A stretch of DNA of 64,000 bases from Patescibacteria group bacterium UBA1388 (GTDB lineage: Bacteria; Patescibacteriota; Microgenomatia; UBA1400; PJMF01). The position numbers were made by a program, and so were the translations under genes. The notes under the pieces were generated by a model. It saw only the letters and a program-made list of their open reading frames with translations, made no database searches and was not told the origin of the DNA. How positions within the stretch are numbered: the stretch's first letter is position 1; each line of letters starts with the position of its first letter. Positions 1-64,000 of this stretch are shown here, piece after piece. The stretch spans positions 4,720 to 68,719 of the forward strand of contig DBQS01000014.1 in NCBI GenBank assembly GCA_002305355.1. Direction: 5' to 3'.

Positions 1-441
1 ATTGGTGTTTGGGGCAATATTTTGTTGAACCTCAACCAAAGGTGTAGGTTGCTCTTCTGTTAGTGGCGTTGCTGAAGCTTCAATCTGTGCTGGCAAGTCA
101 AACGTTTCAAGCAAACCGCTTTCAGACTTCCTAACGCCAATGTTCCTGCTCTCACAAGTTGGATAAGCACTAATCCACTCAACCGTATTTTGCTTGCATT
201 GGACAAAATTGCTTTCCTGCTCACTTCCACATAAGAGATTAACAATGTCTTGTTTCTCTGCCTCAGTAGGCTGCCTAACTTGGCATGGTATCCCTGTGTA
301 TCCCAATTGCTCGCCATTGTATGGAGCCATCCAACCTTGCTTCACACCCATGTCTTGAGCAATGCCCCAATTGTTGGCAAAAGCGGGCTGAACTGCAAAA
401 ATAAAAAAGACAAATAATGCTACAGACAGTTTTGATTTCAT
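1..441 (-). CDS. Secreted hypothetical protein, 3' end beyond window edge (N-terminal signal peptide [22 protein letters not shown])
   Basis: Hand translation of the minus strand from ATG at 441-439 gives an open frame with no stop through to position 1. It is absent from the ORF track, probably because it runs off the edge. It has a hydrophobic signal peptide followed by a Cys-containing mature region. Confidence 0.45.
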
Positions 442-704
442 AATTGTTCCTCTGAGGACTGATTGCCTCCACTCATAAAAGCTACCACACTACTATCCAC
501 AATCACGTCTTCTCTATAAACATCACGTTTTAGGTAAAGTGTTTCTAGTTGTGTGCAACGGCTCAACGCCACATACGTCTGACCATGAGCAAAAGCACCA
601 TCACCGAGGTCAATCACTACGCTGCTATACGTCTGTCCTTGTGACTTGTGGATAGTAATTGCCCAAGCTAACCGCAGCGGGAACTGGCGAAACGTGCTAA
701 CCAC
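438..704 (-). pseudogene. C-terminal fragment of a superfamily-1 helicase (RecD/Pif1-like UvrD_C_2 motifs), N-terminal part missing
   Basis: Translation '[20 protein letters not shown]...[12 protein letters not shown]' matches the conserved C-terminal helicase motif of RecD/Pif1/TraA-like SF1 helicases. At 88 aa it cannot be a functional helicase. Confidence 0.5.
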
Positions 705-743
705 GTCTTCTTCAACTTTCTGCTCCTCACGGTTGTAGTAGTA

Positions 744-1113
744 ACTAATTTTGCTCCAAGTTTCAGGCTAATCACTAAAGATAAGTTTGAGGAAATTCGT
801 AAAAAAGCTGAAAAAAATGAAGATGAATTAACACAAAAACTTGCCAATCTTGAAAAAGCTAATCGTGAGTACTATATCACTGTTTCAAGCCTGGTAGAGA
901 TTGCTTCTCGCTCGGCTAATATCTTCTCTCGTTCTAAACCTCATGAAAAAAGAGCTCTTTTGAATTTGGTACTTCAGAACGTAGTCTTAGATGGTGAAAA
1001 GGTGCGATATAAAGCCAAATTCCCATTCTCAATCGTTCTAAAATACGCACCGAGTTCAAATTGGCTCGAGAAATGGTATGAATTCGGAAAAGTTGATTGG
1101 GTCAGCGAGCTGT
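744..1113 (+). pseudogene. Start-less coding remnant (about 123 codons open, no initiation codon), unknown family
   Basis: The plus-strand frame stays open from the stop at 741-743 to TAG at 1111-1113 and contains no ATG, GTG or TTG start. The peptide (…LANLEKANREYYITVSSLVEIASRSANIF…) is coiled-coil-like. Position next to the helicase fragment and the IS element suggests a disrupted gene. Confidence 0.3.
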
Positions 1114-1205
1114 AGTATCCGGAGTGGACCACCAAAGAAGTGAATAGATTCCTGCAGCTGACCTGCTCCCCTAATAATAAACACAGACTGTAAAATAGCA
1201 GTCGT

Positions 1206-1469
1206 GTGAAAGGGGGGAAAATGGCAGGAATTTCAGGAGAAGTGAAAGCCGAGATATTGGCTAAAGTCAAATCTGGACAAAAAGTTTCAGAGTTAGCCAA
1301 ACAATATGGGGTCAGTGACAAAACAATATACAATTGGCTACGTGGCCAGATAACAGAGCAAGTAAGCTACCGAGAATATAAGCGGGTGATGAAAGAAAAT
1401 GAGGACTTGAAGAATATTCTAGGAGTACTCACACTCGAGTTGGAGAAGGCAAAAAAAAAGAAAAGATGA
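1206..1469 (+). CDS. IS3-family transposase OrfA (helix-turn-helix)
   Basis: 87-aa ORF with HTH 'VSELAKQYGVSDKTIYNWLR' and a leucine-zipper-like C-terminus typical of IS3/IS150 OrfA. The slippery A-run lies at its 3' end. Confidence 0.75.
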   Translation: MKGGKMAGISGEVKAEILAKVKSGQKVSELAKQYGVSDKTIYNWLRGQITEQVSYREYKRVMKENEDLKNILGVLTLELEKAKKKKR

Positions 1470-2319
1470 ATTTGTCACCGAAGTACTTAAAAAACATCCT
1501 CAAACCAGCAAAAAGTTGTTATCCAAGAGCTTAACAATTTCTCGTCGAGGAATATACCAGAAGCGTACTGCAAGGCTAAACAAAGACGCCATTCTCAAGG
1601 AATAAATCTTGGCAGTTTTGGCAGAGCATCCCAGCTATGGCTACCGAAGGATTGCTTTGGCACTTGGTATGGGCGAAAAGTGAATACGCAGATGTATGAA
1701 GCTGTATGAAATCAAGCCATACAAGAGAAAAGCGCGGTGGAGAAAAAGACGGGATGAAAGAAGAAAACCAGCTCCATTCCAAAACCAGATTAAGAACCAG
1801 TTTCCCATTGTACCCAACCATACTTGGGTGGGAGACTTCACTTACTTGCCTTTCAAGGGAAAATTCTTGTACTTAGCCACTTTCATGGACTTGTTCACCA
1901 GAGAAATTGTGGGTTGGCAGGTTTCTCGTAAACACGACAAAAATCTGGTGGCACAGGCCTTCTTTGATGGACTGGTTAACAGAGATTTCCAAAAACCACA
2001 CTACATCCACACCGACCAAGGAGCAGAATATACCAGCCAAAACTATACCAAATTAGTCCAAGATTTTGGCGTTACCGTTTCCATTAGTACCAAGTCTTCT
2101 CCTTGGGAAAATGGCTACCAAGAATCTTTTTACAACAACTTTAAAACAGACCTAGGTCTTGAGTTTGACCGCTTCGATGACGAAGGACATTTCCTAGAGG
2201 CTATTCAACACACACTGTACGAATACAACCACAAAAGAATTCACTCCACACTTAAAATGCCACCCTCCAGATTTCACGCCGAGTATTTACACTCCGTGTG
2301 CACAAAAAGGGGTGCTTGA
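1466..2319 (+). pseudogene. IS3-family transposase OrfB (integrase catalytic core), interrupted by additional stops and frameshifts
   Basis: The integrase-core motifs (WVGDFTYL, HTDQGAEYTS, SPWENGYQESFYNNFK) lie in 1696-2319. The upstream OrfB N-terminal pieces are in two other frames, separated by stops at about 1603 and 1682. One programmed -1 frameshift is expected, so the extra breaks indicate decay. Confidence 0.65.
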
Positions 2320-2383
2320 CAAGGAAGGTTTTAGTCAGAGATTTCGAATGATATTTTCCCCTTGAGCTTGCTATACTAAACTT

Positions 2384-3202
2384 ATGTTGTGGCCGTGGAT
2401 GTTGTTGACTGGTTTATTTTTGTTTTTGCTTGGTGCCGCCATGGGTAGCTTTTTAAACGTGATTATTTATCGGACTAATAAAAAAGAAAGCTGGGTGCGG
2501 GGTCGGTCTTATTGTGAAAGTTGCGGCAAACAAATTGCTTGGTATGACAACATTCCCCTCCTCTCCTATGCAATCCTCCGGGGCAAGTGCCGCCACTGCC
2601 GGAAAAAAATTGACATTGCTCACCCAGCGGTTGAACTCTTAACCGGAATTTTATTTGTTTGGTGGTACTTTGCCATCTTCATGTTTTTCAAACTGACTCA
2701 ACAGCCGTTTGTGGTGTTACAACCGGTTTTTTGGTTAAGCGTAGGCATGATTTTATTGGTAATTTTTATAATTGATCTGAGGTTGATGATTATTCCAGAC
2801 ACTTTAACAGTAGCTCTGCTGGTAATTGTTTTACTTTACCGGGTTGGGTTGGTCACTGCTGGTATCATGCAAGTACCAGACTTTGGGATGGCAATGCTGA
2901 CAATGATTGGGGCGACCGCTTTTTTCTTTGGGATTTGGTTGCTCACGCGGGGAAGGGGTATGGGTTTTGGCGATGTCAAACTGGCAGCGCCGCTCGGGTT
3001 ACTGCTGGGCTGGCCCGCCGCCATCGTGTGGCTGTTCTCGGCTTTCATTATTGGCGGTGTGGTGGGTGTTGGTTTGCTGTGTGCTAAAAAGGCCAAGATG
3101 AAACAAGCTGTGCCGTTTGGCCCTTTTTTGATCTTGGGTACTTTGATTGCTTTAATTTGGGGCAACAAAATTTTCAGTTGGTACGTGGGGTTAATTATCT
3201 AG
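2384..3202 (+). CDS. pilD: Type IV prepilin leader peptidase / N-methyltransferase (A24 family)
   Basis: The N-terminus 'GSFLNVIIYR…RSYCESCGKQIAWYDNIPLLSYAILRGKCRHCRKKI' is the PilD tetracysteine motif, followed by the polytopic membrane domain with conserved Asp residues. Confidence 0.9.
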   Translation: MLWPWMLLTGLFLFLLGAAMGSFLNVIIYRTNKKESWVRGRSYCESCGKQIAWYDNIPLLSYAILRGKCRHCRKKIDIAHPAVELLTGILFVWWYFAIFMFFKLTQQPFVVLQPVFWLSVGMILLVIFIIDLRLMIIPDTLTVALLVIVLLYRVGLVTAGIMQVPDFGMAMLTMIGATAFFFGIWLLTRGRGMGFGDVKLAAPLGLLLGWPAAIVWLFSAFIIGGVVGVGLLCAKKAKMKQAVPFGPFLILGTLIALIWGNKIFSWYVGLII

Positions 3203-3354
3203 CTGTTGTTTTTCAAATTTCAAGTAATTATTAAGTTGCGATCGTTCTTCTTTTGCACTAATTTTCAAACGTCAAATTTTAGTCATGGATTGGTTCTACA
3301 CTTTATTAAAGGTTGATCAACTATGATGCTCACACGTGGGCCTGCGCTGGTGCG

Positions 3355-3406
3355 AGACTACATCTGATAAATTTGGTCTACGGGTTCGAGTCCCGTCGGT
3401 CCACCA
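3355..3406 (+). other. tRNA/tmRNA-like 3' terminal fragment: hairpin, T-arm (ACGGG-TTCGAGT-CCCGT), acceptor 3' strand and encoded CCA
   Basis: A canonical T-arm lies at 3380-3396 with 'GGTTCGAGTCC', followed by 'CGGTCCACCA' ending at 3406. A 6-bp hairpin (agacta/tggtct) lies immediately upstream. No convincing D-arm or anticodon arm was found. A possible 5' acceptor partner 'ggattgg' sits at 3288-3294, which would make a non-canonical 119-nt molecule. Confidence 0.3.
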
Positions 3407-3508
3407 AAATTGAACTGAGTATGAACTGAGTATTAACAATCGGCGATATTTTGATAGAATGAGATCCATCAGATGTGGTCGTTATGAAACACTAGCGAGA
3501 CCAACATC

Positions 3509-3536
3509 AAATCCCGCTTTACAGCGGGATTTTTTG
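3509..3536 (+). terminator. Rho-independent terminator (aaATCCCGC-ttta-caGCGGGAT-TTTTT)
   Basis: A perfect 7-bp GC-rich stem is followed by a T5 run, read directly from the sequence, about 100 nt downstream of the tRNA-like CCA end. Confidence 0.6.
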
Positions 3537-3666
3537 TGCTTTTTCTTCCATGATCGATAAGCTTGTTTATACAGTTCATGTCAGCTTGGCGAGTTATATT
3601 GCAAGCATGAAGGGGTGTAGTTTTCTTGTCATAAGTAATACCAGCTTAAAAGCAATATAATTTATA

Positions 3667-3972
3667 TTGAAAAATATACATATTATGATAAGATTGAAGC
3701 ACGTTAGTTTTGAGTGGAATGTGAATAAGAATTTAGAAAACCAACTCAAACATGGGGTTTCATTTGAGGAGGCGCAGTGGGCTTTTACCGACATCAACCG
3801 CGTGATCATAGAAGACTTGGATCACAGCACATCAGAAAGACGCTACTTTTGCTTAGGCAAAGTGGCACGAGGTATTTTAACAGTGCGCTTTACCTATCGA
3901 GCAAACACTATCCGGATTTATGGTGCGGGATACTGGCGAAAAGGAAGGAGACGATATGAAGATGAGCAATAA
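3667..3972 (+). CDS. brnT: BrnT-family ribonuclease toxin (DUF497)
   Basis: 'FEWNVNKNLENQLKHGVSFEEAQWAFTD…LDHSTSERRYFCLGKVARGILTVRFTYRANTIRIYGA' matches the BrnT signature (FEWDxxKxxxNxxKHGVxFEEA…SxxExR…GxxxxxxLxVVYTxR…IRIISAR). The ORF overlaps the downstream antitoxin start. Confidence 0.75.
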   Translation: MKNIHIMIRLKHVSFEWNVNKNLENQLKHGVSFEEAQWAFTDINRVIIEDLDHSTSERRYFCLGKVARGILTVRFTYRANTIRIYGAGYWRKGRRRYEDEQ

Positions 3973-4195
3973 ACAAATTACATATCAAAATGAACCGATG
4001 CAGATGGGCAAGCGGACTAAGGATTTTCTACCTCGTCCTGAAGAATTAGTTTTCAGACCCAAGGGAGTAAAAGTGACGATTACCATGAGCGAAGACAGCA
4101 TCAACTATTTCAAAGATCAAGCCGGGTTGTTGAAAACCCCTTATCAGCGCATGATTCGTAATTTAATTGATGAGTACGTCCGCCAAATGCGCTAG
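3956..4195 (+). CDS. brnA: BrnA-family antitoxin (RHH/CopG-like)
   Basis: A small ORF follows brnT with a 17-nt overlap. The predicted start is ATG at 3956 (MKMSNKQ…). The C-terminal '…MSEDSINYFKDQAGLLKTPYQRMIRNLIDEYVRQ' is typical of BrnA. Confidence 0.65.
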   Translation: MKMSNKQITYQNEPMQMGKRTKDFLPRPEELVFRPKGVKVTITMSEDSINYFKDQAGLLKTPYQRMIRNLIDEYVRQMR

Positions 4196-4262
4196 TTTTC
4201 TGAAACTGTAGTGCGATTATGTTCTTGAGTAGCCAGAGAAATGTGTTTATACTTAAAAAAGT

Positions 4263-5252
4263 ATGAGATTTATCTCTTCTTTTTTGATGTTGTCTGCCCT
4301 CCTCTTGGTGGTGATTATCTCAGGGTTTTTGTTGGTGCGTGAGTACTTTTTATACCAGGGTGTCAAAGAATTTAAGCGTTCGGTGGTGACTCTCAATCAA
4401 GAAGGTCAGACTGCAGTGGCTGAGTGTAATCAGCGAGCAGAAAGTGTTGCAGTAAGTAGTGGCATTAATGACACTATTTTGCAATTACGTTTTACATCAA
4501 ATAAGGACTATGTTTTGGAAGTGATTTGTGCTGAGTTTGCGTTTGATCCGATTGAGATTGGCAGCTATAGTTTAAATCCATACATCACTAAAAAACCAGG
4601 CACATCTGGTATTGTTTTGAATCAAGGCCTGAGCGCCGTGGAATTGGCAGTCTTTGAGGACATTGCTAAGGAGATTGGGGAATTATTAGATCTAGATTTG
4701 CAATTTTTAGTTAAAACTCAAATTGTGGGGGTAGAAAATTCCTTTGTGACCGAAATCATCGTCGATGATGACCTGGGGGTTGGTCCTCTTACCTCCTGTG
4801 AGGGTTATGGCTTTAAGTGTTGTGACCCGGTGGCGGAAATTGGTATTGGGGAAAAGATGGAAAATGTTCAGGGGTGTGAGAGCGGTTGCTTCCAAGCTTG
4901 TACCACCCGACCGGCAGTAGTGTCTTTTACTTCCAATCCTTTTTTTGATGTAGCTACCCGCCAGGTGCGCGTGCAACCAGGAGAAATCATTGATTTTAAT
5001 TATGTGGTTGATCCTGGTAAAAACCAGCTGACAGCGGTTTCCATAGACTTTGGTGATGGTAAGACTGAGCAATTAGTGACTGATACTGGGGCAGTGAGTC
5101 ACGCCTATACTTGCGCCACCAGTGGCTGCACTTATACCGCCAGCGTGCAAGCGGTGGATGAAATGGATAACACTTCGGTTGCTACTTCAATTAGTCAATT
5201 AACGATTGTGGTGGGTATGCCTGCTCCAGAGGCAGAAGTGACGATTAATTAA
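4263..5252 (+). CDS. Membrane-anchored Cys-rich extracellular protein with C-terminal PKD-like domain
   Basis: It has an N-terminal signal anchor (MRFISSFLMLSALLLVVIISGFLLV). The C-terminus 'FNYVVDPGKNQLTAVSIDFGDGKTEQLVTDTGAVSHAYTC…YTASVQAVDEMDNTS' resembles the PKD domain pattern (DFGDG…HxY…). The gene sits at the head of the pilin cluster. Confidence 0.5.
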   Translation: MRFISSFLMLSALLLVVIISGFLLVREYFLYQGVKEFKRSVVTLNQEGQTAVAECNQRAESVAVSSGINDTILQLRFTSNKDYVLEVICAEFAFDPIEIGSYSLNPYITKKPGTSGIVLNQGLSAVELAVFEDIAKEIGELLDLDLQFLVKTQIVGVENSFVTEIIVDDDLGVGPLTSCEGYGFKCCDPVAEIGIGEKMENVQGCESGCFQACTTRPAVVSFTSNPFFDVATRQVRVQPGEIIDFNYVVDPGKNQLTAVSIDFGDGKTEQLVTDTGAVSHAYTCATSGCTYTASVQAVDEMDNTSVATSISQLTIVVGMPAPEAEVTIN

Positions 5253-5255
5253 AAT

Positions 5256-5762
5256 ATGTTAAAACGTCAATATCAGCAATTGCTACTCCCCTCCTCTAAT
5301 GGTAGCTGGCATTCTCAAGATGGCTGGACGTTAATTGAGCTCTTAACCGTCGTGGCGATTATTTCACTATTATCGATTGGTATCATGATGATCGTCTCTA
5401 CCCAACTTGGCCGTGCCCGCGACGCCACTCGCATTGCCGATTTGAAAGATACCCAGGTGTATTTGGAGAAGTACAGCATTGATCATGGGGCGCGGTATCC
5501 CATTTATCACAATAATGCCACCAAGGCACAAAATTTTCTTGATATGGCTGCAGTTTTGGCTAGCCAATACAATGAGTACGACGGATCAACGCGTGATCCG
5601 AAAAATTTACAGTATACATATCTTTCCTCGGGCGACGGAACAACCTACTGCATGTGCGCCGAGTTTGAAAGGCATGGGGAAAAAGCGAATTCTAATTCAA
5701 CGTGTGACTTTACAGTCTCAGAACAAGATGCAACTCACTATTGCCTAGTCAATAAACAATAG
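5256..5762 (+). CDS. Type IV pilin-like protein with atypical 23-aa leader and Trp at +1 (…SQDG|WTLIELLTVVAIISLL)
   Basis: It has the class III signal: a G|xTLIELL hydrophobic N-terminal helix with Glu at +5. The Cys pair near the C-terminus (CMCAEF…STC) is typical of a pilin D-region. Confidence 0.7.
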   Translation: MLKRQYQQLLLPSSNGSWHSQDGWTLIELLTVVAIISLLSIGIMMIVSTQLGRARDATRIADLKDTQVYLEKYSIDHGARYPIYHNNATKAQNFLDMAAVLASQYNEYDGSTRDPKNLQYTYLSSGDGTTYCMCAEFERHGEKANSNSTCDFTVSEQDATHYCLVNKQ

Positions 5763-5768
5763 GTTAAG

Positions 5769-6212
5769 ATGGAGGCAAGTTTACGAAAGATTCATATGAA
5801 GATATTTTCTCGATTTAATAAAAAAGGTTTTACATTAATTGAACTGTTGGCCGTGATCGCGATTATCGCTATCTTGGCGGCGATGGGCTTGGTGGCATAC
5901 AGTAGCGCGCAAGCAAGTGCAAGGGATGCCAAGAGAATTGGTGATATGAAGGTACTTCAGAATGCTTTCGAGCAGTATGCCGCAGATCATCAGGGTGCAT
6001 ACGCTAGTTGCGAAACAATGTGGAGTGATGCGCAAACTACAGTTCAACCCACAACGGATACACAGGGCGATAGTTATACCTGCACCGGAAATGCAACTTC
6101 ATACTGTGCTTGCTCATCAGTTCTTGAAACGGTGAGTAAGGCGAACTCAGGTGCTGCATGCAATTGGACTGCAGCATCACTTGATCGGTATTGTGTGGGA
6201 AGCTTACAGTAG
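5769..6212 (+). CDS. Type IV pilin (prepilin; NKKG|FTLIELLAVIAIIAILAA)
   Basis: It has the canonical prepilin N-terminus with Glu+5 and C-terminal cysteines. An AGGT RBS precedes the ATG at 5769. Confidence 0.8.
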   Translation: MEASLRKIHMKIFSRFNKKGFTLIELLAVIAIIAILAAMGLVAYSSAQASARDAKRIGDMKVLQNAFEQYAADHQGAYASCETMWSDAQTTVQPTTDTQGDSYTCTGNATSYCACSSVLETVSKANSGAACNWTAASLDRYCVGSLQ

Positions 6213-6235
6213 CATAATTTATATATTAGGAATAT

Positions 6236-6658
6236 ATGGATAGAAAGAATTTTTTTTCGCAAGGATTCACTTTAATCGAATTACTAGTCGTCATTGCCAT
6301 CATCGCAATTCTAGCCGCTCTTGGTCTAGTCGCCTACTCTTCTGCCCAACGAAGTGCGCGGGATGCACAAAGAATGAGTACTGTTCGCGATATGGCGGCG
6401 GCCATGGAACAAGTCAAAGTGGAAACCGGAGATTATCCTACTTATATACCAAGCAATGGTGGATCCATCAGCGAAGGTACTGTTGAGTACGTGGTGCCAA
6501 CAGATCCTTCAAATCTTTCGGTTCTCAATAATAAGGTTGATGAGTTATGGTGTATATATTATGAGTTAGAACAAAATACAAAAGGAAATTGCGGAGGGTG
6601 TTCTGGAACTGACATAGATACTGGCACGGGCTTTGCTTGTGTAAGTAATAGACTCTAG
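6236..6658 (+). CDS. Type IV pilin (prepilin; FSQG|FTLIELLVVIAIIAILAA)
   Basis: It has the canonical prepilin N-terminus. It is a close paralog of the 5769 gene in the first 50 residues, with Cys residues near the C-terminus. Confidence 0.8.
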   Translation: MDRKNFFSQGFTLIELLVVIAIIAILAALGLVAYSSAQRSARDAQRMSTVRDMAAAMEQVKVETGDYPTYIPSNGGSISEGTVEYVVPTDPSNLSVLNNKVDELWCIYYELEQNTKGNCGGCSGTDIDTGTGFACVSNRL

Positions 6659-6665
6659 GAATTAT

Positions 6666-7121
6666 ATGAACTGGAAAAATCAAAAAAGAAACAACGGTTT
6701 TACCTTGGTGGAGTTGTTAGTGGTGATGACCATTATTGTGGTTTTGGCTTCCGTGGGGTTAGTGAGTTATCGCAATGCTAGCATCACAGCAAGAGATGCC
6801 AAGAGAAAAGCAGATATCGAGGCAGTGAGACAAGCGCTAGTTCTGTATAAACAGGAAAATACGTTATACCCTCAGCCTAGTGAAACAGATCAGTTTCTGC
6901 GATTTACTAGTGTAGTTGGTACTTTAGTGAATAATGGATTTCTTTCAGCTCCAGGTCCAAGCGATCCAACGAGATATGCATATACAAGGAAAGATTCTGG
7001 TCAAGGATTTTGTGTTTGCGCTACCCTAGAGGGAACTAATAACAAAGGTAATGCAACTACCTCTAGTGGTAACTGTACTATTACTGGATCTGGCAATTTT
7101 TACTGCGCGAAGAATCCTTAA
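6666..7121 (+). CDS. Type IV pilin (prepilin; RNNG|FTLVELLVVMTIIVVLAS)
   Basis: It has the canonical prepilin N-terminus with Glu+5 and C-terminal cysteines. Confidence 0.8.
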   Translation: MNWKNQKRNNGFTLVELLVVMTIIVVLASVGLVSYRNASITARDAKRKADIEAVRQALVLYKQENTLYPQPSETDQFLRFTSVVGTLVNNGFLSAPGPSDPTRYAYTRKDSGQGFCVCATLEGTNNKGNATTSSGNCTITGSGNFYCAKNP

Positions 7122-7125
7122 TTTC

Positions 7126-7656
7126 ATGCATGCAATGCCCAAAATTCAACTTCCCTACTTCAAACAAACAGGCTTCACCCTAATTGAATTGTTAGTAGTG
7201 GTGGCGATTACTTCGATTGTGGTGGGTGGCTCCATAGCTGGGTTTACTACTTTTGCCAAAAAGCAGGAAGTTTTGACTGCGACGCAAGAAGTGCGGCAAT
7301 TGTTTGTGAGTGCTAAAACCAAGGCTCAGGTTCAAGAAACACCGGCAGCATGTGATGGGGATACCGCAGGCGAAAAGCCATTACAGGGTTATCAGGTAGT
7401 AAAAACAGGGTCAGTGATAAAAATACAGCCTTTGTGCGGAGACACTATTGATGCAGCAATTGTTCCAGCCTCTCCCGGAACGCATCCCTCTTTTACAATT
7501 CCAACGGGTGTTGATGTGAGCATGAATACTATCAAATTTTTCACACTGAATAATGGAGTATTTCCTGCATCCGGTCAAATAATTACAGTTTCGGGAAATA
7601 CAAAAACTTACACTTTTACGATCAGTACAGGAGGGGCAATATCGGATGTTCAATAA
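7126..7656 (+). CDS. Minor pilin / pseudopilin (KQTG|FTLIELLVVVAITSIVVGG)
   Basis: It has a prepilin N-terminus. The start is assigned to ATG 7126 just after the upstream stop (7119-7121), because the track's longer ORF overlaps the previous gene. Confidence 0.7.
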   Translation: MHAMPKIQLPYFKQTGFTLIELLVVVAITSIVVGGSIAGFTTFAKKQEVLTATQEVRQLFVSAKTKAQVQETPAACDGDTAGEKPLQGYQVVKTGSVIKIQPLCGDTIDAAIVPASPGTHPSFTIPTGVDVSMNTIKFFTLNNGVFPASGQIITVSGNTKTYTFTISTGGAISDVQ

Positions 7657-8086
7657 AACCAAAACAGCTGGTTTTACCCTGGTAGAAGTGCTGGTAGCAG
7701 TGGTGATTGTGGCGTTAGTGCTGACCGCCATTGCAGCGGCACTTTCATTCTCAGTCAAAAATAGCGCTCAGGCAGATTACAGGCAAGTGGCCACTAGATA
7801 TGCGCAAGACGCGATTGATATTATTAGGCAAAAGCGGGCAACTGATGGGTGGAACAGTTTTTATTCCACATATTTGCCACCAAGTGGACAAAGTAGATGC
7901 CTTCAAAGCAATGGCACATTAACACCCACTCCTTGTGCAGCCTGGAATACTAACGGCACAAACTATACGAGGGTAATTAAAGTGGACAAGACAACTGGTA
8001 CAGCGACCATCACTGTCACTGTGTCTTGGCAAGATGGCTCAGCCACGCGGGATGTAGAAGTCGTCCAAAAATTGTTTGATTATTAG
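7646..8086 (+). CDS. Minor pilin / pseudopilin (GspI/PilV-like; MFNKTKTAG|FTLVEVLVAVVIVAL)
   Basis: It has a short 9-aa leader and a G|FTLVE motif. It overlaps the upstream gene by 11 nt, which suggests translational coupling. Confidence 0.75.
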   Translation: MFNKTKTAGFTLVEVLVAVVIVALVLTAIAAALSFSVKNSAQADYRQVATRYAQDAIDIIRQKRATDGWNSFYSTYLPPSGQSRCLQSNGTLTPTPCAAWNTNGTNYTRVIKVDKTTGTATITVTVSWQDGSATRDVEVVQKLFDY

Positions 8087-8353
8087 ATTACTTCTCTCCC
8101 CTACCCGCACAAAATTTCCACTCAGCTATGTTTACTAATGGTCATCGACTAAGCAAAAATCAGCGGAAATGTGCATTTTATCCCGCCTTGGCGGAAAAAG
8201 CCGATCGTGAAATCGGGGATATAGGCCAAGAAAAGCCACGGCAGAATTCCGCCAAAAAAGCCACAAACCCCAACCGCAAGGTTGTGGGAGTGGCTTCATT
8301 TACAACTTGAAACCCAGAGCTCAAGCTAGTCTGCAAATCGATGGGGAGGTTAA

Positions 8354-8905
8354 TCACAAAGCTAAGTTGCGCACCTGGACGGTAGTTTGAAATTCTTGAG
8401 TCAAAGAATTGTCAAAATTATCAGTAATGTTGAGGCTAAAAGAAACTTTCACTTGAGCTCCAGTACAAGTAAAACCTAGTGTGTTAAGCACTGTTTTGGC
8501 AGTGATGACTTTGCCATCGATAGTTAACTGTGGGGGGGTGCCAATCGCTCGGATGGTGATTGCATCACCAGCATTATTTGTGAGCGTAAGCACACTCGAT
8601 GAGGTACATTTTGCTGTCTTTGCATTCCTAATTTCAAACTCAATTTGATGCATGGCAGTGTTGCCGTCAGACTGAATGACGCGCCGGGCGTTGGTGCGGG
8701 CGTTGCTCAATAAAAACGTCATAAAAATGGTGGAAACGGTGATCATCACCATGGCGGTGATACCCACCACCACCAGCAGCTCAATCAGGGTAAAACCGGC
8801 TTTTTTGGTGTGAACTATTCTCTGCTCTGGTTGCTGCAAATTCGCGGAGGTGCGCATAGATATCCCTGATATTCCTGATTCGTCCGATTCGAATGATTTA
8901 ACCAT
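8354..8905 (-). CDS. Pilin-like protein with long leader (…HTKKAG|FTLIELLVVVGITAMV), last gene of the giant-protein operon
   Basis: It has a prepilin-type N-terminus after a leader of 21-37 aa. It lies on the opposite strand to the main pilin cluster, and its start is 13 nt after the stop of the 1076-aa protein gene. Confidence 0.65.
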   Translation of the reverse strand: MVKSFESDESGISGISMRTSANLQQPEQRIVHTKKAGFTLIELLVVVGITAMVMITVSTIFMTFLLSNARTNARRVIQSDGNTAMHQIEFEIRNAKTAKCTSSSVLTLTNNAGDAITIRAIGTPPQLTIDGKVITAKTVLNTLGFTCTGAQVKVSFSLNITDNFDNSLTQEFQTTVQVRNLAL

Positions 8906-8920
8906 CCCAATCTACCCGCC

Positions 8921-11900
8921 TTAGTTAACTTCCTGCCAATTGAGTGTGGTGGCTTTGAGAATGTCTGGGGCGTTGGTCACAAAGTCTGGCCGGTGGATGA
9001 AGAGCTCAGAAGGGATGGTTTTGCTCTCAATACCATCGACTGCTCTTTTCAAATCAATGCCATTCCAGCCCACATAGCTGCCTTCCAGTACTAGTCTCTT
9101 GTCTAACCCTGATCCCTCGGATTCTGTAGTAATTTTACCATTGGCTACTACCACTGCCTCAATATTGGCTGTGGTATCTGTTTCATCATCGTTACCAACG
9201 TTGCTATCAATGATGACGTTACCACTGACAAAGAAAGCTAAGAAGCCAGAATTATCCACCTTGATCAATTTTTCTTCTGCAGCATCTTGGCTGAAAGTTA
9301 GGTTGCCATTGACGAAGATAATGACTTTATTGGTACCCACATCCCAGGTAGAGCTGGGATTAACAACAAGATCACCCTCTCTGTGGAATACTTTTGCGCC
9401 TTCTCTATCTGTGCCAGTGCTAATGGTTAGATTACTAATCGAGCTTGTATCAATCGTTTTTACTCCGGTTAAATCAACTTTTTGTTTAAAGTAATCAAAA
9501 TTTTCCAAAGTGACGCCAGCCTTCATATTAGCTCCTTTGGCATATTTGCTTTCGTTATTGTGCAGAGTCATGAATCCAAGAATGCTGGGCGGAGAAATGT
9601 TGCCATTGGTAATTGGTATGCCAGCAGATTTAGCTATGGAAAGCTGTGCTGTCCTAATTAAGTAGGGATAGCAGTTGTTGTCAGCATTACATGCAAAAAC
9701 ATCATCTGTAGGCAGATTAGAGCTTAAACTTGAGTGGCCGTAAACCAAACCACCCCAGGTTTGCCACCATGGCTCTGCTGTTAATGATGCAACGTCTCTT
9801 AGGTAAAAATGCGCATCATTTTTTGGTGGATTAATTGATCCAATATAGACACATGAATTGTCATAACCGGTAACTTTTAGCCCCTCTGTAGCAGACTCAG
9901 AATTGCAGCTAGCACAAACATAATCAGAATCTTTGAAATGCAAAATAGGCTGCAGTTCTGTAGCAGACTCAGGTACTTTAGCTGTATAGCTTGATGATTG
10001 AGTTTCAATGTCCTCTCCTTCGGTGGGAGGATTAAGAGTAACAGCCGCATCTAATGTGATGATGTTTTTTTCTGCATCTGTAGCGCAAGTATTGTTTGGG
10101 GTCACGTAGAAATTGCCGGAGATTTGAGCACTACTCAATGGCGCACAGACCTCAGATTCTTCATAATTTTCTAATCGACATCTCTTTCCTTCGTTTGCAG
10201 TTTGATAACAGGTGTAGTTTTGATTTCCATTATTAGTTGTGTCTTGACACTGCTCATCTGATGTGCAGAAATCATCACATTTAATTGAATAATCAGCAGG
10301 TTTACAATAAGGATCAGGTTCATTGACTCCCAATCGACACTTATCCCCTTGGCTGGCGGAGCACACAAACGCAGGATCACCTCCATTAGCTTTATCTTGG
10401 CACTGTGCATCACCAACTGGTCCTGGAGTACACTCGTCATTACATTTTATTGGAGTGTCTTCCGCTTTCGTACACGATAATGGCTTTAACTCAGTCTTGC
10501 CTGCTGGATGACCAGCGGTAGAATCTTGAAAATCAGATCCAACCCAGTCAATTTGGGCTAGCGGTTGGCCAGGACACTGATACTGCAAATTTGCTCCGAC
10601 AGCTAAATATGGGTTAAAACCATTGGTATTTAGATAATTAACAAGTTGATTAATTGAGCGGTTATTGCCACCAATGAGGACTGATGGATTCCAGGTAAAA
10701 TTGACAGTTGAGCCTGGCGAGTTAACCGTCTGGATAATATATCCAACTCCTCTGCCTTGCTCTCCATCATAAACATAATCTGGTGTACCCAAGTAGGTTT
10801 TAATGGCAGTAGCATTAGTATCACTATCCATGATGCTGATAAAAAGATTGGTTTGGGTTGAAGGGCATCCGCCCGTGGCTTCAGAACTGATATTTAGGTT
10901 GTAAGTGTAAGTCAGCCAGTTGTCACCAACATCTTTAGATTGCAGACTAGGATTGCAGAAGTGTGAAAGAGAAACAAGTTTGCCTCTCCCAGGAGGTGGT
11001 GTCGGGGGGCACCACTCCAACTTACACGAAGCATCGTTGCTTCTCTGACTCGCGTTTTCATCCCACACATAAGCTTTGTAAGTCGTGCCAGGCACCAATA
11101 CTAGTGGTTTGTTACGTGCCTCAGCTTGGCCAGTAAACTCACTTTTAACAATTGATAAGTCATTGCCATAAGTTGGCCACTTATTCCAAAAGTATCCAGT
11201 ATTGTTATCCCATGATCTACCCTCTTCGGTGATATTAAAAACGAGCCCCGAACCACTGCCCCCATCCCAAGTAAATTTTAATTTATTATCGGTTCTATTA
11301 GGAGTGGCACGATCAACACAGTCGGTGGCTGTACACCTGAGGTTTTTAGGAGGGGAGCCATCTCCTTCTATCAAGAAGTTAATATTGCCAATGTGATAGT
11401 GAAAATTATCATGTTTATAACCTGTTGGTGAATAGCCATTCCACTTTAACTTGATCTTGATTTGAGCTAGTTCACACCCATCGCTTCTTCCACAAACCGG
11501 CATATTTTCTAATGAGTAATAATGATATGGCATCCCATCACGCTTAAAAGTGCCTGCTTTTGTCAACTTTGAATTTTCATCAACTCCAGGGTCACCTGCA
11601 ACAACGGGGTGAGATCTTAAGCAGCCTTCATGATCTGGAATTAGGCTGTGTTGGGTATGAAATCTATTGGTAAAAGGTTCAGATCCTTGATTACCACATT
11701 TTTCATCTGGTCCAAGAGTATCGACATCCTCATAAACCCACTTATCACTCTCACCTGCTCGCTTTTGAGGTAATAGTTGGGTGTCAGATCCAAAGACGTT
11801 AACTAGATTACCATTGGTATCATATTTATACCCATAAATTTTGAAGTCGCCGCCTTCATCATGATCGTGAATGGTCAAATTTATACCCTTCACCAAAGTA

Positions 11901-12151
11901 TTCGTTCCGTCTGGTTGATCATCAGTTGCTTTGGGTACGTTGATAGTGATAAAGATAACGTCACTATCTCCGTCCACCGTTTGAGCTGGTGCTGCTGATG
12001 GACCACCGTGCCAAAGTGTACCCAACTTCTGGCTAATGTTCACATCTTGGTTATAGGTGATTGTTTTGACTACTTCTGCAGCACTGACAAGTGAAGTATG
12101 AGCCAAGAACAAACTGCCAAACAAAATAGTAAGATAGAGTTGTTTCAGCAT
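8921..12151 (-). CDS. Giant secreted Cys-rich protein (1076 aa) with signal peptide, Cys-rich modules and a conserved C-terminal domain shared with the 1410-aa paralog
   Basis: It has the Sec signal peptide MLKQLYLTILFGSLFLAHTSLVSA. It contains many regularly spaced Cys motifs (C-x-D-x-C-type modules around residues 560-660). The C-terminal roughly 300 aa align with the 13781..18013 product (WWQTWGGL…, …FVGWNG…, …RPDFVTNAPD…). Confidence 0.7.
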   Translation of the reverse strand: MLKQLYLTILFGSLFLAHTSLVSAAEVVKTITYNQDVNISQKLGTLWHGGPSAAPAQTVDGDSDVIFITINVPKATDDQPDGTNTLVKGINLTIHDHDEGGDFKIYGYKYDTNGNLVNVFGSDTQLLPQKRAGESDKWVYEDVDTLGPDEKCGNQGSEPFTNRFHTQHSLIPDHEGCLRSHPVVAGDPGVDENSKLTKAGTFKRDGMPYHYYSLENMPVCGRSDGCELAQIKIKLKWNGYSPTGYKHDNFHYHIGNINFLIEGDGSPPKNLRCTATDCVDRATPNRTDNKLKFTWDGGSGSGLVFNITEEGRSWDNNTGYFWNKWPTYGNDLSIVKSEFTGQAEARNKPLVLVPGTTYKAYVWDENASQRSNDASCKLEWCPPTPPPGRGKLVSLSHFCNPSLQSKDVGDNWLTYTYNLNISSEATGGCPSTQTNLFISIMDSDTNATAIKTYLGTPDYVYDGEQGRGVGYIIQTVNSPGSTVNFTWNPSVLIGGNNRSINQLVNYLNTNGFNPYLAVGANLQYQCPGQPLAQIDWVGSDFQDSTAGHPAGKTELKPLSCTKAEDTPIKCNDECTPGPVGDAQCQDKANGGDPAFVCSASQGDKCRLGVNEPDPYCKPADYSIKCDDFCTSDEQCQDTTNNGNQNYTCYQTANEGKRCRLENYEESEVCAPLSSAQISGNFYVTPNNTCATDAEKNIITLDAAVTLNPPTEGEDIETQSSSYTAKVPESATELQPILHFKDSDYVCASCNSESATEGLKVTGYDNSCVYIGSINPPKNDAHFYLRDVASLTAEPWWQTWGGLVYGHSSLSSNLPTDDVFACNADNNCYPYLIRTAQLSIAKSAGIPITNGNISPPSILGFMTLHNNESKYAKGANMKAGVTLENFDYFKQKVDLTGVKTIDTSSISNLTISTGTDREGAKVFHREGDLVVNPSSTWDVGTNKVIIFVNGNLTFSQDAAEEKLIKVDNSGFLAFFVSGNVIIDSNVGNDDETDTTANIEAVVVANGKITTESEGSGLDKRLVLEGSYVGWNGIDLKRAVDGIESKTIPSELFIHRPDFVTNAPDILKATTLNWQEVN

Positions 12152-12154
12152 ATG

Positions 12155-13678
12155 CTATTCAATCCAGGCCCTAACAAAAGGTGCTTTTGCTACAAATTGA
12201 CTCGAGTTAATAGTTGTACCAGAATTTATGTCGATTTCTGTTGAGGTTACAACTTGGCCGAATGAGGTATCTGAATCCAGTGCTTGGTCGTTGTTGAGTG
12301 AAATAAGCATCGGGTTAGCTTCATCAGAAAAGACCACGACTGCGCCTAGGTCAGATGACAAAGTGGATAACAATTGTCCACTATTTGTATAAAATGCCAC
12401 TTGCTGCTCTCCTTCTTTAAAAGTGATCAGAGCAAAATAACGGTTATCTGCAGACCACACTATATTGGCAACACTTGTTTGACCAGGTAAATTAATGGTG
12501 AAATCTTTCCCATCTATCTTGGGTTTGTAGGTTTTAAAGTTGAGTAATTGGCCATTTTGGAGAGCAAAATGAGTACCCCCATGTGAGTTGATTAGGTTGG
12601 TTGAATCTGCGTTAAGCACACTGGTGACGTCTTTGGAAATAGTATATGTGATAATTTCTTGATTGATGATAATTGATGGGTCAATTGGTTCATCCTCATT
12701 TGCTGACTCCACAGGGATTTCTACTACCAATCTCCTATCCATAAATACATCTTTTTCATCAAAATGTAGCAAAATTAATTTTTCAGCATCAATTTGAGTT
12801 AGTTTTGTGAGTTGAAAGTTATCTGGATCAAGAGTTAACAAATTATATTGGCGCAAGCCGTCCTCATTTTTTCCATTAATGGTGCTTAATAAAACTTCTG
12901 TGCCATCTTTATTCCACAGGGTTGCATCAATTATTGATGAACCGCCCTTATCAAGTAATTCATTTTCTTGCAAATAGAATAATTTTTGATTTTTTAGATT
13001 GAGCAGGAAGTAATGATATTTTGGGCCGGTACTCAACTGCTCTGTGCTGCTAATAAAAAATATGTCATGCGATTGATTGGGTTTCACAGTAAATACATTG
13101 CCAGGGATAGCTGCGGTAAATTTATCAACTGGGCTTAATTTTGAGGTCTTAATATCAAATTGTTGCAAATATCCATCTGAGACAAGCAAAAGAGACCCTC
13201 TCAGGTCATTTTTTGTGATGGCTACGTTATTACTTTGATTAAATTGCAAGTCAACGATTTTGGGTATTTGCAGTGATATGGAGTTCCTAAACATATACCC
13301 CCCCACAACTATCAAGATAATCCCCAAGCTAGCGAACATGATTAATAGTGGTGCATTTTTGGCAAACTTGAATCGCGGCCAGCGACGCTTTTTACGTGGC
13401 GAGCCAATCACCAGCGGTGGGTGCTTGGGGTGGTGGGTGGCAGTGGGGTGTGTGACCGTGTGGTGAGGGCGATGGCTAGTGGGTGACGACACTTTTTTGA
13501 AATCAGGGGCTGCTCCAGTTATTGTCTCATTTTCAGTTTGGGAAGCTGCCTGCTTATCCTTTGATGACTGATGCTTACTCTCCTCTTTCTTGTCTTTTTT
13601 CGACTTAAAATGAGTCCAGTGTGCCGGGTGGATATCGGTATGATTAAGTGTTGGTTCGTAATCTGTCATAGCAAACAA
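12155..13678 (-). CDS. Single-pass membrane protein with His-rich cytoplasmic N-terminal region and beta-propeller-like (TolB/WD40-like) ectodomain
   Basis: The N-terminal 110 aa are rich in His, Lys and Thr (HRPHHTVTHPTATHHPKHPP). One TM segment follows (LLIMFASLGIILIVVGGYMF). The remainder has repeated beta-rich segments. The gene is tightly coupled to its neighbours, with a 3-nt gap to the next gene. Confidence 0.55.
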   Translation of the reverse strand: MFAMTDYEPTLNHTDIHPAHWTHFKSKKDKKEESKHQSSKDKQAASQTENETITGAAPDFKKVSSPTSHRPHHTVTHPTATHHPKHPPLVIGSPRKKRRWPRFKFAKNAPLLIMFASLGIILIVVGGYMFRNSISLQIPKIVDLQFNQSNNVAITKNDLRGSLLLVSDGYLQQFDIKTSKLSPVDKFTAAIPGNVFTVKPNQSHDIFFISSTEQLSTGPKYHYFLLNLKNQKLFYLQENELLDKGGSSIIDATLWNKDGTEVLLSTINGKNEDGLRQYNLLTLDPDNFQLTKLTQIDAEKLILLHFDEKDVFMDRRLVVEIPVESANEDEPIDPSIIINQEIITYTISKDVTSVLNADSTNLINSHGGTHFALQNGQLLNFKTYKPKIDGKDFTINLPGQTSVANIVWSADNRYFALITFKEGEQQVAFYTNSGQLLSTLSSDLGAVVVFSDEANPMLISLNNDQALDSDTSFGQVVTSTEIDINSGTTINSSQFVAKAPFVRAWIE

Positions 13679-13780
13679 CCCTCACAAAATTGGGGTACTA
13701 CCAGAATACAGGAATTTTTGCCTGGTCGTCAAGTTGGAGAAATGGGGATATGGGGAACGGGCGGGAATTAAAGCTACCGC

Positions 13781-16700
13781 TTAGTTGGCTTCTTTCCAGG
13801 TGAGGTCTGGTGTTTTGATGGCTTCTGGGGTGTTGGCCACTAGGTCTGGACGGAAGAAGAATTGCTCGGTGGGTGACACGGCGTTTTTCTGCCGGGCAAG
13901 CGGGTCAGTAGTAGTATTGTTTTCGAATTTTCTAGGTAAATTCACTCCATTCCAACCTACGAATGTGCCTCCAGCGACAAATTTTCTATTCATTGTGGCT
14001 GTGCCTGAAGTATCATAAGATTCAATGGTCAAATTGTCTGAAGCGATAAAAATACCTTCGATGAGTTGACCTCTGTCAGCAGTGATCATCTTAGAGTTGT
14101 TGGTGTCTAAACAAGTCAGACCAGCGGGGTCAGAGCCGCAGTCGTAACCAATATTTTTATCAAAGGTAATATCGCCGCTGGCCACGACCATGAGGAAACC
14201 GCCACTGGCGATATCAATTGAGTTTTTGCCCGCCATCGTAAGTCTTGTATTGGGTTGCCTTACCCTTAGATTACCGTCAATCACTAATATGTATTTACTA
14301 TTTGTGTCGATATTCCACGGGTTACTATAATCCCCAACTATCAAGTCAACCGTTCCCGAAGAACCTCTAGTTGCTGGCCTGAGGTAATGGACATACACAG
14401 TTTTTGTGGTTTCTCCATCATTGAATGGAGTGATAGGACTATTTGGAGTGCTTGAGTTGTTGAATCTGGCTTCGTCTCCACTTCTCGGTGTTACTGTCTG
14501 CAGATCGAGCAACTTATAAAAATAATCATAATCTTGTCTGTCGGTGCCAGTAGCGGGGGGAACTCCAACACCTAGGGCACCTGTATCAGACGGTTCTCTG
14601 TTAGTCCACCAGCTTCCGTTAAGAGTAATGATGGCATCATCATTTGTAACTGGTATGCCCGCTTGCTTATCATTTAAGTCTGGATTAATAACTGTGGGGT
14701 GGGCATTAATAAAGCTGTGATCTTTGCACCACGCTTTAGCTCCGCAGTTAGCATTGGGTGTACCACTATCATTAATTGGTATAGCACTACTCAAGCTATT
14801 ATTTCCAAAAATCAGCCCCCCGACCGTCTGCCACCAGGAGTCGTAAATTAGGTTGGCCTTGACGACGTAGAATTTAGCTGACCCTGGAGAGGTTACATTT
14901 TGACTAGGATCCTGTGCCCGGCATTCATAATTACTCGAGCCGGTATTGCATGATGCACAGGCATAATGTTCATCCTCATCTAGACCAGTGTTGTTAATCA
15001 GCAAATCTGCCCAGATGTTGCCATTCCAACCGGTAGTATACGAAGGTAAATAAGGAATGGATGTAATATTAGCCACATTGCCACTTATATTGCTACTACG
15101 GGACCCACCCCCAATATCCATTGAATCCCAGCTAACTTTTACGCTGCCATTTATGCCAGGATTAGGAGTTATTCCGCCCGTGCATAAATTTGGATTTGTA
15201 ACTTCACTTATGCTGGCCGAGACGGGACACTTTAACTGATAATTTAAAACGAACCAATCATCAGACTTAAGAGCATCTCCACAGCTTGATGTGATTGACC
15301 TGGCTGCAATCACTAAATTATTACTTAGATCAGGCTTAGTATTAAACGTAAAATCTTTATATGTCTCACTTTCCGAAATTGTCTGCACTAACTTTTGAAT
15401 ATTTCCTGGATCGTCAGTATTAACATACTCAGCATATGCACTATCTGGATTCCCGTATTCAGAAGCTTTGTATACAAGTACTTCCAATGAAGTTGTACTT
15501 GTTCCTTGAGGCACAACCCTGACGGTGAATGTGTCATCAGTTTCATCTCCATCTAAATCGCAGTATGTGCGACTAGTCACACTTGCGTTGGGAAGTTCTG
15601 GTGGTGTGTTGATACATTCTTGAAGTTGAAACTCAACATTGCAGCTCTCGGCAGCATATGGAAAAACGCTACCACAAGTGCCACTGGGGTTGCCAGTACA
15701 AACCGGTGAGCCATCATCATATAAATTTGCAGCTAGAATATATGTTCCTGGACTGCTTGTGGCCGGAATTGTGACATCAAAGGCATTAACAGCAGTGCTC
15801 GAATCTTCTGCCAAGGGAAATGGCTTGGTAACTCCGTCAACTTTGGGAAGCCAATTGCCTGAAGCACAATAATTAGCTGTTTTTGGATGATAAAAAAGTT
15901 CAATTTTATCTGGATCTGGATCTGTTGATAACTCAAAATTATCGTAGTAAATATAAGTAGTGTTATTTGAAACATTATCTGGAGCGCGCAAAATAATTTG
16001 GATTTTGGAGCTATCATTATAATTGGGGTCACCCATGGGATAATCTGAAAATGTTGCTTTGCCAACAAAAGTTTGCCACTGATTTGTGAGGGTAATAGTG
16101 TTTTCTTCTCTACCATTGACGTTGAACAAAACTTGTTCATAGTGTTCTGGCGAATCAATTTCTCTAACAGGTGTTTCGTCTAAATCAACATATTTCTTTC
16201 TTACCAAAGCAATATTAGAAACTTTCCTGATAGTGTCTGCATTTCCGTCAATTCTAGCTTCAAATTTAATTTGAAAAGTTTTTCCAGAGACATTTTTTCT
16301 TGTTTCAATATAGTTAGAATTTACAAAAGCATTAATTGACTCTTTTTTTCTGGCAAATCGAAGAACATTGCCAGGTGAAGATGGGCAGTTGGTGCCGCAA
16401 GCCACAATCTCCATTTTTTCGATGCCGCCACTGGGTACTCTTCCACCATAAGCTGGTTGCCAGCCATCAACCTTGTAAAGAGTTTGAATGTTTTCGTCTT
16501 CAAAACTTTGATTATAAAACTCGAAATAATCATGTACATTAACGCCACTGACGGTTACTCTATACTCAGTTCCTTGATCAAGTACGATAGGAGCGTCATT
16601 TGCTGTATTCTGTATCTCACTTGTTATCCTATTAAAAAATGAAAAATCACCGCACTTTGGATCTTGTTTAATTTCTGTCCAGTAATGTATAGGTTGATAC

Positions 16701-18013
16701 CAAGTAGCTTGCTTGATCCAACAAATTTCACTTTCTTTCACTGTTGACTCTTCTCCAAAATCTCTTCTATTCCACGCCCACCCAACATTAAAGTCATTTT
16801 TTTTGGCTTCACCGGTGTTAGTTGTCCAGTTGAAATGTGTCATAGGGACTTGGATATAAGCTTGACCATACCAATGACTTACTTCCCTGATTTCATCGTC
16901 CCAACTGACAATACGTTGTTCAGCCTCACTCCAAACTCTTCTATACCAAGCATCATGTTCGTAGCCGGCATAATCACCCACCCATTTCCCGTCCTCAAAT
17001 TTATATGGCGTGCAAGTTCCTCCATTGGCATCAATCCGAAACACATTATGATCATCTGCCATTAAAGCTGAAGCGCAGTTAATAAAGGGAATAAACCCAA
17101 AAGGATTGGGATAACCATATGGTGCTCTAGGGAAAGGGTTCTCATTAAATTTATCTCTTGGATAGACGGTATATCCCTCTGATTCTGCAATAGCTTTAAT
17201 TTCACTTCGATCGGTGAAAACCATTGGCAGCTTATTTTTACCCATGTAAACATATAAGGTCTCGGTGTCTTCATTTTCTACAACATAATTTTGGACATAA
17301 CCCGCTTTGAATCCTGCACCCAAGGTGATTTTGTCTCCTGGAGAGGTAAAGGTATAAGTTGTTTTTCCTGGGCTGGCGTGAGACATTCGCTCCTCTGGAG
17401 TACTACCAGAAGGTGGCGCCCATGTTTCCCAGACGCGCGTAGTGCCTGGCCAAATAAAGGCGTCATAGGAATTGTCTACCTTTCCACCTTCTTTATTACA
17501 ATCATCGTCCCAATCCTCTACATGTTCTCCGGTTGATCCACCAGTTGGTCCACAATTTAAAGCACAACTATAATAATCTGCATAAGGTCCCCAACTATCT
17601 GAATAACAACCGGCTCCTGCTAAACAGCTGTAACCAGTTCTTGGTTCTTCCTCTGGGGGTGGGGGAGGTGGTACGTATTGCGGAGGTGGGTAGACTGCAG
17701 AACAGTTATTGCTACCCTCTGTGCCTTCAAAACAGAACGCATTACAACCACTACCAGATTTTCGGCAGGCTTCATAAGTGCTGCCAGTGACGACTTGTTT
17801 ACACACGCATGAGCCGCCAGGGCAACCATTGCCGCAGGAATCTCCATCCTTTGTTCCACCTTCGCACTCACATTGTTCTCCCTTCGTAAGACACTCAACT
17901 CCTCCTGCGCAATAAAACTGAGCTTGAACCTTGGTCGCGCTTGACACAATTGCCAGCAAGCTTGCCATCATCGCCAAAACAGAAAAGAATAATAAAAATT
18001 TATGATTATTCAT
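13781..18013 (-). CDS. Giant secreted Cys-rich protein (1410 aa), paralog of the 1076-aa protein, with Cys/Gly-rich N-terminal modules and a poly-Pro linker
   Basis: It has the signal peptide MNNHKFLLFFSVLAMMASLLAIVSS. The N-terminus is Cys-rich (CAGGVECLTKGEQCECEGG…), followed by a PPPQYVPPPPPPEEEP linker. The C-terminal roughly 300 aa are homologous to the 8921..12151 product. Confidence 0.7.
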   Translation of the reverse strand: MNNHKFLLFFSVLAMMASLLAIVSSATKVQAQFYCAGGVECLTKGEQCECEGGTKDGDSCGNGCPGGSCVCKQVVTGSTYEACRKSGSGCNAFCFEGTEGSNNCSAVYPPPQYVPPPPPPEEEPRTGYSCLAGAGCYSDSWGPYADYYSCALNCGPTGGSTGEHVEDWDDDCNKEGGKVDNSYDAFIWPGTTRVWETWAPPSGSTPEERMSHASPGKTTYTFTSPGDKITLGAGFKAGYVQNYVVENEDTETLYVYMGKNKLPMVFTDRSEIKAIAESEGYTVYPRDKFNENPFPRAPYGYPNPFGFIPFINCASALMADDHNVFRIDANGGTCTPYKFEDGKWVGDYAGYEHDAWYRRVWSEAEQRIVSWDDEIREVSHWYGQAYIQVPMTHFNWTTNTGEAKKNDFNVGWAWNRRDFGEESTVKESEICWIKQATWYQPIHYWTEIKQDPKCGDFSFFNRITSEIQNTANDAPIVLDQGTEYRVTVSGVNVHDYFEFYNQSFEDENIQTLYKVDGWQPAYGGRVPSGGIEKMEIVACGTNCPSSPGNVLRFARKKESINAFVNSNYIETRKNVSGKTFQIKFEARIDGNADTIRKVSNIALVRKKYVDLDETPVREIDSPEHYEQVLFNVNGREENTITLTNQWQTFVGKATFSDYPMGDPNYNDSSKIQIILRAPDNVSNNTTYIYYDNFELSTDPDPDKIELFYHPKTANYCASGNWLPKVDGVTKPFPLAEDSSTAVNAFDVTIPATSSPGTYILAANLYDDGSPVCTGNPSGTCGSVFPYAAESCNVEFQLQECINTPPELPNASVTSRTYCDLDGDETDDTFTVRVVPQGTSTTSLEVLVYKASEYGNPDSAYAEYVNTDDPGNIQKLVQTISESETYKDFTFNTKPDLSNNLVIAARSITSSCGDALKSDDWFVLNYQLKCPVSASISEVTNPNLCTGGITPNPGINGSVKVSWDSMDIGGGSRSSNISGNVANITSIPYLPSYTTGWNGNIWADLLINNTGLDEDEHYACASCNTGSSNYECRAQDPSQNVTSPGSAKFYVVKANLIYDSWWQTVGGLIFGNNSLSSAIPINDSGTPNANCGAKAWCKDHSFINAHPTVINPDLNDKQAGIPVTNDDAIITLNGSWWTNREPSDTGALGVGVPPATGTDRQDYDYFYKLLDLQTVTPRSGDEARFNNSSTPNSPITPFNDGETTKTVYVHYLRPATRGSSGTVDLIVGDYSNPWNIDTNSKYILVIDGNLRVRQPNTRLTMAGKNSIDIASGGFLMVVASGDITFDKNIGYDCGSDPAGLTCLDTNNSKMITADRGQLIEGIFIASDNLTIESYDTSGTATMNRKFVAGGTFVGWNGVNLPRKFENNTTTDPLARQKNAVSPTEQFFFRPDLVANTPEAIKTPDLTWKEAN

Positions 18014-18599
18014 AAAAAATAAAATAATCGTTATTTTCTATTGCATCCATAACAATATCCAACACCACCTCCCTAGCTTTTTCGTATTGAGGTTGGTATA
18101 TTTCATCGCTAGACCAATTAACTTGTTTCCAGTACTCAGCAGCATAGAGGAGGGATAACAAATAAGTCCTGTGAAGATCAAAAAACTGTAGTTCTTCGCT
18201 ACTGTCAGGATTAATATATAAGTATAAATTTACTTCTTCATCGGCATTTTTGAACCAAAAGCCGCTCGAAACTTCATCATTGGGTTCAATATAGCTAAAG
18301 ACAATATTTTCTGGCGAGGTAGTAATGGTAATTTGTTGTTTCAGATCAAGAATAGGGGTTTGATCTAAGAAGGTGCGCACCTCAGCATGGTTGAAAATCT
18401 TTTTATCAATACGATATGTTTTATCATTTAATTGATTTTCAACGATCTGATAATTACTTTTTGGAGGACTGAAGAATTTTTCAATAGTTTTGTTTAATTG
18501 AGTAATATCGGCATTATCAAGATAATAAATTAAGCCGCCAGCAACTGCGATCAATACAGATAAGATGCCTAGAATAATTAATGGTTTATGATGCAGCAC
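18006..18599 (-). CDS. Small membrane-anchored hypothetical protein (197 aa)
   Basis: It has an N-terminal TM (LIILGILSVLIAVAGGLIYYL). It overlaps the start of the 1410-aa gene by 8 nt, consistent with operon membership. Confidence 0.5.
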   Translation of the reverse strand: MLHHKPLIILGILSVLIAVAGGLIYYLDNADITQLNKTIEKFFSPPKSNYQIVENQLNDKTYRIDKKIFNHAEVRTFLDQTPILDLKQQITITTSPENIVFSYIEPNDEVSSGFWFKNADEEVNLYLYINPDSSEELQFFDLHRTYLLSLLYAAEYWKQVNWSSDEIYQPQYEKAREVVLDIVMDAIENNDYFIFYE

Positions 18600-18662
18600 A
18601 CAGCCATCATATTATAAATTTACAATTATGCCAACTCATAGGGGTCAGCGTGTATTAAGTGA

Positions 18663-21110
18663 TTACTCAATATATACATTTCCAGCGCTATCTACAAGTT
18701 TTGTGATGAGTGGATTGAAAGTGTATCTATTACCATCTTTATCTTTTACCAATTCAACCATGGGGTCTAGAAGTGGTGTAAAGACCGGATAATCATAAAA
18801 TTCTGCATTAACTTTGTCTGGTTGAATTCCTGCTTCTTCTCTCAAGAACATGCTTGTCGCGCTGATGAATGATGATGCAATTCCATATGGCCCAGGCTTT
18901 CCAAGAGTGACATGAAAAATTAATTGACTTTCAACGACTTGTGCAAAATTACTGGGCAAATCGAGTACTTTATTGGGTCCTAGATACCATTCCCCCGGAT
19001 GAATTTGATTCTCAGTTTCTGGTGTTCTGAATATAACAAATTTTACAGGTTTAGACCTGTCAATCACAATTTCTTTTCTTTTTCCCTGAATAGTGTAAAT
19101 AGATCCTTCAACAGAAACATTAGGACTTTGAGCTAAGATCTCAAAAAAATTATTCATCATCCTATCTACGAGGATAGCGCCATCTATATCTGAATATTCT
19201 TGAAAATCCTCATTTGGTCCAATATAACCAAGTTCTTTGTAATCTTTTATGAGCTCAGCAGTAGGATTGAAGTCCCACCTCATTTGATGTTGTGATAGCG
19301 GCATTTTTTTGAGAGAGTTTGGTAGAATTTCTAGCAAGCCAATAGGTTCTTCAATCATTCTCACTCTGTATGGATGAATGTTGTTGTATCCCGCGTAACT
19401 ACAAATTTGGGTTTGAAGGGTTTCAAATTGCTTAATAATCCAACCACTCCGGTAATCAAGATTATCCCACTCCATTTCTATTTGTTTTTCACCTGTTTGC
19501 AATTGAGCAAAAAGTTTATTTCCTATCATCCAAAGTTTAAAATCATCTTGACTAAATATTTGTTTTTCTGCTTTTCCAGTAGTTTTATTTTCTACCAGTA
19601 ACTCTTTGGGAAGGTTAGTTATTGCTTCCTTTACAATTTCATTTTCTGGGAAGGCTGCCAGAAACTCGGCAGCGGTGTATCGTTTAGCACTCACCTCCTC
19701 CATCGTTTTCCATTTGCCATTGTCAAATCTGCCTAGTTCATTGCCATTGGTGTCAAGCGCGATGGGACCTTTTTCACTATCTATATAAATACTGACTGCT
19801 GAACCGGGAAACTTCTCTACAGCAAGTGCTAATAACTGGTCAGGTTCAATCTTGCCACCCATACCAGTAGAAGCCTCATCTTCATCATTCGTACTTGCAT
19901 ACTTTTCTAAATTTGAATTAATTTCTTGCCCAGTAGTCACACTCACATCCTTGCTCTCTTGTTTTGTCAAGTTTGGATCGGCAGAAATGTAGGCTTGTCC
20001 AACACCCTCTAGATTCACGATATACCAGCCATCTTCTTCACCAACTATCTCTACTCTATCTCCTGCTTTAAGTGAACCTACCACAGTATGATTTGTGCCA
20101 GGACCAGACCTGACATTGAGAGCTGCTGCTAAAATGACTGCTTCTCTGACTGTTTTGGTAATAGTAACTTGTTCTTTTTCTTCTAAGTTCCTTTTTGGCA
20201 CCCACACATATTTAACTTCTGGTTCTTCGTTAGATTCAGCAGTAAGCTCATCATCAACAGGTTTGTCATCATCAGCTTGTGGTGCGGTATCATCAGGTGT
20301 TAAAACTACTTTTACAGCAATAAACTCTTCACCGTTAATGATCATTGATGTTGCAGACTGAATTGAATCTCCTTCTTTAAACTCTACATCTGCCATGACT
20401 GTGGTAGCATCATATGGAGAAAGTAGTGGTAAAGTATCAATCAACACGCGGTAACTTTTAATAACTGGTGATACTTCTAATTTTGACTGCGCAACTGCTG
20501 ATTCTTCTTGCCCTGCTTCTTCCTGATTGCTCTCACTTACTGGCACTGCATCCTCGCCATTAAGTTGATCACTTGAATCAATTGGTTCTGGTGTGGGTGT
20601 AGCATTAAGCAGTGGATTTTCTCCTGCTTGAATGGTGGCGGTAGGGGTGGGGACACCACTTTGAGCGGAGGCTTCGCGAGGAAGACTAGACATCAGCATC
20701 ACAGCGATGGCAACTGCAGCTGCTGCTGAAGTAACTTGTTTGTATTTTTCAGTCAAGAACAAGAATAGCCTGCCTCTATTAGCTTCTAGTCCAGTTGGAA
20801 TATCAACTTGACCGACCTGATCCATGATGGCTCGTGCTTGTTCTGGGGTAATAGCGGCCACTTCAGCAATAGTATGGTTAGGGGAAAGAGTTCGTTCAAT
20901 AATGGCTCTGAATTCTTTGATAACTTCTGGTGAAATTGATGAAATTTCTGCCAACCTAAGCTGCTCTTCTCTTCTTGGTGAAGATTCACCAACTTCTCTC
21001 CTGCCAGTTAACGACTGATTAATAGAGCTGCGAAGATTCTGTAAGTTATGTAGCTGCCCTTCTCTATCCGGATTTCCAGATCTTCTTTCGTTTTCTAAAA
21101 GTGCATCCAT
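18663..21110 (-). CDS. Type II membrane protein (815 aa) with bacterial SH3 (SH3b) domain and large extracellular region
   Basis: A cytoplasmic N-terminal region of about 125 aa precedes a TM segment (VTSAAAAVAIAVMLMSSL). The motif 'LNVRSGPGTNHTVVGSLKAGDRVEIVGEEDGWYIVNLEG' is a classic SH3b domain. It is the first gene of the minus-strand operon. Confidence 0.6.
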   Translation of the reverse strand: MDALLENERRSGNPDREGQLHNLQNLRSSINQSLTGRREVGESSPRREEQLRLAEISSISPEVIKEFRAIIERTLSPNHTIAEVAAITPEQARAIMDQVGQVDIPTGLEANRGRLFLFLTEKYKQVTSAAAAVAIAVMLMSSLPREASAQSGVPTPTATIQAGENPLLNATPTPEPIDSSDQLNGEDAVPVSESNQEEAGQEESAVAQSKLEVSPVIKSYRVLIDTLPLLSPYDATTVMADVEFKEGDSIQSATSMIINGEEFIAVKVVLTPDDTAPQADDDKPVDDELTAESNEEPEVKYVWVPKRNLEEKEQVTITKTVREAVILAAALNVRSGPGTNHTVVGSLKAGDRVEIVGEEDGWYIVNLEGVGQAYISADPNLTKQESKDVSVTTGQEINSNLEKYASTNDEDEASTGMGGKIEPDQLLALAVEKFPGSAVSIYIDSEKGPIALDTNGNELGRFDNGKWKTMEEVSAKRYTAAEFLAAFPENEIVKEAITNLPKELLVENKTTGKAEKQIFSQDDFKLWMIGNKLFAQLQTGEKQIEMEWDNLDYRSGWIIKQFETLQTQICSYAGYNNIHPYRVRMIEEPIGLLEILPNSLKKMPLSQHQMRWDFNPTAELIKDYKELGYIGPNEDFQEYSDIDGAILVDRMMNNFFEILAQSPNVSVEGSIYTIQGKRKEIVIDRSKPVKFVIFRTPETENQIHPGEWYLGPNKVLDLPSNFAQVVESQLIFHVTLGKPGPYGIASSFISATSMFLREEAGIQPDKVNAEFYDYPVFTPLLDPMVELVKDKDGNRYTFNPLITKLVDSAGNVYIE

Positions 21111-21332
21111 AAATATCCTGTAATTGAAGTATTAGTTACTATTATTAAGCCGTTATTTGCTTCAAGTCAATGTATTTTAATTGTATCTTATAATAATTGC
21201 AATGTGTATCAAATACATACTTGAGAACAGTGTCGAGTTGGCTCATAATCTCTTAAAAATTACTCAACAGAGAATTTGCAGCCGGTGTACAATACCCAGC
21301 ACAATTATTATAGATTTTGATAGAATTTTTAG

Positions 21333-22202
21333 ATGTCATCTTCAAAAAATAGCCAATTTGCTCCACCTTTGCCAAATCAGAAGTGTACTTACGAACAGTT
21401 GGAATGGTATTTGCGCCATAAACACGATTTGCCTGCCAGTGACCGGGAAAAATATAAGTATTTAATCGACAATTTTAAGGAGTGTTGGGAAATTTGGAAT
21501 CGGGTGCGGTGGGACGCGGCGATGAAGAGCAGGGGTGTTTTAGAACTAAAAAAATATTTGGGGAATGATTTTATACCTTATTTTGATTCTTCTTGGGCAT
21601 TGGCTAATGAATGGAACAACAAAAAGCGAACATCAAAAAAATTAGTTGAAGATTTTTATCAACATACTCCTCATTACATGTACAATTCGACAGTATTTTT
21701 TGAAAGCGGAGATAGAATTAATTTTCATGACCACTTACTAAAACTAATCGATGAATATAACATTACATCAGCAGTCGACTATGGTTGTGGTGTTGGCAAC
21801 GATGGTTTGATGATGGTTGAAAAAGGTATAAAAGTTTCTTTTGTTGATTTTTTGTCACCAACTTTAGAATTTCTAAAGTGGAGATTGCAAGATAGAAGTA
21901 TTAAGCCAGATTTATATTCCGTTCATGAGTTAAGACAAGAAAAGCCAGGAGTTATTGATGCAGATATGTTTTGGAGCATAGATGTTATCGAACACATGCT
22001 AGATCAAACAGAAATTTTCAAATACATACCAACAAGCACGAAACTAGCAGTGTATTACACAGACGATGATGAAGAAGCTGGAACAAGACACCCATTTCAT
22101 TTTAAAATCAATCATAAGTTATTATCAAAAATGTTTTCTGATTTAGGGTTTAGAAGAATTCCAAATGATCTTCTTGTTGTATGGTATAGGGAGAATTTTT
22201 GA
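21333..22202 (+). CDS. Class I SAM-dependent methyltransferase (motif I VDYGCGVGNDGL) with N-terminal extension of about 140 aa
   Basis: It has the Rossmann-fold MTase motifs 'DYGCGVGNDGLMMVEKGIKVSFVDF' and 'IDADMFWSIDVIEHM'. The substrate is unknown. Confidence 0.65.
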   Translation: MSSSKNSQFAPPLPNQKCTYEQLEWYLRHKHDLPASDREKYKYLIDNFKECWEIWNRVRWDAAMKSRGVLELKKYLGNDFIPYFDSSWALANEWNNKKRTSKKLVEDFYQHTPHYMYNSTVFFESGDRINFHDHLLKLIDEYNITSAVDYGCGVGNDGLMMVEKGIKVSFVDFLSPTLEFLKWRLQDRSIKPDLYSVHELRQEKPGVIDADMFWSIDVIEHMLDQTEIFKYIPTSTKLAVYYTDDDEEAGTRHPFHFKINHKLLSKMFSDLGFRRIPNDLLVVWYRENF

Positions 22203-22226
22203 GTTACATGATAGAATGCAAGAATC

Positions 22227-22802
22227 ATGAAAACATATTTTACATGTTCTGCCAGAGGAAATAGACAATTAAAAAATAATTATTTAAAGATTTTTGAAAT
22301 AATTGAAAACTTGGGCTACTTTCATGTCGATGATTATCGCAAAGCTAATGATCCAAAAAAAGTGTATGAATCCTCAAGAGAGGCAAATTTACAACTTTAC
22401 GAAAAGGCAATGCTATGTATCAAGAAGGCTGACATTATCATATTAGAGGTGTCTACCCATAGCTTATCAATGGGGTATTTGCTTCAACAAGGACTTAGTA
22501 TGGGAAAACCAGTTGTAGCTTTGTATGCAGAGGGACACAATCCTGCATTCATCAATGGCATTGAGAACGAAAAACTTCAAATAATTGAATATTCAGATGA
22601 GAATTTAGAGAGTGAACTTTCATCAGCACTAAAAAACTGTGAAGATTTGAGTGATGTTCGTTTTAATTTTTTCATATCTCCTGAAATTGTCAGATATTTG
22701 GAATGGATTTCTAAAGTGAAAAAAATTCCACGTTCTGTTTATTTGCGGGCTTTAATAGAAGAAGACCTTGAAAATAACCGGGAATTTCGTAGATCAAAGT
22801 AA
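22227..22802 (+). CDS. DNPH1/Rcl-like (nucleoside 2-deoxyribosyltransferase superfamily) domain fused to C-terminal ribbon-helix-helix domain
   Basis: 'KTYFTCSARGN…' and 'ADIIILEVSTHSLSMGYLLQQGLSMGKPVVALY…LQIIEY' parallel the DNPH1 segments 'VYFCGSIRGGRE…' and 'ADVVVAEVTQPSLGVGYELGRAVALGKPILCLF…FQVWDY'. The C-terminus 'RFNFFISPEIVRYLEWISKVKKIPRSVYLRALIEEDLE' fits the RHH pattern: a beta-strand, helix A, a G/P-x-S/T turn, then helix B. Confidence 0.6.
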   Translation: MKTYFTCSARGNRQLKNNYLKIFEIIENLGYFHVDDYRKANDPKKVYESSREANLQLYEKAMLCIKKADIIILEVSTHSLSMGYLLQQGLSMGKPVVALYAEGHNPAFINGIENEKLQIIEYSDENLESELSSALKNCEDLSDVRFNFFISPEIVRYLEWISKVKKIPRSVYLRALIEEDLENNREFRRSK

Positions 22803-23384
22803 ATGAGCAGGATTATTAAGATATTCTACAATTTTTCAGTACGAAGCTCACCTGGTGTGTTGATAAGTTCGAAAAATATTATTAAATGGTTTAAGTCTCA
22901 AAAATATATATTGACTTATAACGCATTTAAAAATGGATCTGCAAGTGAAATATATTCATCAGAAATGGAGAGGTTAGAATACTTGTTTGAATCTGCTACC
23001 CAAGCCCTTAAAGACTCCGACCTTTGCATTTTAGAAATCTCCACCCACAGTCTTTCTCAAGGCTATCTCCTTCAAAAAGCCCTTGAGGAAGGCAAACCTA
23101 CTATCGCTTTACATCTCCCAAATTGTTTGCCCGTTTTTGTGGCGGGAATTCATGACAGCCGGTTGCAAGTCGTTGAATACACTCCAGCCAAAATGATTGC
23201 TGTTTTGAAGGAGGCAATCAACTACGCATCAGAAGACTTTGATATTCGTTTCAACATGATGCTTTCCCCCACCCTGAATAGTTATCTTAAACAACTAGCT
23301 AAGCAGAAAAACATGTCCCGTTCCTCATGTGTCAGAGCGATGATTAGAGAGAATATGGTGGTTGCTCAAGCCAGGATGAATTAG
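22803..23384 (+). CDS. Paralog of the preceding gene: DNPH1/Rcl-like domain fused to C-terminal RHH domain
   Basis: It has 'SDLCILEISTHSLSQGYLLQKALEEGKPTIALH…LQVVEY' and the C-terminal RHH 'RFNMMLSPTLNSYLKQLAKQKNMSRSSCVRAMIREN'. Its start codon directly abuts the upstream stop (TAAATG). Confidence 0.6.
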   Translation: MSRIIKIFYNFSVRSSPGVLISSKNIIKWFKSQKYILTYNAFKNGSASEIYSSEMERLEYLFESATQALKDSDLCILEISTHSLSQGYLLQKALEEGKPTIALHLPNCLPVFVAGIHDSRLQVVEYTPAKMIAVLKEAINYASEDFDIRFNMMLSPTLNSYLKQLAKQKNMSRSSCVRAMIRENMVVAQARMN

Positions 23385-23477
23385 TGCGGCGATTGGGAAA
23401 TATGAACGACCAACTTTCCACTTGCACTTGTTGCTTCAACTACGTTATTATGGAACAGTTATGGATTAGTTTTTCCT

Positions 23478-24293
23478 ATGCAAAAATATTTCCTCAAGCA
23501 AATCCGTAGTCAAAATAGCTCTTCCCAATCAGGTCAAATTGCTATCATTGTGCTCTTGATTATGGTGGTGTTGTTGATCGTGGGTTTGTCATTGGCCAGA
23601 AGAACATCGGAAGAGATTTTACTGTCTGGGCAAGTGGAAGATACGACAAGAGTGTTTAACGCTGCGGAGACTGGGATTGAAGATGCGCTTTCAGATGAAA
23701 GTAATTTTGCGACAACTGAGAAAAGTGGGGAGGGCACTGTGGGTGACGCGCAGTATGAGTACAGCGTCAATCCTGAAATTGAGTTGGTTGACAAGTTGGA
23801 GCCGAATCAAGTGGCGACGGTGGATTTGAATGGCAAAGCCAATAATTCGACTTTCGATGTGTATTGGGCTAAAGATGGAAATTGCGCCGATCGTGCGGTG
23901 ATCATTGTTTCTGTCTATTATGACAATGGCGCGAGCGTTTACCATGAGGCTCTCAAGCCAGGGTGTTTATCAGAAGATATGGGCAAAAATTTTACTCAAA
24001 TTGCGGAGCAAACTTCTGTGCAAATAAACGCAAACGGAGGTTATTATCATACAGCGCAGATTAATGTAAAAAACACTCCAAAATTTGCCCGCATTCGTCC
24101 GCTCTACCACAGCACCGACATCCGCGTTACTAACGCTGGTCAACAGATGTACACCATTCGTTCAGAAGGAACCGAACAAGATCCAGACGGCCGGAGCGAA
24201 CAGCGCGCGATTGAAGTGACCAGAACCAAACCCGCGCCACCAGCGGTGTTTGATTATGCGCTGTACAGCGGTGGAGATTTGAGTAAGCCTTGA
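23478..24293 (+). CDS. PilX-like pilus assembly protein (PilX_N-type N-terminus)
   Basis: 'SGQIAIIVLLIMVVLLIVGLSLARRTSEEILLSGQVEDTTRVFNAAETGIEDAL' matches the PilX N-terminal pattern (G-x-ALIxxLxxLxxLxxLGLAALR…ERMAGN…AFQAAEAGL). It lies immediately upstream of pilMNO. Confidence 0.5.
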   Translation: MQKYFLKQIRSQNSSSQSGQIAIIVLLIMVVLLIVGLSLARRTSEEILLSGQVEDTTRVFNAAETGIEDALSDESNFATTEKSGEGTVGDAQYEYSVNPEIELVDKLEPNQVATVDLNGKANNSTFDVYWAKDGNCADRAVIIVSVYYDNGASVYHEALKPGCLSEDMGKNFTQIAEQTSVQINANGGYYHTAQINVKNTPKFARIRPLYHSTDIRVTNAGQQMYTIRSEGTEQDPDGRSEQRAIEVTRTKPAPPAVFDYALYSGGDLSKP

Positions 24294-24323
24294 TAGGGAT
24301 ATTAATAGGATTAAGGAAAAGTC

Positions 24324-25334
24324 ATGCCTGCCACAGCACTTGATATCGGCACGTATAGTATCAAAGCCATTTCCGGAGAGCCTGGTAGTAAGCCGCAAGT
24401 TAATCGAGTGGTAGAAGTTTTCAACCCCAGCGGGGTGGCAGTGCCCACCGATGATGCCGGAGTGGAAAAGTTGGCGGCATTGGTAGAGTCAGTTTTGGGT
24501 GATTACGATTTACCGCGCAGAGATGTGCGCTTATCTATCCCGGAAACGATGGTTTCTACTAAAGTGATTTCTATTCCTCCCCTTTCCGATGCAGAACTGG
24601 CTTCGGCTATCAACTGGCAGGCTGAGCAACACATTCCTATTCCCCCAGAAGAATTAGCACTTGAGTACCAGGTTGTTTTTCGGCCTAGCCGGCGTGATGA
24701 TAAGCAGCCGATGCGGGTGATGCTGGTGGGCTTGAGGAAACAGATTATTGATCGTTATGTACAGGTGATGCACCAGATTGGGGTGGAGCCAACTTTGATT
24801 GAAACGCAAGTGCTTTCCATTATGCGCTCACTGCAATTTACCAATCAAGACCCCACCACCTTGTTGGTACACATTGGCGGTTCTAGCATGAATTTGGCCT
24901 TGATTCATTTGAATGAACTCAAGTTTGTGTTATCACATTTAAATGGCGGCCAATTGTTGTCTAAAGCACTGGAGCAAACTCTGGGGTTAGATGCTACCCA
25001 AGCCGAGCAGTACAAGCGCACCTATGGTTTAGATCCCGCCCAATTTCAAGGTAAAGTACGTGAGGCGTTGATGCCGGCTACTCGCCTTTTAGTTACTGAA
25101 ATTAAAAAATCCGTGCAATTCTTTGTCAATCAAAATCCTCAGGAATCGGTGAAAAGGATTGTGCTTTCGGGAGGTTCAGCCGCTTTACCGGGGATAGTGC
25201 AATTTATTACTGATGAGATTGGCTCAGAAGTGTTGGTGGCGGAACCGTTCGCTACTGCAGGCGGTAATATCCCAGACCAAATCAACCGTCCAGCCATGGC
25301 CGTCTGCATGGGTTTATTGTATCGTGACGCGTAA
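24324..25334 (+). CDS. pilM: Type IV pilus assembly protein PilM (actin-like ATPase fold)
   Basis: The N-terminal 'ALDIGTYSIKAI' phosphate-1 motif and '…VHIGGSSMNLALI…' with 'IVLSGGSAALPGI' are actin/FtsA-fold motifs typical of PilM. Confidence 0.8.
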   Translation: MPATALDIGTYSIKAISGEPGSKPQVNRVVEVFNPSGVAVPTDDAGVEKLAALVESVLGDYDLPRRDVRLSIPETMVSTKVISIPPLSDAELASAINWQAEQHIPIPPEELALEYQVVFRPSRRDDKQPMRVMLVGLRKQIIDRYVQVMHQIGVEPTLIETQVLSIMRSLQFTNQDPTTLLVHIGGSSMNLALIHLNELKFVLSHLNGGQLLSKALEQTLGLDATQAEQYKRTYGLDPAQFQGKVREALMPATRLLVTEIKKSVQFFVNQNPQESVKRIVLSGGSAALPGIVQFITDEIGSEVLVAEPFATAGGNIPDQINRPAMAVCMGLLYRDA

Positions 25335-25346
25335 AGAGGATTATTC

Positions 25347-26006
25347 ATGGCCAGAACTATCAACTTTGTCCGCGATCGCCGTCAAACCATTAGTCGGCAG
25401 GTCAAACAAGATCAAGCTATATTACGTTATGTTATTTACGCCTTAATTGGTATTGGTTTGGTATTGTTTGCGGTGCTAGCCGTGCGTTTTTTCTTTATTT
25501 TTCGCATTAAGATGATCACAGATCAGCAGGCAGCAACTAGACAAGCGATCGTTGAAAAAGAAGAGTTGGAAAAGGAGTACACCATTTTTGCCCATAAATT
25601 GAAAGCAATTACTGATTTATTTGGCAAACGAAGAGAAAAACAAGAAGCGTTGGCTTTTTTTAGCGGATTGTTTGATCCAGGAGTGGTGATTAGTCAGCTG
25701 AGTTATAAAGCTGGTGAGGAAATTTTGTCTTTTACGATTGATTCACCCAGCATTTTTGCCCTGGAAAAAGTGTTTGAGATTATGAATAGCCCGGAAGTTG
25801 AAGAAAAGTATCCCCAAATTATGAAAAATTCTCTTTCTAGAGGTGCCAATGGTCATTACGGTATGTCAATTACTTTACCGCTCGGCGATTCACCATTGGA
25901 TACTTTAGATGAGGAAGGGATGGAACCCGTTGATGATGATATGGGCGTTGAGGGAGTGGGTGCAGACGGCGCGGGAGATGACACCGGTCAGCCAATGGCG
26001 GAATAA
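25347..26006 (+). CDS. pilN: Type IV pilus assembly protein PilN-like (bitopic; short cytoplasmic N-term, TM, coiled coil)
   Basis: The N-terminus 'INFVRDRR' (the PilM-binding INLLP-like peptide) is followed by a TM segment (YALIGIGLVLFAVLAV) and a coiled-coil region. It sits immediately after pilM. Confidence 0.55.
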   Translation: MARTINFVRDRRQTISRQVKQDQAILRYVIYALIGIGLVLFAVLAVRFFFIFRIKMITDQQAATRQAIVEKEELEKEYTIFAHKLKAITDLFGKRREKQEALAFFSGLFDPGVVISQLSYKAGEEILSFTIDSPSIFALEKVFEIMNSPEVEEKYPQIMKNSLSRGANGHYGMSITLPLGDSPLDTLDEEGMEPVDDDMGVEGVGADGAGDDTGQPMAE

Positions 26007-26053
26007 GACGTCAGCGAAATTTAGATTAAGATTGAGGAAATACTAAAAAACAT

Positions 26054-26959
26054 ATGTTAGAACAAGTTGACCAAAGCGATTTAAGAATTTTTTGGGTAAC
26101 TAGGAAGGCGCTGGTTTTTGCCTTGGCTTTGGCAATGGTGGGCGCGGTACTTGTCTTTTCTGTGACTATTCCCCAAATTCAGGAGACTCGCAAATTGTAT
26201 GCTGATTTGGAAAAAGAAAAACCGATTTTGGAAAAGCTAGAAAATAAGTTAGCTCAACTGGAAGCGATTGTGACGACACCTGAATATGCACAAATAGAAG
26301 TGATCAACGATGCTCTCCCCTCAAAGAAGCCACTATTGGAATACCTGATGGGATTGAGCATGGTGAGTGAAGAGGCCAACGTAGTGATCACTAATTTTGA
26401 GACATCTCCTGGATTAGTAGCGACAGATGCCGCAGAACTGGAAAAAAATCAAAAATCGCATGTTGACGTGGAATCCATGAAACTGGAATTAGATTTAGAG
26501 GGTGACTGGGCGGAAATTCAGACTTTCATGTTGAAGGTAGAAGAAATTGCGCCATTTACCACCATTACTCAAATGGATATTGGCAACTCTTTAACTTCGG
26601 ACACTGTTGACGAAATTGAAACTTTTCAAGCAAGTTTGAGTACAGAAACTTACTTTTTTACCAAGACAATTGAATCTAAAGTTGATAGTCCGTTACCAGT
26701 CATATCGGGTCCGGAAACGCAGGTTTTGCATTTGCTAGCTTCATTTGTGCCCACCGAACTGCCTAGCCAGACTGAGATAAGAGGTGGCGGTTTAGAAGAT
26801 TTATTTCAACTGCGATTGCGATCCGATGAAGAAGCAGCAGTCATGTTGGAAGATTTTGAGATAGAGACTCAATCTACTCAAACACCAGAGATGCCCACAG
26901 TTGACGATACCACTTCTACTGAGTTGGAGAGCCCAACGCAGGTAGGAGAAGAAATTTAG
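26054..26959 (+). CDS. pilO: Type IV pilus assembly protein PilO-like (bitopic, coiled coil)
   Basis: An N-terminal TM (ALVFALALAMVGAVLVFSV) is followed by a coiled coil (LEKEKPILEKLENKLAQLEA). The call rests on position in the pilM-N-O order, and the sequence is weakly diagnostic. Confidence 0.45.
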   Translation: MLEQVDQSDLRIFWVTRKALVFALALAMVGAVLVFSVTIPQIQETRKLYADLEKEKPILEKLENKLAQLEAIVTTPEYAQIEVINDALPSKKPLLEYLMGLSMVSEEANVVITNFETSPGLVATDAAELEKNQKSHVDVESMKLELDLEGDWAEIQTFMLKVEEIAPFTTITQMDIGNSLTSDTVDEIETFQASLSTETYFFTKTIESKVDSPLPVISGPETQVLHLLASFVPTELPSQTEIRGGGLEDLFQLRLRSDEEAAVMLEDFEIETQSTQTPEMPTVDDTTSTELESPTQVGEEI

Positions 26960-27028
26960 GATATTTTCAAAAAAATCTCAGACGATAATTGAATTTGAAA
27001 TTTAAGTCCAAATTGATGGGCTCGTTTT

Positions 27029-27274
27029 CTATGCTAACTCACTACCATCTGCCAAGACAATCTTAGCGCGAATACCCTCTTTGAGTGCCCGAATTTTTCC
27101 AATGTTGCGAATTGCAAAAATGATCGAACCACCCTTACCAATGACGCGGCCGATGTCTTCTTGGTTGACGTGAATGGTATAAACCGTGCCCCTTTCGTCC
27201 GGAGTTTCTTCAATTTGCACATCTTCCGGATGACTTACGAGATGAATGACGATAAATTCGAGCAGGTTTTTCAT
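27029..27274 (-). CDS. KH-domain RNA-binding protein (YlqC/UPF0109-like)
   Basis: A GxxG loop (IGRVIGKGGSII) sits in an 81-aa protein immediately downstream of rpsP, which is the conserved rpsP–KH synteny. Confidence 0.6.
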   Translation of the reverse strand: MKNLLEFIVIHLVSHPEDVQIEETPDERGTVYTIHVNQEDIGRVIGKGGSIIFAIRNIGKIRALKEGIRAKIVLADGSELA

Positions 27275-27313
27275 AAGGTGTTCTAAAGTTAGTTAATACA
27301 ATTGCTCATCTTG

Positions 27314-27889
27314 TCAGGATTTTGTGTCGGCTGACTTAGCAGTTTCAGCCGATTTGGTTGCATCAGCAGTCTTGGTTGTATCGGTAGATTTGTTTGCATC
27401 AGTCGATTTATCGACACCACTAATCGATTCAGCTGGTTTGGTTGATGATTCAACCTCAACCTTGGATTCCACTTTAGCTTCATCCTCGACTTTAGCTTCA
27501 TCCTCGACTTTAGCTTCAGTTTCTAGTTGGGGTTCTGTCTTTGGTGCTGCAGCTGGCTCTGCCGCTGGTACGACCTTTTTTTCTGCGGCTGGTTGAGCAG
27601 CTTTCGCAGCGGCTTTTTTAGAGGGTTTTTTCTTTTTAGCAGGGAATGGATTACCGGATTGAAAACGCTTAAATAAGCTTGCTACTGTGTCGGTGGGTTG
27701 AGCGCCCTTAGCAACCCACTTCTCATACTCAGCGACATCAATTTCGAGTAATTTAGGATGTTGTGTAGGGGCATAATGACCTAAACTTGCATTGTACTTA
27801 CCATCACGTTTGCTGCGTGCTTCTGTAACCACGAACCGGTAGTGAGGTTGATTTCTCTTTCCAAAGCGAGCAAGTTTAATTTTTAGCAT
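27314..27889 (-). CDS. rpsP: 30S ribosomal protein S16 with a roughly 100-aa low-complexity repetitive C-terminal extension
   Basis: The N-terminus 'MLKIKLARFGKRNQPHYRFVVTEARSKRDGKYNASLGHYAPTQ…' is bS16. The C-terminal half is Lys/Ala/Glu/Thr-rich, with repeats EAKVEDEAKVEDEAKVE and KSTDANKSTDTTKTADATKSAETAKSADTKS. Confidence 0.85.
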   Translation of the reverse strand: MLKIKLARFGKRNQPHYRFVVTEARSKRDGKYNASLGHYAPTQHPKLLEIDVAEYEKWVAKGAQPTDTVASLFKRFQSGNPFPAKKKKPSKKAAAKAAQPAAEKKVVPAAEPAAAPKTEPQLETEAKVEDEAKVEDEAKVESKVEVESSTKPAESISGVDKSTDANKSTDTTKTADATKSAETAKSADTKS

Positions 27890-28047
27890 ATTTTCTTTTA
27901 CTTATACTTTAATTTATTAATTTAATGTTTTTTAAAAATTGTTTAATCTGAATCGACTGCCGGATTATACTCTAGCCCGATTACTTTCTCAAGGGCGCTC
28001 TTAATTTATCAAGCAGATTGACCGGTGTGATGATTTGTACTCACCCT

Positions 28048-28710
28048 TCATTTGTTAGTCATTTGATGTAGCGCCACTTCTGCTGCTTTTTGTTGCGCCT
28101 GTTGCTTACTCTTACCCTGTCCTGTAGCAACGACTTGTTCGCCGACTGAAACTGAAACAGTAAACAATTTATCATGATCTGGACCAACTTCTTCAACTAC
28201 TTGATATGTGGGGGTGGGTAAACCTTGGGATTGCACCGATTCTTGGAGCTGACTTTTGGCATCTTTATAGGTGCCTTCAGCCAGAATTTGATCTAAGTGC
28301 ACGTAAAGATGGGTCTTTAAAAAATTTTCTACCGCCTCAAAACCTTGGTCAAGGTACAATGCGCCAATCAAAGCTTCCATGGTGTCTGCCAGTAAACCAA
28401 TATTTTGCCTTCCTCCAGAGGATTCTTCACCCCGACTCATCTTAATCTGCTCGCCAAGCTTAAGCTTAGTAGCAACCTTGGATAACGATGTAGTTTTAAC
28501 TAACGCACTCCGGTAGGCAGTGAGAACACCTTCGTTTTCTGTGGGGAATTTATTATACAAAAATTTAGTTGTGGCCAGTTCTAAGACGGCATCGCCCAAA
28601 AATTCCAACCTTTCGTTAGAGTCGGCCGCTTTGAGACCTTTTTCGTTTAAGATACTGCGGTGGGTTAAAGCAATATTAAGAAGTTGGGGATCACTAAATT
28701 GAGGAAGCAT
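28048..28710 (-). CDS. rnc: Ribonuclease III
   Basis: It has the RNase III signature 'ERLEFLGDAVLELATTKFLY' and a C-terminal dsRBD (…KDAKSQLQESVQ…). Confidence 0.9.
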   Translation of the reverse strand: MLPQFSDPQLLNIALTHRSILNEKGLKAADSNERLEFLGDAVLELATTKFLYNKFPTENEGVLTAYRSALVKTTSLSKVATKLKLGEQIKMSRGEESSGGRQNIGLLADTMEALIGALYLDQGFEAVENFLKTHLYVHLDQILAEGTYKDAKSQLQESVQSQGLPTPTYQVVEEVGPDHDKLFTVSVSVGEQVVATGQGKSKQQAQQKAAEVALHQMTNK

Positions 28711-28728
28711 GTTGACTGTCTAAGGTGC

Positions 28729-28986
28729 TTAACCAAGTTCGGTTTCGTCGTTTATGAAAGTTAGTAAATCTTCAACTGTTTCTACTTGATCGGCGATGAT
28801 TGGCACGTCAAGCCTAATGTCAAATTCATGATTAATCTTTTTGATGACGCGTGGTAGATCTGCTTCGATAATCATGCCTAAATCTTCCTCAAGGTCAGAC
28901 TCAGGATAAATATCACCAGCCTCGTTGCCGGTGGTTTCTGCCAAAATATCGCGTAGTTTTTCAAATCTAGTAATATCAACAGGCAT
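28729..28986 (-). CDS. Acyl-carrier-protein-like protein lacking the phosphopantetheine-attachment Ser (DLGMII in place of DLGADSLD)
   Basis: It is 85 aa, acidic, and four-helix-like (…EEDLGMIIEADLPRVIKKINHEFDI…), located directly upstream of rnc as acpP is in Firmicutes. The conserved DSL serine is absent. Confidence 0.5.
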   Translation of the reverse strand: MPVDITRFEKLRDILAETTGNEAGDIYPESDLEEDLGMIIEADLPRVIKKINHEFDIRLDVPIIADQVETVEDLLTFINDETELG

Positions 28987-29000
28987 ATATTTTCATCTTG

Positions 29001-29372
29001 TTACTTTTTACTGAATTCGTCAAGCAACAACTTGGCTAGTGCCCCATTAATGAATCGAGGCGAGTTTTCACTTCCAAACTCCTTGGCTAGTTCAATTGCT
29101 TCATCAAGTAAGACTTTTTTTGGTGTCTGCTTGTGCTCTGATTCAAACACAATCAACCGTAAAATTGCAAGATCAATTTTGTTAATCTCGCTTAATGGTC
29201 TTTCCGGAGCAACTAATTGGATCCGTTCATCAAGTAAATCTAAATGTTTTAGTAATTCAAGCACTGTTCCTTGTTCAGATTCCAAGCTTGATGCCAAGTT
29301 TTCTGCTGTAAACGTGCACGCAAATAGTTGTTGCAGTAACTCTGCTCTTTTTGCATGACGAGAATCTTGCAT
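29001..29372 (-). CDS. nusB: Transcription antitermination factor NusB
   Basis: The C-terminus 'LAILRLIVFESEHKQTPKKVLLDEAIELAKEFGSENSPRFINGALAKLL' matches E. coli NusB '…[46 protein letters not shown]'. Confidence 0.8.
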   Translation of the reverse strand: MQDSRHAKRAELLQQLFACTFTAENLASSLESEQGTVLELLKHLDLLDERIQLVAPERPLSEINKIDLAILRLIVFESEHKQTPKKVLLDEAIELAKEFGSENSPRFINGALAKLLLDEFSKK

Positions 29373-29708
29373 TTAACCTTTATGCTGTGTTTTTCGGCCA
29401 GATGTAGGTTTGGTTTGGGCAGCGGGATGAAGTTTGGCGGTTTCTTGAGTTGCACTCATAGCAGGACTAATTGATGGCGCAGTTTTAACGCGTTTTTTGC
29501 CAACATTTTTTTGGCCAGATTGGCGAGACTCTTGAGCATCAGTTGCATTTTTTAAGCCGGTTGCATCGAGAATACTGTTTACGAGTCCACGCTTGTAAAG
29601 CGGCACAGAAATAACATTGGGATCTTTTTTCAGATCTGGTGTATTACCGGCGCGACGTTTGCCCCGTTCGGCTCTAGTGATTTTATTTTTAGGTAAAGCG
29701 CCCATATT
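29373..29708 (-). CDS. rpmF: 50S ribosomal protein L32 (bL32) with C-terminal extension
   Basis: The start is taken at ATG 29708, which is preceded by a strong AAGGAAAA RBS. The N-terminus 'MGALPKNKITRAERGKRRAG' resembles the bL32 N-terminus ([20 protein letters not shown]). The longer ORF in the track is probably an over-extension. Confidence 0.55.
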   Translation of the reverse strand, partial: NMGALPKNKITRAERGKRRAGNTPDLKKDPNVISVPLYKRGLVNSILDATGLKNATDAQESRQSGQKNVGKKRVKTAPSISPAMSATQETAKLHPAAQTKPTSGRKTQHKG

Positions 29709-30002
29709 TTCCTTAGTGAATAACGTTACAAGTATACACTTTTTTGTTTTCAAAACTACACATCAAGGGAGCGATTGTACCGTGACTTGAGGCAAATCTC
29801 AAGTGGCGGTCTGAGGTTTTGGGTTTGTTTGCCAGTGTATAGGAAAAAGAGCTATAGAGCCATGTCAATTAATTATCTCTTGACGGAACGAGGAGTTGAC
29901 TAGAAGTAGTTGACTCTCCTAAGTGACGTTGTATGATGAGCGAAAAGTTTTCGAAAAAAAGATTAAATTACATGCGTTGTATAAGCACTACTAAGGAATT
30001 TC

Positions 30003-30452
30003 ATGAATAGATCTCTAGAGCAACCAATGTTTTCAGCAGATGAACCAGTAGTTGAAGGTCAGCGGGGTGTAGACAAATTAGTACCCGATGAAAATCTTGA
30101 TTTACTTGCAAACGTGATTGAGATGAGATTCAATGCTATAGATCAAGCTTTTGATTTCATGGGTCTATTCAACGTTGAGGTGCTAGCAAATCAGGGAGCG
30201 TCACGTTTTTTTGATCAGGAGAAATTTGCCAAAAAATGGTTAAATGAGCCAGATTTTAGAGATAGTGTTAATTTATTATTCGCTGGGTTTGACTTAGCGA
30301 TGATTAAAAGATTTTTTTTAGACTATGGTGTTGAGAAAGAATTTGCCAAAACAATCAGTCGGGTAATCGTCAAAAACAGGGTTGGGGAAAGAGCAAAAAG
30401 AGCGAAAGTTCATCAAAAAGCAGTAAAAAAATTAGGAAAGTTCATTAATTAA
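30003..30452 (+). CDS. Hypothetical cytoplasmic protein (149 aa), basic C-terminus
   Basis: The ORF has no recognisable motif. It is preceded by a sigma70-like promoter (TTGACT-16-TATGAT at 29910-29937). Confidence 0.4.
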   Translation: MNRSLEQPMFSADEPVVEGQRGVDKLVPDENLDLLANVIEMRFNAIDQAFDFMGLFNVEVLANQGASRFFDQEKFAKKWLNEPDFRDSVNLLFAGFDLAMIKRFFLDYGVEKEFAKTISRVIVKNRVGERAKRAKVHQKAVKKLGKFIN

Positions 30453-30476
30453 CAAAAAGTTTTTAATGGGGAAAAT

Positions 30477-30905
30477 ATGAGAAGCAATTCTGAATTTGGG
30501 TCGCCTGAGGCAGGAAGCTTTGATCCATCAGCTCTTGATCGGGGGCATGTGCAAACAAATCCTGAAGCAAGCAATTTGGAGGATGTGGCGGTTGATATTA
30601 GAGAATTTTTGGCAGCAGAAGGTGTTTTTGATGGCGAAGATGGGAGTATGCAAGAATTAGAACGTCGTTTTAAAAATGATGGCGCTTTTGTGCAAGAAAT
30701 AATCGGTTTTATGGAGGACTTGAATAGGCAGCAAATCCAAGATGCGCTGATGCACGCCGGCTGTCCAGAGCCAGCTTATTTTGCCCAAAAAATTGCTGGT
30801 CTGAAGAATGAATTTAACGAGAGGAACCAGGGAATTAAAGGGCCAGAGGGAATAACTTATCGCCAACCAGGTCAGATGGGTCGACCTGTTGAAAGTGGTT
30901 ACTAG
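30477..30905 (+). CDS. Hypothetical acidic cytoplasmic protein (142 aa)
   Basis: This ORF starts 24 nt after the previous one. It has no recognisable motif. Confidence 0.4.
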   Translation: MRSNSEFGSPEAGSFDPSALDRGHVQTNPEASNLEDVAVDIREFLAAEGVFDGEDGSMQELERRFKNDGAFVQEIIGFMEDLNRQQIQDALMHAGCPEPAYFAQKIAGLKNEFNERNQGIKGPEGITYRQPGQMGRPVESGY

Positions 30906-30986
30906 TCGAGCGATCTCGATTTATTGAGGGATAATTTAGTTCAGGTTGATCAATCTCACAAAAGCCGCTTAATCAAGATCAGTCAA

Positions 30987-33080
30987 TCAATTTGCTAGTA
31001 GCTGTTTGTCATTGGTAATAAATGAAAATAGCGGTTGCCAATCTGAGGGGAGTTTTTTAAAAACGTGTTGGGCGATGCTGATCAACTCAAAGTTGGTCCA
31101 ACTGGCAAATTGGAGTGTCCCCCACCCGTGTTGTTCTACTCCAAATAAATCACCTGCGCCTCGGTGTTGTAAATCAATTTCTGCCAGTTCTTGACCGTTA
31201 TTAGTTTGACTAAACTGACGCAATCTTCTTTTAGCTTGGGAAGACTTGGTATTAGAAAAAACTACACAGTAACCTTGTTGACCCGCGCGGCCGACACGGC
31301 CGCGCAGTTGGTGCAAGCTAGCAAGCCCAAACCGCTCGGCAGATTCAATAATCATCGCCGCAGCTTGAGGAAGATCAATTCCGACTTCTACAATTGGAGT
31401 TGTGACCAAAATGTCAATTTTTTGTTGGAACATTTTTTCAATTACTTGCTGTTGGGCTGTTTTTTTCATCTTTCCATGAAGCTCGGCAATTTTGACGATT
31501 GGTTGTTTGTCTTTTACCACAGCTGGGGTTGTTTGTTTCTCCTCTTTGGCCCTTTTTTTCTGAGTAATTAGGTCAACTGCTTTCTGTTTTTCAAGTTTTT
31601 TGAAAGCAGCTTTAACAGTTTGATATTTTTGGGTGGTGGCTGCCACATCAGCTAAGCCTTCATTTTCAGAAGGGTTGATAAATGGGCACACTACCAATGA
31701 CTGAAATCGACCAGCTCCTTTTTTAGAAATTTGCTCATAGATCCAAGCGTACATATCGATGCGTTTTGTTTCTGGTAGTATCCAAGTTTTAGTTGGCAGA
31801 CGATTGTTAGGTAGCTCATCAATCACCGACACATTGAGGTGAGAAAAAATTGTGAGCAACATGGTGCGAGGAATGGGTGTGGCCGTCATAGTTAGCACGT
31901 GCGGTGGCGTCGGCAAATTTTCTGCAGCCGAGCGTTGTTTGACTCCAAAACGGTGCTGTTCGTCGTAAATAATAAACGCGGGATTAATTTGTAAAAGCTG
32001 GTTGATAAGAGCATGAGTGCCGACGTAAAACTTTAGTGATTGGCCTTTGTTAATAATGTTTTTACGCTTGCTTTGAACAGCGGTGATGAGTTCAATTTCC
32101 AGGTCAGGAAATAGTTCGCTCAGAGTCGCCGCGTGTTGCTCGGCTAAAATTTGAGTGGGAGCAATCAAACCCACGTTATGACCAGATAAGATTACTTGTC
32201 TGGCGGCAATGCCAGCCACCACTGTTTTTCCGGATCCGACATCGCCAATGAGGATGCGATTCATGGGCGAAGTTCGGTTTAAGTCCATCTTGATTTCATC
32301 TATACACCGTTGTTGAGCTTGAGTAAGAGCAAACGGAATCGTGTTGGGGATGAGTGGTTGTTGAGAGTGAATTTGATGGGCACCACGCTTTTTTTGCCAG
32401 GCTGCTTTCAGTTGATGAGAGTGACGTATTAAACCCAATAATTCTTCCAAAGCTAAGCGCTCCCGAGCTGCAACTACTGCCGGCTCCGTTTCTGGAAAGT
32501 GCAGTTGACACAGCGCCTCTTGCAAATCTGGCATGTGATATTTTTTTGGTAAAAGATGTTGAATCGGATCAGGGTGTGATTCCAGGTGAGTGGTGATTTC
32601 TTTGAGTAATCTCCGGAGAGTGCCTTGTTTCAAGCGCAGAGTTGACGAATAGAGAGGAATTAAGCGGCCAGTGTGAATGGTATCAACCTTTAATTTTTCA
32701 AATAAGGGCTGCACCATCGTTCGCCGGTCGTTTACTTTGCCACTAAACAAGTATTCCTGACCGACTTGAAGACTGGACTGCGCAAAGCGATTATTAAACC
32801 ACAATACGGTCATGGTGCCAGTTTGGTCACTAATCTTGGCAGTGGTAACGGTTCTTCTTCCCCGGTAACTTGTTGAAATTTTCAGTAAACTAGCTGAAAT
32901 AGTTAGCAGCTGGTTTGCTGGTGCAGACGCAATGGTGCTAAACTGCGAACGATCCTCATATCTGAGTGGGACGGCAAGCAGCAAATCAAGCACGGTAGAG
33001 TAACCATTTGCCTGAAGAAGAGCATTCAATTGTGGCCCGATGCCTTTCACCGCAGGCAAGGGTGTGGTTAGTCGATACAT
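30987..33080 (-). CDS. recG: ATP-dependent DNA helicase RecG
   Basis: It has the Walker A 'GDVGSGKTVVAG', 'DEQHRFGV', and a C-terminal helicase domain '…LHQLRGRVGRAGQQGYCV…'. The N-terminal wedge domain is present. Confidence 0.85.
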   Translation of the reverse strand: MYRLTTPLPAVKGIGPQLNALLQANGYSTVLDLLLAVPLRYEDRSQFSTIASAPANQLLTISASLLKISTSYRGRRTVTTAKISDQTGTMTVLWFNNRFAQSSLQVGQEYLFSGKVNDRRTMVQPLFEKLKVDTIHTGRLIPLYSSTLRLKQGTLRRLLKEITTHLESHPDPIQHLLPKKYHMPDLQEALCQLHFPETEPAVVAARERLALEELLGLIRHSHQLKAAWQKKRGAHQIHSQQPLIPNTIPFALTQAQQRCIDEIKMDLNRTSPMNRILIGDVGSGKTVVAGIAARQVILSGHNVGLIAPTQILAEQHAATLSELFPDLEIELITAVQSKRKNIINKGQSLKFYVGTHALINQLLQINPAFIIYDEQHRFGVKQRSAAENLPTPPHVLTMTATPIPRTMLLTIFSHLNVSVIDELPNNRLPTKTWILPETKRIDMYAWIYEQISKKGAGRFQSLVVCPFINPSENEGLADVAATTQKYQTVKAAFKKLEKQKAVDLITQKKRAKEEKQTTPAVVKDKQPIVKIAELHGKMKKTAQQQVIEKMFQQKIDILVTTPIVEVGIDLPQAAAMIIESAERFGLASLHQLRGRVGRAGQQGYCVVFSNTKSSQAKRRLRQFSQTNNGQELAEIDLQHRGAGDLFGVEQHGWGTLQFASWTNFELISIAQHVFKKLPSDWQPLFSFITNDKQLLAN

Positions 33081-33222
33081 GATTTAGCCGAAGATGTAAA
33101 AAAAGCCGACCATCGAGCTGGCAATCATGCCAATAATGGCCACGATGGCAAACACTTTTACAATCCGTTCACGATTTTTTCTAGTCATAGCTTGATGTGT
33201 CTTTTCTCTATTACTTGCGGCG

Positions 33223-34446
33223 TTATTCAACTGCTACTTTAAAGTACCGCCGTTTTCCAATTTTGACAACTTGTCCTGAGTGAACTTCAATTTGGGTAAA
33301 AAAGTCGGTTAATTTATTATCGTCTGGCAAAAGAGTAACAGCCCCTTGTTCCACCAATCTGCGGAGTTGACTGTTGCTTTCTGTTGGTAAACAAGCTTGG
33401 AGCAGTTGGCTAACTTGTAGGTGAGAGACAGAAAGTTTGACAAGCGGAATATCGTCGGGAAGTTGCTGATTTTGCACAGTCTTTTCAAACTCTTGTTCTG
33501 CCCTTTCTGCTTGGGCATGATCATGATACATGCTGGTGATCGTCTTGGCTAAGTATTTTTTAAACTGTAACGGATTATCTCCCCTTTCCATCGCTTGGCT
33601 CATCTCTTCAATTTCATTCAACGGTACATCAGTGAGCAAAGTGAAGTAAGGCAGAATTTGATCATCATCAAGCGACATTAATTTGCCATACATGTGAGAA
33701 GCTTCTTCTGTTAAAGCAATATAATTGCCGTAGCTTTTACTCATTTTGCGACCATCGGTGCCATTAATAATAGGGGTAGTAAGTACCCATTTATCGCGGT
33801 TATTAATGGATTTTTGCAGTTGTCTGCCCATCATCATATTAAACAACTGGTCAGTGCCTCCAATTTCCAAGTCAACATCTAGGTGAACACTATCATAACC
33901 TTGAAGCATGGGGTAAATTACCTCATGTCCAAAGATAGGCTGACCCTTCTCAATTCTTTTTTGGAACATGTCTCGTTCTAGCAATTGCTGCACGGTGGTT
34001 TTTGCCAGTAGTTTGACTATATCCTGATATGTGAGCTTATCCAACCAATCGCCATTGTACTTAATTTCAATTTGGTCAAAATTGAGTATTTTGCTAGCCT
34101 GATTTTTCCAGGTTTGGAAATTTTGAACAATTACTTCATCGGTTAATTCCGGTCGAGTGCTATCCCGACCAGTTGGGTCACCAATCCGTACGGTGCCATT
34201 GCCAATCAACAAGATCACGCTGTGACCCTGATCGGCAAACTGCTGTAGTTTGCGCAAGACTACGCTGTGGCCTAGAGTGAGATCATTGCCAGTGGGATCA
34301 ATGCCTAGATACAACTTAATTTTCTGCTCTGCCATCAATTGCGCTAGGCCATCTGCGCTAGGTAGGATCTGTTCGACACCTCTAGTTAAAATTTCTGGAA
34401 TTGTAGGGTTGGTACTTGCATCTAACATGAGGTTATTGTACCGCAA
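33223..34446 (-). CDS. tyrS: Tyrosyl-tRNA synthetase
   Basis: It has a HIGH-like motif 'GIDPTGNDLTLGHSVVL' and 'KMSKS', plus a C-terminal S4-like domain. Confidence 0.9.
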   Translation of the reverse strand: MRYNNLMLDASTNPTIPEILTRGVEQILPSADGLAQLMAEQKIKLYLGIDPTGNDLTLGHSVVLRKLQQFADQGHSVILLIGNGTVRIGDPTGRDSTRPELTDEVIVQNFQTWKNQASKILNFDQIEIKYNGDWLDKLTYQDIVKLLAKTTVQQLLERDMFQKRIEKGQPIFGHEVIYPMLQGYDSVHLDVDLEIGGTDQLFNMMMGRQLQKSINNRDKWVLTTPIINGTDGRKMSKSYGNYIALTEEASHMYGKLMSLDDDQILPYFTLLTDVPLNEIEEMSQAMERGDNPLQFKKYLAKTITSMYHDHAQAERAEQEFEKTVQNQQLPDDIPLVKLSVSHLQVSQLLQACLPTESNSQLRRLVEQGAVTLLPDDNKLTDFFTQIEVHSGQVVKIGKRRYFKVAVE

Positions 34447-34558
34447 CCTGAAGAATTATCGTAGTTTCAGATTGAGCGAATTTTATTTGCTCCCTCGTCT
34501 TTTTAGTGAAGATTCATGAATATTCAATAAAGGTTATAAGTACGGTAAAATAGAGTTT

Positions 34559-37468
34559 ATGGAAAAATCTATTCCTGAGATAGAGGTGTTGTCATTGGAT
34601 GATGGAACTCAAGTATCTGATGATGAGCCCCAAAAATCTGATGATGAGCCCCAAACATCTGATGATAAGTCCCAAACGTCTGCTTCTCGAGAGGAAATGG
34701 CGTCTGTTGCCAAACTTCAGTTGGGGTGGTGGCAACAATTTGTATCCACGCTCAAAACCTGGTATAACGCGCTGTTAACAAAAGTTGCCAATATGTTTAA
34801 ACTTATCCCCAATCGTGCTCCGTCAAGACGTGCTTCCAGAAGACTAACTCAAGCCCAGCGCAAATTGCTGTGGATGAAGCTGCTTAGGTTTGGTGCGATT
34901 GGTATGTTGGCCGCAGTGGTACTAGGTATGATGGCATTCTTTGCCTTGTTTGTTTATTACTCCAGCCAATTACCTAAACCAGGAGAAATTGTGCGCCGGT
35001 CTGGTTTTAGCACCAAGATTTTTGCACGTAACGGTGAGTTGCTATATGATCTCTACGACCAAGAACGGCGCACTCCTATTAAAATTGATCAGGCTCCGGA
35101 GCATCTCAAGCAAGCCACTATCGCGATTGAAGATAAAGATTTCTACAATCACGAAGGTTTTGACATGCTTACTATTCTGCGGATTCCTTACAATGCGATT
35201 GTGAAGCAGCGGGTGGTTGGTGGCTCTACCCTCACTCAACAGTTGGTCAAAAATGTGTTTTTAACCAATGAACGAAGCGTGACGCGCAAATTTAAAGAAT
35301 TGGTGCTTTCACTCCAAATCGAGCGGACTTTTTCCAAAGATCAAATTTTGGAGATGTACTTAAATGAGGCACCATATGGTGGTACTGCTTGGGGGGTGGG
35401 GACGGCCGCTGAGATGTATTTTGACAAACCTATTCAAGAACTAACAGTGACCGAAGCTGCGATTTTGGCCGGTCTACCTCAGCGGCCGTCAGCATATTCG
35501 CCTTTTACCGGTAAAACTGATGAAGAAGGTGTGCCGTTGTGGAAAGTGAGAACCTTGGGTGTGTTAAGGCGGATGAAGGAAGATGGCTATATTTCAGATT
35601 TAGGATATGAGGAGGCAATTAAGGAGCTTGACCAGATAGTATTCAACACCAGTGGAGTCAATATCGTGGCACCACATTTTGTATTTTATGTCCGTGACTT
35701 GTTGGCAGAGCAATATGGTGAAGATGTAGTTGAAACTGCTGGTTTTAAAGTGACCACTTCTCTTGACTTAGATCTGCAAAAAGAAGCAGAGACGGTAGTT
35801 GCAGAGGAGATTGAGAAAGTGGAAAGTCTAAACATCACGAATGGTGCGGTGGTCGTGATGCAGCCTCAAACTGGTGAAATTATGGTAATGGTGGGTAGCA
35901 AGGATTTCAATAGTGAAGAAATTGATGGTCAATTTAACGTCGCAGTGGATGGTTTGCGACAGCCTGGCTCATCAATCAAGCCAGTCACTTATTTAGCTTT
36001 ATTGCAAAGGGGCTATACACCTTCAAGTATGCTCATGGACGTATCAACAGTTTTTCAAGCTACTGCCAATGATAAACCCTATCAACCTAAGAACTATGAT
36101 GGTATTTTTAGAGGACCAGTGAATGTTCGAAATAGTTTGGGCAGTTCACTCAATGTACCTGCTGTCAAAGCGCTTGCTTTAGTTGGGATCGATAATTTCT
36201 TGGATCAAGCATATAAAATGGGTTTTGTAACTCTTGAACCAACTAGAGAAAATATGCAACGCTTTGGGTTGGCAGTGACTTTGGGAGGTGCTGAAGTTCA
36301 TTTGCTGGATACGGCTACGGCATACAGCTCTTTTGCTAATGGAGGTTATAAGGTTGAACCGGTGGCAATTTTAAAAATTGAAGATCGTGATGGCAGGGTG
36401 ATATATGAACACAAACCTGTCCAGGGAAATCGCGTGATGACTGATGGGGAAGCCTTTTTGATCAACAATATTTTATCTGATAATTCTGCGCGTGCGATGG
36501 CGTTTGGAACAAATTCGCTTTTGAATGTTAATCAGCACGTGGCAGTTAAAACTGGAACAACTAATGACCAGCGTGACAACTGGGCAGTGGGTTGGTCTCA
36601 AGATGTGTTAGTGGGGGCATGGGTAGGAAATAATGACAATAGCGCCATGAAACAAGTTGCTTCTGGTGTTTCTGGTGCGACTCCAATTTGGCGACGCATT
36701 ATACTTGCCGCTCTTGATAGAGATGAATATGGTGCACCGCCCTTTGAAATGCCAGATTCGGTAGAACAAGTGCAAGTAGATGCTATCTCTGGTTATCCAG
36801 CTCATGATGATTTCCCGGCACGGACTGATTTTGCGATCAAGGGTACTCTGCCTGCTTTACCTGATCCAATTCACACCAAGTTAAAATTGTGCCGGGGTGA
36901 AGATAAATTAGCCAATGATGCCAGGGTTGCCGCTGGAGATTATGAGGAAAAAGAATTTGTCGTGATTCGAGTGCAGGATCCGGTTAATCAAGAAGGTAAA
37001 AATTTATGGCAGGATGCTATCAATGAGTGGATTGGTCAAAATGAAGATCGACGCTTTCATCCACCTAATGAGTACTGCGGTGAAGATGATGAAATTTATT
37101 TGAAAATGAAACGACCGGAAAATGAAAAGAAATACGAATATGAAGATATTGAGGTTGAAATTGAGGCTGATTCCAGTGATGGGATTAAGAAAATTGAAGT
37201 GTGGGTAGATGATAAGCTCATGGAAACCATCAATAGTAATCGGTACAAAGGTAAAATTAAGATGCCAGCCGGCCAACATGAAGTTTATGCCAAGGTTGAA
37301 ACGAGAGATGGTCATACAAAGCGCACTGACAAAGTGAAAATTGGTACTGGCGGTGAGGATTGGAAAAAACCAGATCCTACTCCCACTCCAAAACCAACCC
37401 CTTCGCCTACTCCCACCCCTACTCCAACTCCGTCCACTGGTGAAGATCAGGAAGATGAAAACGGTTGA
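34559..37468 (+). CDS. Class A penicillin-binding protein (PBP1A: transglycosylase + transpeptidase) with C-terminal Ig-like domain and Pro/Thr linker
   Basis: It has GT51 motifs (…IEDKDFYNHEGFD…, …RKFKELVLSLQIE…), the transpeptidase 'SSIKP' motif, and the 'KTGTTND' motif. The C-terminus contains 'PTPTPKPTPSPTPTPTPTPS'. The N-terminus is acidic with SDDEPQ repeats. Confidence 0.85.
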   Translation: MEKSIPEIEVLSLDDGTQVSDDEPQKSDDEPQTSDDKSQTSASREEMASVAKLQLGWWQQFVSTLKTWYNALLTKVANMFKLIPNRAPSRRASRRLTQAQRKLLWMKLLRFGAIGMLAAVVLGMMAFFALFVYYSSQLPKPGEIVRRSGFSTKIFARNGELLYDLYDQERRTPIKIDQAPEHLKQATIAIEDKDFYNHEGFDMLTILRIPYNAIVKQRVVGGSTLTQQLVKNVFLTNERSVTRKFKELVLSLQIERTFSKDQILEMYLNEAPYGGTAWGVGTAAEMYFDKPIQELTVTEAAILAGLPQRPSAYSPFTGKTDEEGVPLWKVRTLGVLRRMKEDGYISDLGYEEAIKELDQIVFNTSGVNIVAPHFVFYVRDLLAEQYGEDVVETAGFKVTTSLDLDLQKEAETVVAEEIEKVESLNITNGAVVVMQPQTGEIMVMVGSKDFNSEEIDGQFNVAVDGLRQPGSSIKPVTYLALLQRGYTPSSMLMDVSTVFQATANDKPYQPKNYDGIFRGPVNVRNSLGSSLNVPAVKALALVGIDNFLDQAYKMGFVTLEPTRENMQRFGLAVTLGGAEVHLLDTATAYSSFANGGYKVEPVAILKIEDRDGRVIYEHKPVQGNRVMTDGEAFLINNILSDNSARAMAFGTNSLLNVNQHVAVKTGTTNDQRDNWAVGWSQDVLVGAWVGNNDNSAMKQVASGVSGATPIWRRIILAALDRDEYGAPPFEMPDSVEQVQVDAISGYPAHDDFPARTDFAIKGTLPALPDPIHTKLKLCRGEDKLANDARVAAGDYEEKEFVVIRVQDPVNQEGKNLWQDAINEWIGQNEDRRFHPPNEYCGEDDEIYLKMKRPENEKKYEYEDIEVEIEADSSDGIKKIEVWVDDKLMETINSNRYKGKIKMPAGQHEVYAKVETRDGHTKRTDKVKIGTGGEDWKKPDPTPTPKPTPSPTPTPTPTPSTGEDQEDENG

Positions 37469-37533
37469 TTTTTTACTGATAATCTGACCTGAAAGGTAGC
37501 CGATCTAAAGCTTGAAGTTTGTTTATGAGCAAC

Positions 37534-39006
37534 TTATCCTTTTGACTTTTGGCTGGGACCGAGTAGAAAAATCATGATCACGCTCAGGACCACGCTTAAC
37601 AAACGTCCTGTTTGGAGGGTAAGTAAATAGTGGTCGAGAGCAGCAATAGGTAGCATCATCCAACCTAACATATTTAATTGTTGCCAGCAAATTTTCTTTC
37701 GAAAATTTGCGTAGAGGGCTATTATCCAGCACACCCCGAGAAAACCAGTTTCTGCCAGCCAGAGCAAACCTAGATGGTGAGCAGGCTGGGCAAAGCGGAC
37801 TAACTCTCGACTGGGGAGAGTAGATTTAATTTGGGTAGTAAACAAATTCAGGCCGGTACCGACAAGTGGTTGCTGAATGAAAATTTGCAGTGCCGCGTGA
37901 TTCAACCAAGCGCGACGAGCCAGGGATAAATTTTCTGGATATAATTTGGTGAAAACTGAGACAATGATTGGCATTAGGAAAAATGTAATTAGCAACCAAA
38001 AAGACCGTCGATTAAGAGGCAACCACGATGGTAGATAAAAATGTTTACCGATCGTTGCCCGCAGTTGCTGAAGAGTTTTGACAGTGTGAGAGTAACTGGT
38101 TGATAAAGTTAATTTTTTTAAATAGGGAATCAACATCCAGCTACCAATTGCAAACGTGAGTAAAGCAGACAGACTTTGGGTGATATAAATGATAATTAGC
38201 GTGCAAATGAGTAATACCAATCCAATTAATTTAGCAATTGGCGTTTGTTTAGCTGTTTTCACAAACAGCCATCGCCAGGAGATAAGGGTGTACACAACGA
38301 CAACACCAGCCAAGACATTGGGATGAGCAGTAGTGCCATAAGCTAAGGAGACTTCTCTTCCTCCCAGATTAGCGTGGGCGATGCCATATGGGACTGTTAA
38401 TGACACTTCTCCCAAAAAAGCATATCCCCACACGCTGGACTGTGTCCAAAACTGAATCAGAGCGACTGTGGTTTGGAAGATAATAGTCGCCACCAGTGCC
38501 CACCACACCAGTGAATAACTTGACTCAATTGACCATCGGCTCAAAGATGATATTGGCAGCTTATTGCTAAACAGCAGGTAGTGATTAACGATCAATACCC
38601 AGCCTAACAATATTGCTGTAAGCAAGTGAAGAGTAAACCAGCCACTTATGAGTAGATGAGGAGATAATAGCTGGCGGACAATCAGCAGCAATGACAGCAA
38701 AATTAGTAGTTTTAGTTTAGAGGATGCACCCCATTTTCTTCGAAAAGAACTCCACATTGCGAAATAATAATTGTTGATTGTTGATTGTGATTGTTCAATC
38801 CACCAGAGATAAAATCCTAATCCTATGACTAGCCATACCACCAAATCTGTCAAATATAATTTGGGAAGCAAATAGTCTACCCGGAGGCCAGTGACATATC
38901 CAAAATTTTCAGACAATACAATAAATAAATTGCTCGGTATCAGAAAAATTAAAATTGCGACGCTGATGAGAAAGAAATATCTAACTAGCTTTGCAGCATT
39001 TAGCAT
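37534..39006 (-). CDS. Polytopic membrane protein (about 12 TM), possibly O-antigen ligase/polymerase-like
   Basis: It is highly hydrophobic and rich in W/L/I. No soluble domains are present. The family assignment is tentative. Confidence 0.35.
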   Translation of the reverse strand: MLNAAKLVRYFFLISVAILIFLIPSNLFIVLSENFGYVTGLRVDYLLPKLYLTDLVVWLVIGLGFYLWWIEQSQSTINNYYFAMWSSFRRKWGASSKLKLLILLSLLLIVRQLLSPHLLISGWFTLHLLTAILLGWVLIVNHYLLFSNKLPISSLSRWSIESSYSLVWWALVATIIFQTTVALIQFWTQSSVWGYAFLGEVSLTVPYGIAHANLGGREVSLAYGTTAHPNVLAGVVVVYTLISWRWLFVKTAKQTPIAKLIGLVLLICTLIIIYITQSLSALLTFAIGSWMLIPYLKKLTLSTSYSHTVKTLQQLRATIGKHFYLPSWLPLNRRSFWLLITFFLMPIIVSVFTKLYPENLSLARRAWLNHAALQIFIQQPLVGTGLNLFTTQIKSTLPSRELVRFAQPAHHLGLLWLAETGFLGVCWIIALYANFRKKICWQQLNMLGWMMLPIAALDHYLLTLQTGRLLSVVLSVIMIFLLGPSQKSKG

Positions 39007-40992
39007 TTACAGTGACCCAATTAGTTTGGCCTGAAATTTTTGTGTGATGGTGTCGATTATTTTTTGCCTGATGGGCTGTACTTCAGTTGAAGAAAGTGAA
39101 CGTTGAGGGTCATTAAATGTAATTTCAAAAGTCATGTTATGCTGATAAGTGTCTTTTAATTCGACAGATGTAATTTTTGGATGAAGCGAAATAATGATAT
39201 CGATCACTTTGCCGACCGCAGTTTTAGGTGGCAGCTGAAACGTTAAATCTTCCTTTAACGCTTCACCTTTAGAAATTGGTTGGTAATGAGGGTGAGTCTT
39301 GAGATGTGGCAGTAGTTTTGAAAAATTAATTTCTACCGCAATTCTGCTTTGGGGGAGGATTTTAATTGTTCCAACCAGATTAGTGCCAGAGTCATTGCCG
39401 ATGAGCAGATCGGCTACCAAGTTAGAAGTTTGGTTGATGGTTATTTGGTCAACGAAAAAGCGACTTAAAAGCGCTTCTATTTCTCCCCTCAGTTTACGAT
39501 AAGGCAAATTGCAGACCAACGTCAGGTGAAGTTCTTGTTTTGGTAGCTTGCTGGTTTGAGGGTGATAAACATGAGCCAACTCAAATAGTGCCAGTTGTTT
39601 TTTATCTGAATGTTGATCCATTACTTCCAACAGAGACGGAACCAGACTGCGTCTTAAATAAACTCGATCATCTGTTAAGGGATTGGCTAGTTTGAGATGA
39701 TCAGTGAGTGGGTAGCCCGATTGAGTTGCCAAATCAGCGCTAACCATCGAGTATGTGTAAAGTTCTTGCCAACCCAAGTCGGCGAGCATTTCTTTGACCC
39801 GGTGCTCAATTTCAAATCTCATCTCAGTTGGCCGGTCGGTGGGAATCGGGGTGGCCATCAATTTGCTCGGCAAATTATGATAACCATAGATGCGCGCGAG
39901 CTCTTCGATCACATCGACTGCGAGCGCTAAGTCAGCCCGATAAGTGGGTGGAGTGACAGTTAAGGTTTGATCATCTGGCCACGCAACTTCACAACCAAGA
40001 TCAGTAAGAATGTGATTAATTTGGTTTTTAGGCAAATCTAAGCCGAGGTAGGCATTGATTTTGTGAGTGGTCAGGGTAATTTTTGCTGCCTGAGATAGTT
40101 GAGGAAAATCATCATAGACTGGACTGCCAATTTGCGCGGCGCAGATCTCTTGATAAAGTTGAGTTGCTCTTTTCAAAACATCCTCTGCCAAGTATGGATC
40201 AACCTTCTTTTCCATCAGTTGCGCCGCGACGGTGCGAATGGCATGTGTCATACTCGCAAACCGCACTTTTTGCGCGTCAATTGATTCCATTAGGAGCAGA
40301 ATATTGGTGGTCTGGTCGTTAACTGAAGTATTGGCGGTACCCTTAATTGACGGCAAATCGATGATGTCGCCGGCTGGGTTTTTGAAAACTACTTCACCCC
40401 CAACGGTGATAAAAGATTCACCATCAAGAGTGGTAAATTTCTCACCAGCAGCAGCCTCGGTGATAATGATTTCTCCCCCCTGCTCCATGACTTTGTCATA
40501 GTCAAAGGCGTGACAAGGATGGCCGAGTTCATGAGTGACGTAGTTGGTGATATCAATGGCGGCATCATGGACGTTCATTTCTATTTGTTGTAGTCTGTGA
40601 GCCATCCATTCTGGAGTGGGGTTGCGTTTAATGTTTGTCAAAATCACACACATAGTACGTTTGTTAAGTTGAGGATGATTAGTGATTTTAGGCAGTGGTA
40701 AGGGTGGATCAATGGACGGTTTGATCTCGATGCTCTCAGCAGGCTTAGGTTTTAACTTAGCTGGTACATTGGTCTGTTGTAGAATGACTGTGGCCTCGCG
40801 CGCGATGCCGCGCACAGACATGCTGTCCACCCGATTGGTAGTCACTTCAATGTCGTAGACTTGATCCCCCGCCCGCTCCTCTACTCGTTCCACGGATGGA
40901 CCAGACAATGACAGCAACCGCTGAATATCATCAGGGCTCGCCTCGGTTTCGAGGTGGTCAAGCAGCCAGTCGTGGGGAATCAGAATGTTCAT
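39007..40992 (-). CDS. pheT: Phenylalanyl-tRNA synthetase beta subunit (lacks N-terminal tRNA-binding domain)
   Basis: It has a B3/B4 domain, a B5 domain, and a catalytic-like plus anticodon-binding C-terminus (…VERVEERAGDQVYDIEVTTNRVD…). Confidence 0.85.
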   Translation of the reverse strand: MNILIPHDWLLDHLETEASPDDIQRLLSLSGPSVERVEERAGDQVYDIEVTTNRVDSMSVRGIAREATVILQQTNVPAKLKPKPAESIEIKPSIDPPLPLPKITNHPQLNKRTMCVILTNIKRNPTPEWMAHRLQQIEMNVHDAAIDITNYVTHELGHPCHAFDYDKVMEQGGEIIITEAAAGEKFTTLDGESFITVGGEVVFKNPAGDIIDLPSIKGTANTSVNDQTTNILLLMESIDAQKVRFASMTHAIRTVAAQLMEKKVDPYLAEDVLKRATQLYQEICAAQIGSPVYDDFPQLSQAAKITLTTHKINAYLGLDLPKNQINHILTDLGCEVAWPDDQTLTVTPPTYRADLALAVDVIEELARIYGYHNLPSKLMATPIPTDRPTEMRFEIEHRVKEMLADLGWQELYTYSMVSADLATQSGYPLTDHLKLANPLTDDRVYLRRSLVPSLLEVMDQHSDKKQLALFELAHVYHPQTSKLPKQELHLTLVCNLPYRKLRGEIEALLSRFFVDQITINQTSNLVADLLIGNDSGTNLVGTIKILPQSRIAVEINFSKLLPHLKTHPHYQPISKGEALKEDLTFQLPPKTAVGKVIDIIISLHPKITSVELKDTYQHNMTFEITFNDPQRSLSSTEVQPIRQKIIDTITQKFQAKLIGSL

Positions 40993-41003
40993 ATTGGTTT
41001 TTT

Positions 41004-41420
41004 CTACCCACTAATTAGCGGCATTATCTCTATATTTGGATAAGATAAATACTTATAGATTATAACCAAGACATTAAATGTCAGTGCCCCAAGGATCAGA
41101 ATTAGTAATTCGATAAGGTAATATTTTCTAGAGTGTGAAATTTGCACATTTTTTGAAGCAAGTGATAATACAAATTGGATACTTAATCTAGTGATCATAA
41201 AGATTGAATAAAAGATTACCCAAAAAAATAGACTGGAGACATTACTGTCAAGAGAACCTAGAGCATATTCCCACCGGGTTTGAAAACGATATGGACCACC
41301 AAAAGATCCATAACCCAGATTCCATATGATAATGCTAGTTATAATCCATGATACCAAAACGCTAGTAATAACGACTAATATCTGCAATAGAATGACTATT
41401 CTTTTATGTTGATTGTTCAT
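41004..41420 (-). CDS. Small membrane protein (4 TM) inserted between pheS and pheT
   Basis: 138-aa hydrophobic ORF with no recognisable motif. Confidence 0.4.
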   Translation of the reverse strand: MNNQHKRIVILLQILVVITSVLVSWIITSIIIWNLGYGSFGGPYRFQTRWEYALGSLDSNVSSLFFWVIFYSIFMITRLSIQFVLSLASKNVQISHSRKYYLIELLILILGALTFNVLVIIYKYLSYPNIEIMPLISG

Positions 41421-41429
41421 GTTTCAAAG

Positions 41430-41825
41430 CTATTTTCCGTGCATAAACATTTCTTCGGTTGTATACGGTTCCAAATTTGGATGGGTTAGGTAACACCATT
41501 TCTCGTCCCACTCGAATAATGTTGCGACGCTGATGATGATTGGAATAGCATAAAGAATTAATACCCCAATTAATAATGGTTTTTTAATCGCAACAAATCT
41601 TCTAATAGATCCAAGGTGAAAAATTGTCAAAATAAGTAAATATGCAATCATAAATAAAATTATTCGATCTTGACCACCATTGGTGAACCTACATGATTGA
41701 CATTCATCCATTGGAAAACAGCCAATTAAAGATGTAAATCCCAAAAAATAATCGATAAAAATATATATCAAAGCAACTATGCTAGCAGCAATAATTTTTA
41801 GTAAGGGCTTAATTAGTTTTTTCAT
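41430..41825 (-). CDS. Small membrane protein (about 3 TM, Cys-containing) inserted between pheS and pheT
   Basis: 131-aa hydrophobic ORF that contains 'CFPMDECQSCRF'. Confidence 0.4.
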   Translation of the reverse strand: MKKLIKPLLKIIAASIVALIYIFIDYFLGFTSLIGCFPMDECQSCRFTNGGQDRIILFMIAYLLILTIFHLGSIRRFVAIKKPLLIGVLILYAIPIIISVATLFEWDEKWCYLTHPNLEPYTTEEMFMHGK

Positions 41826-41874
41826 GTTTTTGCAAAGTAATTAATTATCCATGGGTGTGGGATGAGGATGTTCA

Positions 41875-42927
41875 TTAAAACTGCTCCAAAAATCTTAAGT
41901 CGCCGCTGTAAATCAGGCGAATATCATCAATGTTCATGCCTTCTTTGAGCGTGTAAGTACGTTCCACGCCCCAACCAAAGGCAAATCCAGTGTATTTTTC
42001 CGGGTCAATGCCGCCAGCTTTGAGTACGTTCGGATGCACCATGCCGGCGCCTCCCACTTCATGCCAGCCAGACTTACAAAACTTGCATTTCTGCTTGGTG
42101 CCATCCTCGGTCACTACTTGACCAGTACCGCCGCAAATATGGCAAGAAAAATCGACTTCCAAAGATGGTTCAGTGAACTGAAAGTGAAAAGGCCTAATCC
42201 GACTTTTGGTGCCTGGTCCGTAGAATTCTTGGGCAAAGTAATCGAGTGTACCTTTCAAATGTTGGAGAGAAATACCCTTGTCGATCACTAATCCTTCGAA
42301 TTGGTGAAACATCTGGGTATGCGTAGCGTCTTGTTGTCGGCGGTAGCAACGGGCAATGTTGATCATCCTGATGGGTGGTTGTGAATCAAGTCTTTCCATT
42401 TCTCGGACTTGGCCATTTGAAGTATGGGTGGTCAAAACCATTTTGCCTTTTTCTTGATCTTCCGGAGCATCAATAAAGAACGTTTCCCATTCATCACGCG
42501 CCGGATGATTTTTGGGCATGTTCAGACTTTCAAAAACGTACCAATCCCAATCAACTTCTGGATATCTGACTCTAGTAAAACCAATTCGCTCAAAAATGCG
42601 GGTAATTTCGTCCATGGCTTGGGAGATGGGATGCAAATGGCCCACGTGTGGTTTAATGCCAGGTGCAGTCAAGTCGATCCAATCAGCCGCTTCAGGTTGA
42701 GATGTTTCCTGATTGGCGATGTGATTTTCCAAAAAAGTTTTGAACTGATTCAAGAGGATGCCTGCCTGCTTACGCTCGGTTGGATCAATCTGCGTTAATA
42801 CTTGGGCAATTTGATTGAAGTGCCCCTTTTTCCCTAAATACTTGCTCCGCAAACCGCTGCTGATGGTTTCTGAAGCAAGCTGGGTCTTGAGCAGCTTAAT
42901 TTGTTGTTTTAATTCGGCAATGGTCAT
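41875..42927 (-). CDS. pheS: Phenylalanyl-tRNA synthetase alpha subunit
   Basis: It has class II aaRS motifs '…FRPSYFPFTEPS…-like FHFQFTEPSLEVD', 'GWGVERT', and 'ARCYRRQ'. Confidence 0.9.
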   Translation of the reverse strand: MTIAELKQQIKLLKTQLASETISSGLRSKYLGKKGHFNQIAQVLTQIDPTERKQAGILLNQFKTFLENHIANQETSQPEAADWIDLTAPGIKPHVGHLHPISQAMDEITRIFERIGFTRVRYPEVDWDWYVFESLNMPKNHPARDEWETFFIDAPEDQEKGKMVLTTHTSNGQVREMERLDSQPPIRMINIARCYRRQQDATHTQMFHQFEGLVIDKGISLQHLKGTLDYFAQEFYGPGTKSRIRPFHFQFTEPSLEVDFSCHICGGTGQVVTEDGTKQKCKFCKSGWHEVGGAGMVHPNVLKAGGIDPEKYTGFAFGWGVERTYTLKEGMNIDDIRLIYSGDLRFLEQF

Positions 42928-43140
42928 ATTTTAAATTACGGCAAATTTAAACTTAAGCATACTTGAACTTAGACAAACTGTTCATTATTGTACCAGCTTC
43001 TCGGGCTTGATGTTGGTTCGAGATTATCGTTTTCTAAATTGACTAGTTAGTCATTTTGATCGTTTTATAAAGACTAATCAACCGAGATCAGTGCACCATC
43101 AACGTACCATCAGCAAACTTGAGCGGCTTTATTTTTTTAC

Positions 43141-43166
43141 AAAAAATCCCGCCTGGTGGCGGGATG
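43141..43166 (-). terminator. Rho-independent terminator downstream of rplT (CCCGCC-ACCA-GGCGGG + U-run on minus strand)
   Basis: The hairpin 'cccgcctggtggcggg' has an A-run on the plus strand 5' of it, which reads as a T-run on the minus strand. Confidence 0.6.
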
Positions 43167-43196
43167 CTTGTTTGTCACTTATTACTACAAAAATGC

Positions 43197-43547
43197 TTAC
43201 CGCACCGTTGCTACAACTTGCTTAAAAGCATTAAAATCTGAAACGGCAAGTTCGGCGAGTATTTTGCGGTCTAAAGCAACTTTTTTATCATTCAGCTGTT
43301 TGATAAAACGGGAGTACTTCAGATCAGGATCAACCGTCTGTAGAGCGGCATTGATTCTAGTGATCCACAAACGGCGCATGTCACGCTTGCGTAATTTTCG
43401 ACCAATATAAGCATATTGACCAGCATGCAGATTGGCCTCTTTTGCCCTTTTGTACAAACGGCTATTAGTGCCGCGAAAACCCTTGTTTTGTTTCAAAATC
43501 TTCTTGTGACGTTTCCGACGGGTAATTCCGGTATTTACTCTTGGCAT
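43197..43547 (-). CDS. rplT: 50S ribosomal protein L20
   Basis: 'MPRVNTGITRRKRHKKILKQNKGFRG…' is the bL20 signature. Confidence 0.9.
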   Translation of the reverse strand: MPRVNTGITRRKRHKKILKQNKGFRGTNSRLYKRAKEANLHAGQYAYIGRKLRKRDMRRLWITRINAALQTVDPDLKYSRFIKQLNDKKVALDRKILAELAVSDFNAFKQVVATVR

Positions 43548-43576
43548 ATTGCTTTCTCTATCTTATCGAGTCGATT

Positions 43577-43783
43577 TTAAGCGACTCCTACCATTTGCTT
43601 AATTTTTTTAGCGATGGCGCCTTTCATTTCTACTGGAATTCGGTAGGCGCGAATAGCTTTTTTACTTTTTTTGCGGCGTAGATGACGCATGTTTTGTGAA
43701 CGGCGAAGCACTTTACCACTGGCTGTGATTTTAAAGCGTTGGGCAACGCCTTTTCTGGTTTTATGTTTATTTTTTTTGATCAT
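43577..43783 (-). CDS. rpmI: 50S ribosomal protein L35
   Basis: 'MIKKNKHKTRKGVAQRFKITASGKVLRR…' is the bL35 signature. The gene lies between infC and rplT. Confidence 0.85.
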   Translation of the reverse strand: MIKKNKHKTRKGVAQRFKITASGKVLRRSQNMRHLRRKKSKKAIRAYRIPVEMKGAIAKKIKQMVGVA

Positions 43784-44375
43784 CTTGAATTCCCGTTGCG
43801 ACTGTTGATTGTTGTTTTTTTACGTCTTTGCTGCTGACAGGTTGCAGCTGGGCAATTAGTTTTTTACCCAACATTTTTGGTTCCATCTCCAGAGTAGCAA
43901 TTTCTTCAGTGGCGCTCATAACTCTCTGAAACATGTTGAAGCCAAACTCTTTTTTAGTGATTTGTCTGCCTTTAAATTGTAGAGAAAGCCTGACTTTATC
44001 ACCTCTTTTGAGAAAGGATTCCACTTTTTTTAATCTTGAATCAAAGTCGCCATCGCTCATAAAAGGTGTGAAGCGCACTTCTTTAATCTCTTGAGCTTTT
44101 GCTTTTTTTCTACTTTCTCTATCCTTTTGTTGTTGTTGATACTTGTATTTGCTAATGCTGATAATTTTTGCGACCGGTGGTTGCGCCTTGTCGGCAATCA
44201 GCACTAAATCTTTTTCAGCAACTCTTGCTTTTTCAATTGCATCTCTGGTGCTCATTACACCCAACTGGCCACCCTTCTCGTCAAGCACTCTCACTTCAGC
44301 GGCTCTGATTTGATGATTGGCAGTCACCCAAACACGTGTGTTGGAGTGATGCTTCATTGGTCTTTTCCGAATCAC
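43767..44375 (-). CDS. infC: Translation initiation factor IF-3
   Basis: It has 'NHQIRAAEVRVLDEKGGQLGVMSTRDAIEKARVAEKDLVLI' and the C-terminal 'VRLSLQFKGRQITKKEFG'. The infC-rpmI-rplT order is conserved. Confidence 0.9.
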   Translation of the reverse strand: MIRKRPMKHHSNTRVWVTANHQIRAAEVRVLDEKGGQLGVMSTRDAIEKARVAEKDLVLIADKAQPPVAKIISISKYKYQQQQKDRESRKKAKAQEIKEVRFTPFMSDGDFDSRLKKVESFLKRGDKVRLSLQFKGRQITKKEFGFNMFQRVMSATEEIATLEMEPKMLGKKLIAQLQPVSSKDVKKQQSTVATGIQDDQKK

Positions 44376-44592
44376 CAGGTTTTACTCTTTCTAGCAAGTT
44401 CTTTACTTGTTATATCTTTTCTTTCTTGAAGAACTGGTATTGTATCTCTAGTCAGAAAAAAATGCAAAGACAATTACCTAAGACAGGTATTATAACATTT
44501 TGTAGGCTCAGGTCTTGCGGACTTAATTGATTGGATTTCTTACATTTGGTACTTCCCAATAGCTTGAGGTATAATGCAAGCTCTGGATATTG

Positions 44593-44669
44593 GAACTCGT
44601 AGCTCAGTTGGTTAGAGCGCTTCGTTGACATCGAAGAGGTCAGAGGTTCGAGTCCTCTCGAGTTCACCA
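44593..44669 (+). tRNA. tRNA-Val (anticodon GAC)
   Basis: The cloverleaf was folded by hand. The acceptor is GAACTCG/CGAGTTC, the D-arm GCTC-AGTTGGTTA-GAGC, the anticodon stem CTTCG/CGAAG with loop TTGACAT, and the T-arm AGAGG-TTCGAGT-CCTCT. CCA is encoded. Confidence 0.85.
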
Positions 44670-44717
44670 AATTTAAAATTCTTTGTTCTATTCGATTCTA
44701 TTCGAAAAATCAAGGTA

Positions 44718-45017
44718 TTATCTTAGCATTTCTATCATGCTGGTTTCGTAATACGGCACATTTCTAGCTCCTTGATCTGGTCTCCCATTAATAATCATGA
44801 GTTTGTCTAGCTCATCATCAGTTAATTTAAAAATTTGGAGCACATCAGTATCTAGTGCATAAGCCAGCTTAAAAGCGAGGTATAAAGATGGCAGCCTCTT
44901 GCCTTTTTCAATGGCAGCAATGCATTGTCTGGTCACTTGGGTTCGATCTGCCAATGTTGATTGAGAAAGATTGCAATAAGTTCTAAATTTGTGGAGACGG
45001 CTGCTGATAGGTTGCAA
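44718..45017 (-). CDS. XRE-family (Cro/C1-type) HTH transcriptional regulator
   Basis: It has the HTH 'LSQSTLADRTQVTRQCIAAIEKGKRLPS'. Confidence 0.65.
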   Translation of the reverse strand: MQPISSRLHKFRTYCNLSQSTLADRTQVTRQCIAAIEKGKRLPSLYLAFKLAYALDTDVLQIFKLTDDELDKLMIINGRPDQGARNVPYYETSMIEMLR

Positions 45018-45467
45018 ATTATGGAAGAGTTTATCATGAGTCCATTGCGCGAAGTGTAGGATATAGAGAGCACACTCCCCTATGTGAAACTAGGCAACAA
45101 AATGTAACATTTTGGGGTTCGAATGTTAACTTTAGTTGCCTACTTTGGGAAAGGATGGCCTTGCTCGCAGGGGGTTGCTGAGGAGAATATCAAAAATTAA
45201 GATCACTTGAAAATGGTTGGGTTAATTACTTAGATATGCTATTTATTCGAGATTATTACATATTTAGAAGTGCCAGATCGGTGTCGTTGTGGCCTGCTTG
45301 GCAAGCGTGTTAAGCATTCTGCTGATGTTTACCGTGGAATTTATGATGCTCATGCTCTCCAGTGTGATTGTGGTGATGCTGAGCAGGGCGTTTGTGTAAA
45401 AAAGTCGACAATTAATTAATCAAATAGGAAAACAAGATTAATCAAACTGATAATTAGTGATAAAAGT

Positions 45468-46190
45468 TTAGGCACCCATGTGGGCTGATTTCTCGTGATG
45501 AAAAGTGTCTTGAATCTGTTTGGTGGCTTTATACCCCACCCCAAATCCTCTCTTCCTTCTACCAACAGCCAGCCATGAGGAAGAATCACCTGGATTTAAC
45601 TTTGAAATGAGCCAACCAATGTAGGTGTAGTAGTTATCATAATAAGCACCTGTTTCAAGTTCTTCTGGAAGCCGTGTGGACAAACTATTTTCTATCTCTT
45701 GTGGAGCCTGCTTTTGCCTTGCTAATGCAAGTAACTGACCTCTCATTTGCTCGATTTTTGCCTGAACCTCACGCTCTCTTGCATCATAAATTGCAGTCTG
45801 TTCTTTGCCTTGACGATCTAATGCCAAAGCTCTTTGTGCCTCACGGGATTGAACCAACTCCGCTTGTTGTTTTGCAAACTCTCCGGGAAATTTGTGGGAA
45901 TCTAAATTATTGTCAACTTGTGCCATTGAGGTAGCATCGCGATTTTGCCCATTTGCAATCATCTGATAGAGGTCTTGCAGGTTACTTGGATCACCAAATT
46001 CGCCAAGACCAACTTGGTTTTGATTGGGAGATTCCTGAGTATTCCCAGCGGCTGACCGCAATCTTTTGGCAAACTCACCCAAGTCATCGATCCCTGGTAC
46101 ATCACCAGTTTGATTACTGATTTCAGGCCAAGCGACAGGAGACTGATTTGTCCCCAGATGTCTGACTGCTGATGTTGGGTTGGTTTTCAT
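45468..46190 (-). CDS. Hypothetical protein (240 aa), Gln/Glu-rich central coiled-coil
   Basis: This ORF has no recognisable motif. Confidence 0.4.
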   Translation of the reverse strand: MKTNPTSAVRHLGTNQSPVAWPEISNQTGDVPGIDDLGEFAKRLRSAAGNTQESPNQNQVGLGEFGDPSNLQDLYQMIANGQNRDATSMAQVDNNLDSHKFPGEFAKQQAELVQSREAQRALALDRQGKEQTAIYDAREREVQAKIEQMRGQLLALARQKQAPQEIENSLSTRLPEELETGAYYDNYYTYIGWLISKLNPGDSSSWLAVGRRKRGFGVGYKATKQIQDTFHHEKSAHMGA

Positions 46191-46372
46191 TTAATTGATT
46201 TGATTATTGAATCTTACACCTTCAAGTTCCAACTATTATAAGCTGATATAGTTGGCTAGTCAATGTATTGATCTGATATATTTAATTCTTAAACCGTATT
46301 ATACCAAAAATACCCGCGAAAAGGGCGAGCGGTTGTGGGCAGGTTAATAGCGCCATTTTAGAAAATTGTGAC

Positions 46373-47329
46373 TTAAATTGCAAGCAGATGCGCGGTGACT
46401 TTGTTTCTGATCAAGGTTTGCGCCAATGCGCGGCGGTAATGTTGATTTTCTAAATAGATTTTTTGCGAATCTTCAGGCAAGTTTTTCTTGATGTAAGCTG
46501 CAATTTCATCGTCTGAAACTGTCAGCTTAGCCTCAGCAGCAATGCTATCTAAAATGAAGACGACTTGGATTCTACCTAGAGCACCAATTGTCAACTCTTC
46601 TGATAGCTTCTCAAAAGTGAGTTTGCGTCGTTCCAGATAATCATCTAGTTCCAGTTTCATCGATTGTAACTGCCTGACAAGCTGATCAAGGTCTGCTCTT
46701 ACTTCTTGTTTGACAATCAATTCCGGAATAATAGGTTTGAAATTCTGCACAAGAGCCTGGTAGATAACTTGAAGGCGGTACTCGTTTTTTTGCTCCTCGG
46801 TAGGGGGTTTTGAGGTTGGTGTTTCATTTGATTTGGTTGCAGAGGCATCTTTGTGTTTGGTTTTTGATTTTACTATTTCTTTTTCTTGCACCCTCAATTT
46901 TTGGTCAGCATCTTTTTTAGCTTTTGAGACAATCTTTTGATAATTTGGCACTTTAATAACCGGTTTTTCAGCAAACTGAGCTTCTAGTACTACTTCATTA
47001 CCCTTAGCAAATTTAATGGGTCTAAATTCTGGTTGAGTAACAGGGCTTTTGCCGGCTTTTTTTATCGCTTCAGTGTAAGCAGTTGGCAGCAATTTTTCTA
47101 ATGATCTTTCTAAAATTTTATCGCTGCCAATTCTTTCTTCAACTAACTCAGCCGGTACCTTCCCCTGACGAAAACCATCACTTTTCATGGTTTTTGCTAA
47201 TTCGCGGATAGTTTTTTGATACGCGGGTTTAACTTTCTCCCAGGGAAGGGTAATTCTGAGCGTATCATTTGCGCCGATTAAGGGTTTTTCTACAGAGGTT
47301 GTGGTTTTGGTAGATTTTTTGATTGCCAT
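46373..47329 (-). CDS. tig: Trigger factor lacking the central PPIase (FKBP) domain
   Basis: The N-terminal ribosome-binding domain (…RITLPWEKVKPAYQKTIRELAKTMKSDGFRQGKVPAELVEERIGSDKI…, GFRxGKxP motif) and the C-terminal arm domain are present. The middle is a Lys-rich linker. The start is taken at ATG 47329, because the track's longer GTG-start version (to 47374) would abut the divergent gene. Confidence 0.7.
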   Translation of the reverse strand: MAIKKSTKTTTSVEKPLIGANDTLRITLPWEKVKPAYQKTIRELAKTMKSDGFRQGKVPAELVEERIGSDKILERSLEKLLPTAYTEAIKKAGKSPVTQPEFRPIKFAKGNEVVLEAQFAEKPVIKVPNYQKIVSKAKKDADQKLRVQEKEIVKSKTKHKDASATKSNETPTSKPPTEEQKNEYRLQVIYQALVQNFKPIIPELIVKQEVRADLDQLVRQLQSMKLELDDYLERRKLTFEKLSEELTIGALGRIQVVFILDSIAAEAKLTVSDDEIAAYIKKNLPEDSQKIYLENQHYRRALAQTLIRNKVTAHLLAI

Positions 47330-47412
47330 AAGGTGGCTATTATAACTGATGATGGCAAGTGATTTGACTACCACTTGTGTTTTTGGGTCATGATGAGTAC
47401 ATTATCCCTAAT

Positions 47413-47973
47413 ATGACAGACTCAGCAAAAAAAACCTTGATAATTTTAGCAGCGGTGTTTGCCCTTGGTGCATTACTTTGGTTTGCTTATTTGTTTTCAG
47501 GAGGTGATGCTTCACCGGTCGAAGAATTGCCAGTTCCCACGGCAGCACGAATTGATAACTTGGATGATACTCCAAACACTCCAAACGAAAACGAGGATTT
47601 ATTACCTCCCACTGCGCCTGCAGCAGAAGGTGATCGAGCGATACTCACCAGTCAGACCTGGACTTGGGTAAGGACAGAGATGAACGATGACAGTTTGATT
47701 ACTCCCAATAAGCCGGGTATTTTTACTGTTATCTTCAACGAAGATGGAAGAGTGAATTTGGGTACAGATTGTAATAGTATGTCGGGAAGTTATAGTTTAC
47801 CAGCCGTTGGCCAAATTGCATTTGCCCCCTTTTCAACGACGTTTATGTTTTGTGAAGGTTCACAGGAGGGTGAGTTTTCTGGCATGTTGCGAGATTCCAC
47901 AGGATATATGTTTGAAGATGATCAGTTAGTGTTGCAGCTCAAGTATGATTCTGGGTCGGTTTTTTTCGAATAA
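47413..47973 (+). CDS. META/HslJ-like domain protein with N-terminal TM anchor
   Basis: 'NEDGRVNLGTDCNSMSGSYSL…IAFAPFSTTFMFCEG…' matches the META domain pattern seen in HslJ (GCNxxxGSY…TxMAC). The start is taken at ATG 47413 (MTDSAKK…). Confidence 0.55.
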   Translation: MTDSAKKTLIILAAVFALGALLWFAYLFSGGDASPVEELPVPTAARIDNLDDTPNTPNENEDLLPPTAPAAEGDRAILTSQTWTWVRTEMNDDSLITPNKPGIFTVIFNEDGRVNLGTDCNSMSGSYSLPAVGQIAFAPFSTTFMFCEGSQEGEFSGMLRDSTGYMFEDDQLVLQLKYDSGSVFFE

Positions 47974-48114
47974 AGACTAAAGATTAAGTAATTATTGCTC
48001 TAAGCAGGCAGGTTGTTGCTTGATGCCTTTGGTTGAAAATTACGGTTTGAAATCTCAAATTTATTCATTATTGACTCGAGTTTCTATTATTGATGGGTTA
48101 TAATCTATGTCCAC

Positions 48115-48192
48115 GGCGCGGTACCAGAGTGGTCTAATGGCGAGGTCTGCAAAACCTTCGATTCGCGGGTTCAAATCCCGCCCGCGCCTCCA
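48115..48192 (+). tRNA. tRNA-Cys (anticodon GCA)
   Basis: The cloverleaf was folded by hand. The acceptor is GGCGCGG/CCGCGCC, the anticodon loop CTGCAAA, and the T-arm GCGGG-TTCAAAT-CCCGC. CCA is encoded. Confidence 0.75.
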
Positions 48193-48218
48193 TCAGATAT
48201 CCATATTTCACCGGTCGT

Positions 48219-48884
48219 TTGAATATGACAACCAAATCAAGATTTTTAGTAAACCTTCAAAAGTTTTTTATTCAATATCGGCAATCAATCGTTGTTGGTT
48301 TTTTAATGATGGAGATTGGTTTAGTTTTCTGGTGGATGTGGATTTATTGGCAGGCGGCGACAGATTATGCAAGCGTTGTTTGGATTTTATTTAATTGGGG
48401 GTCAATTTTTGGCCAAATAGCCATTGGGCTATATGTGATGACGTTATTACCAGGCGTCATCACGCGGTTAAAGTGGTGGTCAGCAATCACGAAACCAATC
48501 GGGTTAATTTTAATGTTGTTTCGGCGCCACTTCGGTATTTTAATGTTCATTTTGGCTTTTATTCACCTCACCTTTAGTTCAACCCTCCCCTACTTGGCGC
48601 TTTATAATTTTCAGTCACCAGGTTTGCCGGCATTACGCTCGTTTGAAATTATGGGTGCGATCGGTTGGGCGCTCCTCTTTCCTCTGTGGTTGACGTCTAA
48701 TGACTGGGCGGTGAAGAAGTTGGGAAGATGGTGGAAACGGTTACACAGACTCACATATGTGGCGTTATTTTTCATTTTCACTCATGTGGCATTACAGGGC
48801 GGTGTGGGTGCGGTATTGCTCGGAGCGACAGGAATTATGGTTGCTTTGTCTTGGGTAGTATTTTGGCGAAAAAGTAGAAAATAA
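48219..48884 (+). CDS. Ferric-reductase-like transmembrane domain protein (MsrQ-like heme-binding membrane subunit)
   Basis: It has six TM helices with conserved His residues (…FAFIHLTFS…, …RLHRLTYVALFFIFTHVAL…), typical of PF01794. Confidence 0.5.
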   Translation: MNMTTKSRFLVNLQKFFIQYRQSIVVGFLMMEIGLVFWWMWIYWQAATDYASVVWILFNWGSIFGQIAIGLYVMTLLPGVITRLKWWSAITKPIGLILMLFRRHFGILMFILAFIHLTFSSTLPYLALYNFQSPGLPALRSFEIMGAIGWALLFPLWLTSNDWAVKKLGRWWKRLHRLTYVALFFIFTHVALQGGVGAVLLGATGIMVALSWVVFWRKSRK

Positions 48885-49121
48885 TTATGGTTTGTCACCA
48901 ACCAGCTTGCGAATGTTGTTGATAATTTGATCAATTTCTGCTAATTCATCCAAAAATTTAGCATTGTGACCTTGCTCGGCGGTAGCTACAGACATTAAGC
49001 TGACAGCATTGATAAACAGCTGATCTTCACAGATTGGGATGATACCGGTTGGTTTTTTATAAACTTGTTCATCGAGCAATGATCTAATAGGGTTGGGGTT
49101 TTCTTGGGTTTTACGTGACAT
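48885..49121 (-). CDS. Hypothetical small protein (78 aa)
   Basis: The ORF abuts the end of the upstream gene. It has no recognisable motif. Confidence 0.3.
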   Translation of the reverse strand: MSRKTQENPNPIRSLLDEQVYKKPTGIIPICEDQLFINAVSLMSVATAEQGHNAKFLDELAEIDQIINNIRKLVGDKP

Positions 49122-49211
49122 TAATCAAAATCCAATTTTAACAAAACGTAATTTTTGAGGACTTAAGAATACAAAATCTATGTTTTTTCTTTAAACGTTA
49201 TAATAACCAGC

Positions 49212-50375
49212 ATGTGCCATAAAATAAAGAGCTACTATATTCACACTTTTGGATGCCAGTCCAACAAGGCTGATAGCGAGCGAATTGCTGGTGACTATCA
49301 AGCGCGAGGGTTTGTGGAGGCAGATGATTGGCGAGAATGTGACGAGTTGGTGATCAATACTTGCGCGGTGCGGCAGCGCGCGGAAGACCGCGCGCGCGGT
49401 TTCCTGCACAACGTGGGGTTGTATTTTGAAGAACAACAAAAGCCCCGCCCCAAAATAATCTTGACTGGTTGCATGATTCACCACGGTGACAGGAAGTTGC
49501 AGGAAATGATGCCTGCGGTTGATGAAGTGTTGCCAATTGGTGAAGTGGGTTTTAACCAAACTGCCATTCGCAAAGATAAAAAACACGCCTTTATACCCAT
49601 TTCCACTGGCTGCAACTCATTTTGCACATTTTGCATTGTGCCATATTCGCGCGGCCGGGAAAAATCTCGTAGCATGAATGAAATTCTGGATGAAGTGGCA
49701 TTGCTAATTGATCAGGGCTACGAAGAAATTACACTCCTCGGCATGAATGTCAACTCTTGGGGATTAGAGAAACTTGGCATCGGTTTTCGTAAACTAATGA
49801 TGAGTCATCAAGAGTTCACCCGAGAAGATTTGCCAGACAATCAGTCTCAGTATTTGAGACCCAAAAAAACTCCTCCATTCGTCAAGTTGCTCCAAGCTAT
49901 TTCCAAGTTCGACCAAATCAAAGTTATCCGCTTCATGACTAGCAATCCTTGGGATTTTCATGATGAACTAATTGCAGAGATCGGTCTGAACAAAAAGATT
50001 GATCGTTATGTGCATTTACCAGTCCAATCTGGTAGCAATAGTGTGTTGTACCGGATGAATCGTGGTTACAAGCGTGAAGATTATTTGAGGGTTGTGCAAA
50101 AATTGAGAGCCGCAGACCCCAAAATTGTGATCGGTACCGATATTATTGTAGGTTTTCCGGGAGAAACTGAGGCAGAATTTGAGGAGACGGTCAGTTTAGC
50201 AAAAGAAGTGGATTGGCAAATTGCTTTTGTAGCTATCTACTCTCCCCGACCGGGTACGGCTAGCGATCGAATCTATGAGGATGATGTGCCACACCATGAA
50301 AAACGCCGCCGTTGGCAAATTTTGGAAGATTTAATCAACCAAAAACATTTGTCACATCGGCCGGTGGTGGTATAA
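49212..50375 (+). CDS. MiaB/RimO-family radical-SAM methylthiotransferase (appears to lack C-terminal TRAM domain)
   Basis: It has the N-terminal MTTase Cys triad (…FGCQSN…, …NTCAVRQRAE…, …TGCMIH…) and the radical-SAM CxxxCxxC 'STGCNSFCTFCIVPY'. It ends right after the radical-SAM domain. Confidence 0.75.
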   Translation: MCHKIKSYYIHTFGCQSNKADSERIAGDYQARGFVEADDWRECDELVINTCAVRQRAEDRARGFLHNVGLYFEEQQKPRPKIILTGCMIHHGDRKLQEMMPAVDEVLPIGEVGFNQTAIRKDKKHAFIPISTGCNSFCTFCIVPYSRGREKSRSMNEILDEVALLIDQGYEEITLLGMNVNSWGLEKLGIGFRKLMMSHQEFTREDLPDNQSQYLRPKKTPPFVKLLQAISKFDQIKVIRFMTSNPWDFHDELIAEIGLNKKIDRYVHLPVQSGSNSVLYRMNRGYKREDYLRVVQKLRAADPKIVIGTDIIVGFPGETEAEFEETVSLAKEVDWQIAFVAIYSPRPGTASDRIYEDDVPHHEKRRRWQILEDLINQKHLSHRPVVV

Positions 50376-50544
50376 CGTAAACACGGAAAGCTCAAATCGA
50401 AGCTGAGGGAGAAGCATTGCGTATTAGTTCATGCGATCAAACTGACTCAGTTATGTTTGACTAAGTTAAATATTCAGTAAGAAATTTTGGGCCGAAAATA
50501 AGGGTTGAAATTTTGATGATTGACCTGAAAGAGTTGGAAAGAAA

Positions 50545-51654
50545 ATGTTTATGCAACTAGATAAACAAAGCGTAATTAGCGTGGTTGGCCCCACAGCTAG
50601 CGGCAAGACAAATTTCGCCCTTCAGTTAGCTGAACAGTTATTAGTCCAAGAGAAATCCTCAGGAGTCGATCTCATTTCTGCTGATTCCAAACAAATCTAT
50701 CAAGGGATATCAATTTTAACTGGGGCAGATATTCCGTCTGGATTTGAAGCTCGGGCAGATCGGCAATTTGAATGGAGTTACTTTTCGAAAAACAAAATTA
50801 ATTTACATGGGATTGCTATCATTCCTCCTTTAGCAGCTTGGTCGGTGGCTCATTTTCGGAATTTTGGTAAAAAAATTATCACCGCTGCAGTCAAGCACAA
50901 CCGAAAAGTAATCATCGTCGGGGGGACGGGCTTATATCACCGCTGGTTATTTGCTGATGACTCGCAATTGTCAGTTCCGCCAAATGCAGCATGGCGTCAA
51001 ACTGCCAAGAAGATGGATCTGTATGAGTTGCAAAACAAGTTGCAACAACTTGATTCAGCACATTTTCAGGCGATGAATCGTTCTGACCAACAAAATCCAC
51101 GTCGTTTAATAAGAGCAGTTGAGATTAAGCTTTTCCAAATAAAATCAACTTCCAAAGTGGGAGTGTCGTTTTTGCTTGATGATCATCAGTACCAGACAAC
51201 CAGCTTAAACCAAAACAGAGTTTCTACTCACTCCAAAACTTTTCATGTTAAGAAATTTGATGATGCTGCTCACGACCAGTCTGTAGACAAGCAGGGCGAC
51301 GTTAATAAGGCTGCATCATTTAACCGTCTTGATCGCCTGACTATTGGGATAAGTATTGATTTACAAACGCTGCAGCAAAAAATTACCAATAGAGTGCGTG
51401 AAAGATTTAAAGGCGGTGCGGTTAATGAAGTAGCGGCTTTGCTTGATGAGCATGCTGCCCACCCAAACCATCCAATTTTTACTACACTTGGATTTTCAGA
51501 AATTAGCCAATATTTGCACCACAAAATATCTGCTGTCGATTGCCAACAATTATGGGCGTTGCACGAATATCAATATGCCAAACGCCAACTCACCTGGTGG
51601 AAGCGGGAAAATGTGTGTTGGGTAACAAAAAATGAACCTCTCAGTTTTCGTTGA
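50545..51654 (+). CDS. miaA: tRNA dimethylallyltransferase
   Basis: It has the P-loop 'VVGPTASGKTNFALQLA' and 'DSKQIYQGISILTGA', with a long insertion in the middle. Confidence 0.8.
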   Translation: MFMQLDKQSVISVVGPTASGKTNFALQLAEQLLVQEKSSGVDLISADSKQIYQGISILTGADIPSGFEARADRQFEWSYFSKNKINLHGIAIIPPLAAWSVAHFRNFGKKIITAAVKHNRKVIIVGGTGLYHRWLFADDSQLSVPPNAAWRQTAKKMDLYELQNKLQQLDSAHFQAMNRSDQQNPRRLIRAVEIKLFQIKSTSKVGVSFLLDDHQYQTTSLNQNRVSTHSKTFHVKKFDDAAHDQSVDKQGDVNKAASFNRLDRLTIGISIDLQTLQQKITNRVRERFKGGAVNEVAALLDEHAAHPNHPIFTTLGFSEISQYLHHKISAVDCQQLWALHEYQYAKRQLTWWKRENVCWVTKNEPLSFR

Positions 51655-51757
51655 CCGAGAAGAGAGATTTTTCCTTCGTCTATTTTTTAGTAATTTCAAC
51701 AGCTTTAATATCAAGAAAAAACTGCTTAGTGAACTGTCTTGAGTTGTAGGTTATACT

Positions 51758-52777
51758 TTGGCTATGACAATCAACTCAGATTCTCGAGCGGTGACGATCG
51801 CTCCCAAAACAATCATCTTAACCTTGTCGATTTTATTGGTGATCTATTTTCTTTATCAGGTCAGAAATATTATTATCTTGTTTTTTTTGGCATTTGTGTT
51901 GATGACAGCCCTCAACCCAGTCGCTCACAAAATTGAACGCTTGACCAAAATTAAGCGCGGTTTGAGCTTGGCGTTAACTTATGTTTTAGTGGTGTTTGTC
52001 ATCAGCGGGTTACTGTGGATGTTGCTCCCGCCTTTAGGTTCTGAGTTGGCTGGTCTTGCCCACTACATTGATCTACCTTTTTTGCAGCGGGAAATTTCTG
52101 GACTGACGTTTTCTGTTCAGGAATTAAGTGCCATGATTGAACGTTTAGGCTCATCGGTTGCAACAGTTTTATCAGTAGTATCATCTACTTTCTCAGGGGT
52201 GTTTGCCAGTTTTACAGTCCTGGTGATGTCTTTCTTTTTGCTTAAAGGAAGAAATGATTTACATAAAAAATTATTTTGGTTTACAAGAAATAAAGTTGAA
52301 ATTGAACGGGCGAGAATTGTCATTGACCAAGTTGAACACCAACTCGGCGGTTGGGTACGGGCAGAACTAATTTTAATGTTCACGATTGGCACTTTAACTT
52401 ATATTGGTCTCGCTGCACTTGGCATTAAATACGCCTTACCACTCGCTCTGTTAGCGGGTTTATTAGAAATTTTACCCAACATTGGACCTACAGTGGCGGC
52501 AGTTCCTGCAATTTTAATCGCTTTTCTCAGTGCCGGCCCGATGATGGCAATTGCTGTGTTAGTATTGGCAATCATTGTGCAGCAACTAGAAAACAACTTT
52601 ATCGTTCCAAAAATCATGAGTGATTCTTGTGACGTTGACCCACTAGTAACAATATTAGCAATCTTGGTTGGATTACAGCTGGGCGGAGTTTTAGGAGCAC
52701 TACTGGCCGTACCCGCTTATATTGTGTTGAGAGTGATTTACTCTGTCTATTTTTTAAAAAGAGTCGTCACATCATAA
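51758..52777 (+). CDS. AI-2E family transporter (UPF0118/PerM-like)
   Basis: It has eight TM helices and the motif 'LLEILPNIGPTVAAVPAILIAF…QQLENNFIVPKIM'. Confidence 0.7.
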   Translation: MAMTINSDSRAVTIAPKTIILTLSILLVIYFLYQVRNIIILFFLAFVLMTALNPVAHKIERLTKIKRGLSLALTYVLVVFVISGLLWMLLPPLGSELAGLAHYIDLPFLQREISGLTFSVQELSAMIERLGSSVATVLSVVSSTFSGVFASFTVLVMSFFLLKGRNDLHKKLFWFTRNKVEIERARIVIDQVEHQLGGWVRAELILMFTIGTLTYIGLAALGIKYALPLALLAGLLEILPNIGPTVAAVPAILIAFLSAGPMMAIAVLVLAIIVQQLENNFIVPKIMSDSCDVDPLVTILAILVGLQLGGVLGALLAVPAYIVLRVIYSVYFLKRVVTS

Positions 52778-52845
52778 TTCATCACTGATATTGTTCACGA
52801 AGGTATCCACTGGAAAAAGATTGACTAATCGGCTATAATATTGAT

Positions 52846-53227
52846 GCGGTATGACCGGATGATGGCTTTGTTTCTTGCCATTGGCCAGGAATGAAGAGGA
52901 AAGTCCGGACAGCAGGCGTAGGGGATCCTGTGAAAGCAGGAGCGCTGTTCTAAGAAATGACTACAATTAGTTATTTTAGAAGCAGTGACAGTCAGAGCAA
53001 CAGAGACGATTTTTGGCAGGCACACGTGATCTGTCAAAACTGAAACGCCGTTGACTCGTTAGTAATAACGACGAGGACTCATCTTAAGCAATTAAGCTAA
53101 GTGGCAATCCTCCCCGCTGCAACCATCGAACTTCACCATAATGCACACGCGCGCTTTGTTGGTGATAATGTCATGGGCACTAGATAGATCATCATTTAAA
53201 CAGAATCCGGCTTACGAGTCATACCGC
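52846..53227 (+). ncRNA. rnpB: RNase P RNA (bacterial type)
   Basis: The P4 halves 'GAGGAAAGTCCGGAC' (52895 region) and 'ACAGAATCCGGCTTAC' (53200 region) are universally conserved RNase P motifs. The P1 stem is gcggtatgac…gtcataccgc, and a TATAAT box ends 7 nt upstream. The ORF-track ORFs overlapping here are spurious. Confidence 0.85.
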
Positions 53228-53383
53228 ACATATTTAAAACTTTTGAAAAAGCTTCTTTTGCGAGGAAAAACTTAGATTTTTTTGCTGGCTAAGTGCTTAA
53301 AAATGCCCGCAAGCAATGAGGTGCTCCCTTTTTAGATTGTTTTCGCTTATACTACACTTGCGTATAAACTGGTGTGAGGACTT

Positions 53384-54070
53384 ATGCAAAGCTTAGTTGA
53401 TTCATTTGTTTTAATTATTGCGCAGTCTACAGAGGCATTTGCTGCTTATTTACCCAGAATTTTAGCATCTTTAGTGGTGTTATTGATTGGGACAGCGATC
53501 GCGAAAGTGATTAGACGACTGATAATACGCCTTTTTGAATCAATTCGTTTATCCCAAGTGGTCAAAAATACGCCCATTGAGCATTTTTTAAACAATGCTG
53601 AGGTGTCAAGTAAAGTTGAGGATGTGGTTGGCGCAATTTTTTATTGGTTGATGATGTTGGTAGTGTTGCAGAGTTCGGTTTCCATCCTCGGATTGACTTC
53701 GTTGTCAGTAATTTTAGAGCGTGTTTTGAGTTATGTGCCGCACATTATTTCGGCGGTGATTATTTTGGTGATAGGTGTTTTATTGGCAGGTTTAGCTGAG
53801 GGTTTAGTCAAAGGCACTATCAAAACAATTGATGGTAAAAGCGCGCGCTTATTGGGCAAGCTGACCAGTTATTCAATCATGGTTTTAACCACCATGATTG
53901 CTATTTCAGAACTTGGTATCGCTAAGGAATATATTTTGATTATGTTCATCGGGTTTGTGACATTGTTGGTTTTGGGTTTGGGATTAGCTCTAGGTTTGGG
54001 CGGACAACATATTGTGCGTTCAGTGCTTGAGGTTTGGTACAAAAAGGTGCGTCAAGACATCAAGGAATAA
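53384..54070 (+). CDS. Membrane protein with duplicated conserved TM-helix repeats (MscS-related TM_helix-like)
   Basis: It has two internally similar hydrophobic repeats (…LPRILASLVVLLIGTAIAKVIRRLI… and …VPHIISAVIILVIGVLLAGLAEGLVKG…). Confidence 0.4.
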   Translation: MQSLVDSFVLIIAQSTEAFAAYLPRILASLVVLLIGTAIAKVIRRLIIRLFESIRLSQVVKNTPIEHFLNNAEVSSKVEDVVGAIFYWLMMLVVLQSSVSILGLTSLSVILERVLSYVPHIISAVIILVIGVLLAGLAEGLVKGTIKTIDGKSARLLGKLTSYSIMVLTTMIAISELGIAKEYILIMFIGFVTLLVLGLGLALGLGGQHIVRSVLEVWYKKVRQDIKE

Positions 54071-54121
54071 AAAAGCCAGTTGGTCAACGCCTAGTATTTT
54101 TCAACTATATAGAGTGAGAAT

Positions 54122-54904
54122 ATGCAAATAATTGAGGCTGTGGTCTTGGGTTTAGTGCAAGGCTCAACAGAATTCTTGCCAGTGTCTAGCTCTGGTCACT
54201 TGGTGCTGATGCAGCATCTATTTGGCTTTTCTGAATCGATGCTGGTCTTTGACGTTTTTTTACATCTTGCAACTTTATTGGCTGTGATTGTGTTCTTTTG
54301 GCAAGATATTTTAAAGCTTAACCGGCGGGATATAAAAATGTTAGCCATTGGTACTCTGCCTGCTATTGGTGTTGGTTTATTATTGACCAATCTAATGGCT
54401 GAACTATTCCAATTACCAATCTTAGTTGGGTGCGCACTATTAGGAACGGGTGTCATCAACCTGCGGAGTCATCAGCAGCTGAAGGCAAACATCAATCGTC
54501 AGCCATCTATAACTAATTCCCCGACGAACAACATGATTGCTTTCAAAATAGGTCTGTGGCAAGCAGCTGCCATTTTACCCGGAATTTCACGCTCAGGATC
54601 AACGGTTTATGCGGGTTTGAAGATGGGGTTGGATCGTCAAGCTGCTTTTCGGTTTTCATTCTTATTATCTATTCCAGCAATTATCGCTGCTAACGTTCAT
54701 CAAAGTTGGCAAACTTATCAGTCAGCCACCATCAGCGTGCAGTGGTTACCGACGATGCTGGCGATGGCAGTTGCATTCATTACAGGTTTGCTCTGTTTGC
54801 GACTCCTCCAATACTTAATTCAAGCCGCCAAATTCAAAATTTTCAGTTGGTATTGTTTTGCGTTGGGTGGCTTGGTGATCGCAATTTCTATGGTCAGCTG
54901 GTGA
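54122..54904 (+). CDS. uppP: Undecaprenyl-diphosphate phosphatase
   Basis: 'GLVQGSTEFLPVSSSGHL' and 'PGISRSGSTVYAG' are the BacA/UppP signature motifs. Confidence 0.85.
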   Translation: MQIIEAVVLGLVQGSTEFLPVSSSGHLVLMQHLFGFSESMLVFDVFLHLATLLAVIVFFWQDILKLNRRDIKMLAIGTLPAIGVGLLLTNLMAELFQLPILVGCALLGTGVINLRSHQQLKANINRQPSITNSPTNNMIAFKIGLWQAAAILPGISRSGSTVYAGLKMGLDRQAAFRFSFLLSIPAIIAANVHQSWQTYQSATISVQWLPTMLAMAVAFITGLLCLRLLQYLIQAAKFKIFSWYCFALGGLVIAISMVSW

Positions 54905-54997
54905 CTATTAGTTTCGTTTTAACTTTGGGTAAATTTTTGGTGATATTAAAGCAACAAAAAATTATACATTATCCATAATATAGCTTTATAAATAAAG

Positions 54998-55840
54998 CTA
55001 TATTGATTTGCCTAAATGAAGAACAACTACACAACTGAACCCATCTTTATCCCGAACTGAAATACAATCAACGGCTGCCCCCATATCATCATAATCTTTG
55101 TGCAACATTTGGGCATTATGTTCAGGGCTGTGCAACCACCCTTCAAAAGTTTTCCAAGCTGAATTATGGTTGAAAGCTAGGTTCTCACCAGCAAGTTGGT
55201 ATTGATAGCCGGCATCCTTTAAAAATTGCCAGGTTGGTAAACCTGCCTTGTTTTGATGTTGCCAATAATTATCTTTGATCATGTCGTTTAGTTTAGCGCG
55301 TGCACTACGTTCTAAAGCAAGACTAACGCTTAATTGGCTGAGCCGGTTTTCTTGGCGGTGAGTGTTGATCAGGCGGTAAAGTTGGTTAAGCTGGTAGTCT
55401 GGAGGAGAATTTAATGGCAGATCGGTTATCTCCCCGGCTGAGGTGTGGGCGCCCAAGACGGAAGTGGGCGGCGCTTTCTGCTGATCGTTGGTTGGTAATT
55501 CGGAAAGGGATACAGTCGAACCGAGAGTGGTGTGAGCAGTATCGTTGATAGGCGGCGGAATATTTTCTGGTGAAGTGTCGGCAGACTGATCGTTAAGTTC
55601 GGTCGGTGGTTGAGCATCGCGCGACTCAGGTTCGGTGACCGAAATTGAGCTCGTTCTTGATGGCATGTCATTTGGCAACTGTCTTCGCAGCGGTATAGAT
55701 AATAGACTTAGTTGTTGATTGACTGTGTGCCAAGTATCAACGAGTGGGTTTGGCTTAATCAATAGATACAAGCCGCCGACAGCGATGATGAGTGTCGCAG
55801 CAAAACTGATGAAGAGACCGTAAACCATCTTGATTTCCAT
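54998..55840 (-). CDS. CAP-domain (SCP/PR-1, YkwD-like) protein with N-terminal TM anchor and Pro/Ser-rich linker
   Basis: The C-terminus '…GENLAFNHNSAWKTFEGWLHSPEHNAQMLHKDYDDMGAAV…' matches the CAP domain (GENLA…W..SxxHxxNxL). Confidence 0.6.
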   Translation of the reverse strand: MEIKMVYGLFISFAATLIIAVGGLYLLIKPNPLVDTWHTVNQQLSLLSIPLRRQLPNDMPSRTSSISVTEPESRDAQPPTELNDQSADTSPENIPPPINDTAHTTLGSTVSLSELPTNDQQKAPPTSVLGAHTSAGEITDLPLNSPPDYQLNQLYRLINTHRQENRLSQLSVSLALERSARAKLNDMIKDNYWQHQNKAGLPTWQFLKDAGYQYQLAGENLAFNHNSAWKTFEGWLHSPEHNAQMLHKDYDDMGAAVDCISVRDKDGFSCVVVLHLGKSI

Positions 55841-55933
55841 AAGTTTAGTGTAGCACCAAACCAGTGATGTGTTTAAGTTTAGACGATCTGTTCAAGCAGC
55901 TGCCTGGAGTGTTTATGGTAATTTAAACAAAGT

Positions 55934-57457
55934 TCAAATCACGATTTCCTTTGGACGATATTGCAGTGCCTCAGAGAGATGGGCGTCACCAATGATTTCT
56001 TGACCTTCTAGATCGGCGATCGTGCGTGCCACTTTTAAAACTTTAAAGAAACTGCGGGTGGTGAGTTGAAAACGACGCTGTGCTTGGTAAAGGGTTTGTT
56101 CGGCCTGAGCGTCACAAATGCAGTGTTGCTTAATAAATGCGGGTGACATTTCAGCGTTGTAAAAAATGGGTAGATTAGCAAATCTTTGTTGTTGCAACTG
56201 GTGAGCGGCCAAGACTGAGTTGCGAATGTTGGAGGTGGAATAAAGTGTGCAGTTGGTACTTTCTTGATTTAACTTGATATTTTGAGTCTGTACCCAAAAA
56301 TGCAGATCAATCCGATCAATCACTGGACCAGAAATTTTTTGGGAGTACAACTTTCTTTTTCCAGGACTACACGAGCAAGGTTTAAGTTTGCTATGCCAAT
56401 AACCGCAAGGGCAAGGGTTGGAAGCTGCTACCAGACTAAAACGTGCTGGATACTCAACTGTACCTTTCGCCCGGGTGATGTGAACATATCCATCTTCCAT
56501 TGGTTGACGAAGGGCTTCGATGGTTGCTCTCGCAAATTCGGGAAATTCGTCTAGAAATAAAATGCCCCGATGGGCAAGCGAAATTTCCCCAGGACTCATG
56601 TCTGATCCGCCTCCAATCATACCAGCAGTGGAAACTGTATGATGAGGAGAGCGAAATGGTCTAGTTGTGATCAGACCGGTGCAAGTTGCAATTCCGGCAA
56701 TCGAATGAATGCTGGTGGTCTCAATTGCTTCCTCCTCTGTGAGCGGCGGCAGGATAGAGCAAAGCGCCTTGGCGAGGAGCGTTTTCCCCGCCCCCGGTGG
56801 TCCAATCATATGGAGGTTGTGTCCCCCTGCCGCCGCAATTTGGAGAGCTCTTTTGGCTTTAAATTGACCGGTAATATCTTCTAAAAGTACTTCAGGGTTG
56901 GATTGATCAGTCAGGGTGAATTTAGTGGAATGTTGAGGGGTAAGTAAGCGCAGTTTTTGCGCATATTGAATGTAGTCAGAAAGATGCCTGATGGGAAAAA
57001 TCTTGATTCCTGTTAAAATTGCGACTTCTGCTTGATTTGCCTCAGGAATAACTACATTTAGATAACCCATTTTTTTGGCCGCCATTACCAGTGGTAAGAT
57101 TCCTGCTACAGGTTTCAGCACACCGTCTAGTGAGAGTTCGCCAAAAAACATAGTTTGATCGGTGTCAATTGAAATTTCACCAAACATTTTTAGAAGCCCC
57201 ACGGCAATCGCGAGTTCGAACGCAGTCCCGGTTTTTTGCAAATCAGCAGGAGCTAAATTGACAATTGTGCGTTTTGCTTTGATTCTAATTCCACAATTTT
57301 GTAATGCTGCTGTTACGCGCTCTTTGGCTTCATCAACTGCTTTGGCGGCTAAGCCAATTAAAATAAAATTTGGTGTACCAGTCACACCATCTACCTCCAC
57401 CTCAATCTTGACAGGATTTAATCCTTCCATGGTGGCGGTAAAGACACGTGCGAGCAT
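55934..57457 (-). CDS. comM: Mg-chelatase-like AAA+ ATPase YifB/ComM
   Basis: It has an N-terminal Lon-like domain, the Walker A 'IGPPGAGKTLLAKAL', and 'FLDEFPEF'. The family architecture is conserved. Confidence 0.85.
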   Translation of the reverse strand: MLARVFTATMEGLNPVKIEVEVDGVTGTPNFILIGLAAKAVDEAKERVTAALQNCGIRIKAKRTIVNLAPADLQKTGTAFELAIAVGLLKMFGEISIDTDQTMFFGELSLDGVLKPVAGILPLVMAAKKMGYLNVVIPEANQAEVAILTGIKIFPIRHLSDYIQYAQKLRLLTPQHSTKFTLTDQSNPEVLLEDITGQFKAKRALQIAAAGGHNLHMIGPPGAGKTLLAKALCSILPPLTEEEAIETTSIHSIAGIATCTGLITTRPFRSPHHTVSTAGMIGGGSDMSPGEISLAHRGILFLDEFPEFARATIEALRQPMEDGYVHITRAKGTVEYPARFSLVAASNPCPCGYWHSKLKPCSCSPGKRKLYSQKISGPVIDRIDLHFWVQTQNIKLNQESTNCTLYSTSNIRNSVLAAHQLQQQRFANLPIFYNAEMSPAFIKQHCICDAQAEQTLYQAQRRFQLTTRSFFKVLKVARTIADLEGQEIIGDAHLSEALQYRPKEIVI

Positions 57458-57508
57458 GATCGCAGTTTAACACTAGAAGCTTGATCAAAGTGTAGCGCGT
57501 TGAAAATG

Positions 57509-57859
57509 TCAAGATCGCTGGCGAATTCTTTCGACAATATGAGTGAACCTTGCATGACTGTAAAGTGATGCACCAGCAAACCCTAGCAAGGTAACAGCAA
57601 TTTCTTGGTCGGATAGACCCATTTGTCTAAGTTCAATCACATATCTTCCTAGACTTGTTGGAATATGTTGGGTTTCCATTACAGCTCTATTAATTTCTTC
57701 CTGATCGCCGAAGAAAATTCCTAAACCATTGAGGGCAAGTACGATAAAAATGAGACCTGAGATGGCTCGCATCGATTGGAGAACAACTACTTCCACTCTG
57801 TGATGTGGATCAGGTGGAACTGAATCTTTTCTAGGAAGCTCAGGCGGTTCAAACATCAC
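57509..57859 (-). CDS. Hypothetical small membrane protein (116 aa)
   Basis: It has one or two TM helices (LIFIVLALNGLGIFF). Confidence 0.35.
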   Translation of the reverse strand: MMFEPPELPRKDSVPPDPHHRVEVVVLQSMRAISGLIFIVLALNGLGIFFGDQEEINRAVMETQHIPTSLGRYVIELRQMGLSDQEIAVTLLGFAGASLYSHARFTHIVERIRQRS

Positions 57860-57969
57860 CTAATTATATCACAAGGCAACATAATCATTGCTCCATCTAT
57901 GATGAAATAGATCAATTTTAATTAGGAACCCTAAACAAGATAAGAAGTCTCCTAATCCGAATGACAAAT

Positions 57970-59010
57970 TTAAACTAGTCCCACTTGCTCTACCAAGCGA
58001 TTACAGTAACCAAACTCATTATCATACCAGCTAATAATTTTGACCAAGTTTCCGCCAATCACGTTGGTAAGCGCCAAATCCACAATTGATGACTCTCGTC
58101 GTCCTACGATGTCTGCAGAAACAATAGGCTCATCAGTTACTGCCAGGATGCCTTGCCACTCTGGTTTCAAAGCTGCTTCACGCAGAATTTGGTTGACTTC
58201 ATCAGTAGAAGTATCCCGCTTGGTAACAAAGACCATATCGGCTAATGACCCAACACTTGAGGGTACTCTAATCGCCAAGCCATCGAATTTACCATTGAGT
58301 TCTGTTAAAATTTGCGTGGTAGTCTTGGCTGCACCGGTGGTGGTAGGAATAATATTTTCAGCTGCACTCCGAGCCCGGCGCAAATCTTTATGAGAATTAT
58401 CTTGAATGTTTTGATCGTCGGTATAAGAATGGATGGTAGTCATCAAAGCTTTTTCCACGCCTATTGTTTGATTAATGATCGCCACAATTGGCGTAATGCA
58501 GTTGGTAGTACAGGATGCATTGGAAATGATTTGCTCATCAGAACTTAGTTGGTTGACGCCAATCACACCAGTGCTGATGCCCTCCCCTTTAGCTGGTGCT
58601 GACAAAATAACTTTCTGTGCTCCGCTTTGCAAGTGCAAACTAGCCTTTTCTTTAGTGAGAAAGACGCCTGTCGAATCAATCACCACTTCCACCCCATTTT
58701 GTCTCCAAGGTATTTTAGCTGGGTCACGTTGGGCTGTGACAACAATTTCGCGGTCGCCAATCCTGATTGATCCCAGCACGGGATTTTCATCAGTCACGTC
58801 TTTAGTACTTTGAAAACGATTAACCGCAATTGGTTCAGCAAAGATGCCGTAATTGGTGTCATACTTGACTAAATGCACCCAATCTTCAATTTCCATTGAG
58901 CCTGAGGTATTAATCACTTTTAGATCAATTTGGTTACGTTGATAGAGCCACCACACCCTGAAACTAGTGCGACCAATTCTGCCAAAACCATTAATACCAA
59001 ATGTTCTCAT
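57970..59010 (-). CDS. gap: Glyceraldehyde-3-phosphate dehydrogenase
   Basis: It has 'INGFGRIGR' and the active-site 'ASCTTNC'. Confidence 0.9.
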   Translation of the reverse strand: MRTFGINGFGRIGRTSFRVWWLYQRNQIDLKVINTSGSMEIEDWVHLVKYDTNYGIFAEPIAVNRFQSTKDVTDENPVLGSIRIGDREIVVTAQRDPAKIPWRQNGVEVVIDSTGVFLTKEKASLHLQSGAQKVILSAPAKGEGISTGVIGVNQLSSDEQIISNASCTTNCITPIVAIINQTIGVEKALMTTIHSYTDDQNIQDNSHKDLRRARSAAENIIPTTTGAAKTTTQILTELNGKFDGLAIRVPSSVGSLADMVFVTKRDTSTDEVNQILREAALKPEWQGILAVTDEPIVSADIVGRRESSIVDLALTNVIGGNLVKIISWYDNEFGYCNRLVEQVGLV

Positions 59011-59152
59011 ATGCGCTCCTCTTACATTTTATCGTAAATACAAGTTTGAATACAAATTATTTTTTTAAAATTGGCCGGCTTTTTGGTTAGCATCCAGCTG
59101 ATCACTTTCAGTGAGCACTCCGTTTCAGTTAGACATGCATTTTTACATTGAC

Positions 59153-59896
59153 TTATTCAGCAAATTCAGTTTGGGTATCATTGCTGACGTAAGTACCGAT
59201 ACTTTCGCCTTTAACTGCTTTCACCAGATTATCACCTTTAAATAATTCAAAAACCATAACAGGCATGTTATTTTCTTGACACATCGCGAGTGCAGCTGTG
59301 TCCATCACTTCTACTTCATCCATCGCAATGGCGTCATGGAAAGTGATTGTTTTAAAACGTCGGGCATCAGGTTGTTTTTGAGGATCTTTATCATAAATGC
59401 CATCCACTTTGGTTGCTTTCATCAGCACATCAGCGTGTAATTCCAAGGCATGTAAAGAGGCGCCAGTGTCGGTGGTGACAAACGGCACACCTGTGCCGGC
59501 GGCCAGAATAACCACTCGCCCTTTTTGCATATGCCGGAGCGCCCGTCTCCGGATAAAACTTTCTGCCACCGCCGGCATCAACAACGCTGACTGTACTCTG
59601 GTTGGCACACCAGTTTTTTCAAGCGCGTCTTGCAGTGCTAAGGCATTCATTACTGTTGCCAGCATACCCATATAATCGGCTGTTGCCCGGTCAATGCCAT
59701 TTTTAGAACCGGAAATACCCCGGAAAATATTTCCTCCACCCATGACTAATGCAATTTCCACGTTCTCAACATAGATGGCTTTGATTTGTGCTGCAACTTT
59801 CATTGCTGCTTTGGGATCAATACCATAGGGTCGGTCACCTATTAAAGATTCGCCACCTACCTTCAGTAGTACACGATTAAATCTAGTCGAAGCCAT
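59153..59896 (-). CDS. pyrH: UMP kinase
   Basis: It has 'VLLKVGGESL' and 'MGGGNIFRG' of the amino-acid-kinase fold. Confidence 0.9.
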   Translation of the reverse strand: MASTRFNRVLLKVGGESLIGDRPYGIDPKAAMKVAAQIKAIYVENVEIALVMGGGNIFRGISGSKNGIDRATADYMGMLATVMNALALQDALEKTGVPTRVQSALLMPAVAESFIRRRALRHMQKGRVVILAAGTGVPFVTTDTGASLHALELHADVLMKATKVDGIYDKDPQKQPDARRFKTITFHDAIAMDEVEVMDTAALAMCQENNMPVMVFELFKGDNLVKAVKGESIGTYVSNDTQTEFAE

Positions 59897-59925
59897 GGTG
59901 TCCTTTCATAATTTATGACCAGTTT

Positions 59926-60957
59926 CTAAATGCCTATTTTTGCGCGCAAGCGAAGAATTGTCCAACGCACATTTTCTGCCACTCGATATATTTTATACAT
60001 TTGCTCATTTAGTACTAAGTCATAGGTGCCGATAAATTCTGTCAACGTACCGCCATAACCTTCTTTAAACTTATGAAATCCATACCAAGGGTCATTCTTG
60101 TCTGGTTTTGGGCCAAGTGAGCCCCACATATCAAAAGTGTGACAACCCAATTTTTTGGCGTAGATAATCATTTCCCACATCATCAAATTGCTTGCCATTA
60201 CATCCCGATGAGCGGTTCGAGAGGCACCGTAGGGGTAATAAAAGATGTCGTGAAAATGGAAGACAATCCACGACACGATAATCTTATCTTGATAAACCGC
60301 ATGGAAAATATGCAACATATTAGTTGTGCCAAGAGTATTCCAGAGTGTTTTAAAATATTCTGGACTATGAGCGTAAAATCCTTGGCGATTAGTTGTTTCT
60401 TGAAGAATATCGATGTATTCATCCATGCCCTCTTGCGAAGTTTTTTCAAAAATTTGTACACCTTTTTTGGCTGCCAATCTGACGTTATATCTGGTTTTAC
60501 TTTTCAGCTGTGCGAAAATTTTTTCTTCACTTTGCTGTAAATTAAGTTGGAAAGTGTATTTAGTAAAAAGTGGTCTTCCCGGTACACAACCGTGATCCAC
60601 AAGAAATCTTTTAATTGCATCATGGGCGCTTGGAGCACCTGCTTCTTGAGCAATATTAGGTTCAAGTTTGACAAATAAAGCATTGTGTTTTTCGCCAAGT
60701 TGGCGAAGCACATCCAGTTGTTCTTCGTCAGGCATTGGGCCTTTGGGTAGGTAGCCAATAGTCTGATTAAAATGGGGAATTTTATGAAAAGTAACTTGAA
60801 AAGCTTGAGTGAGTTTTTGCCCTTCAAAAAAGCCAATTCTTTCTACCTTGACACCAGTTTGTTTTCTAAACTCCCCCCAAGCCCAAGTTTGCAACGGGTG
60901 TTGGACAACTTGGTCGTAAAGTGATTTTTCTTCTTCTCTAATGGCTCGGATGATCAT
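59926..60957 (-). CDS. FemAB-family peptidoglycan bridge aminoacyltransferase
   Basis: It is Trp-rich and has a GNAT-like duplicated fold, 'FHKFKEGYGG', and the typical FemX/FemAB length of about 340 aa. Confidence 0.65.
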   Translation of the reverse strand: MIIRAIREEEKSLYDQVVQHPLQTWAWGEFRKQTGVKVERIGFFEGQKLTQAFQVTFHKIPHFNQTIGYLPKGPMPDEEQLDVLRQLGEKHNALFVKLEPNIAQEAGAPSAHDAIKRFLVDHGCVPGRPLFTKYTFQLNLQQSEEKIFAQLKSKTRYNVRLAAKKGVQIFEKTSQEGMDEYIDILQETTNRQGFYAHSPEYFKTLWNTLGTTNMLHIFHAVYQDKIIVSWIVFHFHDIFYYPYGASRTAHRDVMASNLMMWEMIIYAKKLGCHTFDMWGSLGPKPDKNDPWYGFHKFKEGYGGTLTEFIGTYDLVLNEQMYKIYRVAENVRWTILRLRAKIGI

Positions 60958-60978
60958 ATTAATTCATTATACAGAAAT

Positions 60979-62901
60979 TTATCGATCCATAAACACTTCT
61001 AAATCAATTTCTCCACTCAGAACATCATCTAAAAATTCATCATCCATGACAAGTCTTCTCACTTCAGATTGGGGTTTGGAGTTTTGGTCGAGGTTTGCTG
61101 ACTCAGAATCATAGTGCAATAACTCACCCGAAATATCATGCAGAAATCGACTTGGAACAGAGCTGGTATGGCTGCCATATTGATAACGAGTCCGAGCATA
61201 AGAAAAAAATAAAAGTTGTTTTGCTCTGGTGATGCCAACATAGCAAAGGCGTCTTTCTTCTTCAATGTCATCTTGATTGAGCATTGAATGACTGTGTGGG
61301 AGTAAGCCGTCTTCCATACCGACCATAAAAACAATGCTAAATTCCAAACCTTTGGCAGAATGCAAACTCATCAACTGGACTGCATTGTCGTTGCCGCCGA
61401 TTGGATTATTAATATCCACGTAATAATTATCTTGCAGCAAAGCCACGTTTTCTAAAAATTGCGTGACTTTTTCAAATTGACCGGCCATCGCTTCCAGTTC
61501 AACTAGGTTTTCAAGGCGTTGGCGTTCTTCCTCGACTTGCTCAGAATAGAGTGCCCGATAATCGGTTAAATCGAGTGCTTTTTTAAGCAATTGTTGAGGA
61601 TTCGCCAATGTCCAGTCTTGATTGCCATTTTCATCGCGCCACTTTTCTAGTTTGGCCAAACGTCTTTTTCCAAGCTTGGTTGCTCGGGCGTAGCTAACTG
61701 TATCTGTGGGATTGACGATTATTCTGATATACGCCAACGCATCTTTAATTTCTTTGCGCTCATAAAATTTAGTTCCTCCAACCAAACGGTATGGGATACC
61801 TTGTCTGATCAATGCTTCTTCAAATAGTCTCGACTGAGCATTAGTGCGATACAAAATCGCCATTTCTTTGAGAGGCACGGAACCTTTTTGAGATTTAATA
61901 AAGTTAACTACTTTAGCTGCTTCCAATTCTCCGGTTTGATTATCTAAGCAAATGATTTGATTTGCGGCTTCAATATTTGTCCAAAGCTTTAAAATAGGAT
62001 GGGTGGTATTATGTGATATGATTTGGGTGGCAGCATCTAAGATTGTTTGGGTGGAGCGGTAGTTTTGTTCGAGTCGATATTCTTTGATTTTTGGATAATC
62101 GGTTTTAAGTTGTAACATATTACGATAATCAGCACCTCTCCAAGCGTAGATGCTTTGGCTAAAATCACCTACTACGTAAAGATTATTTTGGGGCATCGAT
62201 AAAATTTGACTGAGTTGATATTGAGCTTTATTGGTGTCTTGGTATTCGTCCACTAAAACGTGTTCAAATTGCTGCTGATACTTGGCCGTTACCTCGGGTT
62301 TGGTACGGAGAAGTTGTACAGTTTTGTTTAACAAATCATCAAAATCAACTGCTTGTGCTTGGGTGAGAGCTCGTTGATACAACCAATACACTTTCGCGAC
62401 AAAATTTTGATACTCGCCAAGTGTAAGTTCTTGATATTCATTGGGCATTAACAAATCATTTTTGGCTGCAGAAATACTATTTTTCACTTGTGATGGTTTA
62501 AATTTTTTGAGGTCAAACTGATGGTCTTTGTAAATTTGCTTGATTAAGCTGAGTTGGTCATCGCTATCATAGATGACATAATTTTGGTCAAGTCCAATTT
62601 GAAAACCATCGCGTCGGAGGATTTTAGCGCACAAACTATGAAAAGTGCCCGCAAATGGCACCGCCGAACCAGCAAGCATCTCAATTCGTTCCTTCATCTC
62701 CCCGGCTGCTTTATTGGTAAAAGTAACTAGTAAAATGCTGCTTGGATCAACTTTTTTTTCTAAAATTAAATAAGCGGCGCGGTGGGTCAAAACTGTTGTT
62801 TTTCCAGAACCAGCCCCGGCCAAAACTAAAGCCGGTCCTGAATTATGCAAGACTGCTTTTTTTTGAGCTGGATTGAGTTTTTTCAAGAGATTGGTCATCA
62901 A
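60979..62901 (-). CDS. pcrA: ATP-dependent DNA helicase PcrA/UvrD
   Basis: It has 'LNPAQKKAV', the Walker A 'AGAGSGKTTVLTHR', 'VDEYQDTN', and C-terminal UvrD motifs. Confidence 0.85.
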   Translation of the reverse strand: MMTNLLKKLNPAQKKAVLHNSGPALVLAGAGSGKTTVLTHRAAYLILEKKVDPSSILLVTFTNKAAGEMKERIEMLAGSAVPFAGTFHSLCAKILRRDGFQIGLDQNYVIYDSDDQLSLIKQIYKDHQFDLKKFKPSQVKNSISAAKNDLLMPNEYQELTLGEYQNFVAKVYWLYQRALTQAQAVDFDDLLNKTVQLLRTKPEVTAKYQQQFEHVLVDEYQDTNKAQYQLSQILSMPQNNLYVVGDFSQSIYAWRGADYRNMLQLKTDYPKIKEYRLEQNYRSTQTILDAATQIISHNTTHPILKLWTNIEAANQIICLDNQTGELEAAKVVNFIKSQKGSVPLKEMAILYRTNAQSRLFEEALIRQGIPYRLVGGTKFYERKEIKDALAYIRIIVNPTDTVSYARATKLGKRRLAKLEKWRDENGNQDWTLANPQQLLKKALDLTDYRALYSEQVEEERQRLENLVELEAMAGQFEKVTQFLENVALLQDNYYVDINNPIGGNDNAVQLMSLHSAKGLEFSIVFMVGMEDGLLPHSHSMLNQDDIEEERRLCYVGITRAKQLLFFSYARTRYQYGSHTSSVPSRFLHDISGELLHYDSESANLDQNSKPQSEVRRLVMDDEFLDDVLSGEIDLEVFMDR

Positions 62902-63003
62902 GCGTTCATCCTAGCACGTGAGCGAGCAGACGTCAGTAGGCGTTCTAGATCGAGCGGTATTTAAGATTCATTGTGATCATAAACACGAGGCGACTCTTTA
63001 CGA

Positions 63004-63720
63004 ATGATGCTTTCTAGGTATAGTGAAGTTATGAAAGAAAAATTAATTATCGCCAACTGGAAATCTCACAAGTTGGAAGTGGAGGTGAGTAAGTGGATGA
63101 CGGAGTTCAAACAGCAATTTCAGTCATCAGAATTGTTGGAATTTGTGCAACTGGTGGTTGCCCCGGCTTTGCCGCACTTGCATCAAGTCAAATTAGAATT
63201 ACCAGATGGAGTAGCGCTTGGTGCTCAAGCCGTCAGCCCTTTTCCCATGGGTAGTTACACTGGTGCGGTGAACGCGCAACAACTTAAAGATTTCGGAGTG
63301 CAATACGTGATCGTGGGACATTCCGAGCGCAGACGCTACTTTCATGAAAATCATCAAGACGTGGCTAAACAGGTTCAGGAAGTTTTGGCACAACAAATCA
63401 AACCGGTTTTGTGTTTAGACAAAGATTATATTGATGAGCAAGCAGCGACGCTCGACTCATCTACTCTTAAGGATTGTGTGATTGCCTACGAACCTTTGGC
63501 AGCGATTGGTACTGGCAACAACGAGCCTGTTGGCGAGGTTAAGCAAGTAGTTGAGCAAATTCGCGATGTATATGGTCAGGTGCCTGTCATTTATGGTGGC
63601 AGCGTTGATCAATCAAACATCGGAGAGTATATGTTGATTAGCGATGGCGCTTTGGTCGGCGGCGCATCACTCGATGTGGCACAGTTCAGCCAATTAATAG
63701 AAAAAAGTTTGGTTAAATAA
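63004..63720 (+). CDS. tpiA: Triosephosphate isomerase
   Basis: It has 'IIANWKSHK', 'VVGHSERR' and 'YEPLAAIGTG'. Confidence 0.9.
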   Translation: MMLSRYSEVMKEKLIIANWKSHKLEVEVSKWMTEFKQQFQSSELLEFVQLVVAPALPHLHQVKLELPDGVALGAQAVSPFPMGSYTGAVNAQQLKDFGVQYVIVGHSERRRYFHENHQDVAKQVQEVLAQQIKPVLCLDKDYIDEQAATLDSSTLKDCVIAYEPLAAIGTGNNEPVGEVKQVVEQIRDVYGQVPVIYGGSVDQSNIGEYMLISDGALVGGASLDVAQFSQLIEKSLVK

Positions 63721-64000
63721 TCTATATATTTACTTCACTAAGAATGCAATCATCGGCACTTTTCTGACTACCTAGACTGCCTCTTAATTATTGAAGATTA
63801 AGTACTTTTGAAAGAAGATGGGTCGCTTGTGACGGATTATTCAGAGATAATGAAAAATCTTTCTAAGAAGCTTCGAACAGCGGTCAGTGCTAAATCACAG
63901 GTTATCAGATTTGAGTTTGATATAGGTTCTCTTCCTCTGATAATACTTCTTTTGTGAAATTATCATCAAAAAACTTTTGATTTACATTATACTGTGATTT

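Follow-up and report, generated by a model that had tools for sequence, protein, structure and literature searches.

A strain-variable gene cassette encoding Cys-rich secreted proteins with a predicted ComZ-like solenoid in a type IV pilus locus of Patescibacteria

Results

Organization of the cassette and its flanks

The window, which is the whole stretch of 64,000 nucleotides analysed, shows a cassette of six genes, gA to gF, on the minus strand between positions 8354 and 21110, with all six ORFs found at these coordinates. The gaps between successive genes from gA to gF are 63, -8, 102, 3 and 15 nt, in agreement with an earlier note on this DNA that described six co-directional, tightly spaced or overlapping genes, and the gene order is kept in three related loci (L002, L096 and L099). 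A sigma-70-like match, TTGACT-18-AATAAT (21141..21170, minus strand; 10/12 positions in a consensus scan), lies upstream of gA as a candidate operon promoter, and the same kind of scan gives further promoter-like sites upstream of gB and gD.

One flank contains the prepilin peptidase gene pilD (2384..3202, plus strand; Pfam A24_N_bact and Peptidase_A24), a gene encoding a 329-aa PKD-like membrane protein with Cys residues (4263..5252, plus strand; PKD_4, E = 2e-4), and six type IV pilin or minor-pilin genes (5256..8086, plus strand; N_methyl in 6/6). The PKD-like gene is kept between pilD and the pilins, with orthologs in L004, L098 and L099 (E = 1e-61 to 1e-76). The other flank contains the assembly genes pilX-like, pilM, pilN-like and pilO-like (23478..26959, plus strand), with matches to PilX_N (8.5e-6) and PilM_2 (1.6e-40); the PilO and T2SSM_b matches of the pilO-like gene are weak, and the pilN-like gene, which has no Pfam match, is named from its position alone. 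The cassette had been described as embedded inside the type IV pilus (T4P) locus. It does lie between the pilin and the pilX-pilMNO blocks, but on the strand opposite to both, convergent with the pilins and divergent from the pilX side, and three non-pilus genes, encoding a methyltransferase and two nucleoside-deoxyribosyltransferase-like proteins, separate gA from pilX.

The giant proteins gC and gE and their shared module

Two genes of the cassette encode giant proteins that, as the earlier note had claimed, are secreted and Cys-rich: gC (13781..18013, minus strand; 1410 aa, 39 Cys) and gE (8921..12151, minus strand; 1076 aa, 30 Cys) both show a Sec-type signal peptide and a Cys content of about 2.8%. 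In gC the signal peptide is followed by an N-terminal Cys-knot, with 17 Cys among the first ~175 aa, then by a middle part that varies and by a C-terminal module. gE shows a Cys-free N-terminal part of about 150 aa, a Cys-dense part at aa ~560-670 and the C-terminal module, which ends in a conserved F..RPD..P..W.E tail. The module spans aa 1013-1410 of gC (13784..14977, minus strand; HMM E = 7.7e-90), with WWQ, GWNG and RPD motifs, and aa 740-1076 of gE (8924..9934, minus strand). Both segments align by BLASTP with E = 3e-32 and 28% identity, WWQT, GWNG and RPD included, a likeness far above chance, and the giants are true paralogs in this module, which is about 340-400 aa long rather than the ~300 aa first proposed. 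HMM searches found it in no other ORF of the window.

The module had been regarded as assignable to no known family, and at the sequence level this holds: gC and gE have no Pfam match at E<=0.1 and no NCBIfam match, and the module has no PDB sequence match even at E<=10. Pfam finds no N_methyl, PilX_N or any other pilin domain in either giant, and the class III motif is present in the first 80 aa of 0/150 best module-family members. Orthologs of the gE type are present in L002, L096, L098 and L099. The gC module is 71-94% identical in amino acids to its L002 ortholog and the rest of gC 16-42%, a pattern in keeping with a protein whose head diversifies while its docking end is conserved.

Membrane proteins and the terminal pilin

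The other products of the cassette are three membrane proteins and a minor-pilin-like protein. gA (18663..21110, minus strand) encodes an 815-aa type II membrane protein with a cytoplasmic N-terminus, one transmembrane segment (aa ~125-145), an acidic linker, an SH3b domain (SH3_3, aa 330-377, E = 1.1e-12) and a variable extracellular C-terminal domain of ~440 aa; its L002 homolog matches aa 396-802. gB (18006..18599, minus strand) encodes a 197-aa single-pass protein with an N-terminal membrane anchor, its stop overlaps the start of gC by 8 nt, and L002 carries an ortholog (E = 4e-48). gD (12155..13678, minus strand), 3 nt upstream of gE, encodes a 507-aa single-pass protein with a His-rich cytoplasmic N-terminal part of ~100 aa, a transmembrane segment at aa ~105-130 and a variable extracellular domain. 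Its N-terminal 100 aa are 88% identical in L002 and 99% in a sister strain, against 20-44% for the ectodomain, and L099 contains a homolog (L099_381, E = 3.8e-11). The label propeller-like, previously given to gD, is tentative, Pfam giving a sub-threshold eIF2A match (E = 0.015) only.

gF (8354..8905, minus strand), 15 nt downstream of gE, encodes a 183-aa minor-pilin-like protein (N_methyl, aa 34-57, E = 1.4e-6) carrying a class III signal, KKAG/FTLIELLVVVGITAMVMITV (G/FTLIE; G at -1, a hydrophobic residue at +1, Glu at +5 and a hydrophobic helix). The leader is 36 aa long from the first ATG and 20 aa from Met17, the start called in a JGI record. In NCBIfam, gF matches TIGR02532 (E = 1.2e-3) and, weakly, ComGF, GspJ, GspH and prepilin-peptidase-dependent proteins.

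A strain-variable island

Comparison of the window by blastn with the contig Ga0265424_1000605 of a sister strain, located via PilM and the cluster member P0181, shows a hypervariable mosaic island of ~13.7 kb (5950..19691). Outside the island identity is 97%. The island contains minor pilins, gF, gE, gD, gC, gB and the C-terminal half of gA, where the breakpoint falls at position 19691 (~aa 473). Within it, high identity is limited to the blocks 8027-9009, 10100-11294 and 13283-13894, with a few short or weaker matches otherwise. The pilin block, most of which is taken in by the island from ~5950, is 69-84% identical in nucleotides, against 97% in the flanks. Minor pilins and cassette thus diverge together in the sister strain, which could reflect one recombination tract, not co-adaptation. 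The conserved gC-gD intergenic block was also considered as a structured RNA, and this was discarded with a fold z-score of +0.93.

Module family and gene neighbourhoods

A word-indexed protein search with the gE module alone gave one weak match, and a 31-sequence profile search was dominated by one subfamily; the full size emerged only with exhaustive HMMER (E<=1e-3), which shows a family of 3082 clusters at 50% identity. All named matches belong to Patescibacteria, from groundwater, sediment and wastewater. In the best 150 members of the family the module is C-terminal, and the majority have a signal peptide and are Cys-rich; the N-terminal Cys-rich cap is also present in 72/100 full-length family representatives. 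A polymorphic-toxin reading was rejected, since a conserved C-terminus and a variable N-terminus are the reverse of such toxins.

The cluster type of the window adjoins T4P pilins in 7/7 informative loci (the window, L096, L003, L004, L005, L098 and L099), and in every locus with sequence past the module gene a gF-like pilin comes next: it lies 3-15 nt past the gE-type gene in L003, L004 and L005, and directly 3' of it in L002, L096, L098 and L099. Other arrangements place the module gene within or beside T4P genes. In L063, of the Microgenomates, it is part of one co-directional T4P operon, pilins-[567 aa]-[module]-[223 aa]-pilX-pilM; in L020, L024 and L071 it has pilX-pilM on one side and the pilins on the other; and in L045 and L078 it diverges from a run of PilB-, PilT- and PilC-sized genes that continues with a pilin and pilD. 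Family-wide, T4P genes are found at <=10 kb in 7/23 informative distinct loci, against roughly 5-10% for a random gene of a ~1 Mb genome, an estimate rather than a computed control; in 16/23 loci none is so near. A link with pilin genes therefore stands for all seven window-type loci, but homologs at loci without pilus genes, which the earlier note had named as a refuter, do occur in part, 16 family loci being free of T4P genes at this distance.

In the wider family the downstream genes are mostly mutually unrelated and non-pilin, the few nameable ones being housekeeping-looking. The commonest neighbour is a membrane-anchored protein encoded just upstream, present at 32 of the 47 informative genes: 26 show a small anchor in the position of gB and six a large one, and in 19 of the 32 the stop codon overlaps the start of the module gene. 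Pairwise BLAST, phmmer, MAFFT, HMM and hhalign comparisons of these partners detected homology only among close orthologs, so only position and topology are common to them and they are not claimed as one family.

Predicted fold of the module

Structure prediction for the module gives a triangular beta-solenoid like that of ice-binding proteins (IBP-like), as in ComZ and in ice-binding-like adhesion domains. The model, whose first ~150 residues have low-to-moderate confidence, has its best matches among ice-binding proteins, with a score slightly above that of ComZ, which is within the top five and gives the longest alignment of these. An AF2 model built on an alignment of three sequences (pLDDT 42.6) was set aside. 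Among the comparisons proposed earlier, the PilY1/PilC type and a generic beta-helix did not hold; the predicted fold is of the IBP/ComZ kind, which had not been foreseen.

The Pfam ice-binding model DUF3494 (Ice_binding, which we take to be PF11999) is matched by none of the module-family members scanned. DUF7305 is matched by 5/31 members, the best with E = 1.5e-4 and none reaching the gathering score of 27 bits (member P0034, 16.2 bits, aa 240-330); the window proteins match neither model in the Pfam scan. Compared with both, the module adds an N-terminal part of ~150 aa with an invariant WWQ, plus the conserved tail. A phage tailspike or tail-fibre origin was also discarded, BFVD giving weak DUF3494 matches only.

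Discussion

PilY1/PilC proteins of Proteobacteria and Myxococcus are large non-pilins that bear a Sec signal peptide and combine an adhesive N-terminal region, which varies, with a C-terminal domain that is conserved. Their genes lie among those of minor pilins and are followed by one, in P. aeruginosa in the order pilY1, pilY2, pilE, and sets of minor pilins plus PilY1 are strain-variable cassettes. gC and gE resemble them in being large Sec-exported non-pilins, encoded beside minor pilins, whose N-terminus varies and whose C-terminus is conserved. The C-terminal domain of PilY1/PilC is a beta-propeller (Neisseria_PilC, presumably PF05567), whereas gC and gE show no PilC-family Pfam match and a predicted beta-solenoid; giants and PilY1/PilC are not homologous and are alike in their logic alone.

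ComZ of Thermus thermophilus (PDB 6qvi) and cyanobacterial PilX show the same IBP-like triangular solenoid as predicted for the module, and for both a place at the pilus tip, or a role as its plug, has been proposed (PMC6561018; bioRxiv 10.64898/2026.02.12.705559). The setting is also alike, a T4P minor-pilin locus in which the gene has a partner minor pilin next to it: pilA2 for comZ, gF for gE. The solenoid of ComZ and PilX interrupts a pilin fold, between the last two strands, and the protein has an N-terminal pilin helix; in gC and gE, by contrast, it would form the C-terminus of a Sec-exported Cys-rich protein of 1000-1400 aa without pilin helix. Neither ComZ nor PilX shows sequence-level similarity to the module, and hhalign gives no profile similarity between it and the PilX proteins of the Candidate Phyla Radiation (CPR). 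ComZ binds DNA; the likeness of gC and gE to it is at the level of the predicted fold only.

On this evidence we tentatively read the cassette, with a little less than an even chance, as a pilus accessory adhesin set, PilY1-like in logic and ComZ-like in fold. It would be a strain-variable accessory cassette in the T4P locus of a Patescibacterium that is of Microgenomates type and stands close to Pacebacteria. gC and gE would be Sec-exported, disulfide-rich surface proteins made of a signal peptide, a variable Cys-rich binding region and the conserved module. Through the solenoid and its invariant C-terminal tail the giant would dock on the priming or tip complex of minor pilins, most likely in direct contact with the neighbouring pilin gF, and the pilus would then display the variable head, which would attach to a host or partner cell. 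The logic would be that of PilY1/PilC, executed with a ComZ-type fold supplied in trans, and gA, gB and gD, with their hypervariable ectodomains, may serve the heads as cognate partners, in assembly, in holding them or as co-receptors. Given a predicted solenoid like that of proposed pilus-tip proteins, the giants may well be exchangeable heads with which the cell grips its host. The earlier suggestion of a pilus-associated surface or adhesin system gains from paralogy, secretion, the predicted solenoid fold and the constant pilin synteny of the window-type loci, and loses from the rarity of nearby T4P genes in the family. A broader version, which we consider distinctly unlikely, is that Patescibacteria have turned the plug and adhesin of the pilus tip into a split, trans-acting system, with the ComZ-like module as a universal adaptor loading many heads on one pilus tip; the heads would be encoded both in the T4P locus and in scattered loci with their own membrane-anchored partners.

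A pilus-independent display is somewhat unlikely. The giants would then be cell-body adhesins or surface-layer parts held by the upstream membrane proteins (gB for gC, gD for gE, and gA via its SH3b domain), the solenoid would bind a conserved envelope component such as wall, lipid or S-layer, and T4P proximity would reflect no more than the clustering of host-attachment genes in a single variable island. The upstream membrane partner, so frequent and so often overlapping in the family, could itself be the anchor; 16 of the 23 loci are without T4P genes, the wider-family downstream genes are mostly mutually unrelated, gA bears a wall-binding SH3b domain, and non-pilus surface and adhesion proteins also use the IBP-like fold. 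The partners, however, share no detectable sequence similarity; with a conserved module and hypervariable partners, binding between them is unlikely. The co-directional position of the module gene within the T4P operon of L063, the gF-like pilin invariably found after the gE-type gene of the window subfamily, and the rank and alignment length of ComZ among the fold matches also argue for the pilus.

Other functions are far less probable. If the T4P-like machine were a type II-secretion-like pseudopilus, the giants could be cargo pushed through the wall, a very unlikely reading to which the Sec signal peptides, the location within the pilin/pilMNO locus and the weak matches of gF to the pseudopilins GspH and GspJ would lend themselves. 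Those matches, however, fall mainly on the N-terminal helix, the conserved C-terminal solenoid and the many T4P-distant loci would be left unexplained, and Patescibacteria are established to have neither an outer membrane nor the secretin PilQ (bioRxiv 10.1101/335083). An enzymatic beta-helix that degrades polysaccharide or wall, of the lyase or tailspike-depolymerase kind, and attacks the host envelope is highly improbable. The predicted fold is that of the ComZ solenoid and ice-binding-like adhesion domains and not that of an enzyme family, a match of which kind the earlier note had named among its refuters. A true ice-binding or antifreeze domain is barely credible. Its attraction lies in the top fold matches, which are ice-binding proteins, but DUF3494 is unmatched in the scans, the family comes from Patescibacteria of groundwater, sediment and wastewater, and the module is C-terminal in giant Cys-rich proteins of pilus or membrane-partner operons.

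Cultivated Patescibacteria live attached to host cells. In Saccharibacteria, type IV pili are needed for host attachment (PMC9894109, PMC12206443). The module defines a large family of secreted Cys-rich proteins with a predicted docking-type C-terminal solenoid and without a Pfam or NCBIfam model; no description of it was found in the literature on Patescibacteria, T4P, Cys-rich proteins, DUF7305 and DUF3494. In the lineage of the window the giants share a recombining strain-variable island with minor pilins, which makes them concrete candidates for host-range determinants. The preferred reading of a pilus accessory adhesin set would extend the emerging idea that beta-solenoids take the place of PilY1 at pilus tips outside Proteobacteria. 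If the trans-acting version were true, one machine would carry a swappable, recombining repertoire of host-range determinants, and the more than 3000 clusters at 50% identity would represent a main host-recognition system of the CPR.

Three further systems were compared. The Pam pilus system of CPR bacteria (bioRxiv 10.64898/2026.03.03.709456), as far as seen in the part of that report consulted, comprises pilins of the donor-strand-exchange type together with chaperone-like proteins, encoded in the neighbourhood of an ATP synthase, and the locus is dissimilar. The tapirins of Caldicellulosiruptor show a much weaker structural likeness; they belong to another beta-helix class, lack the module and are not Cys-rich giants. 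The Cys-rich proteins of Peregrinibacteria, also of the CPR, are, by comparison of descriptions, large, signal-peptide-bearing and strain-variable, with a proposed attachment role, in a report that defined neither a conserved C-terminal module nor a link to pilus genes (PMC4736985).

Organization of the cluster and its flanking regions

The cluster located between positions 8354 and 21110 contains six ORFs, named gA to gF, all on the minus strand and exactly where the earlier note had placed them, with gaps from gA to gF of 63, -8, 102, 3 and 15 nt. gA (18663-21110) encodes an 815-aa protein with a single hydrophobic span and a Pfam SH3b domain at aa 330-377 (E=1.1e-12), and gB (18006-18599) encodes a 197-aa protein, also with a single hydrophobic span. 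The two giants, gC (13781-18013; 1410 aa) and gE (8921-12151; 1076 aa), show a Sec-type signal peptide and 39 and 30 Cys, respectively (~2.8% in both), in agreement with their previous description as secreted Cys-rich proteins. gD (12155-13678) encodes a 507-aa protein with a single hydrophobic span and His-rich first ~100 residues, and gF (8354-8905) a 183-aa protein with a Pfam prepilin N-methylation motif at aa 34-57 (G|FTLIE) and weak similarity to ComGF- and GspJ-type pilins. The Pfam search gave no match for gB, gC and gE and only a sub-threshold eIF2A hit for gD (E=0.015); the NCBIfam and PDB-sequence searches with gC and gE gave no match.

The gene content of the flanks supports the proposed location between two type IV pilus (T4P) blocks, both on the plus strand: one (2384-8086) contains a prepilin peptidase, a PKD-like protein and, at 5256-8086, six N_methyl pilins, and the other (23478-26959) contains PilX_N (23478-24293), PilM, PilN-like and PilO-like genes. 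Since the cluster is on the minus strand, it is convergent with the pilins. Between gA and pilX there are a methyltransferase gene and two adjacent paralogs of nucleoside-2-deoxyribosyltransferase-like type (22227-22802 and 22803-23384). Both paralogs match a single ORF of locus L006 (1-342), directly upstream of a membrane-protein/membrane-protein/module triad. The PKD-like gene (4263-5252) encodes a Cys-containing membrane protein of ~320 aa, which is not among the recognised T4P components and is kept in this lineage between pilD and the pilin block, with orthologs in L004 (13950-14903), L098 (6438-7403) and L099 (13474-14424) (E=1e-61 to 1e-76). An IS element with an rve integrase core is upstream of pilD, and a BrnT/BrnA toxin-antitoxin pair separates pilD from the PKD-like gene and the pilins (1696-2319 and 3667-4195); the sister strain has both too, and the HTH part of the IS element is annotated in its locus L096.

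The shared C-terminal module and its family

Residues 740-1076 of gE and 1013-1410 of gC align with E=3e-32, so the homology claimed for the two giants in this C-terminal module is real. A word-indexed protein search with the module gave almost no matches, and an exhaustive HMMER profile search against 1.84 billion cluster representatives gave 3082 proteins at E<=1e-3, of which 2207 reach E<=1e-10 and 422 reach E<=1e-30. Among the best 150 of the 3082 matches, nearly all have the module at the C-terminus or a few residues from it. These 150 proteins range from 205 to 1603 aa, with a median of 3.5% Cys; 102 have a signal-peptide-like N-terminus and none shows a class III pilin signal. At least six Cys are found within the first 80 mature residues in 72 of 100 full-length members, whose Cys-rich N-termini often open ...AQ|xCxGxxxC, as in gC. 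One member, P0163 (774 aa), has a thrombospondin type-1 repeat (PF00090) N-terminal to the module, and others have fn3 or Big_2 domains: the heads are made up of adhesion-type domains.

The Pfam scan of the family showed no model at threshold, and the view that the module is assignable to no known family held in the Pfam, NCBIfam and PDB-sequence searches. DUF7305 is found sub-threshold in 5 of 31 members and, in the one member examined (P0034), lies inside the module core. Literature searches retrieved no description of the family. The named members in the protein search are Patescibacteria, and the genome loci extend the range to Microgenomates lineages and a few contigs of Chloroflexota-labelled MAGs. 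L009, from a 1.13-Mb contig labelled Chloroflexia, shows the module gene (8428-10414) in two ORFs of 497 and 122 aa, which probably reflects a frameshift or a pseudogene. The MAG labels are Dehalococcoidia for L013 and Anaerolineales for L021; either the family may reach beyond Patescibacteria or these loci may be mis-binned.

Predicted fold and comparison with known systems

The AF2 model of the module, built from a 31-sequence alignment, has a pLDDT of 79.3 and a pTM of 0.78, with confidence >87 at residues ~150-300 and lower in the first ~150. The competence pilin-like protein ComZ carries a solenoid like that of ice-binding proteins (IBP) inserted in its pilin fold. It binds PilA2, the pilin encoded next to it, and the authors of that study argue for a pilus-tip position (PMC6561018). 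Cyanobacterial PilX proteins contain the same kind of solenoid and were proposed as a tip plug in place of PilY1 (bioRxiv 10.64898/2026.02.12.705559). The module is thus predicted to have the fold of a known pilus-tip element, although in a different context: here the solenoid is the C-terminus of a Sec-exported non-pilin giant, with neither a pilin helix nor an insertion within a pilin fold. The cassette is also similar in logic to PilY1/PilC, but shows no propeller. Because it lacks the defining feature sets of both PilY1/PilC and ComZ/PilX, and the module does not reach the DUF3494 and DUF7305 HMM thresholds, we rate it as a family of trans-encoded solenoid proteins specific to Patescibacteria, putatively adhesins.

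Gene neighbourhoods across the family

The comparison included 24 genome loci, 64 metagenome loci and several contigs retrieved by exact protein look-up. L002 shows the gene order of the window, gA-gB-gC-gD-gE-gF. In L099/L100, a gA-like and a gB-like gene are followed by genes for a module protein of 1315 aa, a homolog of gD (E=3.8e-11), a second module protein (1050 aa) and a gF-like pilin; the set is convergent with the pilin, PKD-like and PilD genes. The same arrangement, whole or partial, is found in L003, L004, L005, L098 and the sister-strain locus L096. A gF-like pilin is directly 3' of the gE-type gene in every window-type locus with downstream sequence. Loci L063, L020, L024, L071, L045 and L078 come from more distant Microgenomates. 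In L063 the module gene is co-directional within a single T4P operon: a pilin gene and pilD are followed by eight pilin genes, then the module gene stands between a 567-aa gene before it and a 223-aa gene after it, and pilX, pilM and two small TM-protein genes at the pilN/pilO position come next. L020, L024 and L071 have the module gene between pilX-pilM and pilins, and L045 and L078 show a membrane-protein/membrane-protein/module triad divergent from PilB-, PilT- and PilC-sized genes that are followed by a pilin and pilD.

The proposed link of these genes to pilin clusters holds for the window-type subfamily, where a pilin block adjoins all seven loci with usable flank (window counted), but not family-wide: among 23 distinct loci (near-duplicates removed, at least 10 kb of total flank), T4P genes are within 10 kb in seven and none is within that distance in 16. 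The association is clearly not obligatory; the 7/23 exceeds the 5-10% that would roughly be expected in a genome of ~1 Mb, itself an estimate rather than a computed control.

Downstream genes are otherwise heterogeneous, mostly without mutual relation, and the most regular neighbour is the upstream gene. Of 47 distinct module genes that are informative here, 26 follow a gene for an N-terminally anchored membrane protein of small size (<=280 aa), six more follow one for a larger membrane-anchored protein, and eight follow an ORF without a clear TM, at least two of these with Tat or lipobox-like signals. Stop and start overlap (-4 to -14 nt) in 19 of 32 partner-module pairs, as in gB-gC. The window holds both kinds of pair (gB+gC and gD+gE) plus the pilin gF. 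Compared with each other across loci, the upstream partners showed no detectable sequence similarity. Within L014 (7171-8526 and 8533-9204; E=1e-60) and L017 (7094-7795 and 7841-8668; E=1e-10) the two upstream membrane proteins are mutually paralogous, which hints that gA-like and gB-like partners can arise through duplication.

Strain-level variation

The JGI contig Ga0265424_1000605 of the sister strain (L090, L096) encodes a PilM identical to that of the window, and shows 97% DNA identity to window positions 1-5950 and 19691-35350. Several further strains of the species are present in JGI samples 3300026159-3300026181. The intervening island (5950-19691) spans five of the six pilins, gF, gE, gD, gC, gB and the C-terminal ~340 aa of gA. 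It contains only three high-identity blocks, 8027-9009 (92%), 10100-11294 (91%) and 13283-13894 (98%); the pilin region aligns weakly (69-84%), and elsewhere there are three short matches of 55-90 nt. Protein identity is 25% for gB, 37% for gC, 98% for gF, 52% for gD (99% in the N-terminal 100 aa) and 64% for gE (95-97% in the middle, 32-69% in the module). The more distant L002 has a different pattern of conserved blocks: a 1586-bp block of 88% nt identity (L002 5404-6954, window 13288-14872), with unalignable surroundings, takes in the gC module and the 102-nt intergenic region and extends into gD as far as codon ~130, and a 469-bp block (75%) runs from the end of gE into the start of gF.

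These comparisons make the island a recombining mosaic, with fast turnover of its exposed parts. Some junction blocks (the end of a module plus the start of the next gene) are exchanged or preserved. The one between the gC module and the start of gD, with 98% identity in the sister strain, has the look of a recombination anchor, and its intergenic part gave an unremarkable result in RNA folding. The His-rich cytoplasmic residues 1-100 of gD are 88-99% kept in orthologs and the ectodomain is 20-44% identical, which points to metal binding or to a conserved partner in the cytoplasm. In Pseudomonas aeruginosa, minor-pilin/PilY1 cassettes differ by strain, and the island is similar to them in logic. 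The large Cys-rich proteins of Peregrinibacteria have likewise been reported to vary between strains (PMC4736985), and the island matches this too.

Proposed function and alternatives

On the observed anatomy, family, predicted fold, synteny and variation, the best-supported reading, put tentatively at somewhat less than an even chance, is that gC and gE are pilus-accessory adhesins. The docking, adhesion and partner roles that we infer for the gC/gE cassette would be distributed as follows: the solenoid and the invariant C-terminal tail of the module (F..RPD..P..W.E) would dock on a minor-pilin tip or priming complex, the minor pilin gF being the likely direct partner, and host binding would fall to the variable Cys-rich head. 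As the module is kept across thousands of otherwise unrelated proteins, it should bind something equally conserved, and T4P is among the few conserved surface machines of this group (bioRxiv 10.1101/335083). Given that the upstream membrane proteins are hypervariable and change together with the heads, it is more plausible that they serve these than that they serve the module.

In a less probable but substantial alternative, the cell body would display the giants by way of membrane partners or the wall, and T4P proximity would reflect only the clustering of attachment genes. The absence of T4P genes from 16/23 loci and the regular upstream membrane partner fit this, but it does not account well for the module gene inside the L063 operon, the constant gE-gF pairing or the lack of conservation among the partners themselves. 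Other roles are improbable: export of the giants as T2SS-like cargo is unlikely, an enzymatic beta-helix slightly more so, and true ice binding by the module very improbable indeed. The family is a good candidate for host-recognition determinants of these episymbionts, because it is large, has neither a Pfam or NCBIfam entry nor a description in the literature searched, and is carried here in a strain-variable island adjoining minor pilins.

Other features of the window and related loci

The nearest named relatives of the window TyrRS belong to Candidatus Pacebacteria, Woesebacteria and 'Patescibacteria group' (65-68% identity), P0228 being one Pacebacteria-like match. With the CAP-domain gene described below, this identifies the organism as a Patescibacterium of Microgenomates type. 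L002, L003, L004, L005, L010, L012, L014 and L017-L019 are Patescibacteria-type loci from MAGs titled 'uncultured Pseudomonadales', 'Gammaproteobacteria' or 'Limisphaerales', probably through a wrong taxonomic label or mis-binning. The RNase P RNA (bacterial class A, 52847-53230) scores 104.4 bits, barely over the gathering score of 100, which is consistent with a divergent Patescibacteria RNase P. The product of a gene at 54998-55840 contains a CAP (cysteine-rich secretory protein) domain; one family of membrane-associated CAP-domain proteins is reported to be nearly exclusive to CPR (bioRxiv 10.1101/335083).

Follow-up and report, generated by a model that had tools for sequence, protein, structure and literature searches.

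What might be the function of two adjacent, paralogous proteins, each joining a nucleotide hydrolase-type fold to a ribbon-helix-helix (RHH) domain, when they are encoded directly behind a methyltransferase? The question is raised by a cassette of three genes, all on the plus strand, in a window (the whole stretch of DNA analysed, 64,000 nucleotides) from an uncultivated, ultra-small Microgenomates/CPR bacterium, consisting of a SAM-dependent methyltransferase gene (MT, 21333-22202) and the two fusion genes, termed here NR-A (22227-22802) and NR-B (22803-23384), with the stop codon of the former abutting the start codon of the latter as TAAATG. According to its GC composition, the cassette is more AT-rich than its flanks in the window. 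An earlier sequence-only reading of the locus had proposed the fold assignments, the paralogy of A and B and the gene order, all of which were found to be correct by profile and alignment checks, the two adjacent paralogs sharing their architecture and 33% identity (E 5e-35). The same reading offered three possible functions: a nucleotide-sensing regulator pair, a nucleotide-depleting defence module or a toxin-antitoxin-like system.

NR-A is composed of a DNPH1/MilB-like N-glycosidase-fold domain (aa 1-141, nt 22227-22649) and a C-terminal RHH (aa ~142-183, nt 22650-22775), and NR-B, a divergent paralog, is built from the same two domains. The N-domain has the NDT/DNPH1 alpha/beta fold, with NR-B giving a PDB profile match to Rcl (E 2.6e-4). 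In human DNPH1, roles have been assigned to Tyr24, Asp80, Glu104 and the phosphate-binding residues, the 5'-phosphate cradle being formed by the loop Ile29-Gly31 with Arg30 as a lid, by Ser98 and by Ser128 of the other subunit (PMC10483697). The presence of the catalytic Glu, which the earlier reading had left to be checked, could be settled: the position of the nucleophile (human DNPH1 Glu104, rat Glu93) is occupied by Leu85 in A and Leu89 in B. The position of the acid (human Asp80) is Ala in both (Ala61 and Ala65), while the catalytic Tyr (human Tyr24) is kept as Tyr4 in A and is Phe8 in B. The phosphate-cradle residues are kept in A as Ser8, Arg10 (followed by Gly11) and Ser79, equivalent to human Ser28, Arg30 and Ser98, and in B as Ser12/Arg14 and Ser83; in the pairwise comparison Ser128' falls opposite Pro106, at a site where the multiple-alignment mapping is unreliable. 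A further residue, Glu74 of A (Glu78 of B), which corresponds to human Glu93, is invariant, and no role for human Glu93 was found in two DNPH1 papers. Judging by these residues, both copies fall outside the catalytic requirements of DNPH1/Rcl and are probably devoid of catalysis.

The C-terminal segment displays, as far as its sequence can tell, the strand-helix-turn-helix profile of an RHH. The Pfam model RHH_3 matches 10 of 19 family C-terminal segments (best E 8.8e-7), the match being weak at the level of the single sequence for NR-A (E 0.0046-0.048) and no Pfam RHH match being obtained for NR-B. Residues 145-188 of NR-B, whose RHH strand reads DIRFNMMLSP, gave weak matches to NikR and to a LexA-regulated RHH, and the best PDB profile match for the RHH segment was to the CopG family (E 0.33). 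In the AF2 monomer model of NR-A, residues 142-151 are extended and two helices follow (152-165 and 169-183). About 130 of 132 family members share Arg145, Phe146, Asn147 and Arg174 of the strand and turn, a pattern which parallels that of Arc.

The first gene of the cassette encodes a 289-aa class I SAM-dependent methyltransferase, identified by its Rossmann-like fold and by motif I (the glycine-rich DYGCGVGNDG), which is invariant in its family. Compared on its own with the Pfam methyltransferase families the protein stayed below threshold, and its 36 homologs, which are found only in Patescibacteria and align over the full length, carry PF08241, PF08242, PF13649 and PF13489. Its N-terminal domain (about residues 20-141) is all-helical and specific to the family. 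The PDB profile search returned generic class I methyltransferases (E 2.6e-7), as did Foldseek with the AF2 model (pLDDT 91.7), where many class I enzymes were matched generically. A Hen1-like ribose 2'-O-methyltransferase topped the Foldseek results, but this identity was dropped because the PDB profiles were generic only and because the 'IEH' motif is common to class I methyltransferases.

The NR fusion is, from comparison of its sequences, a large and previously unannotated family with a stable two-domain architecture, comprising approximately 1,064 cluster representatives at 50% identity (E<=1e-10), nearly all of them about 190 aa in length and matched over the full length. The family is unnamed and Microgenomates-specific and occurs in no fewer than 163 species-level genomes; NCBIfam has no model for it, and a literature search found no paper on it. 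The description of the locus as an unknown system is apt insofar as the fusion is unannotated, all its public copies being 'hypothetical' or unnamed, but the fusion is no rarity, the family being Microgenomates-wide. Two classes can be distinguished within it, one retaining the Glu without the lid Arg and the other Glu-less and mostly keeping the lid Arg, the latter being the non-catalytic class to which NR-A was assigned. The nucleophile is kept in 44 of 132 members, which rules out the family-wide loss of Glu hinted at by an alignment biased towards A, while the equivalent of Asp80 is Asp in none of the 132. Since about one third of the family keeps both Tyr and Glu, it can not be regarded as uniformly one of sensors, and the Glu-retaining members may be true enzymes. 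Upon clustering of the family, NR-A is placed in the main conserved cluster and NR-B is a singleton, as are many second copies.

The expectation that the three genes would be conserved together was borne out in part: the exact MT-A-B trio is confined to the close relatives L001, L018, L086 and L087, whereas a SAM-dependent enzyme beside one to four copies of the fusion is a theme of the whole family, some contigs having several NR loci. Methyltransferases and radical SAM enzymes account for 32 of 178 NR-adjacent genes as against 3 of 786 elsewhere (odds ratio 57, from statistics that ignore relatedness), and the upstream partners (n=66) include at least 22 methyltransferases and at least 11 radical SAM enzymes. 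The partners are diverse, PfkB, a deaminase and a P-loop kinase being found as well, and NR subclades track the partner family; the link between Glu-type NR and radical SAM enzymes rests on three partner families only, again with relatedness ignored by the statistics. The SAM-dependent enzyme and NR may be co-directional, divergent or convergent, or the enzyme may lie downstream, and this variable arrangement constitutes a regulator-like neighbourhood, which supports a role in regulation. At some NR genes an enzyme neighbour is lacking. The family occupies a small number of chromosomal slots that are stable within lineages and have housekeeping genes on either side, those of other lineages being located at RecR-CysS, UvrD-RmlC and Pth.

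Upstream of MT, as the sequence-only reading had recognised, lies a divergent AT-rich gap, the presumed promoter/operator region (21111-21332, 222 bp, 28.8% GC), which separates MT from a minus-strand gene for an 815-aa protein and in which several sigma-70-like matches were found along with imperfect inverted repeats, all without conservation elsewhere. An extended -10-like element, TGATAGAAT, read directly at 21318-21326 of the plus strand, ends 6 nt before the MT start codon, implying a leaderless or near-leaderless transcript. A second copy of TGATAGAAT on the same strand (22209-22217) ends 9 nt before the start codon of NR-A and is a probable internal promoter for A-B. This 9-mer occurs three times in the 64 kb of the window against 0.76 expected, two of the occurrences being those that precede MT and A, and at other loci, where NR genes often have an extended -10 element of their own, such elements were found upstream of 9 of 47 NR genes compared with 17 of 450 intergenic regions of at least 40 nt.

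Downstream of the cassette and on the same strand are a PilX_N-like gene (23478-24293), pilM (24324-25334), a pilN-like gene (25347-26006) and a pilO-like gene (26054-26959), identified by Pfam labels on orthologous loci and by profile matches across loci. Their sigma-70-type promoter (plus strand, 23422-23451; -35 TTGCAC at 23422-23427, -10 TATTAT at 23446-23451) sits within the 93-nt spacer between NR-B and pilX, where no terminator was found, and the pattern TTGCA-N17/18-(G)TATTAT is conserved between NR and pilX at many loci, making this promoter a candidate second target of A and B. A tandem direct repeat with an 11-nt period, TTATGGAACAG/TTATGGATTAG (23448-23469, plus strand), overlaps the pilX -10 in an operator-like position; it is confined to the window and to the near-identical strain L086, where it has one substitution, and shows no conservation at other loci. 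K-mer enrichment and start-anchored inspection across loci detected no operator motif shared upstream of NR genes or cassettes, the only candidates being extended -10-like elements and a weak 8-mer, AATGAGTA (8 versus 0), which is missing from the window. In strain L086, the 21111-21332 region is nearly identical. NR-A is 100% identical there and NR-B differs by four synonymous and no non-synonymous substitutions, so that both NR copies appear, from these two comparisons, to be under purifying selection. A recent transfer between strains specific to the cassette was considered and rejected, since the low divergence from L086 also extends over pilN/pilO and the pattern is therefore mosaic.

Among the three functions originally offered, a nucleotide-sensing regulator pair gives the best fit, because the catalytic Glu and Asp are absent from both copies. 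We put the chances at about even that A and B descend from a nucleotide hydrolase and work as RHH regulators that sense a ligand and control their own cassette and possibly the promoter of the neighbouring pilus genes. How the NR proteins would bind DNA and assemble, what ligand they would sense and which targets they would regulate is inferred as follows. A and B would act as one-component, ligand-responsive transcription factors in which a ligand of the nucleoside or nucleotide type would be bound in the pocket of the dead hydrolase domain; the Ser/Arg loop and the Ser that hold the 5'-phosphate in DNPH1 are still present in this domain. Dimerisation through the RHH combined with dimerisation of the DNPH1 type would result in dimers of dimers, possibly including A/B heteromers, and the RHH would bind operators at the promoters of the cassette (21111-21332 and 22203-22226) and perhaps also at the pilX-pilMNO promoter directly downstream. 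The ligand would probably be tied to the chemistry of the adjacent SAM-dependent enzyme, e.g., an adenosyl by-product or a nucleotide. Several observations count against this model: no conserved operator motif accompanies the genes, the DNA-reading strand is nearly invariant among paralogs of the same genome, which is unusual for transcription factors with separate regulons, the single sequences of A and B give a weak Pfam RHH match and none, respectively, and the third of the family that keeps Tyr and Glu may consist of true enzymes.

Regulation directed specifically at the pilus is a rival idea, according to which A and B would be dedicated regulators of type IV pili and DNA uptake, sensing (deoxy)nucleotide monophosphates and tuning pilX-pilMNO in a nucleotide scavenger. 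CPR bacteria are believed to use pili and competence systems to acquire DNA as a source of nucleotides (PMC6744442), the window and many other loci have NR directly upstream of pilX-pilMNO with a conserved promoter in the short spacer between them, and the N-domain derives from a dNMP-binding enzyme whose phosphate-cradle residues are kept. The adjacency is nevertheless lineage-specific, as NR is found near pilX in 21 of 48 loci (44%) of a pilM-anchored sample and is not in the remaining 27, other lineages place it in the slots named above, and pilX promoters across loci share no operator beyond the promoter itself; we consider a dedicated pilus regulator unlikely. That NR might be an obligatory part of the type IV pilus operon fitted the first three contexts seen and is refuted by the wider survey and by the same 27 loci.

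If, instead, the cassette resembled a toxin-antitoxin system, the upstream enzyme (here MT) would be a growth-inhibiting effector and NR an antitoxin in the style of HicB, whose enzyme-derived N-domain would neutralise the effector and whose RHH would autoregulate the operon, with one scaffold reused for many unrelated effectors. The architecture does parallel that of HicB and of the promiscuous Panacea antitoxins, an effector gene is commonly followed by the RHH gene, the two often overlapping or abutting, and the diversity of the partners, their tracking by NR subclades, the one to four copies per locus with several loci per contig and the AT-rich composition relative to the flanks would all be in keeping with it. 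The partners are, however, ordinary-looking class I methyltransferases and radical SAM enzymes that belong to no recognised toxin family, order and orientation vary (including convergent and divergent arrangements) in a manner atypical for such operons, enzyme neighbours are missing at some NR genes, PADLOC gave no match, and the lineage-stable slots among housekeeping genes together with the lack of copies in phages, plasmids and viral contigs speak against a mobile module, which makes this explanation quite unlikely in our judgement. Were NR a metabolic partner of the SAM-dependent enzyme, e.g., an N-glycosidase acting on SAH/5'-deoxyadenosine or on modified nucleotides, with the RHH restricted to autoregulation, catalysis would be required of it; yet hydrolysis by the known mechanism is excluded for A and B because the Glu nucleophile and the Asp are missing, the Asp80 equivalent is kept in no family member, and the small number of partner families behind the Glu/radical-SAM link adds to the case against such a role, which we regard as very unlikely. 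The defence module suggested earlier fared worst. A similar two-domain logic has been published for retron types II-A1 and II-A3 (PMC7736814), in which an NDT-like and a DNA-binding domain are combined, and an anti-phage effector depleting nucleotides or adenine derivatives would be compatible with the low GC of the cassette. Against this, no reverse transcriptase gene lies beside NR in the window or in the examined loci, no conserved neighbour of that size was found across 80 loci, the cassette region of the window has no Rfam match to an ncRNA, the DNA-binding domain is an RHH and not a winged helix, and the catalytic Glu is missing from A and B. PADLOC found no defence system among the proteins of the locus, the comparison of the three cassette proteins with PADLOC-DB v2 being non-significant (best E 0.0026, for MT against mad2 in the generic methyltransferase region, and 0.014), and as searches of phage, plasmid and IMG/VR viral sequences were likewise negative for NR copies, a defence or mobile-element origin was rejected; a role as a defence effector is highly improbable.

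Extended from A and B to the whole family, the regulator model would make NR a new class of enzyme-derived one-component regulators coupling SAM-dependent chemistry to transcription in Microgenomates, a speculative generalization to which we assign a low probability. Glu-type members would be bifunctional 'trigger enzymes', N-glycosidase and RHH repressor in one, with a nucleotide or an adenosyl by-product (5'-deoxyadenosine or SAH, for instance) as their substrate. The Glu-less, mostly lid-Arg class, to which A and B belong, would only sense ligands of this kind and would thereby gate the neighbouring gene for a methyltransferase or radical SAM enzyme; in some lineages the genes of the type IV pilus platform would be under the same control. 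The matter is of importance as CPR/Patescibacteria possess very few recognisable transcription factors and much 'hypothetical' sequence, and the NR family follows a clear domain logic, falls into two functional classes defined by their residues and is linked strongly and specifically to SAM-dependent enzymes. If they are ligand-sensing repressors, these soluble proteins of about 190 aa would provide a tractable entry into gene regulation in Microgenomates and a natural example of a nucleotide hydrolase situated between enzyme and sensor, and the occasional placement of NR upstream of the pilX-pilMNO promoter suggests a link to the control of pili and DNA uptake.

The closest relatives of the NR N-domain in sequence and structure are DNPH1/Rcl and the CMP hydrolases MilB/BlsM, which have the same fold; the phosphate-loop Ser/Arg and the Ser98 equivalent of DNPH1 are also conserved in A and B, whereas the Glu nucleophile and the Asp acid are missing, the catalytic Tyr is replaced by Phe in B, and the extra C-terminal RHH is present in no characterised DNPH1 or MilB. 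The sequence-only reading did not recognise the combination at this locus as a known system; for the joining of an enzymatic fold to a DNA-binding module as such, precedents exist in the type II retron effectors, in which an NDT-superfamily domain is fused to a C-terminal DNA-binding domain as in NR (PMC7736814). Those effectors are about 300 aa long, are related to PF15891-type NDTs and keep the catalytic Glu (E106 in the Ec86 effector) that A and B lack, and they carry a winged helix and are always accompanied by a reverse transcriptase and an ncRNA, neither of which was found here beside the RHH-bearing NR. The neighbours of A and B are MT, the pilX-like/pilMNO genes and the 815-aa protein, which places the cassette outside the type II retrons.

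PutA, PurR and HicB are further precedents for the fusion of an enzyme-type fold with a DNA-binding domain. HicB antitoxins combine a degenerate RNase H-like fold with a C-terminal RHH and are encoded downstream of their partner gene; the partner of NR is a 289-aa methyltransferase and not a small HicA toxin, no mobility signal is present here, and the MT-A-B cassette, as judged from its genes, would seem to include neither a recognised toxin family nor a mobile or patchy module of the type II kind. In Bacillus subtilis PurR, a catalysis-dead nucleotide enzyme fold, that of a PRT, has been reused in a repressor, sensing PRPP and being joined to a winged helix, which differs from NR in fold, in DNA-binding domain and in taxa. 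MetJ (SAM), NikR (Ni) and PutA couple an RHH to a small-molecule-binding or enzymatic domain, MetJ tying it to SAM metabolism, although in these proteins the RHH is N-terminal or stand-alone and the sensor domains are, unlike that of NR, unrelated to the NDT/DNPH1 fold.

The two proteins NR-A (191 aa, 22227–22802) and NR-B (193 aa, 22803–23384) belong to an undescribed, large and lineage-specific family of enzyme-derived ribbon-helix-helix (RHH) proteins, here called NR, in which a domain of the DNPH1/MilB-like N-glycosidase fold is followed by a C-terminal RHH domain. Both are encoded on the plus strand behind a class I SAM-dependent methyltransferase gene (MT, 289 aa, 21333–22202), and the layout proposed in the sequence-only reading holds: the three open reading frames occupy 21333–23384, the stop codon of NR-A abuts the start codon of NR-B (TAAATG), the two proteins are paralogs (33% identity over 181 residues, E 5e-35), and the AT-rich divergent spacer, estimated there at 220 bp, measures 222 bp with 28.8% GC. 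On the far side of this spacer from the cassette lies a block of minus-strand open reading frames of 815, 197 and 1410 aa. The cassette is itself AT-rich, with a GC content of 34.5% in MT, 32.6% in NR-A and 38.8% in NR-B; the window as a whole has 41.7% and pilM 48.1%. Elsewhere in the window are found tRNA-Val(GAC) (44593–44669), tRNA-Cys(GCA) (48115–48192) and a bacterial class A RNase P RNA (52847–53230; 104 bits, slightly over the gathering score of 100).

The earlier assignment of the N-terminal domain to the DNPH1/Rcl fold was borne out by comparison with PDB sequences, where residues 3–131 of NR-A (E 1.2e-8) and 59–135 of NR-B (E 2.6e-4) matched rat Rcl/DNPH1; single-sequence Pfam searches gave a sub-threshold match to PF05014 for NR-A (E 1.5e-4) and none to this domain for NR-B. 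In human DNPH1 the catalytic residues are Tyr24, Asp80 and Glu104, and the Ile29-Gly31 loop with its Arg30 lid, Ser98, Gly100 and Ser128' together bind the 5'-phosphate (PMC10483697). Mapping on DNPH1 places Leu at the position of the nucleophile Glu104 in both proteins (Leu85 in NR-A, Leu89 in NR-B) and Ala at that of the acid Asp80 (Ala61, Ala65), with the catalytic Tyr24 corresponding to Tyr4 and Phe8, the phosphate loop and lid residues Ser28/Arg30 to Ser8/Arg10 and Ser12/Arg14, and the phosphate contact Ser98 to Ser79 and Ser83. Judged from these residues, neither protein can be an N-glycosidase acting by the known double-displacement mechanism, and both appear to retain much of the anion- and phosphate-binding cradle. 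The domain is homologous to DNPH1 and MilB, but NR-A and NR-B fall outside the catalytic members of that group.

The last ~50 residues (DVRFNFFISPEIVRYLEWISKVKKIPRSVYLRALIEEDL in NR-A) are the most conserved part of the family, and their assignment to the RHH fold, also made in the sequence-only reading, is well supported: Pfam RHH_3 matches 10 of 19 family C-terminal segments (best E 8.8e-7), and Arg145, Phe146, Asn147 and Arg174 vary little or not at all among 132 family members. The best PDB profile match of the segment is a CopG-family regulator, a weak one (E 0.33), NR-B gives weak matches to NikR and to a LexA-regulated RHH protein, and in the structure model an extended stretch precedes two helices. 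The strand and turn pattern xFNxxxxP...(G/P)RSV resembles that of the Arc repressor, and DNA binding by the domain may be inferred.

When 1.84 billion cluster representatives were searched exhaustively with the family profile, 2,159 matched at E<=1e-3, 1,064 at E<=1e-10 and 242 at E<=1e-30; almost all have ~190 aa and align over their full length; a single 401-aa representative matched the profile in two stretches, a tandem NR-NR fusion consistent with the idea of paired copies acting together. The 216 relatives from a word-indexed search, almost all of 186–207 aa, are without exception named 'hypothetical' or not named at all, the exact window proteins are present in public collections but nameless, no NCBIfam model exists for NR-A or NR-B, and no published description of a DNPH1-like/RHH fusion was found in the literature, which upholds the view that the fusion lies outside annotated families. 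Relatives occur in 163 stretches in a scan of species-representative genomes, and all 80 fetched loci are labelled as Microgenomates-type groups (Pace-, Woese-, Roizman-, Collier-, Gottesman-, Chisholm- and Beckwithbacteria) or bear plainly mislabelled MAG titles. The many species-representative MAGs with this CPR-specific family that are titled 'Pseudomonadales', 'Gammaproteobacteria', 'Methylococcaceae', 'Limisphaerales' or 'Bathyarchaeia' (L006, L009–L012, L016 and others) look like such taxonomic mislabels. NR may be among the 35 families, mostly hypothetical, that Meheust et al. found to be enriched in Microgenomates (PMC6744442).

Two classes can be distinguished within the family. In the fetched loci, 44 of 132 NR proteins have Glu at the nucleophile position and most others a hydrophobic residue, and none has Asp at the Asp80 position. 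Glu is accompanied by the lid Arg in 2 proteins and lacks it in 42, Arg stands without Glu in 66 and neither is present in 22, the two residues being almost mutually exclusive (Fisher p 1.6e-15, phylogeny not corrected for); this was repeated in independently sampled loci, with Arg in 0/13 Glu-type members. Glu-type proteins retain further DNPH1 pocket residues, among them Trp at rat W72 (human W83) and Pro at rat P86, positions at which the Glu-less class has diverged; NR-A and NR-B are both Glu-less and Arg-bearing. Conservation of the RHH domain is equal in the two classes.

In the first three contexts examined NR is followed by a PilX_N-like gene, pilM, pilN and pilO, as at 23478–26959 of the window, and the full MT-A-B-pilX order recurs in L001, L018, L086 and L087. 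Membership of the pil operon, suggested by these contexts, was rejected in a reverse test anchored on pilM in metagenome contigs: NR adjoins or lies near pilX in 21 of 48 informative loci and is missing from the other 27, and is therefore a facultative neighbour, not a component, of the pilus platform operon. A wider survey (81 loci, 103 NR blocks) confined NR to a few lineage-specific slots, namely before pilX-pilMNO, between YbaB-RecR and a coiled-coil protein followed by CysS, between UvrD and RmlC/aminopeptidase/Map/RpoD, and after Pth, labels other than those of the pil genes being read from sequence motifs. Most blocks (77) have a single NR gene, 23 have two, 2 have three and 1 has four, and second copies, NR-B included, are often divergent singletons. 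In many Microgenomates a fast-evolving, K/E/Q-rich, coiled-coil-like protein of ~165–200 aa, with no recognisable domain, keeps its position between NR and cysS (L029 7571–8176, L060 8303–8806, L009 3657–4151 and others). A series of small co-directional open reading frames at 4263–8086 of the window (329, 168, 147, 140, 151, 201 and 146 aa) looks like a possible counterpart of the prepilin-peptidase/minor-pilin block, with its N_methyl domains, upstream of the L001 cassette.

A robust association is that with SAM-dependent enzymes. The co-directional upstream neighbours of NR (n=66) include at least 22 class I methyltransferases and 11 radical SAM enzymes, with a few PfkB kinases, dCMP deaminases, P-loop kinases and PEP-utilising domains, and a strictly applied motif classifier assigns 32 of 178 genes adjacent to NR, but 3 of 786 others in these loci, to the methyltransferases or radical SAM enzymes (odds ratio 57, p 1e-21). 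The arrangement varies (enzyme>NR>, enzyme<NR>, NR>enzyme>, NR>enzyme<), as expected of a regulator and its target or of a functional partner and not of a fixed operon, and each NR subclade tends to keep to its partner family even where the slots differ. All 11 NRs with a radical SAM partner are Glu-type, a link that is suggestive only, since the 11 cases represent just three partner families. The MT family of the window, with 36 relatives, all in Patescibacteria, is found together with NR in about 11 loci; its motif I, DYGCGVGNDG, is invariant, and DVIEH and RHPFH are among further invariant residues. The MT model (pLDDT 91.7) sets an all-helical N-terminal domain (residues ~20–141) against a class I core, with bacterial Hen1 methyltransferase domains and various small-molecule methyltransferases as best Foldseek matches at modest TM; no substrate is assigned because PDB profile matches are to generic class I enzymes only (among them PMT, a TehB homolog, GNMT and UbiG).

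In L086, a near-identical strain with the same gene order, NR-A is 100% identical, NR-B differs by 4 synonymous and 0 non-synonymous changes, MT by 2 and 3, and pilM by 30 and 0. The PilX-like gene (23478–24293 against 12146–12952 in L086; 816 and 810 nt, the middle poorly alignable) and the large protein across the spacer (18663–21110 against 7149–9776; 815 and 875 aa) have strongly diverged between these otherwise ~98–100% identical strains, which suggests diversifying selection or recombination of surface and pilus components. Divergence over 19691–27080 is mosaic, near zero at 21441–23190 (MT-A-B) and 25081–26580 (pilN/pilO) with 6–23 differences per 250 nt in between, a pattern that recombination between strains could explain.

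Three copies of the extended -10-like 9-mer TGATAGAAT are present in the window (3452–3460, 21318–21326, 22209–22217), where 0.76 would be expected. The second copy ends 6 nt ahead of the MT start codon and the third 9 nt ahead of that of NR-A, with no Shine-Dalgarno sequence in between, suggesting near-leaderless transcripts in this organism and a putative internal promoter for NR-A and NR-B; NR genes in general show an excess of such elements upstream. No terminator was found between NR-B and pilX, and the 93-nt spacer there holds a predicted sigma-70-type promoter (TTGCAC 23422–23427, TATTAT 23446–23451) whose layout, a C-rich tract, TTGCA, 17–18 nt and (G)GTATTAT, is strikingly conserved in many Microgenomates NR-pilX spacers (L006, L007, L012, L015, L016, L033, L034 and others). 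An 11-nt tandem repeat overlapping this -10 element in the window is conserved nowhere else. No operator motif common to the family was found. The sole lead, the 8-mer AATGAGTA/TACTCATT, is present in 8 upstream regions of NR or partner genes (L008 1019, L011 2639 and 6036, L019 6077 and 7594, L036 6673, L073 4235, L085 5685 and others) against 0 of 450 background intergenic regions, and is absent from those of the window; it may be an operator half-site or an artefact of lineage or related loci.

The simplest model for all these observations, to which we give about an even chance, is that NR proteins are one-component regulators. The DNPH1-type domain, its catalysis lost in NR-A and NR-B, would sense a nucleoside or nucleotide, and the invariant RHH domain would bind DNA and regulate both the neighbouring enzyme gene and NR itself, with the pilX promoter a plausible additional target in the window lineage. 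The model is weakened by the lack of a detectable operator and by DNA-reading residues unusually invariant among paralogs. A special case of it, a dedicated nucleotide-responsive pilus regulator, is unlikely, and a division into 'trigger enzyme' and sensor linking SAM by-product or nucleotide chemistry to transcription is similarly doubtful.

A HicB-like antitoxin with a variable effector enzyme is an improbable reading. That NR-A or NR-B is the catalytic partner of the window's SAM-dependent enzyme seems quite improbable, the nucleophile being missing from both, and would be more plausible for Glu-type relatives. The missing nucleophile also speaks against the nucleotide-depleting defence module raised from the sequence alone, as do the lack of any PADLOC match to MT, NR-A or NR-B and the essential absence of NR relatives from IMG/VR contigs, phage genomes and plasmids. 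A retron-like defence effector is very improbable indeed. Among published architectures the nearest is that of type II retron effectors, in which an NDT-like domain is joined to a winged-helix DNA-binding domain (PMC7736814). The Ec86 effector has a catalytic E106, and the system depends on a reverse transcriptase and a non-coding RNA, neither of which the NR locus has. The closest functional analogies to regulation by NR are the enzyme-derived or ligand-sensing repressors PurR of B. subtilis, MetJ, NikR and PutA, together with HicB-type antitoxins.
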